The position numbers were made by a program, and so were the translations under genes. This document shows positions 1 through 64,000 of a stretch of DNA of 64,000 nucleotides, piece by piece. Origin of the DNA: Thermoanaerobaculia bacterium (lineage in GTDB: Bacteria; Acidobacteriota; Thermoanaerobaculia; Multivoradales; JAGPDF01); NCBI GenBank assembly GCA_963712855.1, contig CAVQJN010000001.1, forward strand, positions 742,747 to 806,746, in the 5' to 3' direction. Numbering within the stretch: the first letter of the stretch is position 1; every line of letters starts with the position of its first letter. A model generated the notes under the pieces. The model was not told the origin of the DNA and searched no databases. It worked only from the letters and a program-made list of their open reading frames with translations.

Positions 1-1018
1 GCCGCTCAACATGCCGCCGCTCACGCCGACCGAGACGAAGCAACTCTGTTATTCGATTCTCACCGACAACCAGAAGCACCGCCTCGAAGAAACGCTCGAG
101 CTCGACCTCTCGTTCGGGATCAAGGGACTGGCGCGCTTTCGCGCCAACGTCTTCCACCAGCGCGGCGCCGTCTCCGGCGCCTTTCGACAGATTCCCTACG
201 AGATCCGCAGCTTCCGCGAGCTCGGCCTGCCGCAGATCGTGGAGAAGATCTGCGAGAAGCCGCGCGGCCTGGTGCTGGTGACGGGTCCGACCGGTTCCGG
301 CAAGTCGACGACGCTCGCCGCGATGATCGACAAGGTCAACCGGGAGCGCCACGAGCACATCGTCACCATCGAGGATCCGGTCGAGTACCTGCACAGTCAC
401 AAGAACTGCATCGTCAACCAGCGCGAGCTCCACGCCGACACCCACAGCTTCGCCAACGCCCTGCGTTCGGCGCTCCGCCAGGACCCCGACGTCGTGCTGA
501 TCGGCGAGATGCGCGACTTCGATACCGTGGAGTCGGCCTTGCGCATCGCCGAGACCGGACACCTCACTTTCGCAACCCTGCACACCAACTCGGCCGTGTC
601 GTCGCTCAACCGCATCATCGACATCTTCCCCGCCCACCAGCAATCGCAGATCCGAGTGCAGCTCTCGATGGTGCTGGAGGGAATCCTCTGCCAATCCCTG
701 CTGCCGAAGGCGAACGGCAAGGGCAGGGTGCTGGCGCTCGAGGTCATGATGCCCAACTCGGCGATCCGGAACCTGATTCGCGAGGACAAGGTGCACCAGA
801 TCTACGGCATGATGCAGACCGGACAAGCCAAGTACGGCATGCAGACCTTCAACCAGTCTCTCGCCTCGCTCTACTTCAAGCGCATGATCACCCTGCAAAC
901 GGCGCTCGGCCGATCCTCATACCAGGACGAGCTCCAAGATCTCATCGCGCGCGGGCCATCGGCGCTCAATCCGAACCTGGTCGAGGGACAGGGCGCGACG
1001 GTCGCCAACAGGAGCTGA
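1..1018 (+). CDS. pilT: Type IV pilus retraction ATPase PilT (5' partial, starts before window)
   Basis: Translation aligns with PilT from about residue 35 onward. Walker A GPTGSGKST, Asp-box/His-box region HEHIVTIEDPVEY and the AIRNLIRE motif are present. The ORF runs to the window start. Confidence 0.9.
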   Translation, partial: PLNMPPLTPTETKQLCYSILTDNQKHRLEETLELDLSFGIKGLARFRANVFHQRGAVSGAFRQIPYEIRSFRELGLPQIVEKICEKPRGLVLVTGPTGSGKSTTLAAMIDKVNRERHEHIVTIEDPVEYLHSHKNCIVNQRELHADTHSFANALRSALRQDPDVVLIGEMRDFDTVESALRIAETGHLTFATLHTNSAVSSLNRIIDIFPAHQQSQIRVQLSMVLEGILCQSLLPKANGKGRVLALEVMMPNSAIRNLIREDKVHQIYGMMQTGQAKYGMQTFNQSLASLYFKRMITLQTALGRSSYQDELQDLIARGPSALNPNLVEGQGATVANRS

Positions 1019-1022
1019 ACCG

Positions 1023-2228
1023 ATGCCGAGCTTCGTCTGGAAAGGGAAGAATCGCTTCGGCGCCTTCCAGGAAGGCGTGCTGATCGCCGACACCCGCGAC
1101 GCGGCGGCCGCCACCTTGCGCCGTCAGAACATCCAGGTCAACACGCTGCGCGAGAAGGGTCGCGAGATTCGGCTCATTCCGCGCATCCCCCGCAAGGTCA
1201 AGGCCAAGCAACTAGCGATCTTCACGCGTCAGTTTTCGGTCATGCTCGACGCCGGCCTGCCGCTCGTGCAGTGCCTGGAGATTCTCGGTGAGCAGGAAGA
1301 GAACAAGACCTTCGCGCAGATCATCAACCAGGTACGAACCGACATCGAGAGCGGAGCGTCGCTGGCCGATGCGATGGCGAAGCATCCTCGGACCTTCAGC
1401 AGTCTCTACACCAGCATGATCTCCGCCGGCGAGGCGGGCGGCATCCTGGACATCATCCTGCAGCGCCTCTCGATCTACATCGAAAAGGCGGTACGCCTGC
1501 AGACCCAGGTCAAGTCGGCCATGATCTACCCGGTCTCGGTGCTGCTCATCGCGTCGGGCGTCGTGTACATCATCTTGTGGAAGGTCATTCCGGTGTTCTC
1601 TCAGTTGTTCGCCGGTCTGGGAGCCGACCTGCCCGTCCTGACGCGCTTTGTCGTCGGTGCGTCGAATTTCATCGGACGCTTTGGCTGGCTGGTCGTCCTC
1701 GCCTTCATCGGCATCTTCATGTTGCTCCGGCGTTACTACCGCACCAAGAGCGGCCGCCACCTGATCGACGCCTTCATGCTCAAGGTTCCAGTCGTGGGCA
1801 TGCTGATCCGCAAGATCGCGGTGGCCCGTTTCTGCCGGACCCTGGCGACCCTGACCGCCTCGGGCGTGCCGATTCTCGAAGGTCTCGAGATCACGGCCCG
1901 CACGTCTGGAAACGCGATCATCGAGGACGCGATCATGGCGGTCCGCAAGGCGGTCGAGGAAGGCAAGACGATCTCCGGCCCACTCGCCGAGACCAAAGTC
2001 TTCCCGCCGATGGTGGTCCAGATGATCAACGTGGGCGAGCAGACCGGCGCCCTCGACCAGATGCTCTCCAAGATCGCCGACTTCTACGAGGAGGAGGTCG
2101 ACGTCGCGGTGGCCGGCCTCATGAAGCTGCTCGAACCCGTCATGATCGTGATTCTCGGCGGCATCATCGGCACCATCGTGACCGCGATGTATCTGCCGAT
2201 GTATTCGATCCTCTCCAAGATCGGGTGA
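1023..2228 (+). CDS. pilC: Type IV pilus assembly platform protein PilC (GspF/T2SS-F family)
   Basis: 401 aa with two T2SSF-type repeats and three TM segments; conserved FTRQFSVMLDAGLPLVQCLEIL and PMVVQMINVGEQTGALD motifs. Lies 5 bp after pilT. Confidence 0.9.
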   Translation: MPSFVWKGKNRFGAFQEGVLIADTRDAAAATLRRQNIQVNTLREKGREIRLIPRIPRKVKAKQLAIFTRQFSVMLDAGLPLVQCLEILGEQEENKTFAQIINQVRTDIESGASLADAMAKHPRTFSSLYTSMISAGEAGGILDIILQRLSIYIEKAVRLQTQVKSAMIYPVSVLLIASGVVYIILWKVIPVFSQLFAGLGADLPVLTRFVVGASNFIGRFGWLVVLAFIGIFMLLRRYYRTKSGRHLIDAFMLKVPVVGMLIRKIAVARFCRTLATLTASGVPILEGLEITARTSGNAIIEDAIMAVRKAVEEGKTISGPLAETKVFPPMVVQMINVGEQTGALDQMLSKIADFYEEEVDVAVAGLMKLLEPVMIVILGGIIGTIVTAMYLPMYSILSKIG

Positions 2229-2271
2229 GGTCGGTTCCCACCGAGGTCGCGACGCGAGTCGGCAGCCCGCA

Positions 2272-3988
2272 GTGCCACGCCAGGATCCCGGCGGCGCGTC
2301 CGCGCAGCTCGACTCGGCGGACCTGCGCCGACCGCGCGCCGGGCTCGAGCGCCGGCTCCGCTGGCTGATCGCCATCCGTCTGGTGGTGATCACGAGCTTC
2401 GTCTTTCCCTATCTGCTTTCCCAGCTCGCCAGCCCGACCGAACTGCCAACCTTCGATTTCCTCTTCCTGATCGCCGGCTTCACCTACGTCGTCAGCCTCG
2501 TCTACATCGCGTTGTTGCGCATCCTGCGCGGCCGCCTCGTTCAGCAGGCCTTCATCCAATTCTCCGGCGATCTGATCGTCGTCACCGGCCTCGTCTACTA
2601 CTTCGGCGGCATCGGCAGCCCCTTCTCGCTCTTCTACCTCGTCGTCATCATGGTGGCATCGACGATGTTGAGAAGGCGTTCGGGTCTCCTCGTCGCGACG
2701 GCGGCCTTCGTCCTCTACGCGAGTCTCATCATCGGCCTCGCCTACCACTACGTTCCCCCGGCCGGACCCAGCCTCTCGGCGGCCGAGATCGCCTGGCGCC
2801 TTCCCTACAACCTCGGCATCCACCTGTTCGGCTTCTATGCCGTCGCGTTCCTGACCTCGATCATCGCCGAGAACATGCGTCGGGCCGAGGAGGAGCTGGC
2901 GGAGAAGCGGGACAGCCTGGCGAACCTCGAGGCTTTCCACCACGACGTCGTGCAATCGATCTCCACGGGTCTCGTGACGAGCGACCTCGGGGGGCGGATC
3001 ACCTCGCTGAACCGCGCGGCGATCGAGATCCTGCGGCGCGGCGACGACGAGCTTCTGGGAGAGCCGCTCACGCGGATCGGCCTCTTCTCCACGGAGGAAT
3101 GGACTCAACTCGCGGCGCACGCCACCGAGATGGGCCGTACGTTGCGCACCGAAGCGGAGATCGATTGCGGCGGCGAAATCGTGCCCATCGGCTTCAACCT
3201 CTCGAGTCTCACCGACGCGAGTGGCGTTCCCACGGGCCACATCCTCCTCTTTCAAGATCTCTCGCAGTGGCGCCAGCTCGAACAGGAGCTGCGTCTCAAG
3301 GACCGCATGGCCGCGGTCGGCGAGCTCGCCGCCGGCCTCGCCCATGAAGTCGGCAACCCGCTGGCGGCGATCTCCGGTTCGGTGCAGCTGCTCTCGCAGA
3401 GCCCGGACTCGGACTCCTCTCAACACAAGCTGCTCGAGATCATTCTGCGTGAGAGCCAACGCCTCGACCGCACGATCAAGGGATTCCTGCGGTTCGCCAG
3501 GCCGCGCGAGCGCGCGACGGCCGCGTTCGACATCGCGGCGCTGTTGCGCGAGAACACCGAGCTGTTGCGCAATTCCGACGAGGCCACCCTACGTCACCGT
3601 TTCTCGCTCGACCTCGAGCCTCCTACCGCCCAGTTGGTCGGGGACCGCGACCAGATCAGCCAGATCTTCTGGAATCTGGCACGCAACGCCTTGCGCGCCA
3701 TGCCGGAAGGCGGTGACGCTCCTGATCCGCGGTCGCCTGGCGGACGCCGCGTACAGGGTCGAGTTTCGCGACACAGGACACGGCATGACCGCAGAGCAGC
3801 GCGCGCGACTCTTCCAGCCGTTTCGCTCCTTCTTCGATTCCGGAACCGGCATCGGCATGGCGATCGTCTACCGCATCGTCCAGGAACACGACGGTCGGCT
3901 CGACGTCGAGAGTGGCCCGGGAAGCGGCACCCGGATCGTGGTCGAGCTACCGTTGGGAAGACCGGCCGGCGTGGTGGCGGGAGCCTGA
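2272..3988 (+). CDS. pilS: PilS-like membrane sensor histidine kinase (frameshifted near 3715-3725 in this assembly)
   Basis: N-terminal multi-TM region, a PAS-like region, an H-box HEVGNPLAAISGSVQLL in the frame of ORF 2272, and a HATPase_c domain (EFRDTGHGM, DSGTGIGMAIV) in the frame of ORF 3221. The two frames join around 3715-3725 (...NALRAMPEGG / TLLIRGRLAD...). Located immediately upstream of the sigma54 regulator. Confidence 0.7.
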
Positions 3989-3991
3989 TCC

Positions 3992-5383
<1,392 letters not shown>

Positions 5384-5590
5384 GTTTCCTGCCGAGCGCT
5401 CGGGTCTTGGTCAGTCGCGCTCGGCACAGCGTCGGGAGCTCGATGGCGCGCCAACCGTAGCCCGACGTTCCGAGGAGCCTTCGCCCTCCGTCGAGGAGCG
5501 CGGACAACGCCGCAGCGGATGTCGCCGCCGTCAAGCGGCACGGCGTGGAATGGTGGCGCGAGCGCAGCCGGAGCGGGCTCGCGGGGAGAC

Positions 5591-5911
5591 TCAATCGTTG
5601 TCCGGACCCTTCGCAGGCGAGCTCGTCGTGGCCGGTTCGGCGGCCGGTTTCTTCTCGGGCGCCGAGTCCCCGGGACCGTCCGAGCCGGCAGGCGACGTGG
5701 ACTTGCCCTCGCTCGCCGGCGACGAGCCGCCCTTGCGCGCGTAGTCGGTGACGTACCAGCCGCTCCCCTTGAATTGAAAGGCCGGCGCCGAGACGAGCTT
5801 GTGCAACGCACCGCCGCACTGAGAGCAGGTCTCGAGCGGCGCGTCATTCAGCTTCTGCAGGAACTCGAACGTGCGGCCGCATGCTTCGCAACGATATTCG
5901 TAGAGGGGCAC
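5591..5911 (-). CDS. FmdB-family zinc-ribbon regulatory protein
   Basis: N-terminus [16 protein letters not shown]...CSQCGG is the FmdB/CxxC-x17-CxxC zinc ribbon, followed by a low-complexity tail. Start taken at GTG 5911. Confidence 0.55.
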
Positions 5912-5927
5912 CTGACCTTCTTTCCTG

Positions 5928-6710
5928 TCAACCTTCCGAGCGGAGCCGAATCTTGATGCCGCCACTCGAGCTGTGATCCGGGGTCACCGTGGTCTTGCGG
6001 ATCAGACCGAGCACCGAGAAAGCATAGAGCAGGCGCGCGTTCTCCGAGGCGCTGAGCGGACCCTGCGTGCACAGGTCGTAGAGCGACCGCTGGCCGTCGA
6101 CCTGGGAAAGGAGACCGAACTCGAGCTCGTCCAGAGCCAGCTGGATCAGGTCCTCGTAGCGGTAGTGAGGCTCGTAGACGGCATCGCGCCCTCCCATGCG
6201 CTGGACCAGGGCCTTGGCGTTGGAAGCCCGCTTGACCCCTTGCAGGATGACCTGGCGCAGAGGGATCTGGATGCGCACGACGCCGGTCAGGTCGGGTTCG
6301 CCGAGCTCGAACGTCACCTCGCCCTCTTCCCAGGAGAAGAGGCTCCAGAGGATGGTCTCGATGTGTTCGCGGATCGCCTCGAAGACTTGGGCCGGCGAGA
6401 GCATGCCCTGTTCGATCAGGACCTCCCCGAGTCGCCGTTTGCCTTCGTCGCGTTTCGACATCGCGGTCTGAAACTGGCCGTCGCTGAGCCTTCCGGAACG
6501 ACGCAGATAGCCGCCCAGGGAGTCGGCCCGGTCGCTCGACGACGCGTGCACGACGTATCCGCTCTCGAGGAAGATCTTCTTCGAGAACTCGCCGCGAGCG
6601 GCCTCGACGACGCCGGAGACTCGGATCTGGTGGATGACCGCGAGCATCTCCGGGAGCGCGGTGTGACGGAGGTCGCCGCGGTACTGGTGGGTCCGTTCCG
6701 GTCGATTCAT
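5928..6710 (-). CDS. DUF4388 domain-containing protein
   Basis: N-terminal segment [48 protein letters not shown] matches the DUF4388 (PatA-like N-domain) pattern. 260 aa. Confidence 0.5.
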
Positions 6711-6765
6711 CCCGAAGCGATGATCCTACCCGACGCCGCCCCCGGGTTGCGAGCCGGGGGGCCGA

Positions 6766-7986
6766 GTGATAAACGGCTTGCTCATGTTGAGCCCCGAACG
6801 AGCATGGGAAGCCATCGAGGAGCTCCTCCAGCCCCTCTCCTCCGCCCCACTGGCGATTCGCGAGGCCCGCGCAAGCCGTCTCGCGTCCCCCATCGTCGCC
6901 ACGACCGAAGTGCCACCTTTCGACGCGGCCGCGCTCGACGGCTACGCATACTCCGGCGAGCGCTCGCCGGGCTCGATCCTGACCGTGGCGGGCGTGATCG
7001 CCGCCGGCGCCGCGCCCGGCCAACGGCTCGCCGCGGGAGAAGCGGTCCGGATCTTCACCGGAGCCCCGGTGCCCGAGGGCGCGGATCGAGTCGTCGGCGT
7101 GGAGAACACCGACGAACCGGCCCCCGGGACCTTCCGCCTGCTCGTACCTGCGGGCGCGGGGGCGGCGATCCGGCGACGCGCCGAGGTGATCGACGTGGGG
7201 CAGCCGCTTCTGGCGCCCGGCGACCGCCTGAGCTCCGCGGCGCTCGCGCTCCTCGCCAGTCAGGGGATCGACCGCATCGACGTGGTGCGTCGGCCCCGGG
7301 TCGCGGTTCTGGCCACCGGAGACGAGGTCGTGCCCGCTTCCGCCGTGCCCCGGCCAGGTCAGCTGCGCGACTCCCACACCGACTACCTCATGGCCGAGGG
7401 AATTCGGCTCGGCGCCGAGGTCGTGTCGCTCGACATCGCCGACGACGACCCTGAAGCGCTCGCGGAGCGAACCCGCGAGGGCCTTCGGACCTGTGACGTG
7501 CTACTGGTTTGCGGCGGCGTCTCGATGGGGGGCCGCGACCATACCCGGCAAGTTCTCGAGCAGCTCGGCGCCCGCACGGTCTTCCACGGCGTGGCGGTTC
7601 AACCCGGCAAGCCGCTTCTCTTCGCCCACCTTCCGGAGCGCTGGATCTTCGGCCTGCCCGGTAATCCGGCCTCGGTGATGGTGGCTTTTCGTCTCTTCGT
7701 CGAACCTGCTCTGGCGAGACTGGCCGGCGACGCCCGAGCCCGCTTTTGGGGAGACGCCAGGCCCGCCCTCCTGGCCGGCGGGCTGCCGGCCGGCAAGAGC
7801 CGCGACCGATTCGTTCCCGCGCGATTCCGCGAGTCGACCGCCGCCGGGGAGCTCCTCGAACCGCTCGCGGTGCGCGGCTCCCACGACCTGGCCACCTTCG
7901 CGCGCGCGGATCGCCTCTTGCGAATTCGCGCCGGCGAAGCGGCGCGGCCGGCCGGCGACGCGGTGGAAGCGCTGGATTGGACCTGA
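6766..7986 (+). CDS. moeA: Molybdopterin molybdenumtransferase MoeA
   Basis: 406 aa with the MoeA signature (AALDGYA..., GGVSMGGRD, GLPGNPASVMV). Confidence 0.85.
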   Translation: MINGLLMLSPERAWEAIEELLQPLSSAPLAIREARASRLASPIVATTEVPPFDAAALDGYAYSGERSPGSILTVAGVIAAGAAPGQRLAAGEAVRIFTGAPVPEGADRVVGVENTDEPAPGTFRLLVPAGAGAAIRRRAEVIDVGQPLLAPGDRLSSAALALLASQGIDRIDVVRRPRVAVLATGDEVVPASAVPRPGQLRDSHTDYLMAEGIRLGAEVVSLDIADDDPEALAERTREGLRTCDVLLVCGGVSMGGRDHTRQVLEQLGARTVFHGVAVQPGKPLLFAHLPERWIFGLPGNPASVMVAFRLFVEPALARLAGDARARFWGDARPALLAGGLPAGKSRDRFVPARFRESTAAGELLEPLAVRGSHDLATFARADRLLRIRAGEAARPAGDAVEALDWT

Positions 7987-8023
7987 GCCGCTTTCCCGGG
8001 CGCCCCGTCGTCTGAGCGAGAGT

Positions 8024-8123
8024 TGGCGGAAGCGCATGGGAATCGAACCCACCTCCGCCGCCCCTACGGGCACCGGACGACGGTTTTGAAGACCGTGGGA
8101 GGCACCAGCCCCCGCGCGCTTCC
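8024..8123 (-). tRNA. selC: tRNA-Sec (selenocysteine, anticodon UCA)
   Basis: Reverse complement reads GGAAGCGC-G-GGGGGC/TGGT/GCCTCC-C-ACGGT/CTTCAAA/ACCGT-long variable arm-GTGGG/TTCGATT/CCCAT-GCGCTTCC-G-CCA. This gives an 8-bp acceptor stem, 6-bp D stem, UCA anticodon in a 7-nt loop, long extra arm and encoded CCA. It closely parallels E. coli selC (GGAAGAUCG...CUUCAAA...GGUUCGA.UCC...CUUCCGCCA). Confidence 0.8.
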
Positions 8124-8168
8124 GTCGACGATCATAGCGAGGCGCCCATCCCGGCGGCGCGGTCGCGC

Positions 8169-8903
8169 TCAGGTCACCCGCGACAACATGCGCTCGGAGC
8201 CGATCACGCGGCTGTAGACGACGCCCACCCGGTACCAGTGCAGGAGAAACCCCTCGCGACCCGCCCGCAGCCACCAGGTGAGCGTTCCCGGTCGCGGCGG
8301 CGCGGCGAGAGCGGGTGAGCAGACGACGTCGAGCGCCAGCCCGCGGGCGAGCGCCCGCGCGCGGCCGATGTGGAGCGGATCGGAGACCAGGATGAGCGTC
8401 CGCAGCCCCTCCCGCCCCAGGGCCTCGCGAACGAAGAAGAGATTCTCCAGGGTGTGACGACTCCGGTCCTCGGTCCAGATCGCCTCGGCCGGAAGGCCTC
8501 GATCGATCAGCAGATCCCGGCCCGCGCTCGCCTCGCTCCGGCTCGCTGTGCCGGTCATCCCCCCCGACACGATCACCCGGGGGGCCCAACCGTCGCGCCA
8601 GAGGCTCGCCCCGTGCTCGAGACGCGCCCGATAGACCGGGCTCAGAGCATCGTCTCGCAGCTCTCTGCCGAGAATCAGCAGGGCGTCCGACCTCCGCAGC
8701 GGTTCACCGCTCGCCAGGCGCAGGATCTTTCGAGCCTGCCAGGCCACCGGCAGCCCGAGGCCAGCGACGCCGGTCGCGAAGGCGAGGAGAAGCGTGCTCA
8801 GGCCGCCCGGGCCGAGCTCCTCGAGAAAGGTCGAATTGCGACGCCGCGCGCCCGGCCCGGCGGCCTCCTTCCGTCGACGACCCGCGGCCGGCGTCCCGCT
8901 CAT
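8169..8903 (-). CDS. DUF218 (YdcF/ElyC-like) domain protein
   Basis: Core LLILGRELRDD...RVIVSGGMTG...HTLENLFFVREAL matches DUF218. Start assumed at the internal Met (MSGTPAAG). Confidence 0.55.
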   Translation of the reverse strand: MSGTPAAGRRRKEAAGPGARRRNSTFLEELGPGGLSTLLLAFATGVAGLGLPVAWQARKILRLASGEPLRRSDALLILGRELRDDALSPVYRARLEHGASLWRDGWAPRVIVSGGMTGTASRSEASAGRDLLIDRGLPAEAIWTEDRSRHTLENLFFVREALGREGLRTLILVSDPLHIGRARALARGLALDVVCSPALAAPPRPGTLTWWLRAGREGFLLHWYRVGVVYSRVIGSERMLSRVT

Positions 8904-9415
8904 GGGTGGAGCTTTCCGCCACGGTCCCGGTGGATCGAATGCGCTCGTGGCTCCCAACCGAATCGCGCGAGGTCGATCCGGCCGCCGGGCCCGAAGACGA
9001 CGCCCTCTTCCAGGAGCAAGAGCCGCTGCCGCGGCGCTCCGTCGAAGTCGCGTCGCGCGCTGATCTCACCTCGTGCGTTGACCACCCTCTGCCAAGGAAC
9101 GGACGTTCCCGCCGGCAGCGCGGCGAGCGCGTAGCCGACCTGGCGCGCCGCCCCCGGAAAACCCGCCAGGGCGGCCACCTGGCCGTAGGTGGCGACGCGG
9201 CCTCTCGGAATCGTCCGCACCACGGTCCAGATGCGACGCCAGCGCGACTCGTCGGACCCCGGCCGCCTCACCGCATCGGCTTCCGGCTTCGACTTCGGCG
9301 AGATCGATTGGACAGGAGAGGGCACGGCGGCCACCGTCGCGAGACCGGGCGATCCTGAGCCGGAGAGCCATGAACTGAGCGCCCCATCTCGAAGGCCCAC
9401 ACGGGCGCTCAGCAT
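8900..9415 (-). CDS. Alkyltransferase-like protein (ATL; MGMT-family DNA-binding domain lacking the active-site Cys)
   Basis: TIPRGRVATYGQVAALAGFPGAARQVGYALA...VPWQRVVNARGEIS: a Methyltransf_1N/DNA_binding_1 fold with PWQRV in place of the catalytic PCHRV. Start taken at Met 9415, since the upstream part of the long ORF is low-complexity. Confidence 0.6.
   Translation of the reverse strand: MLSARVGLRDGALSSWLSGSGSPGLATVAAVPSPVQSISPKSKPEADAVRRPGSDESRWRRIWTVVRTIPRGRVATYGQVAALAGFPGAARQVGYALAALPAGTSVPWQRVVNARGEISARRDFDGAPRQRLLLLEEGVVFGPGGRIDLARFGWEPRAHSIHRDRGGKLHP
9090..9255. repeat. Direct repeat partner (~165 bp) of 12795-12960, internal to the ATL gene
   Basis: Same >140-nt string in both places (…cgcgagcgcgtagccgacctggcgcgccgcccccggaaaacccgccagggcggccacctggccgtaggtggcgacgcggcctctcggaatcgtccgcaccacg…). 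Confidence 0.8.
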
Positions 9416-9624
9416 ATCGACTCCAGCGTCGAATCCCTTCACGCCGGACCCTCGCGTCGAGACGAGAGTGAAGAAGCTCGTGAGGAGGAGAAGAGAGTCA
9501 AGCCGAGGCCCGACTCCACGAGTTCTCGAAAGGGAGAGCGGAGTGGCCACCCAGAGAAATCGTGGACAGTAGACGTGCGCTCCGCTGAAACCTTTCGCGC
9601 CCGAATACGTTCTACAATGTAGAA

Positions 9625-12279
9625 ATGACGCCGATGCTAGCTCCCCCGCCCAGCCTCCCCGAACGGCTCCTGCTGGCCCTGATGCCGCCGGCCGAGCGCG
9701 ACGAAGTGCTGGCCGACCTGCGCGCCGAGCGCGCAACGCGCGCCGCACGCGACGGGGCGGGCGCGGCGCGGCGATGGATGTGGAAGCAGGTGGCGGCGTC
9801 GCTGCCGGCGCTCCTCGGGCGGAGCGTCTGGCGCGGCCGCACCGGATTCGAATCTCGAGCCAACCGCGCCCGACCGGGAGGGAACGCCTTGGAGAGCTGG
9901 ATCCTCGACTTCCGCTACACCTTGCGCCGGCTGCGCCGCCGGCCGCTCTATGCGACGCTGGCGGTGGCGACGCTGGCGCTCGGAGTCGGCGGCGCCGCCG
10001 CCATCGCCGGTCTGGTCCGCGGCGTGCTGCTCGAGCCGCTCCCCTACGCCCACGAGGAACGCCTCGGGATCTTCACCTGGGTCTACGACTGGTCGGAGAG
10101 CGAGATGCTCTACCTGCGACCCGACTTCCCGGGATTCCAGGACGTCGCCGCCTACGCGCCGCTCGACGTCACCCTCCATCGCGAGGGGTCCCCCGCCCAG
10201 CTCGTGCCGGGGATCCAGGCCTCGGCCGAGCTCTTCGACGTGCTGGGGAGCCGGCCGCTGCTCGGCCGCGGCTTCCAGAAAGGCGACGACGTTCGCGGTG
10301 CGGAACGCGTCGCGGTGCTGAGCTATGGCCTCTGGCAGCAACTCGGCGGCGACCCGGCGCTGGTCGGGCAGCGGCTGCGGCTCGGCGGCAGAGAGCGGAC
10401 CGTCATCGGCGTCATGCCGCGTGGCTTCTGGTTCCCGTCGCCCGATGTGCGCGTCTGGGTGCCGAGCCGGCTCGATCCCGACAACGGCTCAGGCGACTAC
10501 GCGCTCGTCGGCCGGTTGGCGTCCGGCGTCTCGTTCAGCGCGCTGCCCTCCTATATGAAGCGGCTCTCCGCGCGCCTCGCCGGCCGCTTCCACTATCCGG
10601 CGGACTGGGACAAGACGAAGGATCTGCGGCTGACGCCGATCCGCGACGCGCTCGTCGGACCGCTGCGCCCCGCGCTCTGGGCGACGCTGGCGGCAATGGC
10701 GATGATCCTGCTGATCGCCTGCGCCAACGTCGCCGCGCTCACCCTGGGCCAGCTCGAGGGACGCACAACCGAGCTCGCGGCACGGCTCGCTCTCGGCGCC
10801 GAGCAGCGACGGCTGGTGCAGCAACTTGTCGCCGAGGCGATCGTCCTCGGCGGCGCCGCGGCAGCGGTCGGCGCAGCGCTCGCGGCGGCCGGATTCCGGC
10901 TGCTGGTCGCCGCGCTGCCGCTCGGCGCCTGGGCCGAGCAGGCGCGCCTCGACGGCTCGGTCTTCGCCGCAGCGCTCGTCGCGGCGCTCGTCGCCGGTTT
11001 GCTCCTGGCTCTGCTCCCGACGATGTCGCTGGCACGGCGCGACCTGCGCGGCGCGCTGGCGATGACGCGTACCCGCGGGGTCGCTGGGCGGGGTGGGCGG
11101 CTCGAGAGCGGTCTCGTCGTCGCCGAGGTCGCCCTCGCCGTGCTGCTCACCGCCGGGGCGGCGCTGGTCGCGCACAGCGTCTCGAACCTCTACGCGGTCG
11201 ATCCCGGCTTCGAGACCCGCGGCCTGGCGGTGGTCGATCTGGTGCTTCCCGCTGGCAGCACGCTCGGCGAGCGGCAGCGGACGGTCCACGAGATGGTCGA
11301 CGGGCTGGCGGCGCTGCCGGGGGTGACGCGCGTCGCGGCGAGCCAGAAGCTGCCGCTGCGAGGTCCGGGATCCAGCGCCGGGATCGCGGTTGTCGGGCGC
11401 GCCGGCGACGCAGACACCACGACCTATTTCCGCTTCGTCACGCCGGGCTATTTCGAAGCGCTGCGCCTTCCGCTGGTGGCGGGGCGCACCTTCACGAGCG
11501 CCGACCGTGCCCTCGTTCCGTCCGGCGACGGGAGCGAGATTCCCGTGGTCGTCAACCAGGCGCTCGCCTCCGAGTACTTCAGGGGCGAGAGCCCCCTCGG
11601 CCGCGTCCTCACCGGCGGCATCGGCGTCCACGAGCGCATCGTCGGCGTGGTCGGCAATATCGCCGAGGCGCGGCTGTCGGATCCCCCGGTGCCGGCGCGC
11701 TACTGGCTCACCGACCAGGCACCCTTCGGGCTCGATGCCATGTCGTTCGTGCTGCGCGCCGCGCCCGGGCTCGACCCCGTCTCGCTGCTCGAGCCGGCCC
11801 GGGCGACGGTCGAACGGCTGGCGCCGGCGGCGGCGGTGCGCGAGACGACGACCATGGAAAGGGTGCTCGACCAGGCGGTCGGACCGGCCCGCCAGGTGAT
11901 GCGGCTGCTGGCCATCCTCACCGGGCTCGCGGTCCTGCTGGGCGCGGTCGGCGTCTACGGCGTCCTCGCCCACTTCGTCGCCCGCCGCCAGCGCGACTGG
12001 GCGATCCGCATGGCGCTCGGCTTCTCGCCGTCGCACGTCGTCGGCTACGTCGTGCGGCGCGGCGTCGCCCTGGTGCTCGCCGGCATCGCGATCGGTGGCG
12101 GCCTGGCGCTGGCGCTCTCGCGGCTGCTGCGCTCGCTGCTCTTCCACGTCGGCGCCGCCGATCCGGTGGCGCTCGCCGTGGCGGGAGCGACACTGCTCGT
12201 GGTCGGCATCGTCGCCGCACTCGTGCCGGCCTGGCGGGCGAGTCGCACCCACCCGGCACTATTGCTCAGGGAGGTTTAG
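9625..12279 (+). CDS. ADOP-family ABC transporter permease (MacB-like periplasmic core plus duplicated FtsX domains)
   Basis: 884 aa with the characteristic ADOP N-terminal leader, two MacB_PCD-like periplasmic regions and two four-TM FtsX-like modules (…LGFSPSHVVGYVVRRG…). Confidence 0.8.
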   Translation: MTPMLAPPPSLPERLLLALMPPAERDEVLADLRAERATRAARDGAGAARRWMWKQVAASLPALLGRSVWRGRTGFESRANRARPGGNALESWILDFRYTLRRLRRRPLYATLAVATLALGVGGAAAIAGLVRGVLLEPLPYAHEERLGIFTWVYDWSESEMLYLRPDFPGFQDVAAYAPLDVTLHREGSPAQLVPGIQASAELFDVLGSRPLLGRGFQKGDDVRGAERVAVLSYGLWQQLGGDPALVGQRLRLGGRERTVIGVMPRGFWFPSPDVRVWVPSRLDPDNGSGDYALVGRLASGVSFSALPSYMKRLSARLAGRFHYPADWDKTKDLRLTPIRDALVGPLRPALWATLAAMAMILLIACANVAALTLGQLEGRTTELAARLALGAEQRRLVQQLVAEAIVLGGAAAAVGAALAAAGFRLLVAALPLGAWAEQARLDGSVFAAALVAALVAGLLLALLPTMSLARRDLRGALAMTRTRGVAGRGGRLESGLVVAEVALAVLLTAGAALVAHSVSNLYAVDPGFETRGLAVVDLVLPAGSTLGERQRTVHEMVDGLAALPGVTRVAASQKLPLRGPGSSAGIAVVGRAGDADTTTYFRFVTPGYFEALRLPLVAGRTFTSADRALVPSGDGSEIPVVVNQALASEYFRGESPLGRVLTGGIGVHERIVGVVGNIAEARLSDPPVPARYWLTDQAPFGLDAMSFVLRAAPGLDPVSLLEPARATVERLAPAAAVRETTTMERVLDQAVGPARQVMRLLAILTGLAVLLGAVGVYGVLAHFVARRQRDWAIRMALGFSPSHVVGYVVRRGVALVLAGIAIGGGLALALSRLLRSLLFHVGAADPVALAVAGATLLVVGIVAALVPAWRASRTHPALLLREV

Positions 12280-12282
12280 GCG

Positions 12283-12609
12283 ATGACGGAAGCGGTCGGC
12301 AGCTTCGAGGAGCAGGTGATGATCGGCGTCCTGCGCACCGGCGGCGAGGCCTACGGCATGGCGGTGCGCCGCGAGCTCGAAGATGTCGGCGGGCGCGACG
12401 TCGCGATCGGCGCCGTCTACTCGACCCTCGACCGGCTGGAGGCGAAAGGACTGGTGCGCTCGTCGCGCAGCCGCGGCGCCGCCGCCCGCCGCCTCTTCGC
12501 CGTCACCCCAGCCGGCCTACGCGCCCTCGCCGAGACCCGCGCCGGCCGCGAGCGGCTCTGGGACGGCATCGACCTGGCCGCGTTCGGCTTGCGGACCCGA
12601 GCGACGTAG
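12283..12609 (+). CDS. PadR-family transcriptional regulator
   Basis: 108 aa; winged helix YGMAVRRELEDVGGRDVAIGAVYSTLDRLEAKGLV is typical of PadR. Starts 4 bp after the ADOP permease. Confidence 0.8.
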   Translation: MTEAVGSFEEQVMIGVLRTGGEAYGMAVRRELEDVGGRDVAIGAVYSTLDRLEAKGLVRSSRSRGAAARRLFAVTPAGLRALAETRAGRERLWDGIDLAAFGLRTRAT

Positions 12610-12794
12610 CTGCCGCGCCCAGCCGCCGGCGCCGAGGGGCCCCAGCGAGACGTTGGGGACGAGGTCGACGGTGAAGAGGGTGATGATGTTGGCCGAGAGA
12701 TCGCGGCGCTTTGCGCTAGAGGCCGGTTTTCCGGGGAAGGTGATCTCTATTTGCTTGCAAGGAGCAAAGCGGCCCGCTAGTTGGCGGGCCGTAA

Positions 12795-12960
12795 ACGACC
12801 GCCCCCGCCGGCAGCACCGCGAGCGCGTAGCCGACCTGGCGCGCCGCCCCCGGAAAACCCGCCAGGGCGGCCACCTGGCCGTAGGTGGCGACGCGGCCTC
12901 TCGGAATCGTCCGCACCACGCTCCAAATGACGCGCCAGCGCGAAGCTTCCGATCCAGGCG
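12795..12960 (-). pseudogene. Duplicated 5' fragment of the ATL gene (remnant)
   Basis: About 165 bp nearly identical to 9090-9255. It encodes ...RVIWSVVRTIPRGRVATYGQVAALAGFPGAARQVGYALA and then diverges, with no intact ORF context. Confidence 0.55.
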
Positions 12961-13117
12961 CGCGGAATGCTCCCTCTCGCGGACTCACGTTGGCGCTCAG
13001 ACTATCCGTTCCCGCTCCGGAACAGGCGCACTCACGACTTGCGTGGCGCGCCGGGTCGGCGGAAAATGACCGACGGTTTCGCCCCACGACTCGAACCCTT
13101 TCGAAGAGGATGAAATC

Positions 13118-15568
13118 GTGACTGCTCGCCTCCGGTCGGCCGTGCATTTTGCATCTGTTCGCCATGTTGTCGCACTCTTGGTTGCTGCAGCCTTCTGCGT
13201 GGTGCTCACTCCGCGGCCGCTCCGCGGACAGGATGGCCTGCCGCCCGGAACTCCGCCTGACATCCAGAAGATCATCGAGAAGGCGAAGAGCGGCCAAGTG
13301 CCGACGCCGCAAGAGACCCAGCGGCTCATGGAGTGGGAGAAGCAGCTGGCGCAGAAGATGGGGGACCCGTCGCGCTCGGCCCCTCCGGGCAAAGTCGACA
13401 CCCAGTATGCGCCCGCCTCGATCGCTCGCGACGGCATCCCCTGCCGCCTGGAAGCGACGATCCACTACACGTTGCAGGCACCCGACGCCGACACGGTGAC
13501 GGGCCAGGCGAGCGCGTGGGCCGACGGGATGATGTACGCGACGATCGATGGCACCGACGACTACGTCAATTCCTCGGCCGATCCCTCCTCGCACGTTTCG
13601 ATCATCCGGATCGAGCCCCTCGCCAAGAACGGGAAGGCCGTGCTCGGCGGCGGCGGCAGCTACACGATCGAATCGGCCCACGACCGCATCTCGGCGACCG
13701 TGAAGCGGGCGGTCGGGGGAACGGTGCTGGTCAGCAGCGGGCACGGCGACGCGCTCATGGACGTGACAGGCCCGGAGATGTTCGGCGTCGAGGCCGAGGG
13801 CACGGAGTGCGGTTCCCAGGGTTGTCAGCCTTACAAGCACGACACCAACGGTGACTTTCTGGACGTCGCCTTCCCCTTCGCGATGGAGAAGCACCTCGAG
13901 GACGAGAACCAGACGGGCATCGGCAAGCCGATGCCTCAGCCCCCGCTCGCCATCTCGCTCGACCGCCTGAAGGCCGCCATCCAGGCCGGCGGATCGCAGT
14001 CGGTGAGCGGTTCGGAGAACTTCTCCTGGAAGACCGAGTACGAGACGGTCAACGGCAACAGCACCCTGAAGATCACGCTACGGCCCTCGCCCCTCCGGCT
14101 TCTGATCGACGAGCCCCTCGAGTATCCGGAGTGGTCGCCGGTGCCGTCATCCGACGACCCGGCGATCACGCAGCTCTTCGGCAAGGGATCCCGCCTGACC
14201 TTCCACGTCCGGCTGGTCACGAAAGACGGCAAGGAATCGGTGGTCGACCAGCCGATCGACTTCTACCTCGACGAGGTCAGCCACCACAAGGGCATCTGCT
14301 CCAACTATCCGAAGAGGAACGCGGACGACAAGCCGGATCTCCGGTTCACGTCGCCGGACGACGGGGTCTTCAACCAGGCGATCGAGATCGACCCGAAGGA
14401 TCCGAACCACGCCTACCTCAAGGCGCCCGCGACCGAGGCCGACGTCACCATCGAGGCGACCGACACCGGCGCCTACGGCAAGTTCCGCGCCGAGGCGAAG
14501 ACCCTTGGCCTCCTGAGCCTGGACGAGCGCACGGGCGAGAACTTCGTGCGTATCCCGATGGACGACGACAAGAACCACATCGCCGACGGATGGGCGAAGC
14601 GGCGCGGGGTCATGAACCTGCCGCCGACCTGGGACGAGGACGCGGTGCCCGCCGAGATGCCGCGCAAGGGCGACAGCCTGACGCTCTACGAGGAGTATCG
14701 CGGATTCGTCGTCGCGGATCCCCTGACTCAAGAGCCGCACTGGACGCGCCTGGAGACCCAGCGGCGCAAGACGTTCGTCTACCCGAAGAACGGCCACGAG
14801 GACTGGATTCGGGAGGGAGCGCGTCTGTTCGAGACGGTGACCGGCATCCGGGTCTACTTCGTGCCCGGAGACGACTACGTGAAGCCCGATCCGGCGCTCG
14901 ACAACAACCTGAACTGGATCAATTTCAACTCCGACCTCGACGACGGCATCGACTTCGGCCCCAAGGTCGACATCATCCCGATCGTCAACACGCCCGGCTA
15001 CATCTCCGACGATCCCAAGAATCCCGGGGTGCACGTCAACGGCCGCACGATGGCCGCGGGCGACAAGTACGGCAAGGAAGTTCCCGACGGTCCGTGGCAG
15101 CTCGACGAGATCCAGATCTTCCCGCAGAAGATCACCGCCAGCATGAACGACGAGGAGAAGCTCTACAGCGACCTGGCGGCGGGACACGGGACGGCGCCGC
15201 ACACGAAGGTGAACCTGGGCTATTACGGCGCCACCTTCCACGATGTCGCGACCGACATCCAGAAGGACTTCGCCGACATGGTGCACGATCTCTACGTCTT
15301 CAGCACGATGCACGAGATGGGTCACGCGCTGGGCGCGCATCACCACGACGAGGACCACCCGGAGATCGGCCCGCTCACCTGCCCGATGACCTACTGGTCC
15401 GGAAGGCGCGCGAACCTGCCCTTCTTCCTCGTCCTGTTCCATCCCAGCCGGACGGCGTGGTCCCTTCCCCCCGCCCCCGGCTCGACCGACAGCACTCCCG
15501 GTCCCGGCAGCGCCGCTCCCTGGAAGTTCTGCGCCGCGAGCTGGCAGCAGATGAAGCTGAAGCCGTAG
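13118..15568 (+). CDS. Secreted metzincin-like zinc metalloprotease (HExxHxxGxxH)
   Basis: 816 aa with N-terminal signal peptide (VVALLVAAAFCVVLTPRPLRGQ) and a C-terminal region carrying HEMGHALGAHHHDEDHPEIGPLTCPMTYW, which fits the metzincin HExxHxxGxxH motif. The preceding ~600 aa have no recognised fold. Confidence 0.7.
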   Translation: MTARLRSAVHFASVRHVVALLVAAAFCVVLTPRPLRGQDGLPPGTPPDIQKIIEKAKSGQVPTPQETQRLMEWEKQLAQKMGDPSRSAPPGKVDTQYAPASIARDGIPCRLEATIHYTLQAPDADTVTGQASAWADGMMYATIDGTDDYVNSSADPSSHVSIIRIEPLAKNGKAVLGGGGSYTIESAHDRISATVKRAVGGTVLVSSGHGDALMDVTGPEMFGVEAEGTECGSQGCQPYKHDTNGDFLDVAFPFAMEKHLEDENQTGIGKPMPQPPLAISLDRLKAAIQAGGSQSVSGSENFSWKTEYETVNGNSTLKITLRPSPLRLLIDEPLEYPEWSPVPSSDDPAITQLFGKGSRLTFHVRLVTKDGKESVVDQPIDFYLDEVSHHKGICSNYPKRNADDKPDLRFTSPDDGVFNQAIEIDPKDPNHAYLKAPATEADVTIEATDTGAYGKFRAEAKTLGLLSLDERTGENFVRIPMDDDKNHIADGWAKRRGVMNLPPTWDEDAVPAEMPRKGDSLTLYEEYRGFVVADPLTQEPHWTRLETQRRKTFVYPKNGHEDWIREGARLFETVTGIRVYFVPGDDYVKPDPALDNNLNWINFNSDLDDGIDFGPKVDIIPIVNTPGYISDDPKNPGVHVNGRTMAAGDKYGKEVPDGPWQLDEIQIFPQKITASMNDEEKLYSDLAAGHGTAPHTKVNLGYYGATFHDVATDIQKDFADMVHDLYVFSTMHEMGHALGAHHHDEDHPEIGPLTCPMTYWSGRRANLPFFLVLFHPSRTAWSLPPAPGSTDSTPGPGSAAPWKFCAASWQQMKLKP

Positions 15569-15647
15569 GAGCCTCGAGGGCCGAGCGGCGGCATGGAAGC
15601 ACGACGCTCACCGTCGGAACACACGCCGCCGGACCGCCCATCGGCGG

Positions 15648-15953
15648 TCCGCTAGAGGCGAAAGGGTGCCAGGCGAATAGCTAGCTGGTCCCGGAGACAA
15701 ACCCCTCTTCGACCAGCTTCGCGGACGGCTTCGACGCCGGCGACGCGTGCAACTGGGAGACCCGGGTGCCCAATACGCCCTGCGCTAGCGAAAGGGTGCC
15801 AGGCGAATAGCAGGCGAAAGGGTGCCAGGCGAATAGCTAGCTGGTCCCGGAGACAAACCCCTCTTCGACCAACTTCGCGGACGGCTTCGACGCCGGCGAC
15901 GCGTGCAACTGGGAGACCCGGGTGCCCAATACGCCCGGAGTGAAAGGGTGCCA
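15648..15953. repeat. REP-like tandem repeat array (24-bp GCGAAAGGGTGCCAGGCGAATAGC motif x4, separated by two ~100-bp identical units)
   Basis: Motif at 15648, 15779, 15805 and 15930. The ~100-bp unit (tagctggtcccggagacaaac...gggtgcccaatacgccc) occurs at 15671-15770 and 15827-15926. The motif equals one terminal inverted repeat of the Y1-transposase element. Confidence 0.8.
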
Positions 15954-16140
15954 GGCGAATAGCTAGCCAAGCCCTTTGGGCATGGACGAATTCTCTCCTC
16001 TTGGGGGACCCACGTTGATCTCGTCCGTCTCGCGCAACGAGGCACATCGATCTCTAGGTACGGCCAAGGCGCCGAGAGACTCCTGACGGTCTCGAGAGCT
16101 CAACCTCGAAAGATCACACCCGCGCCCTTCCTGGGCCGCG
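15940..16140. repeat. 3'-end remnant (~200 bp) of a Y1-transposase element; second copy at 20980-21180
   Basis: Near-identical to 20980-21180, which is the 3' terminal region of the intact element copy 1. It is cut at ...ctgggccgcga by the IS3 insertion. Confidence 0.75.
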
Positions 16141-16205
16141 ATGACCTGCTCCCCGCAACTCGGCCCAGTGGGGAATGACACACTGGCCCGCGGAAGGGGT
16201 GAGCG

Positions 16206-16472
16206 ATGCGGAAGAGTCGGTACTCCGAGGAGCAGATCATTCGGGTGCTCCAGGAGGTCGAATCGGGCAAGACGGTTCGTGAGGTTTGCCGGGAGCATGG
16301 GATCGCGACCGGGACCTACTACGCCTGGAAGTCGAAGTTCGGCGGCATGGACGTCAACGAGGCGCGACGGCTCAAAGAGCTCGAGCTCGAGAATCGGCGT
16401 CTGAAGGCGGCGGTGGCGGACCTGACGCTCCGGGAGCAGGCACTGAAGGACGTGCTGTCAAGAAAATGGTGA
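16206..16472 (+). CDS. IS3-family transposase OrfA (HTH)
   Basis: 88 aa MRKSRYSEEQIIRVLQEVESGKTVREVCREHGI..YYAWKSKFGGMDVNEARRLKELE, typical IS3 OrfA with a leucine zipper. Confidence 0.85.
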   Translation: MRKSRYSEEQIIRVLQEVESGKTVREVCREHGIATGTYYAWKSKFGGMDVNEARRLKELELENRRLKAAVADLTLREQALKDVLSRKW

Positions 16473-17353
16473 CGCCCGCGGCCCGGCGTGCGGCGGTCCA
16501 TCTTCTCCGGGAGCGACACCAGCTGAGCGAGCGGAGTGCGTGTCGACTGATGAGCTACAGCCGCTCGTCGTACCGCCGCAAGAGTCTTCGCGCCGAGGCG
16601 GACAAGCCCCTGAGAGATCGCCTTCTGGCGCTTGCGTCGGAACGACCTCGCTACGGCTACCGCCGGTTGCACGTTTTCCTCGAGCGGGAGGGCTGGAGCA
16701 TCAACCGCAAGCGGGTCTACCGCGTGTATCGGGAGCTGGGCTTGGCCGTGCGGCGAAAGAAGCGCAAGCGCGTGGCTCAGGCGAATCGACAGCCCCGGGT
16801 CGTGCCGATCGCTCGTGACATTCAATGGTCGCTCGACTTCATGCGCGACACGCTGGCCAACGGCCGAGTCTTCCGCACGCTGAATGTCGTCGACGACGCC
16901 ACTCGGGAGTGCTTGGCGATCGAAGTCGACACCTCGCTCTCCGGTTATCGAGTCGGTCGCGTGCTGGACGCCGTAGCCCGCGAGCGAGGTCGCTACCCGA
17001 GCCGGATCGTCTTGGACAATGGCCCCGAGTGCACGAGCAAGGCGCTCGACCAGTGGGCCTACGATCACGGTGTCACGCTCGCCTTCATCCGCCCCGGGAA
17101 ACCGGTCGAGAACTGCTTCGTCGAGAGCTTCAACGGGAAGTTCCGCGACGAATGCCTCAACCTGCATTGGTTCCTCAGCCTGGCCGATGCGCGGCGCCGC
17201 ATCGAGGCTTGGCGCTTGGATTTCAACTTCGTCCGACCACACAGTAGCTTCGACGGCCGGCCCCCCGCCGTGGCGGCGCGCGAGGCGTGGCTCCACCCGG
17301 CTACGCCGGCTTCCGCCACGCCTCGACCAGGGGCTAGGTACCAGGGAAAATGA
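16466..17353 (+). CDS. IS3-family transposase OrfB (DDE integrase core), expressed by -1 frameshift from orfA
   Basis: rve domain: ...WSLDFMRDTL...RTLNVVDDATRECLAIEVD...DNGPECTSKAL...PGKPVENCFVESFNGKFRDECLN (D, D, E triad). Frame is -1 relative to orfA; the putative slippery region AAGAAAATGG lies near 16455-16470. Confidence 0.8.
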   Translation: MVTPAARRAAVHLLRERHQLSERSACRLMSYSRSSYRRKSLRAEADKPLRDRLLALASERPRYGYRRLHVFLEREGWSINRKRVYRVYRELGLAVRRKKRKRVAQANRQPRVVPIARDIQWSLDFMRDTLANGRVFRTLNVVDDATRECLAIEVDTSLSGYRVGRVLDAVARERGRYPSRIVLDNGPECTSKALDQWAYDHGVTLAFIRPGKPVENCFVESFNGKFRDECLNLHWFLSLADARRRIEAWRLDFNFVRPHSSFDGRPPAVAAREAWLHPATPASATPRPGARYQGK

Positions 17354-17400
17354 ATCGCGAGTGTCCAGTTGGTGGTGGTGTCAACCTGGGGAGCAGGTCA

Positions 17401-17470
17401 GGCCCACGACATTCTCAATAGACGGAATCCAACGCCCAGATTCCTCGCTATTCGGGTGGCACCTTTGTCG
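17401..17470. repeat. 5'-end remnant of the Y1-transposase element (tnp start plus terminal IR), abutting the IS3
   Basis: ggcccacgacattctcaatagacggaatccaacgcccagattcctcgctattcgggtggcacctttgtc is a diverged copy of 22140-22210 and 23070-23140 (tnp start codon region plus terminal repeat). Confidence 0.65.
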
Positions 17471-17694
17471 GGAGGTTACGCCATCCTCAAAATTCCACGG
17501 GATTCGGGACGGAACCTCCTCCCGAAGACACGCAGCTGCTTTCTGAGAGCAGAAGGAATGGAGAACATCATCAATCTATGTCACGAAGACATCCGAACGA
17601 GCAGGACGAGCACGGTCTTGGGTATTGCGGGTGTGCTCTCCATCTGCTCCGATCCATTGCTTGGAGTCCTCCGAACTCATACGTTGGTTAAGTC

Positions 17695-19602
17695 CTATTG
17701 CGAAGGAACCTTGATTCGCTCAACGGCCCAGTCTCCGCTCAGTAAGTCTTTGGCACCCACAGCCACATAGCCTCCCGCCAGCGGCATAGGAATCTCAATA
17801 TCTCGAACAAATAGAGGTCGCATCGCACTCCCCGCAGGTAGTGAGAGCTCGATGGTTTGCCCTCGTACCTGGGAGATGTCGCCATTCTTTGGAAGCAGCG
17901 CGATTTCTATGCGCAGCCGGCCAAGGAGGGTGTCTTTACTGGGCGACACGAGCGTGATCGCGGCCCGTTCGAAGCTTACGCGGACAGTCACTCGATCCTT
18001 GTTGCGATTGACTATAGATACCGACTCTCCGAGGCCGGGTCGACTCTTCTCGATGAAAAGAGAGGCTCGAACTCGCTGGGCTAAGAGTTGGTCATCGGGA
18101 GAGTCGCGCCAGCTTCTTCGGTAGAAGAGTCGGACACCCTTTCGAGTTGTCTCAAGTCGAAGTCTGTGGATGCGTGCATCGCCAAAATGGCGAGATTGAA
18201 AAGCTAGCAGGTATTCGCTCTGAAGGGACTCGTTGAGACCTCTGAGTGCAGGAATGAAGCTGTTGCGGTTGATGATGGCATGACCACCAGTCTCCTCTGC
18301 GAGGAAAGTGAACGGATCATTGAGATCAGCGCGAGTGCGGAATGCACCTTCAACTGTTTCGTTCCGTCCCTGGCTACTGGCGTCCGCGCCGGACGCGCTG
18401 AGTCCGTTGGCATCAAGTGTCCACACCGTTACGCCGTCAGAGTTTGCGGAGGCCGTTACCGCGTCGAGCATCGATGTGAGTTGAAGTCGTGCCTCATCCA
18501 GAGCGACAGCGTGCACATCGAGTCTGTCGGCAGAGGTGCGAGCGTTGTCTTCGGGCGGGACGGAGTACGGCACTCCTTGAAGGACACCGCTACCGTCGCA
18601 GAGAGCCCGGATGTATTCGTAAGCAGCGCGACCGGGATGCAGTGGGAATCCTTCGCTTACATAGAGTAACAGTCGGCGCCCGGGAAGGAGTGTCATGGAC
18701 GCGGCAAATGCCTGAAGTGCCTGAAGGGAGGCGATTGCATCTTCCCTTTGCTGACTGGCCAGGCCCTGCGCGATTTCGACCAAGCTACGGGGGCATGGAG
18801 TCTGAATCTTTGACTCAATAGCCTGACGTTGTTCTTGCATGATTAGGTCGAGAGCAGTCTGTTGCGCAGAGCGTCTGACCAATGCGGTGGTGCCGCCCAA
18901 TGCAATTTCTTCGAGTAGGTGGTCAACGTGAGAGCGATTCGTGCTGCGAGCTAGAAGAATCTGAAGAGAATGGTCGAACGACACCACCATCCACGCTGCG
19001 CGAGACGGTGGAAAGTCTCGCATCCACACGCGGAGCGCATCTATTACTAGTTGGCGCCGTCCAGGATCAAGGTAGGACATGTCGAGGAAGATCGCCACAG
19101 TAGGCGACGCGGTGCTCGTACCATGAGATTGGCTGCTAGAAGGCGGAGACGCAGAGGCAATCTCATCGCCGAGGTTCTCAGTGTGCCCGGCCGCCGGAGC
19201 TGTGAATCCATACAGCCCGCTGACAGGCTTTCCATCCTCGAAGAGCTGCAATTCTTCAGGACGAAGATCGTCTACCGGTCGTCCCTGTGAATCCTCCGCG
19301 AAGAGGTCGAGCTGGACTACATTTATGGTCACTTGGTCTGAGAACTGGGAGCTTGGCGTGAGACCTTGTGACGAGCCCGATGGCACGGCAAGAGCTGTCT
19401 GCGGAGGAATTGCGAGAAACGCGCCTATGACTATACGAATCCATCTAAACCCAAGTCTGTTTCGTATCGAGCCTGCTAGGTGAACAATGGCGACAAGGTG
19501 TGTGGCAATGCAGCCACCTTCTGGATGTCGCCGCAGGACGAGTGACGTCAGAGTAAGAGTGCATCGGCGCGCAGGAAATGCCTCCTGTCTCAGACTAGGC
19601 AC
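17695..19602 (-). CDS. Secreted VWA (von Willebrand factor A) domain protein
   Basis: Hydrophobic signal-like segment followed by a vWFA-like region (...VAIFLDMSYLD...GGTTAL...) and a C-terminal beta-rich region. Located in a lower-GC segment. The real start may be internal. Confidence 0.45.
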   Translation of the reverse strand: MPSLRQEAFPARRCTLTLTSLVLRRHPEGGCIATHLVAIVHLAGSIRNRLGFRWIRIVIGAFLAIPPQTALAVPSGSSQGLTPSSQFSDQVTINVVQLDLFAEDSQGRPVDDLRPEELQLFEDGKPVSGLYGFTAPAAGHTENLGDEIASASPPSSSQSHGTSTASPTVAIFLDMSYLDPGRRQLVIDALRVWMRDFPPSRAAWMVVSFDHSLQILLARSTNRSHVDHLLEEIALGGTTALVRRSAQQTALDLIMQEQRQAIESKIQTPCPRSLVEIAQGLASQQREDAIASLQALQAFAASMTLLPGRRLLLYVSEGFPLHPGRAAYEYIRALCDGSGVLQGVPYSVPPEDNARTSADRLDVHAVALDEARLQLTSMLDAVTASANSDGVTVWTLDANGLSASGADASSQGRNETVEGAFRTRADLNDPFTFLAEETGGHAIINRNSFIPALRGLNESLQSEYLLAFQSRHFGDARIHRLRLETTRKGVRLFYRRSWRDSPDDQLLAQRVRASLFIEKSRPGLGESVSIVNRNKDRVTVRVSFERAAITLVSPSKDTLLGRLRIEIALLPKNGDISQVRGQTIELSLPAGSAMRPLFVRDIEIPMPLAGGYVAVGAKDLLSGDWAVERIKVPSQ

Positions 19603-19951
19603 CGATACATACTACCTATGCATTCCTGCATTGAGCGACAATGAAAGCAACCTGTGCATCTTTCAGCCAAGAGCTGCTATTAGTCCTAGAGGAAAGCAAG
19701 CGTGCCGAGGCCAAAGATTGAAGGCCTCTAAAGAGGACTCGACGGCGTCTGTTGGTATCCATGGCTCGTCTGGGCCACGAGTACATGTCAGAGTCTTCAA
19801 CACCCGCGCACGACGAAGTGCGAAAAGCCGCGAGGGTCGTACTTGATAGAGGCGGAAACATGAGTCCTGACGGCTGCGGATCTGTCAAGACTGGCGCCAA
19901 ACGAAATTGAGGATGTGAGTACGGTCGCCAGCTAGACCGGAGGTATCGGTC

Positions 19952-20551
19952 TCATGGACAGACACACTCGCAATAGCAATTGATTAGGTCGATACAGTCA
20001 TTGAAGCAGCCTTGGCCCTTGCATGGAATGCAGCCTTGCCGGCAGATCGATAGCGTGCAGTCCGGCCCATCTTGCACCTGCGCATCGAAGTTCGACACGG
20101 GAGCTTGCGATGTATCGGACATGGCGAGTAGAGGCATGATGGAGCCCTGCTTGTCAGGGGAGCAGGCGGCTGCAGAAGTGGTAGGCGCCGTTTGCTGACT
20201 GGTTGGGTTGTCGAGCAAGAACGCCAGATTTGGCTGCGGTGGGCCAGAAGTCAAGGGCGTCATCGACGTTGAAGTATCGCTGGCGAGGCCGACAGAGGCA
20301 AAGACGAGCGCACTCGCGACTACGAAGCCGAGCGTCGCATGCTGTTTTATGGCAGGAGACTCCTCTAGACTAGGTTGATCTTGGACACTCTTCTGGAGAC
20401 GGGCCGCTGACATCCCCGTGAGAACAACTGCCCGCATGAGGTTGCCAGGGAATTGCGGCGCGACGATTCGTATCGGGCGGTCAGTGATCAGGGCAACCGG
20501 TCCGGGTATCCGATCTATCAGGTCAAGGAGGCTTGGCTGTGTGCAGCGCAA
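19952..20551 (-). CDS. Hypothetical protein with TM segment and Cys-rich C-terminus (10 Cys in the last 35 aa)
   Basis: ORF of 199 aa (likely start MRAVVLTG at 20437). Has a TM helix ATLGFVVASALVFASVGLA, a Ser/Thr/Pro-rich linker and a C-terminus CTLSICRQGCIPCKGQGCFNDCIDLINCYCECVCP. Low-GC context. Confidence 0.35.
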   Translation of the reverse strand: MRCTQPSLLDLIDRIPGPVALITDRPIRIVAPQFPGNLMRAVVLTGMSAARLQKSVQDQPSLEESPAIKQHATLGFVVASALVFASVGLASDTSTSMTPLTSGPPQPNLAFLLDNPTSQQTAPTTSAAACSPDKQGSIMPLLAMSDTSQAPVSNFDAQVQDGPDCTLSICRQGCIPCKGQGCFNDCIDLINCYCECVCP

Positions 20552-20743
20552 CGGTACGTCGTGTCGCGTGGGTTAGTTCGAATGCAGGGCGGCTCATAGG
20601 CATCGTCTCGACTGGAGAATACTCTTCTCTCGCGCTTCTGCAAGCTACTGACAGGTTCTGTCAGTGGGTGCCTCTTCGAGCATTCCGCTGAGCGATTTGT
20701 AGCGCAACAGGTTTCGAAAGAAGAGGTGGCCTGTGACCTGCTA

Positions 20744-20800
20744 CCCAGGTTGACACCACCACCAACTGGACACTCGCGATTCATTTTCCATGAGTCCCGG
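20744..20800 (-). mobile_element. Solo inverted copy of the IS3 terminal repeat (remnant)
   Basis: TGACCTGCTACCCAGGTTGACACCACCACCAACTGGACACTCGCGATTCATTTTCC is the reverse complement of IS3 right end 17345-17400 with one mismatch in the first 13 nt. Similarity decays after ~55 bp. Confidence 0.7.
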
Positions 20801-20974
20801 CCTCGGGTCGAGGTGCCGGAAGAGTGCCAGACGAATAGCGAATAGCAGTGGCTGCCTAGAGGGCGTGTGCCGGGCACCATCTGCAAACCATTACTGACCT
20901 TGGGCTTCTATGGAGGAGGAGCACGCCCATGCCTCTGTTCATGAGGCGAAGCAACCAAATTTGGTTCAGAGTAG

Positions 20975-22210
20975 CGAAAGGGTGCCAGGCGAATAGCTAG
21001 CCAAGCCCTTTCGGTATGGACGCATTCTCTCCTTTTGGGGGACCCACGTTGATCTCGTCCGTCTCGCGCAACGAGGCACATCGATCTCTAGGTACGGCCA
21101 AGGCGCCGAGAGACTCCTGACGGTCTCGAGAGCTCAACCTCGAAAGATCACACCCGCGCCCTTGCTGGGCCGCGACCCGCCTTGCTGCTGGCTCCGGACC
21201 TCTGTAGGCGAGCGAGTCTCTCTAGCTACGTCGCGGCCTGAACCCCGCGAAACGGCAAGGCCGGCGGGAAGCACCCTTGGGGAAATCCCACGTCGAGCTG
21301 ACCCGCGCGGAATCGCTCGGAGGAACGGCGGAAAGCCGCCAGGAAGGTCGCGTAGGCGTCGCGGACCTGCCTCCGAACCTGCCGCGAGTAGGCGTGGATC
21401 AGCGGAGCGGGCCCCTTCTTGATCCGGTTCGGCTCGAAGTGAGGATCCTGGCGCAGTACGAATGAACGGCCGGCAGCCGATCGCCCCGTCTCAGCCGCCT
21501 TCCGGGCGGTCTCCTGCTCGATGCCCTGGATCATCTCTGCGATTCGGCTCCGATACTGCTCGTCGTCGAGCCCGGCCCAACAGGGAATCGGGACGAGCTG
21601 GAGAGATTCCTCCTCGACCAGATCCCGCGGTTGGAGAGCGATCCCTTTGCGACTCGCCGTGTACTCGAGCGTATGGTTGATCCAACGACCGCGGACCGAC
21701 GATCCCGACAGGAGAAAGGGAGCCGCGTGGGCACCCGGCCATTCCTTGGGCGAGCGAACCAGGCCTTCCTTGGATCCGTGACCGAGGAGGTAATGCAAGC
21801 GTGCCACCTGGCTCGCTTCGTCGTCCGAGACGAGGATCGCCTGATACCTGCGTCCCCAGAACTTCTCGCGCCAGCGAATGAGCCGGCCCGCCTCACGGGC
21901 CAGATTCGAGTTGAGATAGCCCATGAAGGCGGCGAGGCGCTGTGCGTCGGGGACAGTGAGCAGAAGGTGGAAGTGATTGGAGAGAAAGGCGAAGGCATGA
22001 ACCCGCACCGGATAGAGGCGGGCTGCCCGTGCGAGAACGCCGAGCGTCAGGTCTCGGAGAATGGGGCTCGGCCGCAAGAGCAGACGCCCCTGAACCGTGC
22101 GACAGGTGACCTCGACGAGCGAGCCCGGCGGAACGAAGCGGATCCTTCGGCCCATGACACGCTCAACAGACGGAATCCAAGGCCCAGATTCCTCGCTAGT
22201 CGGGTGGCAC
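20975..22210 (-). mobile_element. Y1/HUH (IS200-like, COG1943/RAYT-like) transposase element, copy 1, with imperfect ~25-bp terminal inverted repeats
   Basis: Left terminus GCGAAAGGGTGCCAGGCGAATAGCTAGC versus right terminus (reverse complement) GAGAAAGGTGCCACCCGACTAGCG. It contains a single tnp gene, and the same termini recur as solo REP-like motifs. Confidence 0.65.
21226..22155 (-). CDS. Y1 HUH transposase (IS200/IS605-like TnpA domain with ~180-aa C-terminal extension)
   Basis: HUH motif SNHFHLLL, FMGYLNSNL, and catalytic-Tyr region KFWGRRYQAILV in the N-terminal ~130 aa. 309 aa in total. Confidence 0.7.
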   Translation of the reverse strand: MGRRIRFVPPGSLVEVTCRTVQGRLLLRPSPILRDLTLGVLARAARLYPVRVHAFAFLSNHFHLLLTVPDAQRLAAFMGYLNSNLAREAGRLIRWREKFWGRRYQAILVSDDEASQVARLHYLLGHGSKEGLVRSPKEWPGAHAAPFLLSGSSVRGRWINHTLEYTASRKGIALQPRDLVEEESLQLVPIPCWAGLDDEQYRSRIAEMIQGIEQETARKAAETGRSAAGRSFVLRQDPHFEPNRIKKGPAPLIHAYSRQVRRQVRDAYATFLAAFRRSSERFRAGQLDVGFPQGCFPPALPFRGVQAAT

Positions 22211-23066
22211 CTTTCTCTCCGAACCGCTCGGAGGAACGGCGGAAGGCCGCCAGGAAGGTCGCGTAGGCGTCGCGGAGCTGCCTCCGGACCTCCCGTGAGT
22301 GGGCGTGGATCAGCGGAGCCGGTCCCTTCTTGATCCGGTTCGGCTCGAAGTGAGGATCCTGGCGCAGTACGAATGAACGGCCGGCAACCGATCGCTTCGT
22401 CTCAGCCGCCTTGCGTGCGGCCTCCTGCTCGATTCCCTGGATCATCTCTGCGATTCGGCTCCGATACTGCTCGTCGTCGAGCCCGGCCCAACAGGGAATC
22501 GGGACGAGCTGGAGAGATTCCTCCTCGACCAGATCCCGCGGTTGGAGAGCGATCCCTTTGCGACTCGCCGTGTACTCGAGCGTATGGTTGATCCAACGAC
22601 CGCGGACCGACGATCCCGACAGGAGAAAGGGAGCCGCGTGGGCACCCGGCCATTCCTTGGGCGAGCGAACCAGGCCTTCCTTGGATCCGTGACCGAGGAG
22701 GTAATGCAAGCGTGCCACCTGGCTCGCTTCGTCGTCCGAGACGAGGATCGCCTGATACCTGCGTCCCCAGAACTTCTCGCGCCAGCGAATGAGCCGGCCC
22801 GCCTCACGGGCCAGGTTCGAGTTGAGATAGCCCATGAAGGCGGCGAGGCGCTGTGCGTCGGGGACGGTGAGCAGAAGGTGGAAGTGATTGGAGAGAAAGG
22901 CGAAGGCATGAACCCGCACCGGATAGAGGCGGGCTGCCCGTGCGAGAACGCCGAGCGTCAGGTCTCGGAGAATGGGGCTCGGCCGCAAGAGCAGACGCCC
23001 CTGAACCGTGCGACAGGTGACCTCGACGAGCGAGCCCGGCGGAACGAAGCGGATCCTTCGGCCCAT
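22047..23066 (-). CDS. Y1 HUH transposase, copy 2 (3' end replaced where copy 1 abuts; altered C-terminus)
   Basis: Protein identical to copy 1 over ~280 aa (one or two substitutions). Homology ends at 22211, where the 5' terminus of copy 1 begins, and the ORF reads on into copy 1 sequence. Confidence 0.6.
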   Translation of the reverse strand: MGRRIRFVPPGSLVEVTCRTVQGRLLLRPSPILRDLTLGVLARAARLYPVRVHAFAFLSNHFHLLLTVPDAQRLAAFMGYLNSNLAREAGRLIRWREKFWGRRYQAILVSDDEASQVARLHYLLGHGSKEGLVRSPKEWPGAHAAPFLLSGSSVRGRWINHTLEYTASRKGIALQPRDLVEEESLQLVPIPCWAGLDDEQYRSRIAEMIQGIEQEAARKAAETKRSVAGRSFVLRQDPHFEPNRIKKGPAPLIHAHSREVRRQLRDAYATFLAAFRRSSERFGEKGATRLARNLGLGFRLLSVSWAEGSASFRRARSSRSPVARFRGVCSCGRAPFSET

Positions 23067-23141
23067 GACACGCTCAACAGACGGAATCCAAGGCCCAGAT
23101 TCCTCGCTAGTCGGGTGGCACCTTTCTCCGGTGGTGGTCAA
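22211..23141 (-). mobile_element. Y1 transposase element copy 2 (3'-truncated, tandem to copy 1)
   Basis: Contains the same 5' terminus (22... ggtggcacctttctc at 23127-23141) and tnp gene. Its 3' ~90 bp and terminal repeat are missing. Confidence 0.6.
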
Positions 23142-24462
23142 CCAGCCGATCGACTTCTACCTCGACGAGGTCAGCCACCACAAGGGCATCTGCTCCAACT
23201 ACCCGAAGGGGAACGCGGACGACAAGCCGGATCTCCGGTTCACGTCGCCGGACGAAGGGGTCTTCAACCAGGCGATCGAGATCGACCCGAAAGATCCGAA
23301 CCACGCCTACCTCAAGGCGCCCGCGACCGAGGCCGACGTCACCATCGAGGCGACCGACACCGGCGCCTACGGCAAGTTCCGCGCCGAGGCGAAGACCCTG
23401 GGCCTCCTGAGCCTGGACGAGCGCACGGGCGAGAACTTCGTGCGCATCCCGATGGACGACGACAAGAATCACATCGCCGACGGATGGGCCAAGCGGCGCG
23501 GGGTCATGAACCTGCCGCCGACCTGGGACGAGGACGCGGCGCCCGCCGAGATGCCGCACAAGGGCGACAGCCTGACGCTCTACGAGGAATATCGCGGATT
23601 CGTCGTCGAGGATCCCCTGTCACAGCAAGCGCATTGGACGCGATTGGAAACCAAGCGTCGGAAGACCTTCGTTTATCCCAAGAACGGCCACGAGGACTGG
23701 ATCCGCGAAGGAGCGCGCCTGTTCGAGACGGTGACCGGCGTCCGCGTCTATTTCGTCCCGGGAGACGACTACGTGAAGCCCGACCCGGCGCTCGACAACG
23801 GGTTGAACTGGATCAACTTCAACTCGGACCTCAACGACGGCATCGACTTCGGTCCGAAAGTCGACATCATCCCCATCGTGAACACGCCCGGCTACGTCTC
23901 GGACGACCCGAAGCACCCGAAAGTCCACGTCTTCGGCCGCACCATGGCCGCGGGCGACAAGTACGGCGTGCAGGTCCCGGACGGCCCCTGGCAGCTCGAC
24001 GAGATCCAGATCTTTCCGCAGAAGATCACCGCCAGCATGAACGACGAGGAGAAGCTCTACAGCGATCTGGCGGCGGGACACGGGACGGCGCCGCACACCA
24101 AGGTGAACCTCGGTTACTACGGCGCCACCTTCCAGGACGTCGCGACCGACATCCAAAAGAACTTCGGCGCCATGGTGCACCAGCTCTATGTCTTCAGCAC
24201 GATGCACGAGATGGGACACGCCCTGGGCGCGCGCCACCACGACGAGGACCACCCGGAGATCGGCCCGCTCACCTGCCCGATGACCTACTGGTCGGGCCGC
24301 CGCGCCAACCTGCCTTTCTTCCTCGGGCGCTTCGACCCCGACAAGACCGCCTGGACCTTTCCCGCCTCCCCCGACGGATCCGACGACACCCCCGGCCCCG
24401 GCAACGCGTCCCCCTGGTCCTACTGCCAGACGAGCTGGAGCCAGATGAAGCTCAAGCCGTGA
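23141..24462 (+). pseudogene. 3' fragment of a paralogous metzincin-like protease gene, 5'-truncated by the Y1-element insertion
   Basis: Roughly 440 aa that are ~85-90% identical to residues ~375-816 of the 13118-15568 protein, including HEMGHALGARHHDEDHPEIGPLTCPMTYW. Homology starts exactly at the element boundary at 23141. Confidence 0.7.
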
Positions 24463-24576
24463 GGGCTCGCCGGCGGGGTCCGGATTTCGATCGGAGCCCG
24501 GGAGCCATCTCCCGTCATCGTGGACGCAGGACGGCCCGTTGGCCGACGCGAATTCCAGACCTCGCTCGCGAATCGT

Positions 24577-25545
24577 TCAGGGGGCAACGACGGTCGCCGA
24601 CCACCAGGAGGTGTCGCCACTCTCGAAGCCATCCGACATCAGGGGCGGGATGTAGAGATTGTAGAGCGAGTTCTCAATCATGGTCGCGTGGTCCTGGAAG
24701 AAGATCGCCCAGACGGAACCGGTGAACCAGACACCGAGCACGTGGGCGCTGCTCACCAGCACGGGCCCGGCCCTCGCCACGAAGACGACGGCGCCCGCTC
24801 GTCCGTTGAGCTCGGGGTGGTCGAGAAAGGTGGAGTTGCCGCTGTTCGTCCCCGCCGATGCGAAATGCTCGAAGCTCCACCCCAGCGAGCTGGCGATGTC
24901 CGGGGACTTCGCGATCAGGACGTTGAAGAACACTCCCGTGGGCATCAGGTCGAGGCAGCAGCTATCTGCGTTCTCGGTGACGATGGAGTAGCTGGGACTA
25001 CCGTAGACGATCGAGGAGTGGTGGTTGAACGACCCGCCAGGAATCCCCTCGAAGGTAGCGGTGTGGGTGTAGAGCATCAGCGTCGAGCTGGGACAGAGCA
25101 GACAGTCCGGATCGATCGGATTCAGCCGCGTCGCGCGGCCTGAGGTGTTGATGTCGTTCGATAGGTGGACGAAGGAGAGCGAATCGCCGCCCATCACGAG
25201 GACGTTGAACGCCGCGCCCACCGGAATCGCCGTGGCGTCCTCGTTGTAGATATACCAACTGCCGCCACCCGAGTAATTGGCGATGAAGACCACGCCGACC
25301 TCGTGGTCGTTGTAGACGCCAGAACCGAGCGGCGGATTCCAGTTCTGGGTGACCAGCAACCGCGCGTCCGGGTTGTCGTTGAGCTGCGGATGGTCGAGCT
25401 TCGTGTACTCGTCGTGGGACCCCGAGATGTTCGCGGCGGTTGCGACGTGCACGTACGAGACGAGACTCTCCCCGGCAACCGGCGCGACCGACAGGACCGA
25501 CAACGCCGCCAGGATCAGCCCGGCCAAACCCGCGTTAGCTTTCAT
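24577..25545 (-). CDS. Secreted protein with internal tandem duplication and C-terminal DGFESG..W motif
   Basis: Signal peptide MKANAGLAGLILAALSVLSVAPVAG; two related ~130-aa halves (LDHPQLNDNPDARLLV... / LDHPELNGRAGAVVFV...); C-terminus ...MSDGFESGDTSWWSATVVAP. Confidence 0.5.
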   Translation of the reverse strand: MKANAGLAGLILAALSVLSVAPVAGESLVSYVHVATAANISGSHDEYTKLDHPQLNDNPDARLLVTQNWNPPLGSGVYNDHEVGVVFIANYSGGGSWYIYNEDATAIPVGAAFNVLVMGGDSLSFVHLSNDINTSGRATRLNPIDPDCLLCPSSTLMLYTHTATFEGIPGGSFNHHSSIVYGSPSYSIVTENADSCCLDLMPTGVFFNVLIAKSPDIASSLGWSFEHFASAGTNSGNSTFLDHPELNGRAGAVVFVARAGPVLVSSAHVLGVWFTGSVWAIFFQDHATMIENSLYNLYIPPLMSDGFESGDTSWWSATVVAP

Positions 25546-25773
25546 CACTTGAACGAGGCCATTATCCCAATCGCCCGCCGGCCGTCCAATGGAGAGCTCC
25601 ACAAGTTTCCGCGCGCGCCTGCGAAGGCCACCGGGAAACTCTCGCCCGGGCCCACGCGCACCAGAACCGCGCCGGTCAACTGCGCAGAGGTACCAACCGA
25701 TTCGCAAATCTACTGGCATCAACTACTTGCCAATCGGCTAGCACCTTCTCCTTCTTCGCGGATCGCTGCGCGC

Positions 25774-26730
25774 CTACCTACTCGCCCGCGCTACCCTCTT
25801 CAGGATCGCCCGCCCCACGGTGGAGTCCGAGTAGTGTGGGAACTGCTCGAAGAACCGCTCAGATGCTGCCCCCGCCTCCTGGTGCCGGCCGAGTTTCCCC
25901 AGGCAGAGCGTTAGGCGGTCGAGGATCACGATGTCGGCGGCTCGGCGTTCTCGGGCGAGGTCTGCGACAAGGCCAGTCTCACACTCCATCGCCGAGTATT
26001 CGTACATCCTCTCAAGGGCGTCCAAGTACCGATGCACGGCTTCCTCCGGCCGCGACTTTTCGAGCGCGCGAGTGTCCTTCACGTCCTGCATGGTCCGGTT
26101 TCGCAGTCGGTGATACTCAGAGACCTTCGCTATGTCGATCTTGCGCGAGGGGGAGTCGTACCCGAGCAGCTCCGCCCCTTCGCGCACCAGCGAATCCCGC
26201 GTCTCGGCCTCGACGCGATACGCCTCGCCTTCGGTCAGGCCGGAGCGGACAATCTCAACATCGAATTGTCCATTCAGCCGCGATTCGACGTACTGCTTCC
26301 AGAACGGATTCCTTCGCTCGGTTGAGTATGCACGCCTGCCAGTTCCCTTGCCGACGTAGAACGCCCTCCCGCCAGAATCCTTGTGGACATAGACGTAGTA
26401 ATCCCTGCGGACGTTGCCCTGCGCGTCGAAAGTGACCGCCGAGGGGTCGCCGCTGAGCAGCGTGAACCGGACCCGGCCCACGAGCAACTCGCGGCTGAGA
26501 ATCGCCAAGAGGTCCTCGTGGGTTAGGTTTGGATTCTCCGCCAAGAGTTCACGGGCGCGTGCCACAGCTCGCTGCCCGAGGTCCTCATCGCTGGAGCGAT
26601 CCCCTTCCGCGCCGCCTAGGCTCTCGGCGCTCGAAGTGCTTTCGGTGGCCGTCTGTTCAGGCCGCTTCGCAGGTTCGGATTCCTGCTCGCCGTCCTTCGT
26701 CCTGAAGCGGAGCTTTGAGAACAGCCCCAT
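25774..26730 (-). CDS. GIY-YIG nuclease-family domain protein
   Basis: YYVYVHKDSGGRAFYVGKGTGRRAY...R...E matches the GIY-YIG motif. N-terminal acidic low-complexity region and a C-terminal helical region. Confidence 0.55.
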   Translation of the reverse strand: MGLFSKLRFRTKDGEQESEPAKRPEQTATESTSSAESLGGAEGDRSSDEDLGQRAVARARELLAENPNLTHEDLLAILSRELLVGRVRFTLLSGDPSAVTFDAQGNVRRDYYVYVHKDSGGRAFYVGKGTGRRAYSTERRNPFWKQYVESRLNGQFDVEIVRSGLTEGEAYRVEAETRDSLVREGAELLGYDSPSRKIDIAKVSEYHRLRNRTMQDVKDTRALEKSRPEEAVHRYLDALERMYEYSAMECETGLVADLARERRAADIVILDRLTLCLGKLGRHQEAGAASERFFEQFPHYSDSTVGRAILKRVARASR

Positions 26731-26852
26731 CGCGGCACCTCCGGGCCGAGGCTACCGCGCCCGACTGTCAGCTGCCGTCAGCGGCGCGGCCTGGAAGAAT
26801 CGAGTGCCACTCGGTTCCAGTGGGTTCAGACATCGAGCGCGCGGTCGTGCCT

Positions 26853-27482
26853 TCATCGCAGCCACGCCAGAGACGCGACTTCGTCAAATCGATCGACGTG
26901 ACGGCCGCAGCGCGGACAGCGGGTGACCCAGCCGGCGACCCCCTGCGCCGCGCGCCAGAAGGCGGGTGGTGCGCAGAACCAGTGCCACTCGAGCCGGGAT
27001 GGGAGGGTCAGGCAGGGCCAGCAGGGGCGTACCCGGGATCGCTGGCGGGCCCGCCGCTCCGCGGTCGGTTCGATGGGACGGACGACCCAGTCGGCGAGCG
27101 CATGCTCGGCGAGCCAGTCGTCGGGCACCAGCCGGCCGACTCGTTGCGGAAAGATGCGGACGAAGAAGGTGCCCGCGGCCCGGGTGGGGAGAAGGGCGTA
27201 GCCCGAGATCAGAGCCCGCGCTTGCGCTAGCCGGCGCGCTCGCACGATCAGAGAGCGAAAGCGCCGGGGCGACTGCGCGCCGCCGAAGTATGCGGTGTCG
27301 TCGTCGTGCACGAAGACGACGCCCGCGACGCCCGGCCGGCGGGCGAGCTCGCCCGCCGCCACGCGCAGGGCCTCCAGGTGGAGCTCGCGATCTCCTGGCA
27401 ACCGCACCTCCACGACAATCGCGTCCCCCGCGAGACGCCGGAAGTCGGCCGCGAGATCCTCGCTCAGCGGCCGGTTCGTCAA
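26853..27482 (-). CDS. Hypothetical protein with C-terminal CxxC zinc-ribbon-like motif, translationally coupled to the upstream AAA+ ATPase
   Basis: 209 aa. Its start codon overlaps the AAA+ gene stop (27479-27482). C-terminal C-W-P-C ... C-P-R-C-G arrangement. No recognised domain. Confidence 0.35.
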   Translation of the reverse strand: MTNRPLSEDLAADFRRLAGDAIVVEVRLPGDRELHLEALRVAAGELARRPGVAGVVFVHDDDTAYFGGAQSPRRFRSLIVRARRLAQARALISGYALLPTRAAGTFFVRIFPQRVGRLVPDDWLAEHALADWVVRPIEPTAERRARQRSRVRPCWPCLTLPSRLEWHWFCAPPAFWRAAQGVAGWVTRCPRCGRHVDRFDEVASLAWLR

Positions 27483-28862
27483 TCCGCCTCCTCCGCTGCG
27501 AGGAGGCCGAACCCCGCCGTTCGCCGCTCCGGCGCCCGGCCGACGAGATCCAGCGCGCAGAGCAGGTGGACTCGCAACACTTCGACGCGCTCCATCGCCT
27601 CGCCCTCACGCTCCAGCACCGCGGCGGCGATGGCGCCATTGGCGACCTCCTCGATCTGCGCCCCCGTCGAGCCGTCCAGTCGTTCGACCGCCCAGTCGAG
27701 GTCTTCGTCCGCGACGCCGACGTGGCGGAGCCGGTGGCCGAGCAGCCGCCGACGGGTCTCCGCGTCGGGGGGGCCGATTTCGAGGATCTGGTCGAAGCGC
27801 CCCGGCCGGTTGCGCACCGCCTCTTCCACCACCTCGAGCCGGTTGGTGGTAGCGATGGTCAGGATCGGCTGATCGCCGGCTGCCCCGTCGAGCTCGTTCA
27901 TCAGCGGCCCGAGCAGGTCGTTGCGGAAGCCGCGATCTCGGCTCTGCGCGATGAGGTCGAGGTCTTCGAGGAAGATCACGGTGGGCGCCAGCCAGCGGGC
28001 GATTTCGAAGACCTCGTGCACGTGGTCGGGCTTCTGCAGATCGGCGGGGGTCACCCAGAGAAAGGTGCAAGAGAGACTCTCCGCCAACTCGCGTCCGATC
28101 GAGCTCTTGCCAGTGCCGGGCGGGCCCGCCAGGATGAGGCCGGCACGGCGCCGCAGCCCGAGCCTCTGGGTGGCCGGGGAGGTGAAACGCCGGACCGCGA
28201 AGTCGAGGCGCTCGCGCAGGAGCCCGGGTAGGAAGAGCCGCTCGTCTTCGGAGCTTCCTGCGGCTCGGCGCCATGGTTCCGTCAGCGAGCAGCTTGCGGC
28301 CACGCAGCACGTTGTGCGCGCGCGTGAAGTCGAGCCAGTCCTCGAGCAGCTTCGGCTGGCGGTCGAGCTGCAGGGCGGCGATGCCGATCTCGTTGGGGCC
28401 GAAGCTCTCGGCCTCGAAGCGCACGACGCAGCGCTCGCGGTCACGTTCGAGGAAGAGCTGGAGGTTCTTCGGGATCTCGAGCCAGAGGCTCGGGTCGAGC
28501 CTGAGGCTCTCGAACTCGGGTGGCACGACCGAGGAGTTGCCGCGCGGCCCCTCTTCGAATCCGATCGCGCCGCGAATCCGCCACCCCTGGCTGTCGAGGA
28601 ACGCCTCGAGGGAGCTCCAGAGGAGCGCTGCGCGCAGCTTGCCGAAGAGCATGTAGAGCTTGATCGAGCCGTCGCTGCCGAGGAACTGCGAGGTCAGCCG
28701 GGTGAGCAGGCAGTCTTCCTCCTCGAAGCGGAGGAGCTTGAGGAACTCCTCGGAGCTGCGGCGATGGATCGGGGGCACGGGCTCCGCACCGGGCGGGATG
28801 GCGCGCAGGGCTTCGCGCCCGGCTTCGCGTTGCTCGTCAGGGATCTCGGGGATGGGTTGCAT
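27479..28862 (-). CDS. AAA+ ATPase (classic clade) with ~200-aa N-terminal domain; frameshifted near 28255-28270 in this assembly
   Basis: C-terminal half carries Walker A GPPGTGKS, Walker B IFLEDLDL, sensor-1 TTN and RNRPGRFDQ (arginine finger region). The N-terminal half (MQPIPEIPDEQ...KLLADG) is in the other frame (ORF 27606-28958). One gene with a 1-nt indel. Confidence 0.6.
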
Positions 28863-28942
28863 GGCGTTCTTCCTTTCGCCGCGCAAACTATCCGCCGACC
28901 TCAGACAAACCCTGTCCGACCGCTTGTGGGAGGATCTCCGTC

Positions 28943-29893
28943 GTGCCCCGGAGGACACTGCACCGCGCGGGCGATTTCCTCTCGCAGCCGGCCCGGCTAC
29001 TCGAGATCGACGCCCGCCTGCGCGCCGGCCGCCACCCGAGCCACGCCGAGCTGGCGAGCGAGCTCGGCGTCTCGGCCCGCACGATCCAGCGCGACTTCGA
29101 CTACCTCCGCTTCACCCTCGGCGCCCCCCTCGAATACGACGAGCGCCGCAAAGGCTGGAGCTACACGGAAGACACGTACTCCCTCCCCGCCGTCTATCTG
29201 ACGAACGACGACGTGCAGGCCCTCCTCCTGGTCCGCCAGGCGGTCGAGCAATACCAGGGCACCCCTTACGCCGCCGCCGCGCATCACGCCCTCGAGCTCA
29301 TGGAACGCGCCCTCCCCGCCCGCGAACGCCTCGCCGCAGAGTGGGTCAGCCAACGCGTCGCCTTCACCGACTTCCCCGCCGCCACCATCCGCCCGGCCGT
29401 CTGGAAGGCTGTGCTCGAGGGACTCCGCACCTCACACACCCTCGCTCTGACCTACCAACGCCCTGGCGCCAAGCCCCAACGGCGGCGCGTCGATCCCTAC
29501 GGGCTGATCGTTTCGGAAGGCGACTGGTATCTCTACACGTACTCGCACCACCACAAGGCGCGCCGAACGTTCTTGCTGGCGAGAATGAAGCGGGTCACGG
29601 TCCTGCAGGCGAGCTTCGACCTGCCGGAGGGCTTCTCGCTTGCGCGCTACGTGCACGAGGGCTTCGGTGGCTTACAGGCCGACGGCATGCGAGCGCGGTG
29701 GGTACGAATTACGTTCACCGAGAATGCGTCGCGGGTCGCCGCCGAGCGCAAATGGCATCCGGACCAGAGGATGAGCTGGGACACACGAAAGCGGCTTACG
29801 ATCGAGTTCGAGGTACGAGCGCCATTCCGCCTGGCGAGACGCCTGCTCGAGTGGGAGAACAGGATCGAAGCGCTCTCTTGGCACGCCGGATAG
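28943..29893 (+). CDS. WYL-domain transcriptional regulator (HTH-WYL-WCX architecture)
   Basis: N-terminal HTH (HAELASELGVSARTIQRDFDYL), central WYL domain (RVDPYGLIVSEGDWYLYTYSH) and a C-terminal WCX-like extension. Divergent from the AAA+ operon. Confidence 0.8.
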   Translation: MPRRTLHRAGDFLSQPARLLEIDARLRAGRHPSHAELASELGVSARTIQRDFDYLRFTLGAPLEYDERRKGWSYTEDTYSLPAVYLTNDDVQALLLVRQAVEQYQGTPYAAAAHHALELMERALPARERLAAEWVSQRVAFTDFPAATIRPAVWKAVLEGLRTSHTLALTYQRPGAKPQRRRVDPYGLIVSEGDWYLYTYSHHHKARRTFLLARMKRVTVLQASFDLPEGFSLARYVHEGFGGLQADGMRARWVRITFTENASRVAAERKWHPDQRMSWDTRKRLTIEFEVRAPFRLARRLLEWENRIEALSWHAG

Positions 29894-29984
29894 AGAGACA
29901 GGCGCCCCGGCCTGAAGCAAACTCTAGAATCGAACACACATGCGTCGACAGCTGTGAGCAGAGACTCAAGGAGAGAGAGTTCAA

Positions 29985-31028
29985 ATGCGATACATCGGAG
30001 TCGATCTTACGTCCGGTCTCGTTGACCACCCCAGGCCAGTAGACCTGGCAATCATCGAAGACAATAATGTGGAGTTTCAGCAGTGGGACTGGCCACAAGA
30101 TCAGCAAGTGATATTCAATGCTGGACCCGCGCTGGCCAACCACTTCCTGCAGAACATCGACTGGAATCCAGACGAGATGCGGCTCGCGATTGACGGCCCT
30201 CAAGCTCTCGCGACGATAGGGCATTTTGTGCGGATTGCTGAACTGGAGCTCGCAACTCCGGGCCGGACACCCGACGAAATGCCTCTCCTTGATCGACCAT
30301 TTGGCAGCTACATCCAATCCAGCATCTTCCTCTTCCGAGCACTACTGGCTTTCGGCGAGCGCATTTGCCTCCCGAACAATGCCAATCACTTGGACGCTTC
30401 GCTCTATGAAATATTTCCAGGCAGTGAGTGGCAAGTGCTCTTTGGCCGCCGACTTCCGAAGAAGGCCTCAAGAGCCGGTCGAGAGGCTAGGGCCACGCTC
30501 TTCCGCCAACTTGGACTCGATCTTCCACATCTGCTGCCATCTGCCGACCAGAACGATGCGCTGATTGGCGCATGTCTCCTTCGGTGGGCCGAACACGAAC
30601 CGCAGCGCGTCCGATTAGTTGGGGAGGTAGCTCAGGAGAACCCCCTGCGAGAAGGATTCATCCTTCATTCAGCCCGACGGGCGAATGAGCTGGACCGTGA
30701 AGACGTTGAGGTGGCAGAACCTGCCGACATGGAGGTTCCGGATTGGGCAGCAGACGTGCACTACATCAGATTCACAGACAACGGATGTGTCTGGCGGAAG
30801 CCGCCAGAGAATCGGTGGCTGGAAATCGGAGTAACGTACACATTGGAGGCCTGTGGCCAACATTTCACGCTCTCCCCACTCGGCGGCGACGTGGCATGGG
30901 GGTGCGACCCAACGGTCCAGGCGCTACTCGGTCAGCTCGGGATCGCGCCGATTCCTCAGCATCTGAGTGCTGCGAACTCGATCAGTGTTGCTGTTGCCGT
31001 GATCAATGAAGAGGAGGCTGGTGGGTGA
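29985..31028 (+). CDS. Predicted RNase H-like fold protein (DUF429-like)
   Basis: N-terminus MRYIGVDLTSG...VDLAIIED and a later ...ADQNDALIGACLL resemble the carboxylate-bearing strands and helix of RNase H-like/DUF429 proteins. Low-GC segment. This is a weak assignment. Confidence 0.4.
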   Translation: MRYIGVDLTSGLVDHPRPVDLAIIEDNNVEFQQWDWPQDQQVIFNAGPALANHFLQNIDWNPDEMRLAIDGPQALATIGHFVRIAELELATPGRTPDEMPLLDRPFGSYIQSSIFLFRALLAFGERICLPNNANHLDASLYEIFPGSEWQVLFGRRLPKKASRAGREARATLFRQLGLDLPHLLPSADQNDALIGACLLRWAEHEPQRVRLVGEVAQENPLREGFILHSARRANELDREDVEVAEPADMEVPDWAADVHYIRFTDNGCVWRKPPENRWLEIGVTYTLEACGQHFTLSPLGGDVAWGCDPTVQALLGQLGIAPIPQHLSAANSISVAVAVINEEEAGG

Positions 31029-31228
31029 ATCTATGTCCTCTGCTACGTTCTTGCGGACGCCGAAAGGTCGCAGACCTAGCGGCTCAGAATCGGGGAGGAG
31101 AGCCCCATTCAACCCGGACTAACGCTGTCAGTGGACCGACATAGGGGAAGGGCGCAATGTCCTCAGCGAACTGACAGAGGCTGTCAGCGTCGAGTGCTAC
31201 CGTAGGTCCCGACAAGAAGAATCCGCAT

Positions 31229-34200
31229 ATGAATAGGCAGCCGGGGTCATCTCAGTCCGTCCGTGTTCTCCTGATTCTGCTGATAGCGTTCGTCGGATCG
31301 CAGACAGCAGCGAGATCCGACCCGCCTCAGTTGTATGCGTTCACAGGCGATCCTACGCCCCTCGGGACTCGCACTCCCTTGATCCTGATTCATGGTCTTC
31401 AACCGAATTGCGACGAGACATACGAAGGAGTCTGGGCAAACTTCGTGTGGAACGAGTGGGCGAACAACGTCGAACTCCGACAGAAGACAAAAGTGTACCT
31501 ATTGAGGTACGAAACCGTCCAAGGAAAACTGGCATCCGGCGACCCTACAAACGTTGCATCTGTGGCTACAGCTCTCGGTGAGCAACTGGAGTCGAGTCAA
31601 CAATTCCCTGAGTTCTCGGGAAAGGACTTTCTCTTAGTCGCGCACTCCTTGGGTGGTCTAGTCGCCAGGTCCTTCATGCAGCAATTCCGATTCTCTGATG
31701 GAACTCTGGGGGGGGCCCGAGTCCTCAGGCTGATTACTTTAGCCACTCCACACCATGGCAGCCCAATTGCCAACATAGCTGAAGGCTACCCATCGGTCTG
31801 GTGCCTCACTCCTAGCAACGGATTTCTTCAAGACCTTTCATGGGATGCGTACGATGGCTTCCTCTTCCTCTTGGATCCGTGCAACCCCTGGTTAGGAAGC
31901 TTGAATATCAGCGGAGGCGCGCCCTCATATGCCACTCAAGCGTGCGCATATCAGGACGTACCTGGAGAAGATGGTGAGTTCTCGAAAATCTTCGCCTACG
32001 GCGGCGAGACGACACCTCTCGCTGCCACGCTCGATTTCGTTCTCTCGAATTCACTATTGAATGCGCGCGGATACGAGCACAATGACGGTCTAGTGCCGCT
32101 TGGTAGCGCTCTATTCGACGGGGTATCCCTTGGCGCCAAACGCACGGTAATCGCTCCCTGTAACCATGGCCAGATCGTTGGTGGATCGTGCAGCGTCATC
32201 TATGACAACGGAGATATTGCCAGTGTCTTTGACGCGGTGGCCAATGATCTGCTAGCAGCGCTTAACGAGGATCCAACACCAGTCATCATGTCGGTAAGCC
32301 CCAGCGTCTTGGCAACTGAGCCACTTCCTCAGACACAGCGTTTGACGATTTCAGGGAGTGATTTTGCGCCTGACGCCACTCTGACGTTCTTTGACGGAAG
32401 TTCCCACTATGTGGGGCGATCTCCCATTCCGCCAGTACAGCCTAACCAACTTCAATACGACATTGCTGCGGGCCCGTACGAAGGTGCTTGGACTGTCCAG
32501 GTGGTTAACGGCACGAAGGCTTCGAACGAATTTCCGTTCTGGGTTGTCGACACGCCGGGCAACGACGACACAGCACCACCCGCACCGATCGACCCACAGA
32601 TGTCACCAGCATCCTGGGGCAACCCAATTCTCTTCTACCTCGACTGGGCGAATCCAGCCGATCCCTCTGGAGTCACCAAAGTCTGGTGGAAGTGGGACAG
32701 CCCGCCCACATTTCAGGGTGACGGCATTGGACTTGCCCTCCCACTCTTCAAACCGCTCCCCGTTGCACCTGTCACAGAGGGTGCGCGAACGATCTATTTC
32801 TGGCTTGAGGATGGGAGTGGAAACTCCGATTTCCACAACTGGGCCAGTGCCACCGCTTACTACGATGTAACTGCGCCGTCGCTCTCGATTGACGAGAGTC
32901 CGGACGGTTCCCCCATTCAGATCGCCAGCAGCCAGCTGATCTTGCACGGGTCGGCCACGGACAACCTCAGCGGCGTCGGTGGCATTAGCTGGATGAGCAA
33001 CCGCGGTGGTACAGGAGGCGCAACGGGGACAACCAACTGGTCAACGTCATCGATCCTGCTTGCTCCAGGCGACAACGTGATCACTGTCTCAGCCACTGAC
33101 CGCGCGGGCAACTCGGCATCCGAATCGCTTACCGTGACCTCGACCGCCCAGCCATCGGCCTGCGGTCCCTGGGAGTGGGACTCACCAGTGTCGAACGTGG
33201 CGAGCGCCGCTGCCTATGGGGATGGCAAGTGGGTGGCAGTCGGCTACAGCGGTGCGATCTGGACGAGTCCGGATGGGGTCACTTGGACTCCGCAGACGAG
33301 CTCAGTGGCCCAGAGCCTCAACGACGTCATCTGGACCGGCAGTCAGTTTATGGCGGTCGGTAACAACGACACGATCCTGACCAGCCCGGATGGGGTGAAC
33401 TGGCAGGTCGTGAGGTCCTCATCGGTCTTTAACTACTACGGCGTGGCCTGGAACGGATCGCAGTATGTGCTCGTGGGTCGTGGGGCCTCCCCGACAACGA
33501 CGAGCCGGGGTTGGATGTGGACGAGCTCGGACGGCGCGGTCTGGACACAACGCTTCTACGACCCTGACACCAACTACAGATCACCGATCTGGAGCGGGAC
33601 GTTGTTCGCCCTGCTCGACAACAAGGGCAACGTCTACACCAGCCCGGACGGCGCCAACTGGACCAGCCAAAACATCTCGGCCACGGGATTGAACGACGTC
33701 GCCTGGAGTGGCACCGAGTACCTCATCACCCAGGGCACCACCGTCTACACCAGCCCCGACGCCGTCACCTGGACTCCTCACTCCATCACTCCTTCGCTCA
33801 GCCACGTGATCTGGGCCGGCAACCGCTTCGTAGCAACCAGCGGTCCTCAGATCTGGTCGAGTGCGGACGGGCTGAGCTGGACATTGGAGACCACCGACGG
33901 CAATGGCGACATCAACGACCTTGCCTGGAGTGGCAACCAAGCCATCGCGGTCAGTGGTGGAGAGTCCTTCTGGAGGCAGAGCTGCACGCTTCCCGCTGCG
34001 GATTTCCGCTTCAGTCCGGCTACACCGTTGCGCAACCAGCCGGTCGCCTTCTTCGACCAGTCCACCGCTAGTCCGACGGCCTGGAGCTGGGACTTCGGCG
34101 ACGGCCAGGGAAGCTCGCAGCAGGATCCGACCCACACCTATGGCCAAGGTGGCGTCTACTCGGTGAGCCTCGCCGCGACCAACGCCTTCGGCACGGACAG

Positions 34201-37200
34201 CACCCAGCAGCAGATCACCGTCTCGCTACCGACCAGCCCGTGCAGCCCCTGGGAGTGGGACGCCCCGGTGGCGAGCCCGGTCAACGCGGCGACCTACGGC
34301 AATGGCCAGTGGGTGGCGGTGGGCAATTCCGGATGGATCGGGACGAGCCCGGATGGGGTGACCTGGACGCAGCAGACGAGTCCGGTCACGACCAAGCTGC
34401 TCGATGTCATCTGGACGGGCAGCCAGTACATGGCAGTCGGCTTCGCCGGCACGATCCTGACGAGCCCGGACGGAGTCACTTGGCAAGCCAGCAACAGCAT
34501 CTCCGGCGTTTACGACCTCTATAGCGTAGTCTGGAGCGGCTCACAGTACCTGCTCGTGGGAAGACTCCCGAGCACCACGAGGAGCTATGTTTGGACGAGC
34601 TCGGACGGTCACGTCTGGGCCCAACGTCTCTATGGACCTGACACCACGTACCTCCATCCGATCTGGAGTGGGACGCTCTTCGTCCTGCTCGACAACAAGG
34701 GCAACGTCTCCACCAGTCCGACGGGCGCGAACTGGACGACCCAGAACATCTCGGCCAGCGGATTGAACGAAGTGGCTTGGAGCGGCACCGAGTACCTGAT
34801 CACCCAGTGGACCACGGTCTACACCAGCCCCGACGCCGTCACCTGGACTCCTCACTCCATCACTCCTTCGCTCAGCCACGTGATCTGGGCTGGCAACCGC
34901 TTCATTGCCGCCGGAGGAACCGGGACGACACAGATCTTCTCCAGTCCCGATGGACTCAACTGGACCTTGGAGACCACCGACGGTAATGGCGGCATCAACG
35001 ACTTGGCTTGGAGTGGCAATCAAGCCGTGGCGGGTGCAGGAGCTTCTTTCTGGACCCAGAGCTGCACAATTCCGACAGCCGACTTCCGCTTCAATCCGGC
35101 AGCACCTCTACGCAACCAACCTGTCGCCTTCTTCGACCTCTCCAGCGCCAATCCAACGTCATGGAGCTGGGACTTTGGTGACGGCCAGGGGAAGCTCCCA
35201 GCAGGATCCGACCCACACCTATGGCCAAGGTGGCGTCTACTCGGTGAGCCTCGCCGCGACCAACGCCTTCGGCACGGACAGCACCCAGCAGCAGATCACC
35301 GTCTCGCTACCGACCAGCCCGTGCAGCCCCTGGGAGTGGGACGCCCCGGTGGCGAGCCCGGTCAACGCGGCGACCTACGGCAATGGCCAGTGGGTGGCGG
35401 TGGGCAATTCCGGATGGATCGGGACGAGCCCGGATGGGGTGACCTGGACGCAGCAGACGAGTCCGGTCACGACCAAGCTGCTCGATGTCATCTGGACGGG
35501 CAGCCAGTACATGGCAGTCGGCTTCGCCGGCACGATCCTGACGAGCCCGGACGGAGTCACTTGGCAAGCCAGCAACAGCATCTCCGGCGTCTACGACCTC
35601 TATAGCGTGGTCTGGAGCGGCTCACAGTACCTGCTCGTGGGAAGACTCCCGAGCACCACGAGGAGCTATGTTTGGACGAGCTCGGACGGTCACGTCTGGG
35701 CCCAACGTCTCTATGGACCTGACACCACGTACCTCCATCCGATCTGGAGTGGGACGCTCTTCGTCCTGCTCGACAACAAGGGCAACGTCTCCACCAGTCC
35801 GACGGGCGCGAACTGGACGACCCAGAACATCTCGGCCAGCGGATTGAACGAAGTGGCTTGGAGCGGCACCGAGTACCTGATCACCCAGTGGACCACGGTC
35901 TACACCAGCCCCGACGCCGTCACCTGGACTCCTCACTCCATCACTCCTTCGCTCAGCCACGTGATCTGGGCTGGCAACCGCTTCATTGCCGCCGGAGGAA
36001 CCGGGACGACACAGATCTTCTCCAGTCCCGATGGACTCAACTGGACCTTGGAGACCACCGACGGTAATGGCGGCATCAACGACTTGGCTTGGAGTGGCAA
36101 TCAAGCCGTGGCGGGTGCAGGAGCTTCTTTCTGGACCCAGAGCTGCACAATTCCGACAGCCGACTTCCGCTTCAATCCGGCAGCACCTCTACGCAACCAA
36201 CCTGTCGCCTTCTTCGACCTCTCCAGCGCCAATCCAACGTCATGGAGCTGGGACTTTGGTGACGGCCAGGGGAGCTCCCAGCAGGATCCGACCCACACCT
36301 ATGGCCAAGGTGGCGTCTACTCGGTGAGCCTCGCCGCGACCAACGCCTTCGGCACGGACAGCACCCAGCAGCAGATCACCGTCTCGCTACCGACCAGCCC
36401 GTGCAGCCCCTGGGAGTGGGACGCCCCGGTGGCGAGCCCGGTCAACGCGGCGACCTACGGCAATGGCCAGTGGGTGGCGGTGGGCAATTCCGGATGGATC
36501 GGGACGAGCCCGGATGGGGTGACCTGGACGCAGCAGACGAGTCCGGTCACGACCAAGCTGCTCGATGTCATCTGGACGGGCAGCCAGTACATGGCAGTCG
36601 GCTTCGCCGGCACGATCCTGACGAGCCCGGACGGAGTCACTTGGCAAGCCAGCAACAGCATCTCCGGCGTCTACGACCTCTATAGCGTGGTCTGGAGCGG
36701 CTCACAGTACCTGCTCGTGGGAAGACTCCCGAGCACCACGAGGAGCTATGTTTGGACGAGCTCGGACGGTCACGTCTGGGCCCAACGTCTCTATGGACCT
36801 GACACCACGTACCTCCATCCGATCTGGAGTGGGACGCTCTTCGTCCTGCTCGACAACAAGGGCAACGTCTCCACCAGTCCGACGGGCGCGAACTGGACGA
36901 CCCAGAACATCTCGGCCAGCGGATTGAACGAAGTGGCTTGGAGCGGCACCGAGTACCTGATCACCCAGTGGACCACGGTCTACACCAGCCCCGACGCCGT
37001 CACCTGGACTCCTCACTCCATCACTCCTTCGCTCAGCCACGTGATCTGGGCTGGCAACCGCTTCATTGCCGCCGGAGGAACCGGGACGACACAGATCTTC
37101 TCCAGTCCCGATGGACTCAACTGGACCTTGGAGACCACCGACGGTAATGGCGGCATCAACGACTTGGCTTGGAGTGGCAAGGAGTTGGTTGCCGGAGGAG

Positions 37201-38381
37201 GCGCTGGCGCAATCGGAACGCAGGGCTGCAACGATGCTGTGGATCTCCAGGTCACTGGGCCCTCGGTGAGCTCCACCTCTCCAGAACCCGGTTCAGATCT
37301 TGTCGTCTACATGACCGCCTCGAACCTCGGCACAGATCCCAGCAATGCAACTACGCTGGTTTACTACCGCTCATCGGATGCCGTGATCTCCTCCGCCGAT
37401 ACGGAGATCGGTCAGGACTCGATCTCCAGCTTGGCCGGTGGGGCGAGCTCTCCACAGAATCTGCAGACAACTGCCCCGAGCAGCGACGGGACGTACTGGT
37501 TTGGAGCCTGCATCCTGCCAACTGGCGATGAGTCCAATGTATCCAACAATTGTTCGACCGGAGTTGAGGTTGATGTGGTGTCCCACCCCGACCTCGTCGT
37601 CATTGACCCGTCAGTCGACAACGCGGCCCCAGCACAGGGACAGCAGATCACTATCCACGCGACCGCCAAGAATTCAGGAATCGCCGCATCAGCTGCGACA
37701 AACCTCACTTACTACCTCTCCCCGGACCCGACAATCACTTCTGGCGACACGTCGCTCGGTCAGAAATCCGTCCCAGCGCTGTCGCCAAATGGCACCTATC
37801 CGGACAGCCTTCAGACTACTGCGCCGCCCGCCACAGGCAACTATTGGCTTGGCGCATGCGTTCAGTCTGTCAGTGGTGAGACCAATGTCTCCAACAACTG
37901 TTCGACCGGCGTGGAGATTCAAGTTGGGCCCGCTTGCACAGACGATGAATTCGAGCTCCTCGGGAGCGACAACTCTGATGACACCTGCTACGGCGCCAGC
38001 GTCGTGCCAGGAGTCGCGCAGCAACATCTTCACTGCGACGAAGACTGGGTTCGCTTCGTGCCAGATGCAGGAGCTACCTACCGCATCGAGACTTCATCCC
38101 TAACTGGTGGAGCCGACACAACACTCGCGCTACACCAAGACTGTGGTCAGCAGCAGTTGGCGTTCAACGACAACTTCACAGGCCTCGCATCACGAATCGA
38201 CTGGACCGCTACAGGTACCGCGCCGATCGATATCAGAATCCAAGAAAGGGCCGGTACTTACGCAACTGGGGAGGGCTACACCATCTCCGTGTCTTGCATC
38301 GCCGGATGCGCGCCCGTCCCAATCTTCGCCGACGGCTTCGAGGACGGCACTCTTTGCGCATGGTCGAACGGAGGATGCTAG
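31229..38381 (+). CDS. Giant secreted multidomain protein: alpha/beta-hydrolase (lipase-like) + Ig-like domains + 4x [BNR/Asp-box beta-propeller + PKD] + 2x CARDB + PPC-like C-terminal domain; single frameshift near 35192
   Basis: Signal peptide; ILIHGL...VAHSLGGLVAR (GxSxG serine hydrolase). Repeated YG(D/N)G(K/Q)WVAVG...TSPDGVTWT (SxDxGxTW Asp-boxes) blocks, each followed by PKD (WDFGDGQ...THTYGQGGVYSVSLAATNAFG). CARDB-like segments at 37230-37900. C-terminus ...IFADGFEDGTLCAWSNGGC. ORFs 31229-35605 and 34905-38381 differ by a 1-nt insertion (GGGGAAGCT versus GGGGAGCT in the other copies). Confidence 0.75.
34221..37180 (+). repeat. Near-perfect tandem repeat, unit 1080/1081 bp, ~2.7 copies (preceded by a more diverged copy from ~33150)
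   Basis: The same >100-nt strings recur at 34264, 35345 and 36425 (offsets 1081 and 1080). Each unit encodes one beta-propeller plus PKD module. Confidence 0.9.
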
Positions 38382-38657
38382 CTAGCCGAACCTTGCTCTT
38401 CCACCGAAGTAGTCCGCTTGAGGTATCCAATATGGAACAAGCCTAGGCGTTCTTCGCTTCTTACCTACTTCTCCCGTCCGATCAGACTGCCGGGAAGAGA
38501 CCGAACCTTTGACCTGCTCCCCGCAACTCGGACCAGTGGAAATCAACAACCCCACAAGATGGGCTCTTGAGCTTGCGAGATCGCCCCAAAGCGGTCGACC
38601 CCAAGTCTTCTGAGGGGTACATTAGAGGTATCCTCAGCCTGACGAGCCACAAGCCCT

Positions 38658-39917
38658 GTGCCCCTCGCACCGAGACCCTTCATGTCATCTCTTCTTCAGA
38701 CTGAGCTCGCCTCGCGACACCTGTGCAATGCTTGCATTGTTGACCGACAGTTCCTAAGGGGCACCCTCCAGCAGCAGCGAGCTAAAGCTCGACATGCACT
38801 CCAACTGGTCGATCTCTACTGTGGAGCCGGGGGACTCTCTCTGGGAGCCGCGATTGCGGCGCGGCGCTACGCCACTAACGTCGACGTGCGTCTAGCCGCC
38901 GACTCGTGGCAGCCAGCCATCGACGTTTATTGCAGCAATTTCGAGATTGAGCAGGCACGAGTCGCCGCGGTAGAGGATCTCTTCGATGGCGAGCTTGGCT
39001 CTACCCGCCGAACTCGAAGTGAGAGAGCGCTACGCGACAGTGTCGGTCCGGTCGGTCTTCTGGTTGGTGGTCCGCCCTGCCAGGGATACTCGGATCTCAA
39101 CAACCACAGCCGCCGGCGTGATCCCAGGAATCGCCTGTATGCCCGAATGGCGAGGGCCGCAGAGGTCCTGACGCCCAAGGTGATCGTGATCGAAAACGTG
39201 CCAGCTGTTATCCACGACGACGAGAACGTCGTCGCCGTCACGAGCTCGGCGCTCGATGACGCTGGCTACGATGTAATGGGACAAGTCTTCGACATGAGCG
39301 CACTTGGCTTGCCCCAGACTCGCAGACGCCATCTGCTCCTTGGAGTCCAGCGAGGTTTGGGCAGGGCGAGAGTCATGCTCGACGCCATCGCCCCAAACTG
39401 CCCTGTCCACCAGCCAAGAACTGTTCGGTGGGCGATCGAGGATCTCGCAAGGCTGGTGCCGAAGAGTCTCTTCGACCAGCCCAGCCGCAACAGTAGAGAG
39501 AACTCCGCGCGCATCCAATGGCTCATGACCCATGACGCATACGATCTGCCCAATCGAATGAGGCCGCGCTGCCACCGCGGTGAGCATTCCTACAAATCGA
39601 TGTACGGGCGCCTTCGCTGGGACGCGCCTGCGCAGACGATCACGACAGGTTTCGGATCGATGGGACAGGGGCGATACGTGCATCCGAGCGAGGCCCGGAC
39701 GATCACACCGCATGAAGCGGCGCGTCTCCAGTCGTTCCCGGATAGCTTCTCGTTCGCGGCGGCACCCAACCGTGGCGCTCTCGCCCAATTGATCGGCAAC
39801 GCCGTTCCCCCACTCTTCGCCGCTGCCGTGATCTCCACCATCCTCTCGACGCTATTTCCCGGGTCGGCTCGCCGCATCACACGCCGCCCCCCCCAAGGCA
39901 CCGCACGCAATGGCTAA
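38658..39917 (+). CDS. dcm: DNA (cytosine-5)-methyltransferase
   Basis: Motif I LYCGAGGLS, motif IV GGPPCQGYS, motif VI ENV, motif X QLIGNAVPP. 419 aa. Confidence 0.9.
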   Translation: MPLAPRPFMSSLLQTELASRHLCNACIVDRQFLRGTLQQQRAKARHALQLVDLYCGAGGLSLGAAIAARRYATNVDVRLAADSWQPAIDVYCSNFEIEQARVAAVEDLFDGELGSTRRTRSERALRDSVGPVGLLVGGPPCQGYSDLNNHSRRRDPRNRLYARMARAAEVLTPKVIVIENVPAVIHDDENVVAVTSSALDDAGYDVMGQVFDMSALGLPQTRRRHLLLGVQRGLGRARVMLDAIAPNCPVHQPRTVRWAIEDLARLVPKSLFDQPSRNSRENSARIQWLMTHDAYDLPNRMRPRCHRGEHSYKSMYGRLRWDAPAQTITTGFGSMGQGRYVHPSEARTITPHEAARLQSFPDSFSFAAAPNRGALAQLIGNAVPPLFAAAVISTILSTLFPGSARRITRRPPQGTARNG

Positions 39918-40338
39918 TCCGGGCACGCCGCGCGCCTCCTCTCTTCAGGCAGCGAAGAGGATGCGTGCAACCCGACAGCGGGACACCAAAGCAGAGATGG
40001 CCATTCGTTCAGCCCTTCACCGGATGGGTCTGCGGTATCGAGTGCAGGCGAGTCCGATTCCCGGTTCGAGGCGCCGTGCAGACATCATCTTCCTGAAGGA
40101 GAGGGTTGCCATCTTCGTCGACGGCTGCTTCTGGCACGGCTGTCCGGAGCATGCCTCGACGCCCCGCGTCAATCGCGCTTGGTGGGTGGAGAAGCTAGCG
40201 GCGAATCGACGCCGCGACCGAGATACTGACCATTGCCTGGCGGCGGCCGGTTGGACAGTCTTGCGCTTCTGGGAACACGAGGATCCTCTCGCCGTCGCCA
40301 ATGGGGTCCGAAACCTGGTGATCTCCAAGCGGAAGTGA
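39910..40338 (+). CDS. vsr: Very-short-patch repair endonuclease Vsr
   Basis: FVDGCFWHGCPEH...W and the overall 142-aa Vsr pattern. Overlaps the dcm stop by 8 bp. Confidence 0.9.
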   Translation: MANPGTPRASSLQAAKRMRATRQRDTKAEMAIRSALHRMGLRYRVQASPIPGSRRRADIIFLKERVAIFVDGCFWHGCPEHASTPRVNRAWWVEKLAANRRRDRDTDHCLAAAGWTVLRFWEHEDPLAVANGVRNLVISKRK

Positions 40339-40362
40339 ACTCTGCTCGAGGGGCCTTCGCAG

Positions 40363-42189
40363 TCAGTTCAACCCGAAGTACCGCTTGACCAACTCTCGGT
40401 CGAGTAGACGGTTCTGGAACTCGCAGCTCGTCTCCGGCAGCAGCGAACACGCGTGGCAGGCGGCCAGGTTGAGCGATCCCGGCCCCTGCCCGGCGCTCTC
40501 GCTGCAAATCGGATCCGAGGCGCACCACATGGCGTCTTCCAGAGCACGCTTAAGTATTGGTTCCAGTCTGCCCGGTTTCCCAAGTTCAACGAGGCCCCCG
40601 AGCGTACCGTCCGCGTCCCCAGCCGCGGTATAGAGGAGGATCCCGCCCATTTGCACCCCCGCGACTACCGGCGCAGAGTAGATCCGCTCTCGGATCGATG
40701 AGGCGCCATAGCCCGCCTCGAAGGCGAGGCGTTTGATCAGGAGATGGGCCAGCGTGTGGAGGAAGACGAGCTCGACGGTCGGGGGGAGGACGCACCTCCC
40801 CCATTCGTTTGCACGGCGGAGGAGATCGGCGTGCCGGTGATCAACGTGCTCGGAGAGTCCCGCCAGTTGGTCGAGATCGACCGTCAGGAAGATCCCTTCG
40901 CCATGGACGCGGAAAGCGGGGAGCCAATCCAGCGGCCGAAGACTCAGCGCCGACGGTGGCGCAGCCGAATCGTCGATGCGATGGAACCCAGTGAGTACCC
41001 TCGTCTCGGCTAATCGCTCGACGAGGCCCACGTGGGAGAAGCAGCCTCGCACCGGCTCCGAGTACTCCCGGAGGTCTTGGGGGCGGCACACTAGGAGGTC
41101 TTGGACGTCGCGACGCTCCTGGTGGAGCGCCCTGTACTCGGCATCGCGGAAGGCGATCTCGCTCTCCGGATCGTCGATCCCGCGGCCCGCCCGCAAGGCA
41201 TCGTAGGCGGCCCGGAGTTGCTCGGCGTCGACGCCTTTCATTGCGGCGATCACCCGGAAGGTACGGATATCGGGATCTCGCTCCGAGTCGAGTAGATCTC
41301 GAACTCTCGGCTCCTCGAGGATCTGTGCCACACGCGAGGAGTACGGAGGAATCAGGATCGAGCTCGCAGTTTTCGGGAAGTAGACGTTGGACGCGCCTCG
41401 TTGCAGCGCGAGGAGGTTCGACGACCCTCCAGGTTCCATGGGTCCGTTGCACGTCTCGACACCGTCCGGACCCAGCCATGGTCTCCTCCCCCGACATCGC
41501 AAGCCACGCACGCCCGTCGGGCTCGTCGAGCCCATGAGAGAGCGACGTTTGCCGCATGTCGCGCACTCGACCAGCAAGCCACCGAGACCTCCCATCTTAG
41601 TGGCGAAGAAGTAGAGTCGAGGCGGACTGCACCCGGTGTCCCATTCGAGAGCGCGATCCCTCGCCGAGTGAACCCATTCGTTCCACGGGAAGTCGTCGAT
41701 GTGTCCCTGGCGACAGGCGACGACGAATCGGAGCGGCAGCATGCGCGGCCGGCGGCGGTCAGGGAGGGTCCCGCAGGGCGGCTTGCCTCGCAGCCTCGGC
41801 GACGGGTGTGAGTTGCCGCACCGAGGCGGATTGAGCGCGAAGAGCTCCACCCGCTCCAGCCAACGGCAGCGGGGACAGAAGTGCCACTGGGGAAACCGAA
41901 CGTACGGGAGCGGTGCCATCGTTCCTGGTGCGACTCCACGCTCCGGCCTGGGCGGCGGCGTCAGGAAGTGACGCACCCCAAGCCGCGCGGCAAGTCGTTG
42001 GTCGAACAGCTTCGGCGCTTCGTTCGTCGGCCAGACGTCGATACCTGCCGCCATTAGTGCCTCGTCCTCGAACTCAACGATCGCCCCGACGCCGAACGGG
42101 ACGATCGACTGTGTGCGGCGCGTCGCGCGGCGCGTCACACGGCACCCCCTCGACCGGCGCCGTAACGCGGGACGACGTCGGCTCCGCAC
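40363..42189 (-). CDS. DUF1998-domain protein (DISARM DrmB-like)
   Basis: C-terminal ...GSLNLAACHACSLLPETSCEFQNRLLDR is the DUF1998 Cys4 motif, and additional Cys clusters occur in the N-terminal half. Last gene of the minus-strand operon; the start may be slightly internal to 42189. Confidence 0.7.
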   Translation of the reverse strand: MRSRRRPALRRRSRGCRVTRRATRRTQSIVPFGVGAIVEFEDEALMAAGIDVWPTNEAPKLFDQRLAARLGVRHFLTPPPRPERGVAPGTMAPLPYVRFPQWHFCPRCRWLERVELFALNPPRCGNSHPSPRLRGKPPCGTLPDRRRPRMLPLRFVVACRQGHIDDFPWNEWVHSARDRALEWDTGCSPPRLYFFATKMGGLGGLLVECATCGKRRSLMGSTSPTGVRGLRCRGRRPWLGPDGVETCNGPMEPGGSSNLLALQRGASNVYFPKTASSILIPPYSSRVAQILEEPRVRDLLDSERDPDIRTFRVIAAMKGVDAEQLRAAYDALRAGRGIDDPESEIAFRDAEYRALHQERRDVQDLLVCRPQDLREYSEPVRGCFSHVGLVERLAETRVLTGFHRIDDSAAPPSALSLRPLDWLPAFRVHGEGIFLTVDLDQLAGLSEHVDHRHADLLRRANEWGRCVLPPTVELVFLHTLAHLLIKRLAFEAGYGASSIRERIYSAPVVAGVQMGGILLYTAAGDADGTLGGLVELGKPGRLEPILKRALEDAMWCASDPICSESAGQGPGSLNLAACHACSLLPETSCEFQNRLLDRELVKRYFGLN

Positions 42190-45100
42190 TCCACGTCAAC
42201 GTTCCGCATCGAGCTGAGCGTCTCCCAACTCTCCTCCTCGCCCTCTCTAGCCACGGTCCCGGCGACCCGCATGAGGACTCGCATGTCCTGGGGTGGGCCG
42301 AAGGTTCCCCACGATGCGGCAGAGCTCTCCTCCCACTCCTGGAGCCGCCTCGCCAAGACCTCTTCGAACTCCCGGTAGTGCTCTGGGTCGATGCGCCTCA
42401 CCCGCTCGCGGATCCGGTCGATCGCTGCGGCGAACGCTGGATCCGAAGCATCGAAGTCCCTCGGCGTGGCCCAGCCGGCGGCGTGCCGGCCGGCGATCAC
42501 CAGTACGGCGTGGAGAGCTCGGTCAAGCGACGGCACGGAATAGGGCGTGACGCTCGTCGGCTCGACGTCGCGATAGAACGCCTCGTGGAAACTGCGGAAC
42601 TGCTCGTAATGCGAGCGGTCTCGCGGCCGGTTGGCATTGTAGAGCGTGAGAATCAGGCCCGGGCCCTTGCTCGAGCGCCCGACGCGGCTGCTCGCCTGGA
42701 TGTACTCCGCGGTGCTCTTCGGCTGGGTCACGATCATCATCAGTCCGAGTCGGTCGACGTCGACGCCGACCGAGATCATATTGGTGGCGAGGACCGTGTC
42801 CAGGGCCTGGTTGCCCCATTGCGCGCCCTTCGTGTACGGCACCTCCAATCGCTTCAAGATCCTCGGGATCTCCTCCTGGTCCTTGCGGCTCGTCAGCTCC
42901 TCTGCGATCCGCATATAGCGGCGCTCGTCGGCGCCGAGCCCGTAACGACGGTGCATGGTCGGCAGGAATTCCGGGATGTCCGAGGTGATGAAGGTCGCTG
43001 CCCGCCCGAGCTCGCGCAGGCTCGAGTAGTATTGGATCAGGGTCCAATAGGGATCAACGATCCCGTCGGGCGCCGCGCCCCCGGCAACGATCGGCACGCC
43101 CTGCTGCATGGCGACGACGGCCCGGATCTGGGCCGTCAGCGGCGAGGAGGCCGCTGTCGGCAACAGGCCGAGGTAGATCCTCCCTGGCTGGTTTGCGTCT
43201 TCGATCGCAAAGTAGGAATCCGAGGCCTCCAGCCCGGGAGGCGGAAACTGGAAGAGCTCGCGGTCGAAGAGCGCCCTCGCCTGCCGGCCCGCGTGCCGGA
43301 TGGTCGCTGTGGAGGCGATGATCTTCGGTCGGTGCGTGCCGCGCGAGCAGAGATGGTCGATGATGCCCTCGTATGCGCCGACGATCGACCCCAGCGGCCC
43401 CGAGATCAGGTGGAGCTCATCCTGGATGATGAGATCGGGCCCTGCGCCGATCCCGAAGATTGCCCCGGCCTGCTCACGCCAAGCGAGCATCGCAAACTTG
43501 TCGACCGTACCGATGAGGAGCGTCGGCGGGGCGCGATAGATCGATTCGTCGACCACGCAGATCGGGAGGCGATTTGCGATCTCGGAGAAGGGACAGGGCC
43601 CAACCTCGTCTCCTCGACTCGGGCAGACGAAGATCTGCCGGCCGCCACGGTCGAGGTATCCCAGGCGCTCCAGGTTGTCCATCTCCGTGCCACACCATGG
43701 ACACGAGAGCAGTTGGAACGGGTTCTTGGCATCCCAGGCACGTGCCTGCAGTCGGCTGAGCATTCGAAGCGCATCTCCCTCGTTGTTCGGAGTGAGTGAC
43801 AACCCGACCCAGAGTCCGATGGAGATCGGTTCGATGCCGAAGCTCTCTGGCGCCTCGCGTCGGATCAGCTCGCAAGCGCACACCAGCGACGCCGCTCGCT
43901 GGAACTGCTGGCTCGTCAGGAGGCGCAAGGTGTAGCGCATCAAAACTCGACAACCCCGGCGCTCGGGATCGTCGAGCCGACCGCGAAGAATTGCGAAGGC
44001 TGAGGCACCCAAGTACGCCTCGGTCTTGCCGCCGCCCGTCGGGAACCAAATGAGGTCCACGAGCTCGCGATTCGGCGGCCCGAGCTCGCGAGCCACCCAA
44101 GAGTCGGGGTCGCTCACGAGACCAGGCAGCACCATCAGCAGGAAGCCGAGCTGGAACGACCGCCAGTGGCCAGAGCGTGACTCCCAATCGGACCGATAGT
44201 CCCGCTTGCCGGGAAGCGGAACCCAGGGGTCGTCGAGCTTCCGTCGCAATCGGGAGTGATAATGCTGCATCAGCATCGCCCGGTTCATGGCCATGAAGGC
44301 GCTCATCGATCTCAGGTCCGACTCCAGGAGCTCGATACCGCTCCGCATCCTCCCCAGCGCCTCTCGACAGCGCTCGACGTTCGAGCACGCGACCGGCTGC
44401 AATCGGTCCTCGAGATCCACGACCCGCGCTTCCAGGTCAACGATCCACGCTTCGTACTCGTGGCAGAACTCGTAGAGGGCCGCCGGGATCTCGCGGCCCG
44501 GATCGCCGTCGCAATCGCCTGCCAAGAACTGCATGCTCAGATAGCGCTCCCCGCTCGCCTTTGGCACGATCGGGGCGACCTCGACCACCGGTATCGTCGC
44601 CGTGCGTAGCTCCGTCGCTCGCTCGCCTCGGCAGGAGGTCCAGTCCGCGGCACAGCCGTGACCGATGGCGAAGACGCGGCGCTCTCTGTAGAGCATCTCG
44701 AGAGCCAGTTCCTCGAGCTCGTCGCTTCGGCCCTCCGGGCTTCGATACTCGACGAACGCCGGGCGACCGTCTCGTGCACGGACGGAGAGACCGACCTGAA
44801 AGAACATCTGACCTCGTTGCCCCTTCGTGCGGTTGTAGACGCTCAGAGTCACCAGTCGCTGCCCGCTCTCTCGTCGCCGGCTCACGACTCGGAGGCGAAG
44901 ACCGGGCACGACTTCTAGGTCCTGGACCGGTTCAGCCGTGGGATCCACGCTCTGCGGTTCGATTCCCAGTGGCCGGCGATGCCAAGACGTTCGCTCTCGC
45001 CCCTCAATCGTTTCAGTATGGCTATCGTAGACAGCAGCCGAGACCTCGACGACGAGCCCCCCCTCGGGCGGATCCAACAGAAAGCTCAGAGCCATCGCCG

Positions 45101-45419
45101 AGGGGCGGTACTGATTGGCGAGGGTCACCCCGTCGTCATAGACGTCCCGCGCCTCCCGCGCCTCACCCTCTCCGGGCTCGAACTCGACCTCGGCCGCCTC
45201 AAGCTCGATTGGTTCGCCGTCGGCTTCGCCGGTCTCGCCCTCGACGCCGGCGATCGCGTCCGACTCGTTGCTCGTCGACTCCTGCGGGAACAGGACCCCA
45301 GCGAGATAGCGAATCGCCGGGGGCTCCTCAAGCGTCTCGCCGATACCCTGCGCCGGCCCGACGAGGTCCCTCACCAGGAACTCGACGAGGCCCAGGCGAA
45401 ACTCGCTGGGGTCGTTCAT
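42135..45419 (-). CDS. SF2 DExH-box helicase with ~450-aa N-terminal domain (DISARM DrmA-like)
   Basis: Motif I FPTGGGKTEAYLG, motif II DELHLISGP, motif III IASTAT, motif VI IQASSRVGRS. Start overlaps the stop of the upstream gene (ATGA at 45416-45419). Confidence 0.7.
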   Translation of the reverse strand: MNDPSEFRLGLVEFLVRDLVGPAQGIGETLEEPPAIRYLAGVLFPQESTSNESDAIAGVEGETGEADGEPIELEAAEVEFEPGEGEAREARDVYDDGVTLANQYRPSAMALSFLLDPPEGGLVVEVSAAVYDSHTETIEGRERTSWHRRPLGIEPQSVDPTAEPVQDLEVVPGLRLRVVSRRRESGQRLVTLSVYNRTKGQRGQMFFQVGLSVRARDGRPAFVEYRSPEGRSDELEELALEMLYRERRVFAIGHGCAADWTSCRGERATELRTATIPVVEVAPIVPKASGERYLSMQFLAGDCDGDPGREIPAALYEFCHEYEAWIVDLEARVVDLEDRLQPVACSNVERCREALGRMRSGIELLESDLRSMSAFMAMNRAMLMQHYHSRLRRKLDDPWVPLPGKRDYRSDWESRSGHWRSFQLGFLLMVLPGLVSDPDSWVARELGPPNRELVDLIWFPTGGGKTEAYLGASAFAILRGRLDDPERRGCRVLMRYTLRLLTSQQFQRAASLVCACELIRREAPESFGIEPISIGLWVGLSLTPNNEGDALRMLSRLQARAWDAKNPFQLLSCPWCGTEMDNLERLGYLDRGGRQIFVCPSRGDEVGPCPFSEIANRLPICVVDESIYRAPPTLLIGTVDKFAMLAWREQAGAIFGIGAGPDLIIQDELHLISGPLGSIVGAYEGIIDHLCSRGTHRPKIIASTATIRHAGRQARALFDRELFQFPPPGLEASDSYFAIEDANQPGRIYLGLLPTAASSPLTAQIRAVVAMQQGVPIVAGGAAPDGIVDPYWTLIQYYSSLRELGRAATFITSDIPEFLPTMHRRYGLGADERRYMRIAEELTSRKDQEEIPRILKRLEVPYTKGAQWGNQALDTVLATNMISVGVDVDRLGLMMIVTQPKSTAEYIQASSRVGRSSKGPGLILTLYNANRPRDRSHYEQFRSFHEAFYRDVEPTSVTPYSVPSLDRALHAVLVIAGRHAAGWATPRDFDASDPAFAAAIDRIRERVRRIDPEHYREFEEVLARRLQEWEESSAASWGTFGPPQDMRVLMRVAGTVAREGEEESWETLSSMRNVDVECGADVVPRYGAGRGGAV

Positions 45420-47182
45420 CGTATCGCCTCGCTCTGTCCAAACGATCTCTCGATCTCAGCTTCTAACCTCTCATGACGCCGTGCCTCGCAGTCCTCACGA
45501 AGGATCGTGACGAGGCGGTAGCGGGCGCGCGACATTCCGACATAGGCGATCGAACGCCACCAGTCGTCGTCGATTTCATCGAGACCCGCCAAGATCACAA
45601 CGTCATTCTCAAGCCCCTTGAAGCTCGACACGGTCGACCAGGTACCCGCCACGCCCTTCCCCGACGAACGGCCCTGGTGCGTCCTGCCCTCGTATCGCCG
45701 GAGGCCCATCCCTTCGAGGAGAACCTCCTCGTTCGGCTTGGGAGTTCGGGGGAGGAGCACCGAGAGCCTCTCGCTCGTCAGCTCCTGGGGGCCCAATCTG
45801 GCGACGACCTCGCGGAGCACCTCGAATTGGCCCTTGCGGTCTCGATAGGTCACGAATTCGACCGGCGGACCTTCCGCGCGTGCCTCGCACCGCACCCGTG
45901 GATTCGCGACGACGTGCGTCTGAATGGCAATCGGCCGCGTGTTCCGGCAGTTGGCGGTCAAGAGGTGGGTCGGGGCCAGGCTCCGGATTCGCGTCAGCAA
46001 GTCTTCGTCCAGTCGGCCGTAGACACACGCCTGGTTGTTGATGTCCATGAACAGTCGCCAGCGGCCCGACTCGAGCCCACCGAAAACGAGGAACGACAGG
46101 ACCTCGAAAACGCTGGGACCGAGGACGTCCTGGGCTTCGTCGATGATCAAGACGTCATACGGCGCCAGGACCTCCTCCAGGCAAGCGAAACCCGCGTACT
46201 CCGGATAGAGAAGCTCGAAGACAAGCGCGGGATCCATCGAGCTCGATCGGCGCACGAACTCCTCCTCGAGCGACGAGCGCTCGATCAGGCGCCGGAACAG
46301 GGCGTGGACCGTCTGGACCTCGACGCTCCCGGAGAACCGCTCGCCGTCGACCAGACTCCGGAGTCGACCTGCCAGGAACCGATTGAAGCAAAGCAGCAAA
46401 GCGCGACGGCCTTGGCGCGCCTCGCGCCGAGCAGCTTCGGCAGCCAAAATCGTCTTGCCCGAGCCAGCGGCGCCCTCGACCAGCAATCGGGGCGCTTCGG
46501 CAGCGACCTCGAGGACTACGGCCTGTTCCCGAGTCAACGACGCGAGTCGTTCCAGCGTGTCCTCGACGACGATGTCCATCGACGGAACGAGGTCGAAATC
46601 GCCGCGGGCGAGTTCGACGGTCGCCTGTATCTCCCGCAGAGTGAGCCGCGCAGTTGTTCGTCCCGCCTTCCTCTCGGCGAACCGCGCTAGCCGTTCGAGG
46701 TACGCGCCAAACGGCGCGTGCCGGTCGCGTACGTCGAAGACGAGCTCGGAATCGCCCTCAGGCCCCATTGAAGCGAACTCAATGTCCGGCAGGACGACTC
46801 CGTAGGCGAAGAGCGGCCCCCGGGCGGACTCACCCGCGACCCGCTCGCGCAGGATGCGCTCGAGTGCGAACATCGCGCTCGCCGCCTGGTCAAACGGGCC
46901 CTCGGCGCGGCGATGCTCCTGGCCGTATCGGTCCGTAAAGATCCAGATGCCCGCCTCGCGCCGGATGCGCCCACCCTTGACCTCCAGAACGAAGACGCCG
47001 CGCGGCGCCACGATCAGGAAGTCGATCTCGGCTCGACGCTTGGTCGGATGGCGCGCCAACCCGAGCGAGTGGAGGCACACCCACTCCTCCGACCCAACGC
47101 TCGTTTCGATCGTTCGGAAGATCCTCCTCTCGGCGCCACTGCGGACGCGAGAGTGGATGGTCGCCGGAATCATCCGCGCCAT
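45416..47182 (-). CDS. NERD-domain / UvrD-like (SF1) helicase fusion protein
   Basis: N-terminal NERD (…EIDFLIVAPRGVFVLEVKGG…), Walker A GAAGSGKT, motif II VLIIDEAQD, and C-terminal UvrD_C-like …KGLENDVVIL…YVGMSRAR. Confidence 0.65.
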   Translation of the reverse strand: MARMIPATIHSRVRSGAERRIFRTIETSVGSEEWVCLHSLGLARHPTKRRAEIDFLIVAPRGVFVLEVKGGRIRREAGIWIFTDRYGQEHRRAEGPFDQAASAMFALERILRERVAGESARGPLFAYGVVLPDIEFASMGPEGDSELVFDVRDRHAPFGAYLERLARFAERKAGRTTARLTLREIQATVELARGDFDLVPSMDIVVEDTLERLASLTREQAVVLEVAAEAPRLLVEGAAGSGKTILAAEAARREARQGRRALLLCFNRFLAGRLRSLVDGERFSGSVEVQTVHALFRRLIERSSLEEEFVRRSSSMDPALVFELLYPEYAGFACLEEVLAPYDVLIIDEAQDVLGPSVFEVLSFLVFGGLESGRWRLFMDINNQACVYGRLDEDLLTRIRSLAPTHLLTANCRNTRPIAIQTHVVANPRVRCEARAEGPPVEFVTYRDRKGQFEVLREVVARLGPQELTSERLSVLLPRTPKPNEEVLLEGMGLRRYEGRTHQGRSSGKGVAGTWSTVSSFKGLENDVVILAGLDEIDDDWWRSIAYVGMSRARYRLVTILREDCEARRHERLEAEIERSFGQSEAIR

Positions 47183-50100
47183 GCGTCCTCGTGAAGCCGA
47201 TTCGCCATAGACAATGGTACCGTCACTATCTCGGGATCAACCGACTCGATGACAACGAGTACGACCCGTTCCTCGATCTCAAGCACCTCATCGAGGACAG
47301 AGCCGCCCCGCAACCGATTCCGAACGCGAGCGACAACCTCTTGTGTGAGCTCATGTCCACACTTCTGGTGCAGCCGCCAAAGTGTCTCGATGGCTCGTTT
47401 GCAGGCAGCGAGGTCGGTCTGGAGACCACGGTCGCACGTCACCCGCAAGATGGCTTCCAGGTCCCTGTCGAAATCCCGAGGGCCGATCACCGTCTCGTCC
47501 TCCACCCAGCCTCGTAGGGTGGCCACCGTTCGTTTGCAGCCCTCCCTGGCGAGCTGGCGCTGGAGCTCCTGATATGAAAGGCCCGCGCGGAGCGCTCGTT
47601 CGAGCGCATCACGCCATGCTGCCGCCTGGTCGCGCAGCCCAGCCGGCGCGACGCGATCGACCGCGTCGCGGATCGCGTCTCGATCGCTTCCTCGCACGAG
47701 CAGCACGAGATCACCGGCACCAACCTCCGCAGCACGCTGCGGAACGAGCCGCTCCCCTGAGTCGCCGTCCACCTCCGTCGAGAGCAGCAACAACACGCGA
47801 TGTTCGGGCGTAAAGGCTGCCCAACCTCCACCAGCAAAGTAGACGAGCCGAGCCTCCACCGTCCGGTCATTTGCCAGGCCCAGCTGCTGAATTGCCCGAA
47901 TACGCCGACCGCGCAGGGCGATTTCGTCTGGGTCGGGCAGAATGATCGACGCTGACTCGGCGCCCTTCGGGTCGACTAGCGCCTGTCGCCGCACCGCACG
48001 GAAGGGGCGTTGGCGCTCCGTGAGCTCCCGAACTTCCGCAGCCGCTCGCGACGCCCTCGCGTTCGATCTCTCGAGCCATCCGAGCTCGGACTTGTAGAGG
48101 AGGAGTGTCATAGAACGAGCAATCGGCGGATACAGAAGCCTTTCCATGCGCTGCCGCCCGTACCAGGCTGGGACCAGGATCGGAGTCTCGGGATCGTCAG
48201 AATGCGGTCGGTCGAGCCACTGCAACTCGGGGGGTGTTGCGAGCTCGTTGAGGAATGTCCGGTCCTGACCAGGGACCGCCACGAGTCCTCCAGGGTGGTC
48301 GAATGACCAAGCCATTGCAGCCTCGAACTTTGGGTTGTTCCACTGCAGTGACTCGATCGCCTCGTGTGCACTCGCGAAAATACAATCGAATTGCTCCTTC
48401 CACTCGTCCCGCCACCACAGCTGTCTTTGGCGGACCGCCGCAGCCAGTTCGGTCCAGAGCTCCTGGAGCTGCTTCCACGTCGACCGGCCTGAAGGCGCAA
48501 GGAACCGGCAGATTCGAACGAGCGCCCCGATGCACTCGCTACAAGTCTCGGCCAGTGTCTCTACCTTCTCCCGTCGCGCCAGCGACTCGAGCTCCACAGC
48601 CGCTTCGAAGGCATGTTCGAGCCCAGGCAAATCGAGAGCGATGGATTTTGTCTGTGATCCCGAGCGACGACGGAACTCCCGTTCGAAATTTTGAACGACG
48701 GCTGGACCGTCGCTTCCCCTGGGCTGGGGCCACTCTAGGTTGCCAAGCCACTCGTCGCTCCACGTCCAGAATCCAAAGCCAGCTCTGGAGAACTGCTGCA
48801 GCGCCTCGCCATCGTGCTCGCTCGTGATCGCAAGTACCCGGCGGCCATCGCTAGCGATGCGGCAGAGGTTGGCGGCGTCTCTGGTCCCCGCGCCCACGGG
48901 AGAAACGACCGCCGCGACGGATGCATCGCTCTCGGCAATCTCAAGCGCCTCAGCCGTACTCTGCACGACCGTGAGAATCGGAGCTCCACCCGGACCGCGA
49001 CGCGTTGTCCATGTGTCGCGGATGAAACGACCATCTGCTAGACGTTCCCGGGAAATCGGCAGGAGATCAACGATCGGCGAGCCGAGAATCTTCAGCTCGC
49101 TCGCGAGATGCCTCGTCTCACCCGCAGGTCCAACAAAGAGGATCCGATTTCGCTCCGTGCGAAGTATCGCCGGCGATGGAAGCCCGAATATTTTTTCAAG
49201 AGTTCCGACCGGCTTCTTCGCCAGATTGAAGGCCACCCGGCCACCCTTCAACGCGTTGATTGCCTTCGCTCGACGAAGGCTTCGAATATCCTGAATTCGA
49301 TGAAACCTATGAATCGAATTCCCCTTCTTCCCAAGCTGGAGGAGCTCGAAATGTGTAGCCTCACCGGGGTCACACTCCTCCGCGTCCTCGTAGATCCGTG
49401 AGCCGTCGGGACACTTCACATACCCAACGAATTCAACCTCGCCTCTCCCTGCTGGACCGACTAGGCGCTCCCCCCGGCTAAAGGCAGGAACCGACCCCAA
49501 GTCGAGCACCCGCCTCACCTCGCTGAGAGCTCGCAATACTGCAATCAAGAACGGGAGCGGACCCAGACGCGACTGGATCAGCACCGATCCCTTCGCGCCG
49601 GTCTCAAGCACCGAATCCAGGACTAGCGCAGCGCTAACGAGGACGAACTCGGAGACGGGATAAGGATTGCTCTCCTCTCCAAGCGAGAGATCCATCACGA
49701 ACGGCCAGTCGCGAACGACGTCGTCGAGCAACGCACCGATCACCCCGCGCTCGGGATGGATCTCAGCGACGGCATGCTGGATGGCGGCTGCGTCGTCGAG
49801 CATCCCAACTGGCCCGAGATCATCTGGAATGGCGTCGGATACTTCGCTGAAGTAGGTCAGCGCAGCACGCGCAGCCTCGCAATGTCGAGGGCTCGCGCCG
49901 GGGTTCTCAAGCACTTCGACCAGAAGTCGAAGGCCCGCCGACAGCTTTCGGAAGTGATGACCGGAACGCTCGTGCTGGTCGGCGAACGCGCGCGCATTGT
50001 GGATCAGCTCCTGTTCCGAGAACGACTGGTCGCCCCGTGCTACCTCGAGCAGCGTTTCCATTTCCTCTCTCTCGGGCGCCTCAAGCTCCGGGAGCCACCA

Positions 50101-64000: not shown

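Follow-up and report, generated by a model that had tools for sequence, protein, structure and literature searches.

The split gene and its product

The locus studied here lies in a window of 64 kb, by which we mean the whole stretch of DNA that was analysed. It is occupied by a 7.15-kb gene on the plus strand (31229–38381), which the sequence as given divides into two open reading frames, 31229–35605 and 34905–38381. Deletion of base 35192 restores a single open reading frame of 2,383 codons for a putatively secreted multi-domain protein. The public record carries the identical split, as proteins P0001 and P0158. A sequence-only reading had attributed the split to one extra A near 35192, and both the ORF list and the one-base deletion agree with it. 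The extra base belongs to an AA dinucleotide at 35191–35192 (plus strand), in the context GGGGA[A]GCTCC and within the WDFGDGQG-S motif of a PKD domain; the two forms are GGGGAAGCT (with the extra A) and GGGGAGCT, and the extra-base form at 35185–35195 reads GGGGAAGCTCC. At the homologous position, copy 1 of the repeat described below has CAGGGAAGCTCG, copy 2 has CAGGGGAAGCTCC and copy 3 has CAGGGGAGCTCC. The intact homolog of the site (36266–36278, plus strand) reads CCAGGGGAGCTCC and contains the palindrome GGAGCTCC.

The same reading had described the product as a secreted multi-domain protein with intragenic repeats, which the translation and the Pfam, AF2 and Foldseek evidence support. 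The repaired protein is predicted to comprise, in order, a signal peptide, a DUF676/PGAP1-like esterase, Ig-like domains, four propellers, two CARDB domains and, at the C terminus, a Cys-rich domain. The propellers would be seven-bladed Asp-box beta-propellers, with a PKD domain after each of the first three. All of these features are on the plus strand. The putative Sec-type signal peptide (31229–31312, MNRQPGSSQSVRVLLILLIAFVGSQTAARS) was read by eye in the translation. It is followed by a DUF676/PGAP1-like alpha/beta-hydrolase of the serine esterase or lipase type (31382–31762), which contains a GxSxG motif (AHSLGG) and matches Pfam PF05057 over the cutoff and PF07819 barely over it. Pfam PF07705 marks the CARDB domains in two stretches (about 37240–37556, and 37587–37907; E = 1.9e-18), and the region after them, up to 38378, contains a weak PPC-like domain and a Cys-rich tail.

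One repeat unit in protein register (35319–36398, plus strand) spans 360 aa, with a seven-bladed Asp-box beta-propeller at aa 1–281 and a PKD domain at aa 292–355. The AF2 model of the unit showed a confident seven-bladed propeller, with pLDDT >90 across most of residues 1–281, and the best Foldseek match of the propeller model was Ycf48 (2xbg, E = 2.7e-10). In the alignment, the Asp-box S-x-D-G-x-x-W varies little or not at all, and SxDGxxW occurs in every blade. No match of the propeller to the Pfam BNR and PSII_BNR models reached threshold, and the modelled assignment to BNR/Asp-box, Ycf48-like propellers is one of fold only. PF25852 is annotated on many of the propeller homologs. The PKD domain (PF00801/PF18911) was recognized by PKD_4 at 55.7 bits (cutoff 27) and by PKD at 48.8 bits (cutoff 23.5). 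A 360-aa propeller and PKD module as the unit of a tandem repeat is a modest curiosity for the evolution of repeat proteins.

Near-identical repeats within the gene

A unit of 1,080 nt (360 codons) occurs in three near-identical copies, head to tail and in frame, in a tract of about 3.07 kb (34112–37180), with 99.7–100% DNA identity. Offset mapping of direct repeats gave start-to-start spacings of 1081 and then 1080, and so recovered both the near-identical consecutive copies and the two offsets of the earlier reading. That reading had placed the tract at 34221–37180; its end holds, while identity begins earlier, at 34112. Tandem Repeats Finder, for which the longest period was 500, reported nothing, repeats of 1,080 nt being beyond its reach.

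The near-identical tract amounts to 2.84 units and consists of three X segments and two Y segments, all on the plus strand. X1 (34112–35019), the first copy of a 908-nt core, differs from X2 and X3 only at 34117, 34510 and 34528, each time at a synonymous third position. X2 (35193–36100) and X3 (36273–37180) are 100% identical over the 908 nt. The linker Y1 (35020–35192, 173 nt), which encodes the propeller end and the N-terminal half of the PKD domain, differs from the in-frame Y2 (36101–36272, 172 nt) solely by the extra base. In the last copy, the CARDB domains follow directly after the propeller, with no PKD domain. Upstream lies a fourth, older and diverged propeller and PKD module, unit 0 (about 33158–34237, plus strand), which shares 77% amino acid identity with unit 2 at a dN/dS of 0.23. 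This value, together with the synonymous nature of the X1 differences, indicates that the coding sequence is under selection.

We infer that the near-identical repeats arose by recombination. The last three propeller modules may have been recently amplified or homogenised between 1,080-nt units, by unequal recombination or gene conversion, which would have left unit 0, the older module, and the margins of the array diverged. Repeats of this kind are nothing out of the ordinary in large secreted proteins, apart from the exceptional size of the unit here. On general grounds it is plausible that recombination varies the number of repeats and so could tune the length of the protein, as the sequence-only reading suggested.

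Other one-base frameshifts in the window

Our analysis revealed three further extra-base frameshifts in the window: in prfA, in a PilS-like histidine kinase gene and probably in an AAA ATPase gene. The prfA gene, encoding RF1 (61401–62487, plus strand), has its extra base at 61586–61588, in CCAG[A]GGAGCTCC. It is split at about codon 62, tblastn placing homolog residues 3–62 and 55–361 in different frames, and removal of one base gives a protein of 361 aa that matches the homolog length. RF1 homologs measured 359–371 aa in all 120 listed, except for P0309 (294 aa) and three others; P0309 is the truncated prfA call of the same genome. In relatives, RF1 homologs are uninterrupted. We also considered that the gene at 61.4–62.5 kb might encode RF2, with its natural programmed +1 frameshift, and rejected this, since the homologs are RF1, which has none.

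In the PilS-like histidine kinase gene (2272–3988, plus strand), an extra C lies at 3717, in GGTGA[C]GCTCC. The HATPase_c domain was found in the +1 frame only, and deletion of C3717 gave an HMM match over positions 1–110 of 111. The probable extra base in the AAA ATPase gene lies on the minus strand at 28255–28256 and reads CAGGA[A]GCTCC on the coding strand. There, codon usage switches frame at 28255, and repair merges the open reading frame. No homolog spanning the junction was found, tblastn of the repaired protein against plasmids having matched the AAA domain only. Apparent frame changes in a crude GC3 plot at 27.8–29.9 kb partly reflect different genes on different strands, and were not taken as a sign of frameshifts. 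A codon-usage frame scan that was blind to the motif detected, true gene junctions aside, only pilS (peak 3712) and prfA (peak 61584). The many intact open reading frames of 600–1,100 aa had suggested an assembly free of frequent indels, a view that the split prfA, pilS and AAA ATPase genes overturned.

A shared motif at the frameshift sites

All four frameshifts are of the +1, extra-base type, and three read exactly GA[N]GCTCC: GA[C]GCTCC in pilS, and GA[A]GCTCC in both the target gene and the AAA ATPase gene. The prfA site reads [A]GGAGCTCC. Removal of the extra base leaves GAGCTCC or GGAGCTC at every one of the four sites, and the repaired genes encode intact proteins. Among all possible single-base deletions in the window, 0.36% leave GAGCTCC or GGAGCTC across the junction; from this background, the chance of finding the motif at the three other sites is about 5e-8. 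The motif was picked out post hoc, yet the p-value still holds after correction for all 7-mers. Within the 64 kb, the longer pattern CCAG-N-GGAGCTCC has only two occurrences, one being the prfA site and the other the intact site of copy 3. CCWGG, the Dcm/DrmMII-type motif, was rejected as the common motif; it has 272 occurrences in the window, none of them at the pilS or AAA site.

Three codon registers are represented: the motif is read as GAC|GCT in pilS, as G|AAG|CTC in the AAA gene and the target gene alike, and as GGA|GCT in prfA. This argues for a cause acting on the DNA or on the reads and not on translation. The error is independent of strand, one of the four sites being on the minus strand. 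The affected sites are about 4 of about 40 motif sites (roughly 10%), the remaining 36 or so being read through in frame.

These observations bear on the idea that GA-N-GCUCC is a programmed +1 ribosomal frameshift signal used across many genes of the organism. In its favour, four genes within 64 kb need a +1 shift at one motif, each then giving a full-length conserved protein. However, the three codon registers among four sites, the sites themselves, where no slow, rare or stop codon is evident, the uninterrupted RF1 homologs in relatives and the 36 or so motif sites translated straight through make this reading extremely improbable.

Origin of the extra base

We consider that the locus holds a single intact gene with recently amplified or homogenised modules, and that the extra A is a systematic, motif-specific consensus error (probability about 0.85). 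The extra base at 35191/35192 is almost certainly a sequencing error, not biology, since three unrelated nearby genes, one of them essential, are broken by an identical error at this short motif. The sequence-only reading had left the choice between an assembly indel and an authentic ON/OFF switch. The former is now strongly supported by the one-base insertions at GAGCTCC that also disrupt prfA, the PilS-like kinase gene and probably the AAA ATPase gene.

The ON/OFF switch would operate by slipped-strand mispairing between GGGGAGC and GGGGAAGC. Frameshifting indels in surface-protein genes are a classical signature of phase variation (PMC11868660). In contrast, the frameshift site here is GGGGAA (G4A2), with no hypermutable simple repeat tract. 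The longest homopolymer in the gene, a G8 run at 31708, is the sole run of at least 8, lies in frame and is not unusual for the local composition. The same type of insertion also occurs in housekeeping genes, and a frameshifted essential prfA is no biological state. We therefore give phase variation next to no credence.

The repeats themselves offer another route to an artefact, in which reads from copy 1 (GGGAAGC) and copies 2 and 3 (GGGGAGC) were mixed in consensus or polishing; for example, a run-length-encoded consensus might call the G-run as 4 and the A-run as 2. At the left edge of the identity tract a single codon varies between the paralogs, with GGG in copies 2 and 3 but GGA in copy 1, and it is exactly there that the extra base lies; copy 2 resembles both alleles in tandem. 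At the next variant position, 6 nt further downstream, copy 2 nevertheless agrees with copy 3 in having TCC and not TCG. The three same-motif frameshifts in non-repetitive genes would also be left unexplained, and for this reason we demoted the idea of tandem alleles and run-length encoding to an unlikely one.

A real and very recent mutation, GGGGAGCTCC, would make the gene a fresh pseudogene whose product is a truncated protein of 1,321 aa with a further 137 aa of out-of-frame tail, and recombinational loss of the affected unit could restore the frame. Pseudogenisation is common in large repeat-containing surface-protein genes, and the public record has the same sequence. The anatomy of the array suggests that Y1, and with it the extra base, would be lost if X1 recombined with X2 by deletion, which would put the gene back in frame. 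Nevertheless, the site fits the error motif that breaks the essential prfA, a coincidence with a chance of about 0.36%, and no coding decay is seen downstream of the shift, where 1,063 codons remain open and copies 2 and 3 are 100% identical. We rank a fresh pseudogene, as improbable, just after the mixing of reads.

Lower again we place the broader view that the extra base is real and that the three DNA-identical modules work as an accordion driven by recombination, in a gene carried on a mobile, defence-rich island; this seems quite improbable. If it were true, unequal crossing-over or gene conversion between the perfect repeats of 908 nt could purge a frameshift from one unit or spread it to others, and a reversible, RecA-dependent route from OFF to ON would exist alongside length tuning of the secreted esterase-propeller protein.

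Returning to a consensus error, one base would have been inserted into the GA^GCTCC half of a motif that contains GAGCTC, and the source of the error may be long-read, nanopore-type basecalling at an m5C-methylated GAGCTC site. Nanopore basecalling at methylated GAGCTC is the most plausible cause. Systematic errors at methylation motifs stay in nanopore consensus sequences at any depth, and in the two studies cited here the methylation-linked errors were mostly described as substitutions or classified by motif, not specifically as insertions (PMC6591954, PMC11610603). In environmental bacteria and MAGs, GAGCTC has been documented as a motif for m5C (PMC11954522). Against a simple form of this explanation, copy 3 was read correctly despite the same context over 172 nt upstream and 908 nt downstream; the error is thus not deterministic.

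A C5 cytosine DNA methyltransferase gene (38658–39917) and then a Vsr endonuclease gene (39910–40338), both on the plus strand and identified by Pfam and PADLOC matches, begin 277 nt downstream of the split gene, and the methylase adjoins a DISARM system. We would guess that this C5 methylase is the source of the m5C behind the motif-linked error. The error pattern predicts GAGCTC methylation in this uncultivated bacterium, possibly by the C5 methylase beside DISARM. The public record contains recurrent one-base GAGCTCC insertions that fragment genes, prfA included. Pseudogene, phase-variation and split-gene calls from this genome therefore cannot be trusted until it is polished.

Comparison with relatives and known systems

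Neither form of the site, the one with the extra base or the one lacking it, had a match in an exact scan of GTDB representative genomes and JGI metagenomes, and no sibling genome was found in the genome, metagenome or protein collections searched. In cluster look-ups, every protein of the contig that was checked was a singleton in the collections.

A close counterpart of the module is P0190, a 2,345-aa metagenomic protein known here from the protein alone, in which three tandem propeller and PKD modules follow straight after the signal peptide. Its module, C-x-PWE, seven Asp-box blades, C and PKD, is 41–45% identical to the unit described here. The P0190 modules are 49–62% identical to one another, which marks an old, diverged array, and there is no N-terminal hydrolase. 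The propeller shares its fold with Ycf48/HCF136-type propellers and BNR/Asp-box proteins (Foldseek 2xbg and 5ojr, probability 1.00, TM up to 0.74 on the target), but the identity is 15–17%, and the present protein is a putatively extracellular multi-domain protein with no link to photosystem II. Secreted proteins of uncultivated bacteria such as P0002, from a Verrucomicrobiota MAG, P0015 and P0016 have the N-terminal hydrolase, Ig-like and C-terminal CARDB domains in common with it, at 29–40% identity over 36–38% of the query. In contrast, their central propellers are of the Kelch type, with no Asp-box propeller and PKD modules and no sign of near-identical repeats.

It is already known that genes for big secreted proteins can carry near-identical internal repeats. 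Tandem repeats that are in frame and identical at the DNA level occur in the streptococcal alpha C/Rib family, Bap/Esp, SasG/Aap and giant RTX adhesins. As in alpha C/Rib-type proteins, each repeat here contains whole folded domains within a multi-domain protein with a putative signal peptide, and the array edges are more diverged than the interior, as expected for concerted evolution. The present array differs in its unit, a 360-aa two-domain module as opposed to an 80–130-aa Ig-like domain, in having only about three copies and in its N-terminal esterase-like hydrolase; no anchor motif was identified in this protein.

The extra base itself is best compared with motif-linked consensus errors in nanopore assemblies made from native, methylated bacterial DNA, of which those at Dcm CCWGG are an example (Wick et al. 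2019, PMC6591954; Liu et al. 2024, PMC11610603). The errors described here differ in their motif, GAGCTCC, in being one-base insertions in the GA^GC half-site and in affecting about 10% of sites, with platform and methylation inferred. What they have in common with the Dcm CCWGG errors is recurrence at a single short motif that includes a palindrome, whatever the gene, strand or frame, together with persistence into the consensus and the breaking of conserved genes.

Results

The direct-repeat search confirmed the consecutive repeats that the sequence-only reading had described in the secreted-protein gene at 31229-38381 (+), with start-to-start spacings of 1081 and then 1080 nt. Array boundaries were set by scanning offsets and by aligning the units with MAFFT. 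Three 908-nt cores, X1 (34112-35019), X2 (35193-36100) and X3 (36273-37180), are separated by the linkers Y1 (35020-35192, 173 nt) and Y2 (36101-36272, 172 nt). X2 shows 100% identity to X3, X1 departs from both only at 34117, 34510 and 34528, always synonymously at the third codon position, and Y1 equals Y2 plus one base. Tandem Repeats Finder did not report the array, solely because of its period limit of 500. An older copy upstream of the array, unit 0 (33158-34237), shares 77% amino acid identity with unit 2, at a dN/dS of 0.23. The simplest reading of the repeats is that unequal crossing-over or gene conversion between 1,080-nt units has recently amplified or homogenised them. In the alignment of the units, divergence is greater at the array edges and in unit 0, a pattern that concerted evolution predicts. 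The exclusively synonymous differences between copies, together with the dN/dS against unit 0, indicate that the propeller-PKD module is functional. Copy-number variation of the array is plausible on general grounds.

The additional base was also confirmed: at this site, copy 1 has CAGGGAAGCTCG, copy 2 has CAGGGGAAGCTCC and copy 3 has CAGGGGAGCTCC, and the gene is divided into ORFs 31229-35605 and 34905-38381. Deletion of base 35192 joined the two into a single ORF of 2,383 codons.

Our analysis revealed three other split genes. In prfA (release factor 1; 61401-62487, +), homolog residues 3-62 are encoded in one frame and residues 55-361 in the +1 frame. The prfA call in the source genome (database protein P0309) is truncated at 294 aa, while nearly all listed homologs have 359-371 aa, and deletion of one base at 61586-61588 restored the canonical 361-aa RF1. 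RF1 is essential and, to our knowledge, has no programmed frameshift; thus, the split of prfA results from an assembly error. The further split genes were flagged by scanning codon usage frame by frame. The HATPase_c domain of a PilS-like histidine kinase (2272-3988, +) was found in the +1 frame, and deletion of C3717 gave ...AMPEGGELLIRG... and a complete HATPase_c (HMM positions 1-110/111). An AAA ATPase (27479-28862, -) changes frame at 28255/28256, where deletion of one base joins the ORFs. Its N-terminal region of ~240 aa is uncharacterised, and no homolog spanning the junction was found; codon usage and ORF merging make a one-base insertion here probable but do not prove it. Among well-scoring genes, a motif-blind scan gave no further frame switches outside gene junctions.

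All four frameshifts consist of one additional base. On the coding strand, with the inserted base bracketed, the sites read GGTGA[C]GCTCC in the PilS-like kinase (3717, +), CAGGA[A]GCTCC in the AAA ATPase (28255/28256, -), GGGGA[A]GCTCC in the secreted-protein gene (35191/35192, +) and CCAG[A]GGAGCTCC in prfA (61586-61588, +). Removal of the inserted base regained GAGCTCC or its complement GGAGCTC at 4/4 sites. Of the single-base deletions possible in the window, only 0.36% yield this motif, so the probability that the three other sites share it by chance is ~5e-8, which remains small after correction for every possible 7-mer. The 64 kb contain the longer context CCAG-N-GGAGCTCC only twice, once at the prfA frameshift and once in copy 3, where the site is intact. 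Approximately 36 other GAGCTCC/GGAGCTC sites read without a frameshift, and about 1/10 of motif sites are affected. At 34109-34117, also within the motif, copy 1 has GGA where copies 2 and 3 have GGG; this, too, may be a miscall between G and A and not a genuine divergence of the paralogs.

The repaired protein begins with a Sec-type signal peptide, judged by eye, followed by a DUF676/PGAP1-like alpha/beta-hydrolase domain with AHSLGG, Ig-like domains, four propeller modules with a PKD domain after each of the first three, two CARDB domains and a Cys-rich C-terminal region. One 360-aa unit (35319-36398), modelled with the homolog alignment as input, was predicted as an all-beta propeller with pLDDT >90 over most of residues 1-281, and its top Foldseek matches were the seven-bladed Ycf48 structures 2xbg and 5ojr. 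Asp-boxes of the form S-x-D-G-x-x-W lie in the blades and are invariant across the homolog alignment. The protein ends (38300-38378) in ...CAPVPIFADGFEDGTLCAWSNGGC, a Cys-rich tail with a DGFE-x-G-x-x-x-W motif that matched no Pfam model. The window contains two homopolymer runs of at least 8, a C8 at 39887 (methylase/Vsr junction) and a G8 at 31708-31715 inside the hydrolase domain (codons L-G-G-A), in frame here.

The gene lies in an island-like region (16000-51500), with a GC content of 0.56-0.63 versus 0.65-0.73 in the flanks. Transposases mark one end of it and tRNA-Ala(GGC) (51399-51474) the other, and a repeat of this tRNA resembling an att site was not found. The stretch 15600-23500 is rich in mobile elements: an IS3-like rve-family integrase (16286-17353), whose upstream ORF in the -1 frame is probably a natural programmed frameshift; two IS200/Y1-transposase genes (21310 and 22221; 95% identical, 911 nt apart); 203-nt direct repeats (15939 and 20973); a 125-nt tandem pair (15656 and 15812); and 80-nt inverted repeats (17321 and 20734). 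A protein with three DUF7452 repeats (24577-25722, -; E = 2e-45) is encoded upstream of the island genes. A DISARM-like defence cluster occupies 38658-50421. Its + strand encodes a C5 cytosine methylase (DruM2/DrmMII-like) and Vsr, and its - strand encodes DrmB, DrmA, a NERD-UvrD-like helicase and a protein of 1,083 aa that has a DrmE C-terminal domain; a PLD-type DrmC was not observed. Elsewhere, type IV pilus genes (11-5383) encode a PilT/PilB-type ATPase, a PilC-type platform protein, the PilS-like kinase, whose gene stops 4 nt short of the pilR-like ATG (3992), and a PilR-like sigma-54 activator. At 56847-61003, a second such activator accompanies a PDZ-GAF-PAS kinase. A selenocysteine tRNA with anticodon TCA (8024-8123, -; 74 bits in Rfam, and called by ARAGORN as well) adjoins a MoeA-like molybdopterin gene (6766-7986).

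Discussion

The sequence-only reading left two origins for the extra base, an assembly indel or an ON/OFF switch. The same one-base insertion recurs at the same motif in three other genes, which strongly supports an assembly indel, and thus an artefact, as the origin of the frameshift. In contrast, the switch was not supported, since the site has no hypermutable tract; the only G8 run of the gene (31708-31715) lies away from it, in frame, and slippage would be more credible there than at GGGGAA. Because the four sites place the motif in three codon registers and include both strands, the cause acts on DNA or reads, not on translation, and a programmed +1 recoding signal is rejected on the same codon-register grounds. 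The disrupted prfA rules out a mutational hotspot of biological origin.

The recurrence agrees with motif-linked systematic basecalling errors, which survive into a long-read consensus whatever the depth; at methylated motifs such errors are documented in nanopore data (PMC6591954; PMC11610603). GAGCTC is a known m5C motif of environmental high-GC bacteria and MAGs (PMC11954522), and the overlapping GRGCYC has been reported (PMC11649196). A C5 cytosine methyltransferase and then Vsr are encoded directly downstream of the secreted-protein gene, within the DISARM-like cluster. Our data show one type of error recurring at a single motif; the long-read platform and GAGCTC methylation are inferred. 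A run-length consensus that mixed reads of copy 1 (GGA) with those of copies 2 and 3 (GGG) accounts for the target site but leaves the other three frameshifts unexplained, and is therefore kept only as a minor rival to the motif-linked error. The main practical value lies in a warning of motif-specific insertions in this public assembly, along with the GAGCTC methylation that they imply.

The frameshift is also present in the public record, since two database proteins, P0001 and P0158, are the halves of the split gene. Window proteins present in the protein collection were all singleton clusters from the source contig only, and an exact scan for the site, either carrying the extra base or lacking it, gave no match in GTDB representative genomes or JGI metagenome contigs. 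The best named RF1 matches, at 70-80% identity, were MAGs labelled Myxococcota and Thermoanaerobaculia, which places the organism among uncultivated lineages.

The protein is an intragenic tandem-repeat secreted protein, a kind already known, but its two-domain unit is unusually large. The propeller family has 89,348 representatives at E <= 1e-3, and the closest homolog of the whole protein after its own record shows 40% identity. Other relatives share its hydrolase, Ig and CARDB ends but have Kelch propellers in the middle. The metagenomic protein P0190 shares the propeller and PKD module, three in tandem, so arrays of this kind are a recurrent architecture. In contrast to the modules of P0190, which are only 49-62% identical to one another, the copies described here are identical at the DNA level, and this identity is what is peculiar to the gene.

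Follow-up and report, generated by a model that had tools for sequence, protein, structure and literature searches.

A NERD nuclease-SF1 helicase fusion as a candidate effector of a DrmC-less, class-2-like DISARM variant

The execution step of DISARM, a widespread anti-phage system, is unsettled. In the literature, its class 2 form is composed of DrmA, DrmB, DrmC, and DrmMII, with or without DrmE. DrmC can be dispensed with, many systems lack it, and it is not recovered together with purified DrmAB; the degradation of DNA by DISARM has been called a "mystery" (PMC9142583). In the 64-kb window analysed here, that is, the whole stretch of 64,000 nucleotides, a gene encoding a NERD nuclease fused to a SF1 (UvrD-like) helicase, hereafter the NERD-helicase, is located within a DISARM-like operon. 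This locus raises the question of whether the fusion is a genuine subunit of the system and whether it could act as its nuclease in place of DrmC. We lean, with slightly better than even confidence, towards the reading that the fusion belongs as an integral subunit to a class-2-like DISARM that lacks DrmC and is made up of DrmE, NERD-helicase, DrmA, DrmB, a C5 methylase, and Vsr, and that the NERD-helicase is its executing enzyme.

The reading frame extends from position 45416 to 47182 on the minus strand and encodes 588 aa. The motif quoted in the original prediction, EIDFLIVAPRGVFVLEVKGG, corresponds to residues 52-71 of the protein, and the fusion is supported by the open reading frame and its translation, by Pfam and PADLOC profiles, and by an AlphaFold2 model (mean pLDDT 83.7). 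The true start is probably M4 at 47173, giving a protein of 585 aa: the database entry P0001, which is 585 aa long and 100% identical to the NERD-helicase, begins at this residue. From the ATG at 47182, the frame overlaps the DrmE stop codon (47172-47170) by 13 nt; from the ATG of M4, the overlap is a 4-nt ATGA. The junction between the NERD-helicase and DrmA genes is also a 4-nt ATGA overlap (45419-45416), and that between DrmA and DrmB is a 4-nt GTGA overlap, so that with the M4 start and a GTG start for DrmB all three internal junctions of the operon are 4-nt overlaps. The NERD-helicase is translationally coupled into the operon DrmE - NERD-helicase - DrmA - DrmB, and its predicted placement between a 1083-aa gene and a DrmA helicase, with 4-bp overlaps, holds in the sequence, on the DrmE side with the M4 start. 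The gene is confirmed as real, far beyond chance: a word-indexed search returned 1594 homologues at E<=0.001, the best 120 of which share 41-100% identity across almost the whole protein, and an exhaustive search returned 1314 cluster representatives at E<=1e-30.

The N-terminal part of the protein (residues ~1-195; 46598-47182, minus strand) is a NERD domain of the PD-(D/E)xK type. It is matched by the Pfam NERD profile (PF08378) over residues 17-114 with E=4.3e-12 and 47 bits (cutoff 22.1), and its catalytic residues are E52 and D54 in an EID motif and E67 and K69 in a LEVK motif. In the AlphaFold2 model, the alpha-beta-beta-beta-alpha-beta core is formed by helix 16-26, strands 35-38, 55-59, and 62-68, helix 96-115, and strand 125-130, and the positions of D54 (with E52) and of E67-x-K69 fit this core, giving the catalytic D...(D/E/Q)xK signature of the beta2/beta3 strands. 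None of the four residues varies among 42 homologues, and 49 of 50 locus sequences also keep them all; the NERD motif, whose loss had been named as a reason to abandon the proposal, is thus conserved. When the Walker A (K243/T244) and Walker B (D348/E349) residues are considered together with them, all sites are intact in 48 of 50 sequences, down to ~26% identity. The two exceptions are non-DISARM outgroups, one without the NERD ExK motif (L060) and one with a tyrosine at the position of D348 (L051); the full PD-(D/E)xK catalytic set is strictly kept in every DISARM-linked sequence that covers the region.

The SF1 helicase core occupies residues ~205-575 (45458-46570, minus strand), with a Q-motif, Walker A and B, and motifs III-VI. 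Pfam profiles recognize it with varying success: AAA_19 passes its cutoff (1.1e-6; 29.3 bits against 25.1), UvrD_C_2 remains below it (19 bits against 27.4), and SLFN-g3_helicase falls slightly under it (23.2 bits against 24). The motifs are nevertheless readable as LTREQ (216-220), GAAGSGKT (Walker A, 237-244), IIDEAQD (Walker B, 346-352), DxNNQ (380-384), NCRNT (411-415), FKGLEND (521-527), and YVGMSRAR (547-554). In the alignment, Q220, G240/G242/K243, and D348/E349/Q351/D352 are invariant, as are D380/Q384, N411/R413/N414/T415, K522/G523/E525, and Y547/S551/R552. Foldseek retrieved SF1 helicases at probability 1.0, including UvrD, PcrA, Rep, Upf1, and RecD2, and the matches to SLFN11/14, Sen1, Upf1, UvrD, PcrA, RecD2, and Dna2 had E values of 1e-15 to 1e-9. 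The best folds are of SF1B type (SLFN11/14, Sen1, Upf1), with UvrD close behind, and motifs III and IV have a UvrD-like appearance when read by eye; a sequence search against solved structures gave only weak matches to helicase lobes (Upf1, HelD, GajB, SLFN11). The signs point partly to SF1B (Upf1/RecD/Schlafen) and partly to SF1A (UvrD/Rep, 3'-5'). The architecture originally proposed, NERD followed by a UvrD-like helicase, is borne out by the Pfam profile search, the SF1 motifs, and Foldseek, and the conserved residues predict both nuclease and helicase activity.

The window system consists of DrmE, NERD-helicase, DrmA, and DrmB together with a convergent C5 methylase and Vsr. The first operon gene (47170-50421, minus strand) encodes the 1083-aa protein that had been described as unknown; it belongs in fact to the DrmE family (Pfam DrmE_C, 1.7e-10, 41.3 bits against a cutoff of 27; NCBIfam DrmE_fam, NF038316, 89.2 bits against 80), and DrmE is likewise found upstream in 19 related genome loci. 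DrmA, the SF2 helicase of DISARM (42135-45419, minus strand; 1094 aa), is matched by PADLOC DrmA at 3.2e-210 and by NCBIfam DISARM_DrmAS (NF038325) at 950.1 bits, barely passing the cutoff of 950. DrmB, a DUF1998/MZB protein (40363-42138, minus strand), is recognized by PADLOC DrmB (6.1e-74), Pfam MZB (9.4e-11), and NCBIfam DrmB_fam (434 bits, cutoff 240); its longest open reading frame begins at 42189, and its start is likely the GTG at 42138 that overlaps the DrmA stop codon. On the plus strand, convergent with the operon, lies a C5 cytosine DNA methyltransferase of DrmMII type (38658-39917; Pfam DNA_methylase, 5e-47), to which PADLOC DrmMII models match at up to 8.2e-41 and generic DruM or type II methylase models match better; a homologous methylase is found in 30 related genome loci. 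It is followed by a Vsr very-short-patch repair endonuclease (39910-40338, plus strand; Pfam Vsr, 2.3e-18; TIGR00632, 124 bits), also present in 20 related genome loci, Vsr being the usual partner of C5 methylases. On either side of the system, Pfam scanning (50.4-59.6 kb and 13-31 kb) turned up HflX, tRNA-Ala, a histidine kinase, transposases, and PKD-domain proteins and nothing else; tRNA-Ala and HflX are on the upstream side of the operon.

This composition resembles class 2 DISARM of the Bacillus paralicheniformis type, in that DrmE, DrmA, and DrmB pass the curated NCBIfam cutoffs, a C5 cytosine methylase lies alongside, and the order DrmE, DrmA, DrmB is kept; self-marking by methylation is presumably shared as well. 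By contrast with that system (DrmE, DrmA, DrmB, DrmC, DrmMII), the variant lacks a PLD-type DrmC, carries an additional NERD-SF1 helicase between DrmE and DrmA (after DrmB in relatives), and has Vsr as a regular companion, the methylase and Vsr of the window being convergent with the operon rather than co-oriented. No DISARM-labelled PADLOC or NCBIfam model matches the NERD-helicase, which, together with the composition reported in the literature, agrees with the statement that it is not part of canonical DISARM. No description of a NERD-helicase within DISARM was found in the searchable literature, whose scope leaves out Ofir et al. 2018 and Makarova et al. 2011; in the YprA-family paper, NERD comes up solely in connection with TALON, an unrelated system, and the supplementary material gave no NERD, DrmE, or DISARM-like matches. 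The NERD-helicase is unrecognised as a DISARM component by PADLOC-DB 2.0 and NCBIfam r20, and therefore such loci are likely under-called or called incomplete.

How regular the association is was addressed by two surveys. In a genome survey anchored on the NERD-helicase, DrmA and DrmB are adjacent in 37 of 64 loci, and within the clade of the window protein both are present in 37 of 42 evaluable genome loci. This clade, as seen in a NJ tree, unites 35 DISARM-linked sequences, the window protein, and L011, whose contig ends directly after the NERD-helicase gene and which has DrmE upstream. Five members nested in the clade have no DrmAB within 10 kb (L001, L004, L018, L025, L036), the first of them adjoining a type I R-M system, and none of the 8 deep outgroups is DISARM-linked. 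An independent survey anchored on DrmB found the NERD-helicase in 35 of 41 evaluable metagenome loci, where it stands before DrmA in 21 and directly after DrmB, in the usual slot of DrmC, in 14; the other six include DrmE-DrmA-DrmB-methylase systems. Plasmids of Deinococcus and Rhodococcus carry the same triad of NERD-helicase, DrmA, and DrmB, and a Lactiplantibacillus plasmid carries a methylase-unknown-DrmA-DrmB locus without the fusion. Given this plasmid locus and the six metagenome loci, the NERD-helicase is no universal requirement of this DrmAB clade, and because of the five nested lineages it is probably able to work alone. The linkage to DISARM spans at least 10 phyla, and the same six-gene cassette recurs in unrelated flanks (L071 and L072, the latter beside ParB and a toxin-antitoxin pair). 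Several related loci hold additional NERD-less SF1 helicases or UvrD-like helicases.

The pairwise distances of the NERD-helicase correlate with those of DrmA (0.982), DrmB (0.981), and DrmE (0.992) as closely as the distances of DrmA and DrmB correlate with each other (0.988), the correlation between methylase and DrmA being looser (0.82), and in a Mantel test 0 of 2000 permutations were as high as the observed value, although high mirror-tree correlations can also come from plain co-inheritance of linked genes. Taken with the two surveys and the translational coupling, this strongly supports the proposal that the fusion is an integral component. Stand-alone housekeeping homologues, which would have spoken against that proposal, are not the majority, most evaluable loci carrying DrmAB.

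A second question concerns DrmC. With two DrmC proteins as queries, tBLASTn gave no match in the 64-kb window at E<=1, and the operon contains no PLD gene, the gap between DrmB and the convergent Vsr being 25 nt; a DrmC hidden elsewhere in the window was rejected on the strength of the same search and of the Pfam scans of the flanks. In the NERD-helicase loci, tBLASTn and a HMM built from two class-1 DrmC proteins detected no DrmC, a detector that, being built from class-1 DrmC alone, a highly divergent PLD might escape. An iterative DrmC HMM applied to 91 DrmB-anchored loci recovered the two seed sequences and nothing more, and Pfam scans revealed no PLD in the genes downstream of DrmB. Weak tBLASTn matches to DrmC (E 0.02-0.7) inside UvrD-like genes of three loci (L023, L027, L028) were judged spurious. 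The two DrmC-positive class-1 loci inspected are both without NERD-helicase, an exclusivity checked against these two loci and plasmid annotations only. When DrmE was used as a query for canonical class-2 relatives, the 10 word-indexed matches were all of the same variant or marginal, and plasmids gave none. In one locus without NERD-helicase (L105), the post-DrmB slot is filled by a fusion of UvrD with a C-terminal PD-(D/E)xK nuclease. The earlier suggestion that the NERD-helicase might stand in for DrmC as effector nuclease is consistent with the absence of DrmC, the post-DrmB position, and the near-invariant catalytic residues; with Nhi, Hachiman, and AddAB/RecBCD as analogues, we infer that it is the best candidate for the DNA-destroying component of the variant.

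The main rival reading, which we regard as rather unlikely, is that the NERD-helicase is an autonomous, Nhi-like single-gene defence merely embedded in a DISARM operon, independent of DrmAB and kept there for co-regulation, co-transfer, or complementary coverage. It is common for BREX, DISARM, and type I R-M loci to harbour embedded genes, 96.7% of which are co-oriented and many of which act as defences in their own right (10.1101/2024.01.29.577857); both Nhi and NERD-containing "Nhi-like" proteins defend as single genes. The nested stand-alone lineages, the more distant family members that are never DISARM-linked, the related NERD+UvrD proteins accompanying type III CRISPR (C3a187) and defence reverse transcriptases (RTasNERD-Hel), and the DrmE-DrmA-DrmB-methylase loci without the gene would all fit such a module. 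A typical embedded gene, however, is sporadic and variable and not a fixed member of a cassette, whereas here the association with DrmAB extends over 10 phyla or more, and both independently anchored surveys show it in ~85-88% of evaluable loci. The gene shifts position yet remains in the operon, its stop and start codons overlapping those of its neighbours, and it was never accompanied by DrmC in the loci examined. Its co-evolution with DrmA, DrmB, and DrmE equals that of the obligate partners DrmA and DrmB and is tighter than that of the methylase.

It is improbable, in our view, that the fusion is an integral DISARM subunit with a role other than killing, acting as a sensor, loader, or regulator (for instance by recognising DNA ends or modification state, or by remodelling DNA for DrmAB to load on) while DrmAB blockage, DrmE, or a host nuclease does the rest. 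NERD-like domains, which there may serve for sensing and not for cutting, are also found at the N-termini of two signalling kinases from methylation-based systems, PglW of BREX/Pgl and MAD6 of MADS, and DISARM may physically block replication without a dedicated nuclease (PMC9142583). The NERD-less helicases of related loci suggest that a helicase, and not a nuclease, is the recurrent need, and the helicase of Hachiman is reported to be its sensor (PMC12278908). Yet the strict PD-(D/E)xK conservation in DISARM-linked sequences argues for catalysis over binding, the slot is filled by a different helicase-nuclease fusion in L105, and no other nuclease conserved in the cassette was found in the genome and metagenome surveys. 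As for a housekeeping DNA-repair enzyme placed beside DISARM by chance, SF1 helicase-nuclease fusions such as AddA/RecB and Dna2 do serve repair, and Dna2, UvrD, and PcrA are among the structural matches, but the idea is hardly credible and is effectively refuted by the neighbourhood surveys: the linkage to DrmAB is overwhelming, the family is patchy across taxa and found in variable regions, on plasmids, and beside mobile or defence genes, no NCBIfam housekeeping family matches the protein, and the gene is translationally coupled inside a defence operon.

If the NERD-helicase is indeed the executing subunit, the variant could operate as follows. The C5 methylase would mark host DNA, and Vsr would repair the T:G mismatches left by deamination of 5-methylcytosine. 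DrmAB would sense unmodified invading DNA with single-stranded ends, as shown for Serratia DrmAB, and the NERD-helicase, presumably coupled to DrmAB, would then execute, its SF1 motor using ATP to translocate on and unwind DNA and its N-terminal PD-(D/E)xK (NERD) site cutting it. It would thereby replace the DNA-degrading activity formerly assigned to the PLD-type DrmC of canonical DISARM. A bolder version, to which we give somewhat less than even credence, is that the NERD-SF1 helicase is an obligate effector loaded or licensed onto unmethylated DNA by DrmAB with DrmE. The variant (DrmE/NERD-helicase/DrmA/DrmB/DrmMII/Vsr, no PLD) would then be a third major DISARM class, environmentally at least as frequent as the canonical classes, and the execution step a swappable helicase-nuclease slot taken by PLD DrmC, NERD-helicase, or a UvrD-PDDEXK fusion. 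If true, this would answer how DISARM destroys phage DNA. In any case, a large and phylogenetically broad DISARM variant with a nuclease-helicase that is catalytically intact by sequence, often in the position of DrmC, provides a concrete effector candidate through which the execution step becomes directly testable.

Several known systems offer points of comparison. Judged by analogy, the best functional analogue is Nhi (SERP2475), in which an N-terminal PD-(D/E)xK domain precedes a DUF2075-type SF1 helicase and both activities are needed for immunity (10.1101/776245). The NERD-helicase shares with Nhi and Nhi-like proteins this order of an N-terminal PD-(D/E)xK domain and a compact SF1 helicase of the DUF2075/SLFN-g3 type, and its homologues match PF09848. 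Sequence similarity to Nhi is, however, negligible (PADLOC Nhi, E=0.008, 12.9 bits, limited to residues 232-264 in the P-loop region). Unlike Nhi, which acts alone, the NERD-helicase is tied to DrmAB and DrmE by operon membership and by co-evolution, its gene lying inside a DrmAB operon in the window and in ~85% of related loci. Hachiman HamAB and AddAB/RecBCD similarly couple a helicase to a PD-(D/E)xK-fold nuclease that degrades DNA once an aberrant or foreign structure is engaged. Hachiman differs in being a two-protein complex of a SF2 helicase and a DUF1837 nuclease, and AddA/RecB, which the L105 fusion resembles, in their C-terminal nuclease, much larger size, and role in repair; no sequence-level relationship of the NERD-helicase to either was detected. 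A precedent for an alternative PD-(D/E)xK nuclease gene embedded in DISARM-like operons is the RmuC-domain protein ShdA of Pseudomonas, a nuclease of this superfamily discussed as a possible accessory component (PMC10270631). ShdA is RmuC and not NERD, has no helicase fusion, is restricted to Pseudomonas, and belongs to class-1-like operons.

The closest profile matches of the NERD-helicase are PADLOC RTasNERD-Hel (3.8e-30, residues 1-287) and C3a187 "NERD+UvrD" (6.9e-15); in both cases the match takes in the NERD domain plus the first lobe of the helicase and extends over only about half of the profile. Associated with defence reverse transcriptases and type III CRISPR-Cas, respectively, these are likewise helicase-nuclease accessories to larger immune systems. 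The window operon contains no reverse transcriptase or cas gene, the NERD-helicase having DrmE and DrmA as neighbours, and unlike in those two cases its partner system is DISARM. DISARM thus joins type III CRISPR and defence reverse transcriptases among the systems that recruit NERD+SF1 helicase modules.

The gene at 45416-47182 (-), which the original prediction had proposed as an integral component of the surrounding DISARM operon and a possible effector in place of DrmC, is a real ORF of 588 aa, and its Pfam NERD match and SF1 motifs confirm the observation. The encoded protein, called here the NERD-helicase, lies in a same-strand series in the order DrmE, NERD-helicase, DrmA, DrmB. Its partners are a DrmE family protein (47170-50421, -; Pfam DrmE_C 1.7e-10, NCBIfam 89.2 bits, cutoff 80), DrmA (42135-45419, -; PADLOC 3.2e-210, NCBIfam 950.1 bits, cutoff 950), and DrmB (40363-42138, -; NCBIfam 434 bits, cutoff 240). 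The genes for a C5 methylase (38658-39917) and for Vsr (39910-40338) are convergent with the operon. The junctions are tight, with 4-nt overlaps between the NERD-helicase and DrmA (ATGA) and between DrmA and DrmB (GTGA). The 4-bp overlaps originally claimed on both sides of the NERD-helicase hold toward DrmA; toward DrmE, the start assumed at 47182 gives 13 nt, and an overlap of 4 nt (ATGA) is obtained only from M4, the start used in P0001, a 100% identical database entry of 585 aa.

The most fitting description of the system is a DrmC-less, class-2-like DISARM variant. It resembles class 2 DISARM in scoring above the curated thresholds for DrmA, DrmB, and DrmE and in carrying a DrmMII-type methylase, but it differs from DISARM with respect to DrmC: the operon contains no gene for a PLD-type nuclease, and tBLASTn with two DrmC queries gave no match at E<=1 in the 64-kb window.

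Within the NERD-helicase, Pfam places NERD at residues 17-114 (E=4.3e-12, 47 bits; cutoff 22.1) and the P-loop SF1-type domain AAA_19 at residues 225-363 (29.3 bits; cutoff 25.1), while UvrD_C_2 stays below threshold (19 bits; cutoff 27.4). The motif quoted in the original prediction corresponds to residues 52-71 (EIDFLIVAPRGVFVLEVKGG). The protein is clearly an SF1 helicase: the motif set is complete (LTREQ, GAAGSGKT, IIDEAQD, DxNNQ, NCRNT, FKGLEND, and YVGMSRAR), and all seven motifs stay unchanged across 42 aligned homologues with 41-80% identity. An AlphaFold2 model built from this alignment (mean pLDDT 83.7) presents, at the N-terminus, a nuclease core of alpha-beta-beta-beta-alpha-beta topology and, after it, two RecA-like lobes, and its Foldseek matches are SLFN11/14, Sen1, Upf1, UvrD, PcrA, RecD2, and Dna2 (E 1e-15 to 1e-9; identity 12-19%). 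Across 50 members of the family, the most distant at about 26% identity, residues E52, D54, E67, K69, Q220, K243, T244, D348, E349, R413, K522, G523, and R552 are all but invariant. The exceptions are two non-DISARM outgroups, L060, which lacks the ExK motif, and L051, with a tyrosine at the D348 position; given this near-invariance, the NERD motif is not the unconserved one that the original prediction had named as evidence against itself. The nearest curated relatives of the NERD domain (residues 1-155) are the N-termini of MAD6 from MADS (NCBIfam 7.5e-9) and PglW from BREX type 2 (6.7e-5), so NERD-like modules recur across three different methylation-based defence systems.

Two neighbourhood surveys place this protein beside DrmA and DrmB. 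A family-alignment scan with one genome per species yielded 64 loci, 37 of which have DrmA and DrmB adjoining the NERD-helicase, as determined by tBLASTn and ORF clustering. Three layouts recur. Layout A, that of the window, reads [methylase] DrmE - NERD-helicase - DrmA - DrmB [Vsr, methylase] and occurs in Myxococcota, Desulfobacterota, Planctomycetota, Acidobacteriota, Paenibacillaceae, Sphingomonas, and others; layout B, from actinomycetes, has a 1554-aa SF2 helicase instead of DrmE and often a second, NERD-less SF1 helicase after DrmB; layout C reads UvrD-like helicase - DrmA - DrmB - NERD-helicase. The triad of NERD-helicase, DrmA, and DrmB also occurs, at about 30% identity, on plasmids from Deinococcus gobiensis and from Rhodococcus opacus. 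The second survey, of metagenomes, took DrmB instead of the NERD-helicase as its anchor and covered the 80 loci nearest to the window DrmB (the best 80 of at least 584); 41 of these were evaluable, meaning that both DrmA and DrmB were complete and flanked by 2 kb or more on either side. Among these 41, drawn from the best 80, 35 (85%) encode a NERD-helicase, located before DrmA in 21 and directly after DrmB in 14; the post-DrmB position is the one that DrmC occupies in both canonical class-1 loci inspected. The identical cassette of six genes also stands between unrelated flanks on two metagenome contigs, in one case beside ParB and a toxin-antitoxin pair.

Pairwise distances over 34 loci correlate between the NERD-helicase and DrmA (r 0.982) or DrmB (r 0.981) and, over 17 loci, between the NERD-helicase and DrmE (r 0.992); the known obligate partners DrmA and DrmB give r 0.988, and the methylase and DrmA r 0.82. 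In a Mantel test the observed value was reached in 0 of 2000 permutations. These results show that the NERD-helicase is inherited as one unit with the DrmAB core, correlation alone being no proof that the proteins interact physically or functionally. Within the reach of comparative genomics, the two surveys and this co-evolution support the view of an integral component.

Class 2 DISARM marks self DNA through C5 methylation, and Serratia DrmAB stays auto-inhibited until unmethylated DNA bearing a single-stranded 5' overhang activates it. According to a summary in 10.1101/2021.12.28.474362, DrmA, DrmB, and DrmE are essential and DrmC is dispensable; DrmC is also often missing and does not co-purify with DrmAB, and DNA degradation has been called a mystery (PMC9142583). 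Nhi, which has the same domain order as the NERD-helicase, depends on its nuclease as well as its helicase activity (10.1101/776245). In the proposed mechanism, DNA would be flagged by DrmAB and DrmE, and the NERD-helicase, acting as a translocase powered by ATP and equipped with a metal-dependent nuclease, would degrade it.

On balance, the NERD-helicase is probably the executing enzyme of this DISARM variant. A less probable, though serious, alternative is that the gene is autonomous and Nhi-like and is only embedded in DISARM, as in the 'guilt-by-embedding' work (10.1101/2024.01.29.577857). It draws on DrmE-DrmA-DrmB-methylase loci devoid of the NERD-helicase and on stand-alone lineages nested within the DISARM-linked clade. 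In the NJ tree, the DISARM-linked NERD-helicases form one large clade, in which only five members lack DrmAB within 10 kb (L001, L004, and L018, which make up one sub-clade, L025, and L036); L001 adjoins a type I R-M system, and none of the eight deepest branches is linked to DISARM. It appears unlikely that the protein is integral without being the effector, for instance as a sensor or loader; the kinases PglW and MAD6, with their NERD-like N-termini, speak for such a role. A housekeeping function is highly improbable.

Nuclease-helicase modules are common among defence systems, and for this reason the architecture would not surprise defence specialists; the weight of the finding is that the variant is widespread and unannotated as DISARM, and it provides a direct experimental handle on the execution step. 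Matches to the NERD-helicase at E<=1e-30 fall into 1314 clusters of 50% identity, and the majority of the closer clusters sampled are linked to DISARM. The NERD-helicase is outside every named defence family. Its top PADLOC match, RTasNERD-Hel (3.8e-30), covers the N-terminal half only; C3a187 'NERD+UvrD', a type III CRISPR accessory family, matches at 6.9e-15, and the Nhi profile at the P-loop only (E=0.008). No NCBIfam r20 model represents the protein, and PGAP names its relatives 'NERD domain-containing protein/DEAD/DEAH box helicase'. An alternative nuclease in DISARM-like operons has a precedent in the RmuC-domain protein ShdA of Pseudomonas (PMC10270631), and a YprA-family study mentions 'many uncharacterized DISARM-like classes'. 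No paper combining NERD, helicase, and DISARM was found in the searchable literature, and an earlier mention in Ofir et al. 2018 or its supplements is possible.

The related loci vary around the DrmAB core. Probes of class-1 DrmC, with limited sensitivity for very divergent PLDs, found no PLD gene in the NERD-helicase loci surveyed, and none follows DrmB in the six loci of the DrmB-anchored survey (best 80 of at least 584) that lack the NERD-helicase. In one of these six, a DrmE-DrmA-DrmB-methylase locus, the post-DrmB slot holds a UvrD helicase of 971 aa that ends in a PD-(D/E)xK/Cas4-like nuclease at its C-terminus (L105:12314-15226), a convergent helicase-nuclease solution with reversed domain order relative to the NERD-helicase and the same inferred function. 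Elsewhere, an AspBHI_N + Mrr_cat protein directly follows DrmB beside Vsr and the C5 methylase (L006:15089-16267, L013:16261-17556, L002:10707-11891, L010:17077-18255, L033:19395-20555). It is a 5-methylcytosine-dependent type IV-like restriction enzyme, and its presence within a C5-methylating system implies either non-overlapping specificities or an add-on against 'methylated phage'. A second, NERD-less SF1 helicase of about 370-460 aa stands right after DrmB in actinomycete, Deinococcus, and Photobacterium DrmAB loci (L040:16663-17766, L032:11999-13207, L065:16735-17856, L070:13925-15298), in some of them in addition to the NERD-helicase; an unannotated protein of about 480-580 aa often comes next. 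One Rhodopirellula-type locus has a Ser/Thr protein kinase gene after DrmB (L015:10844-12013). Layouts B and C have other helicases in place of DrmE or alongside it: a 1045-1587-aa SF2 (ResIII/Helicase_C) helicase (L034:5337-10001, L024:69-3206), whose actinomycete version has a Sacsin/HATPase-like N-terminus, and a 600-850-aa UvrD-family helicase (L024:3207-5015, L028:2375-4933); these DISARM-like cassettes are very helicase-rich. DrmAB loci on Nostoc, Bacillus, and Lactiplantibacillus plasmids, with neither DrmC nor the NERD-helicase, indicate that minimal DrmAB systems exist; at the DrmE position they encode a short or unrecognised protein (L069:7380-8831, L067:7281-8804, L075:5811-8216), and only the Nostoc protein matches DrmE_C (1.9e-6).

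Just upstream of DrmE in the window lie tRNA-Ala(ggc) (51399-51474, -) and HflX (51540-52721, -), and the DISARM locus may belong to a more extensive variable or integrated region that adjoins this tRNA. GC content falls to 0.56-0.63 between about 30 and 40 kb in the window, vs 0.67-0.70 in the flanks. An rve-family integrase (16286-17353, +) and an IS200-like Y1 transposase (21226-22155, -) are more distant from the operon. Directly beside the methylase are two very large PKD/CARDB-domain proteins (31229-35605, +, and about 35600-38381, +) with no obvious link to defence, the former having an N-terminal DUF676/PGAP1-like alpha/beta-hydrolase. The window also carries a selenocysteine tRNA (tRNA-Sec, anticodon tca) at 8024-8123 (-).
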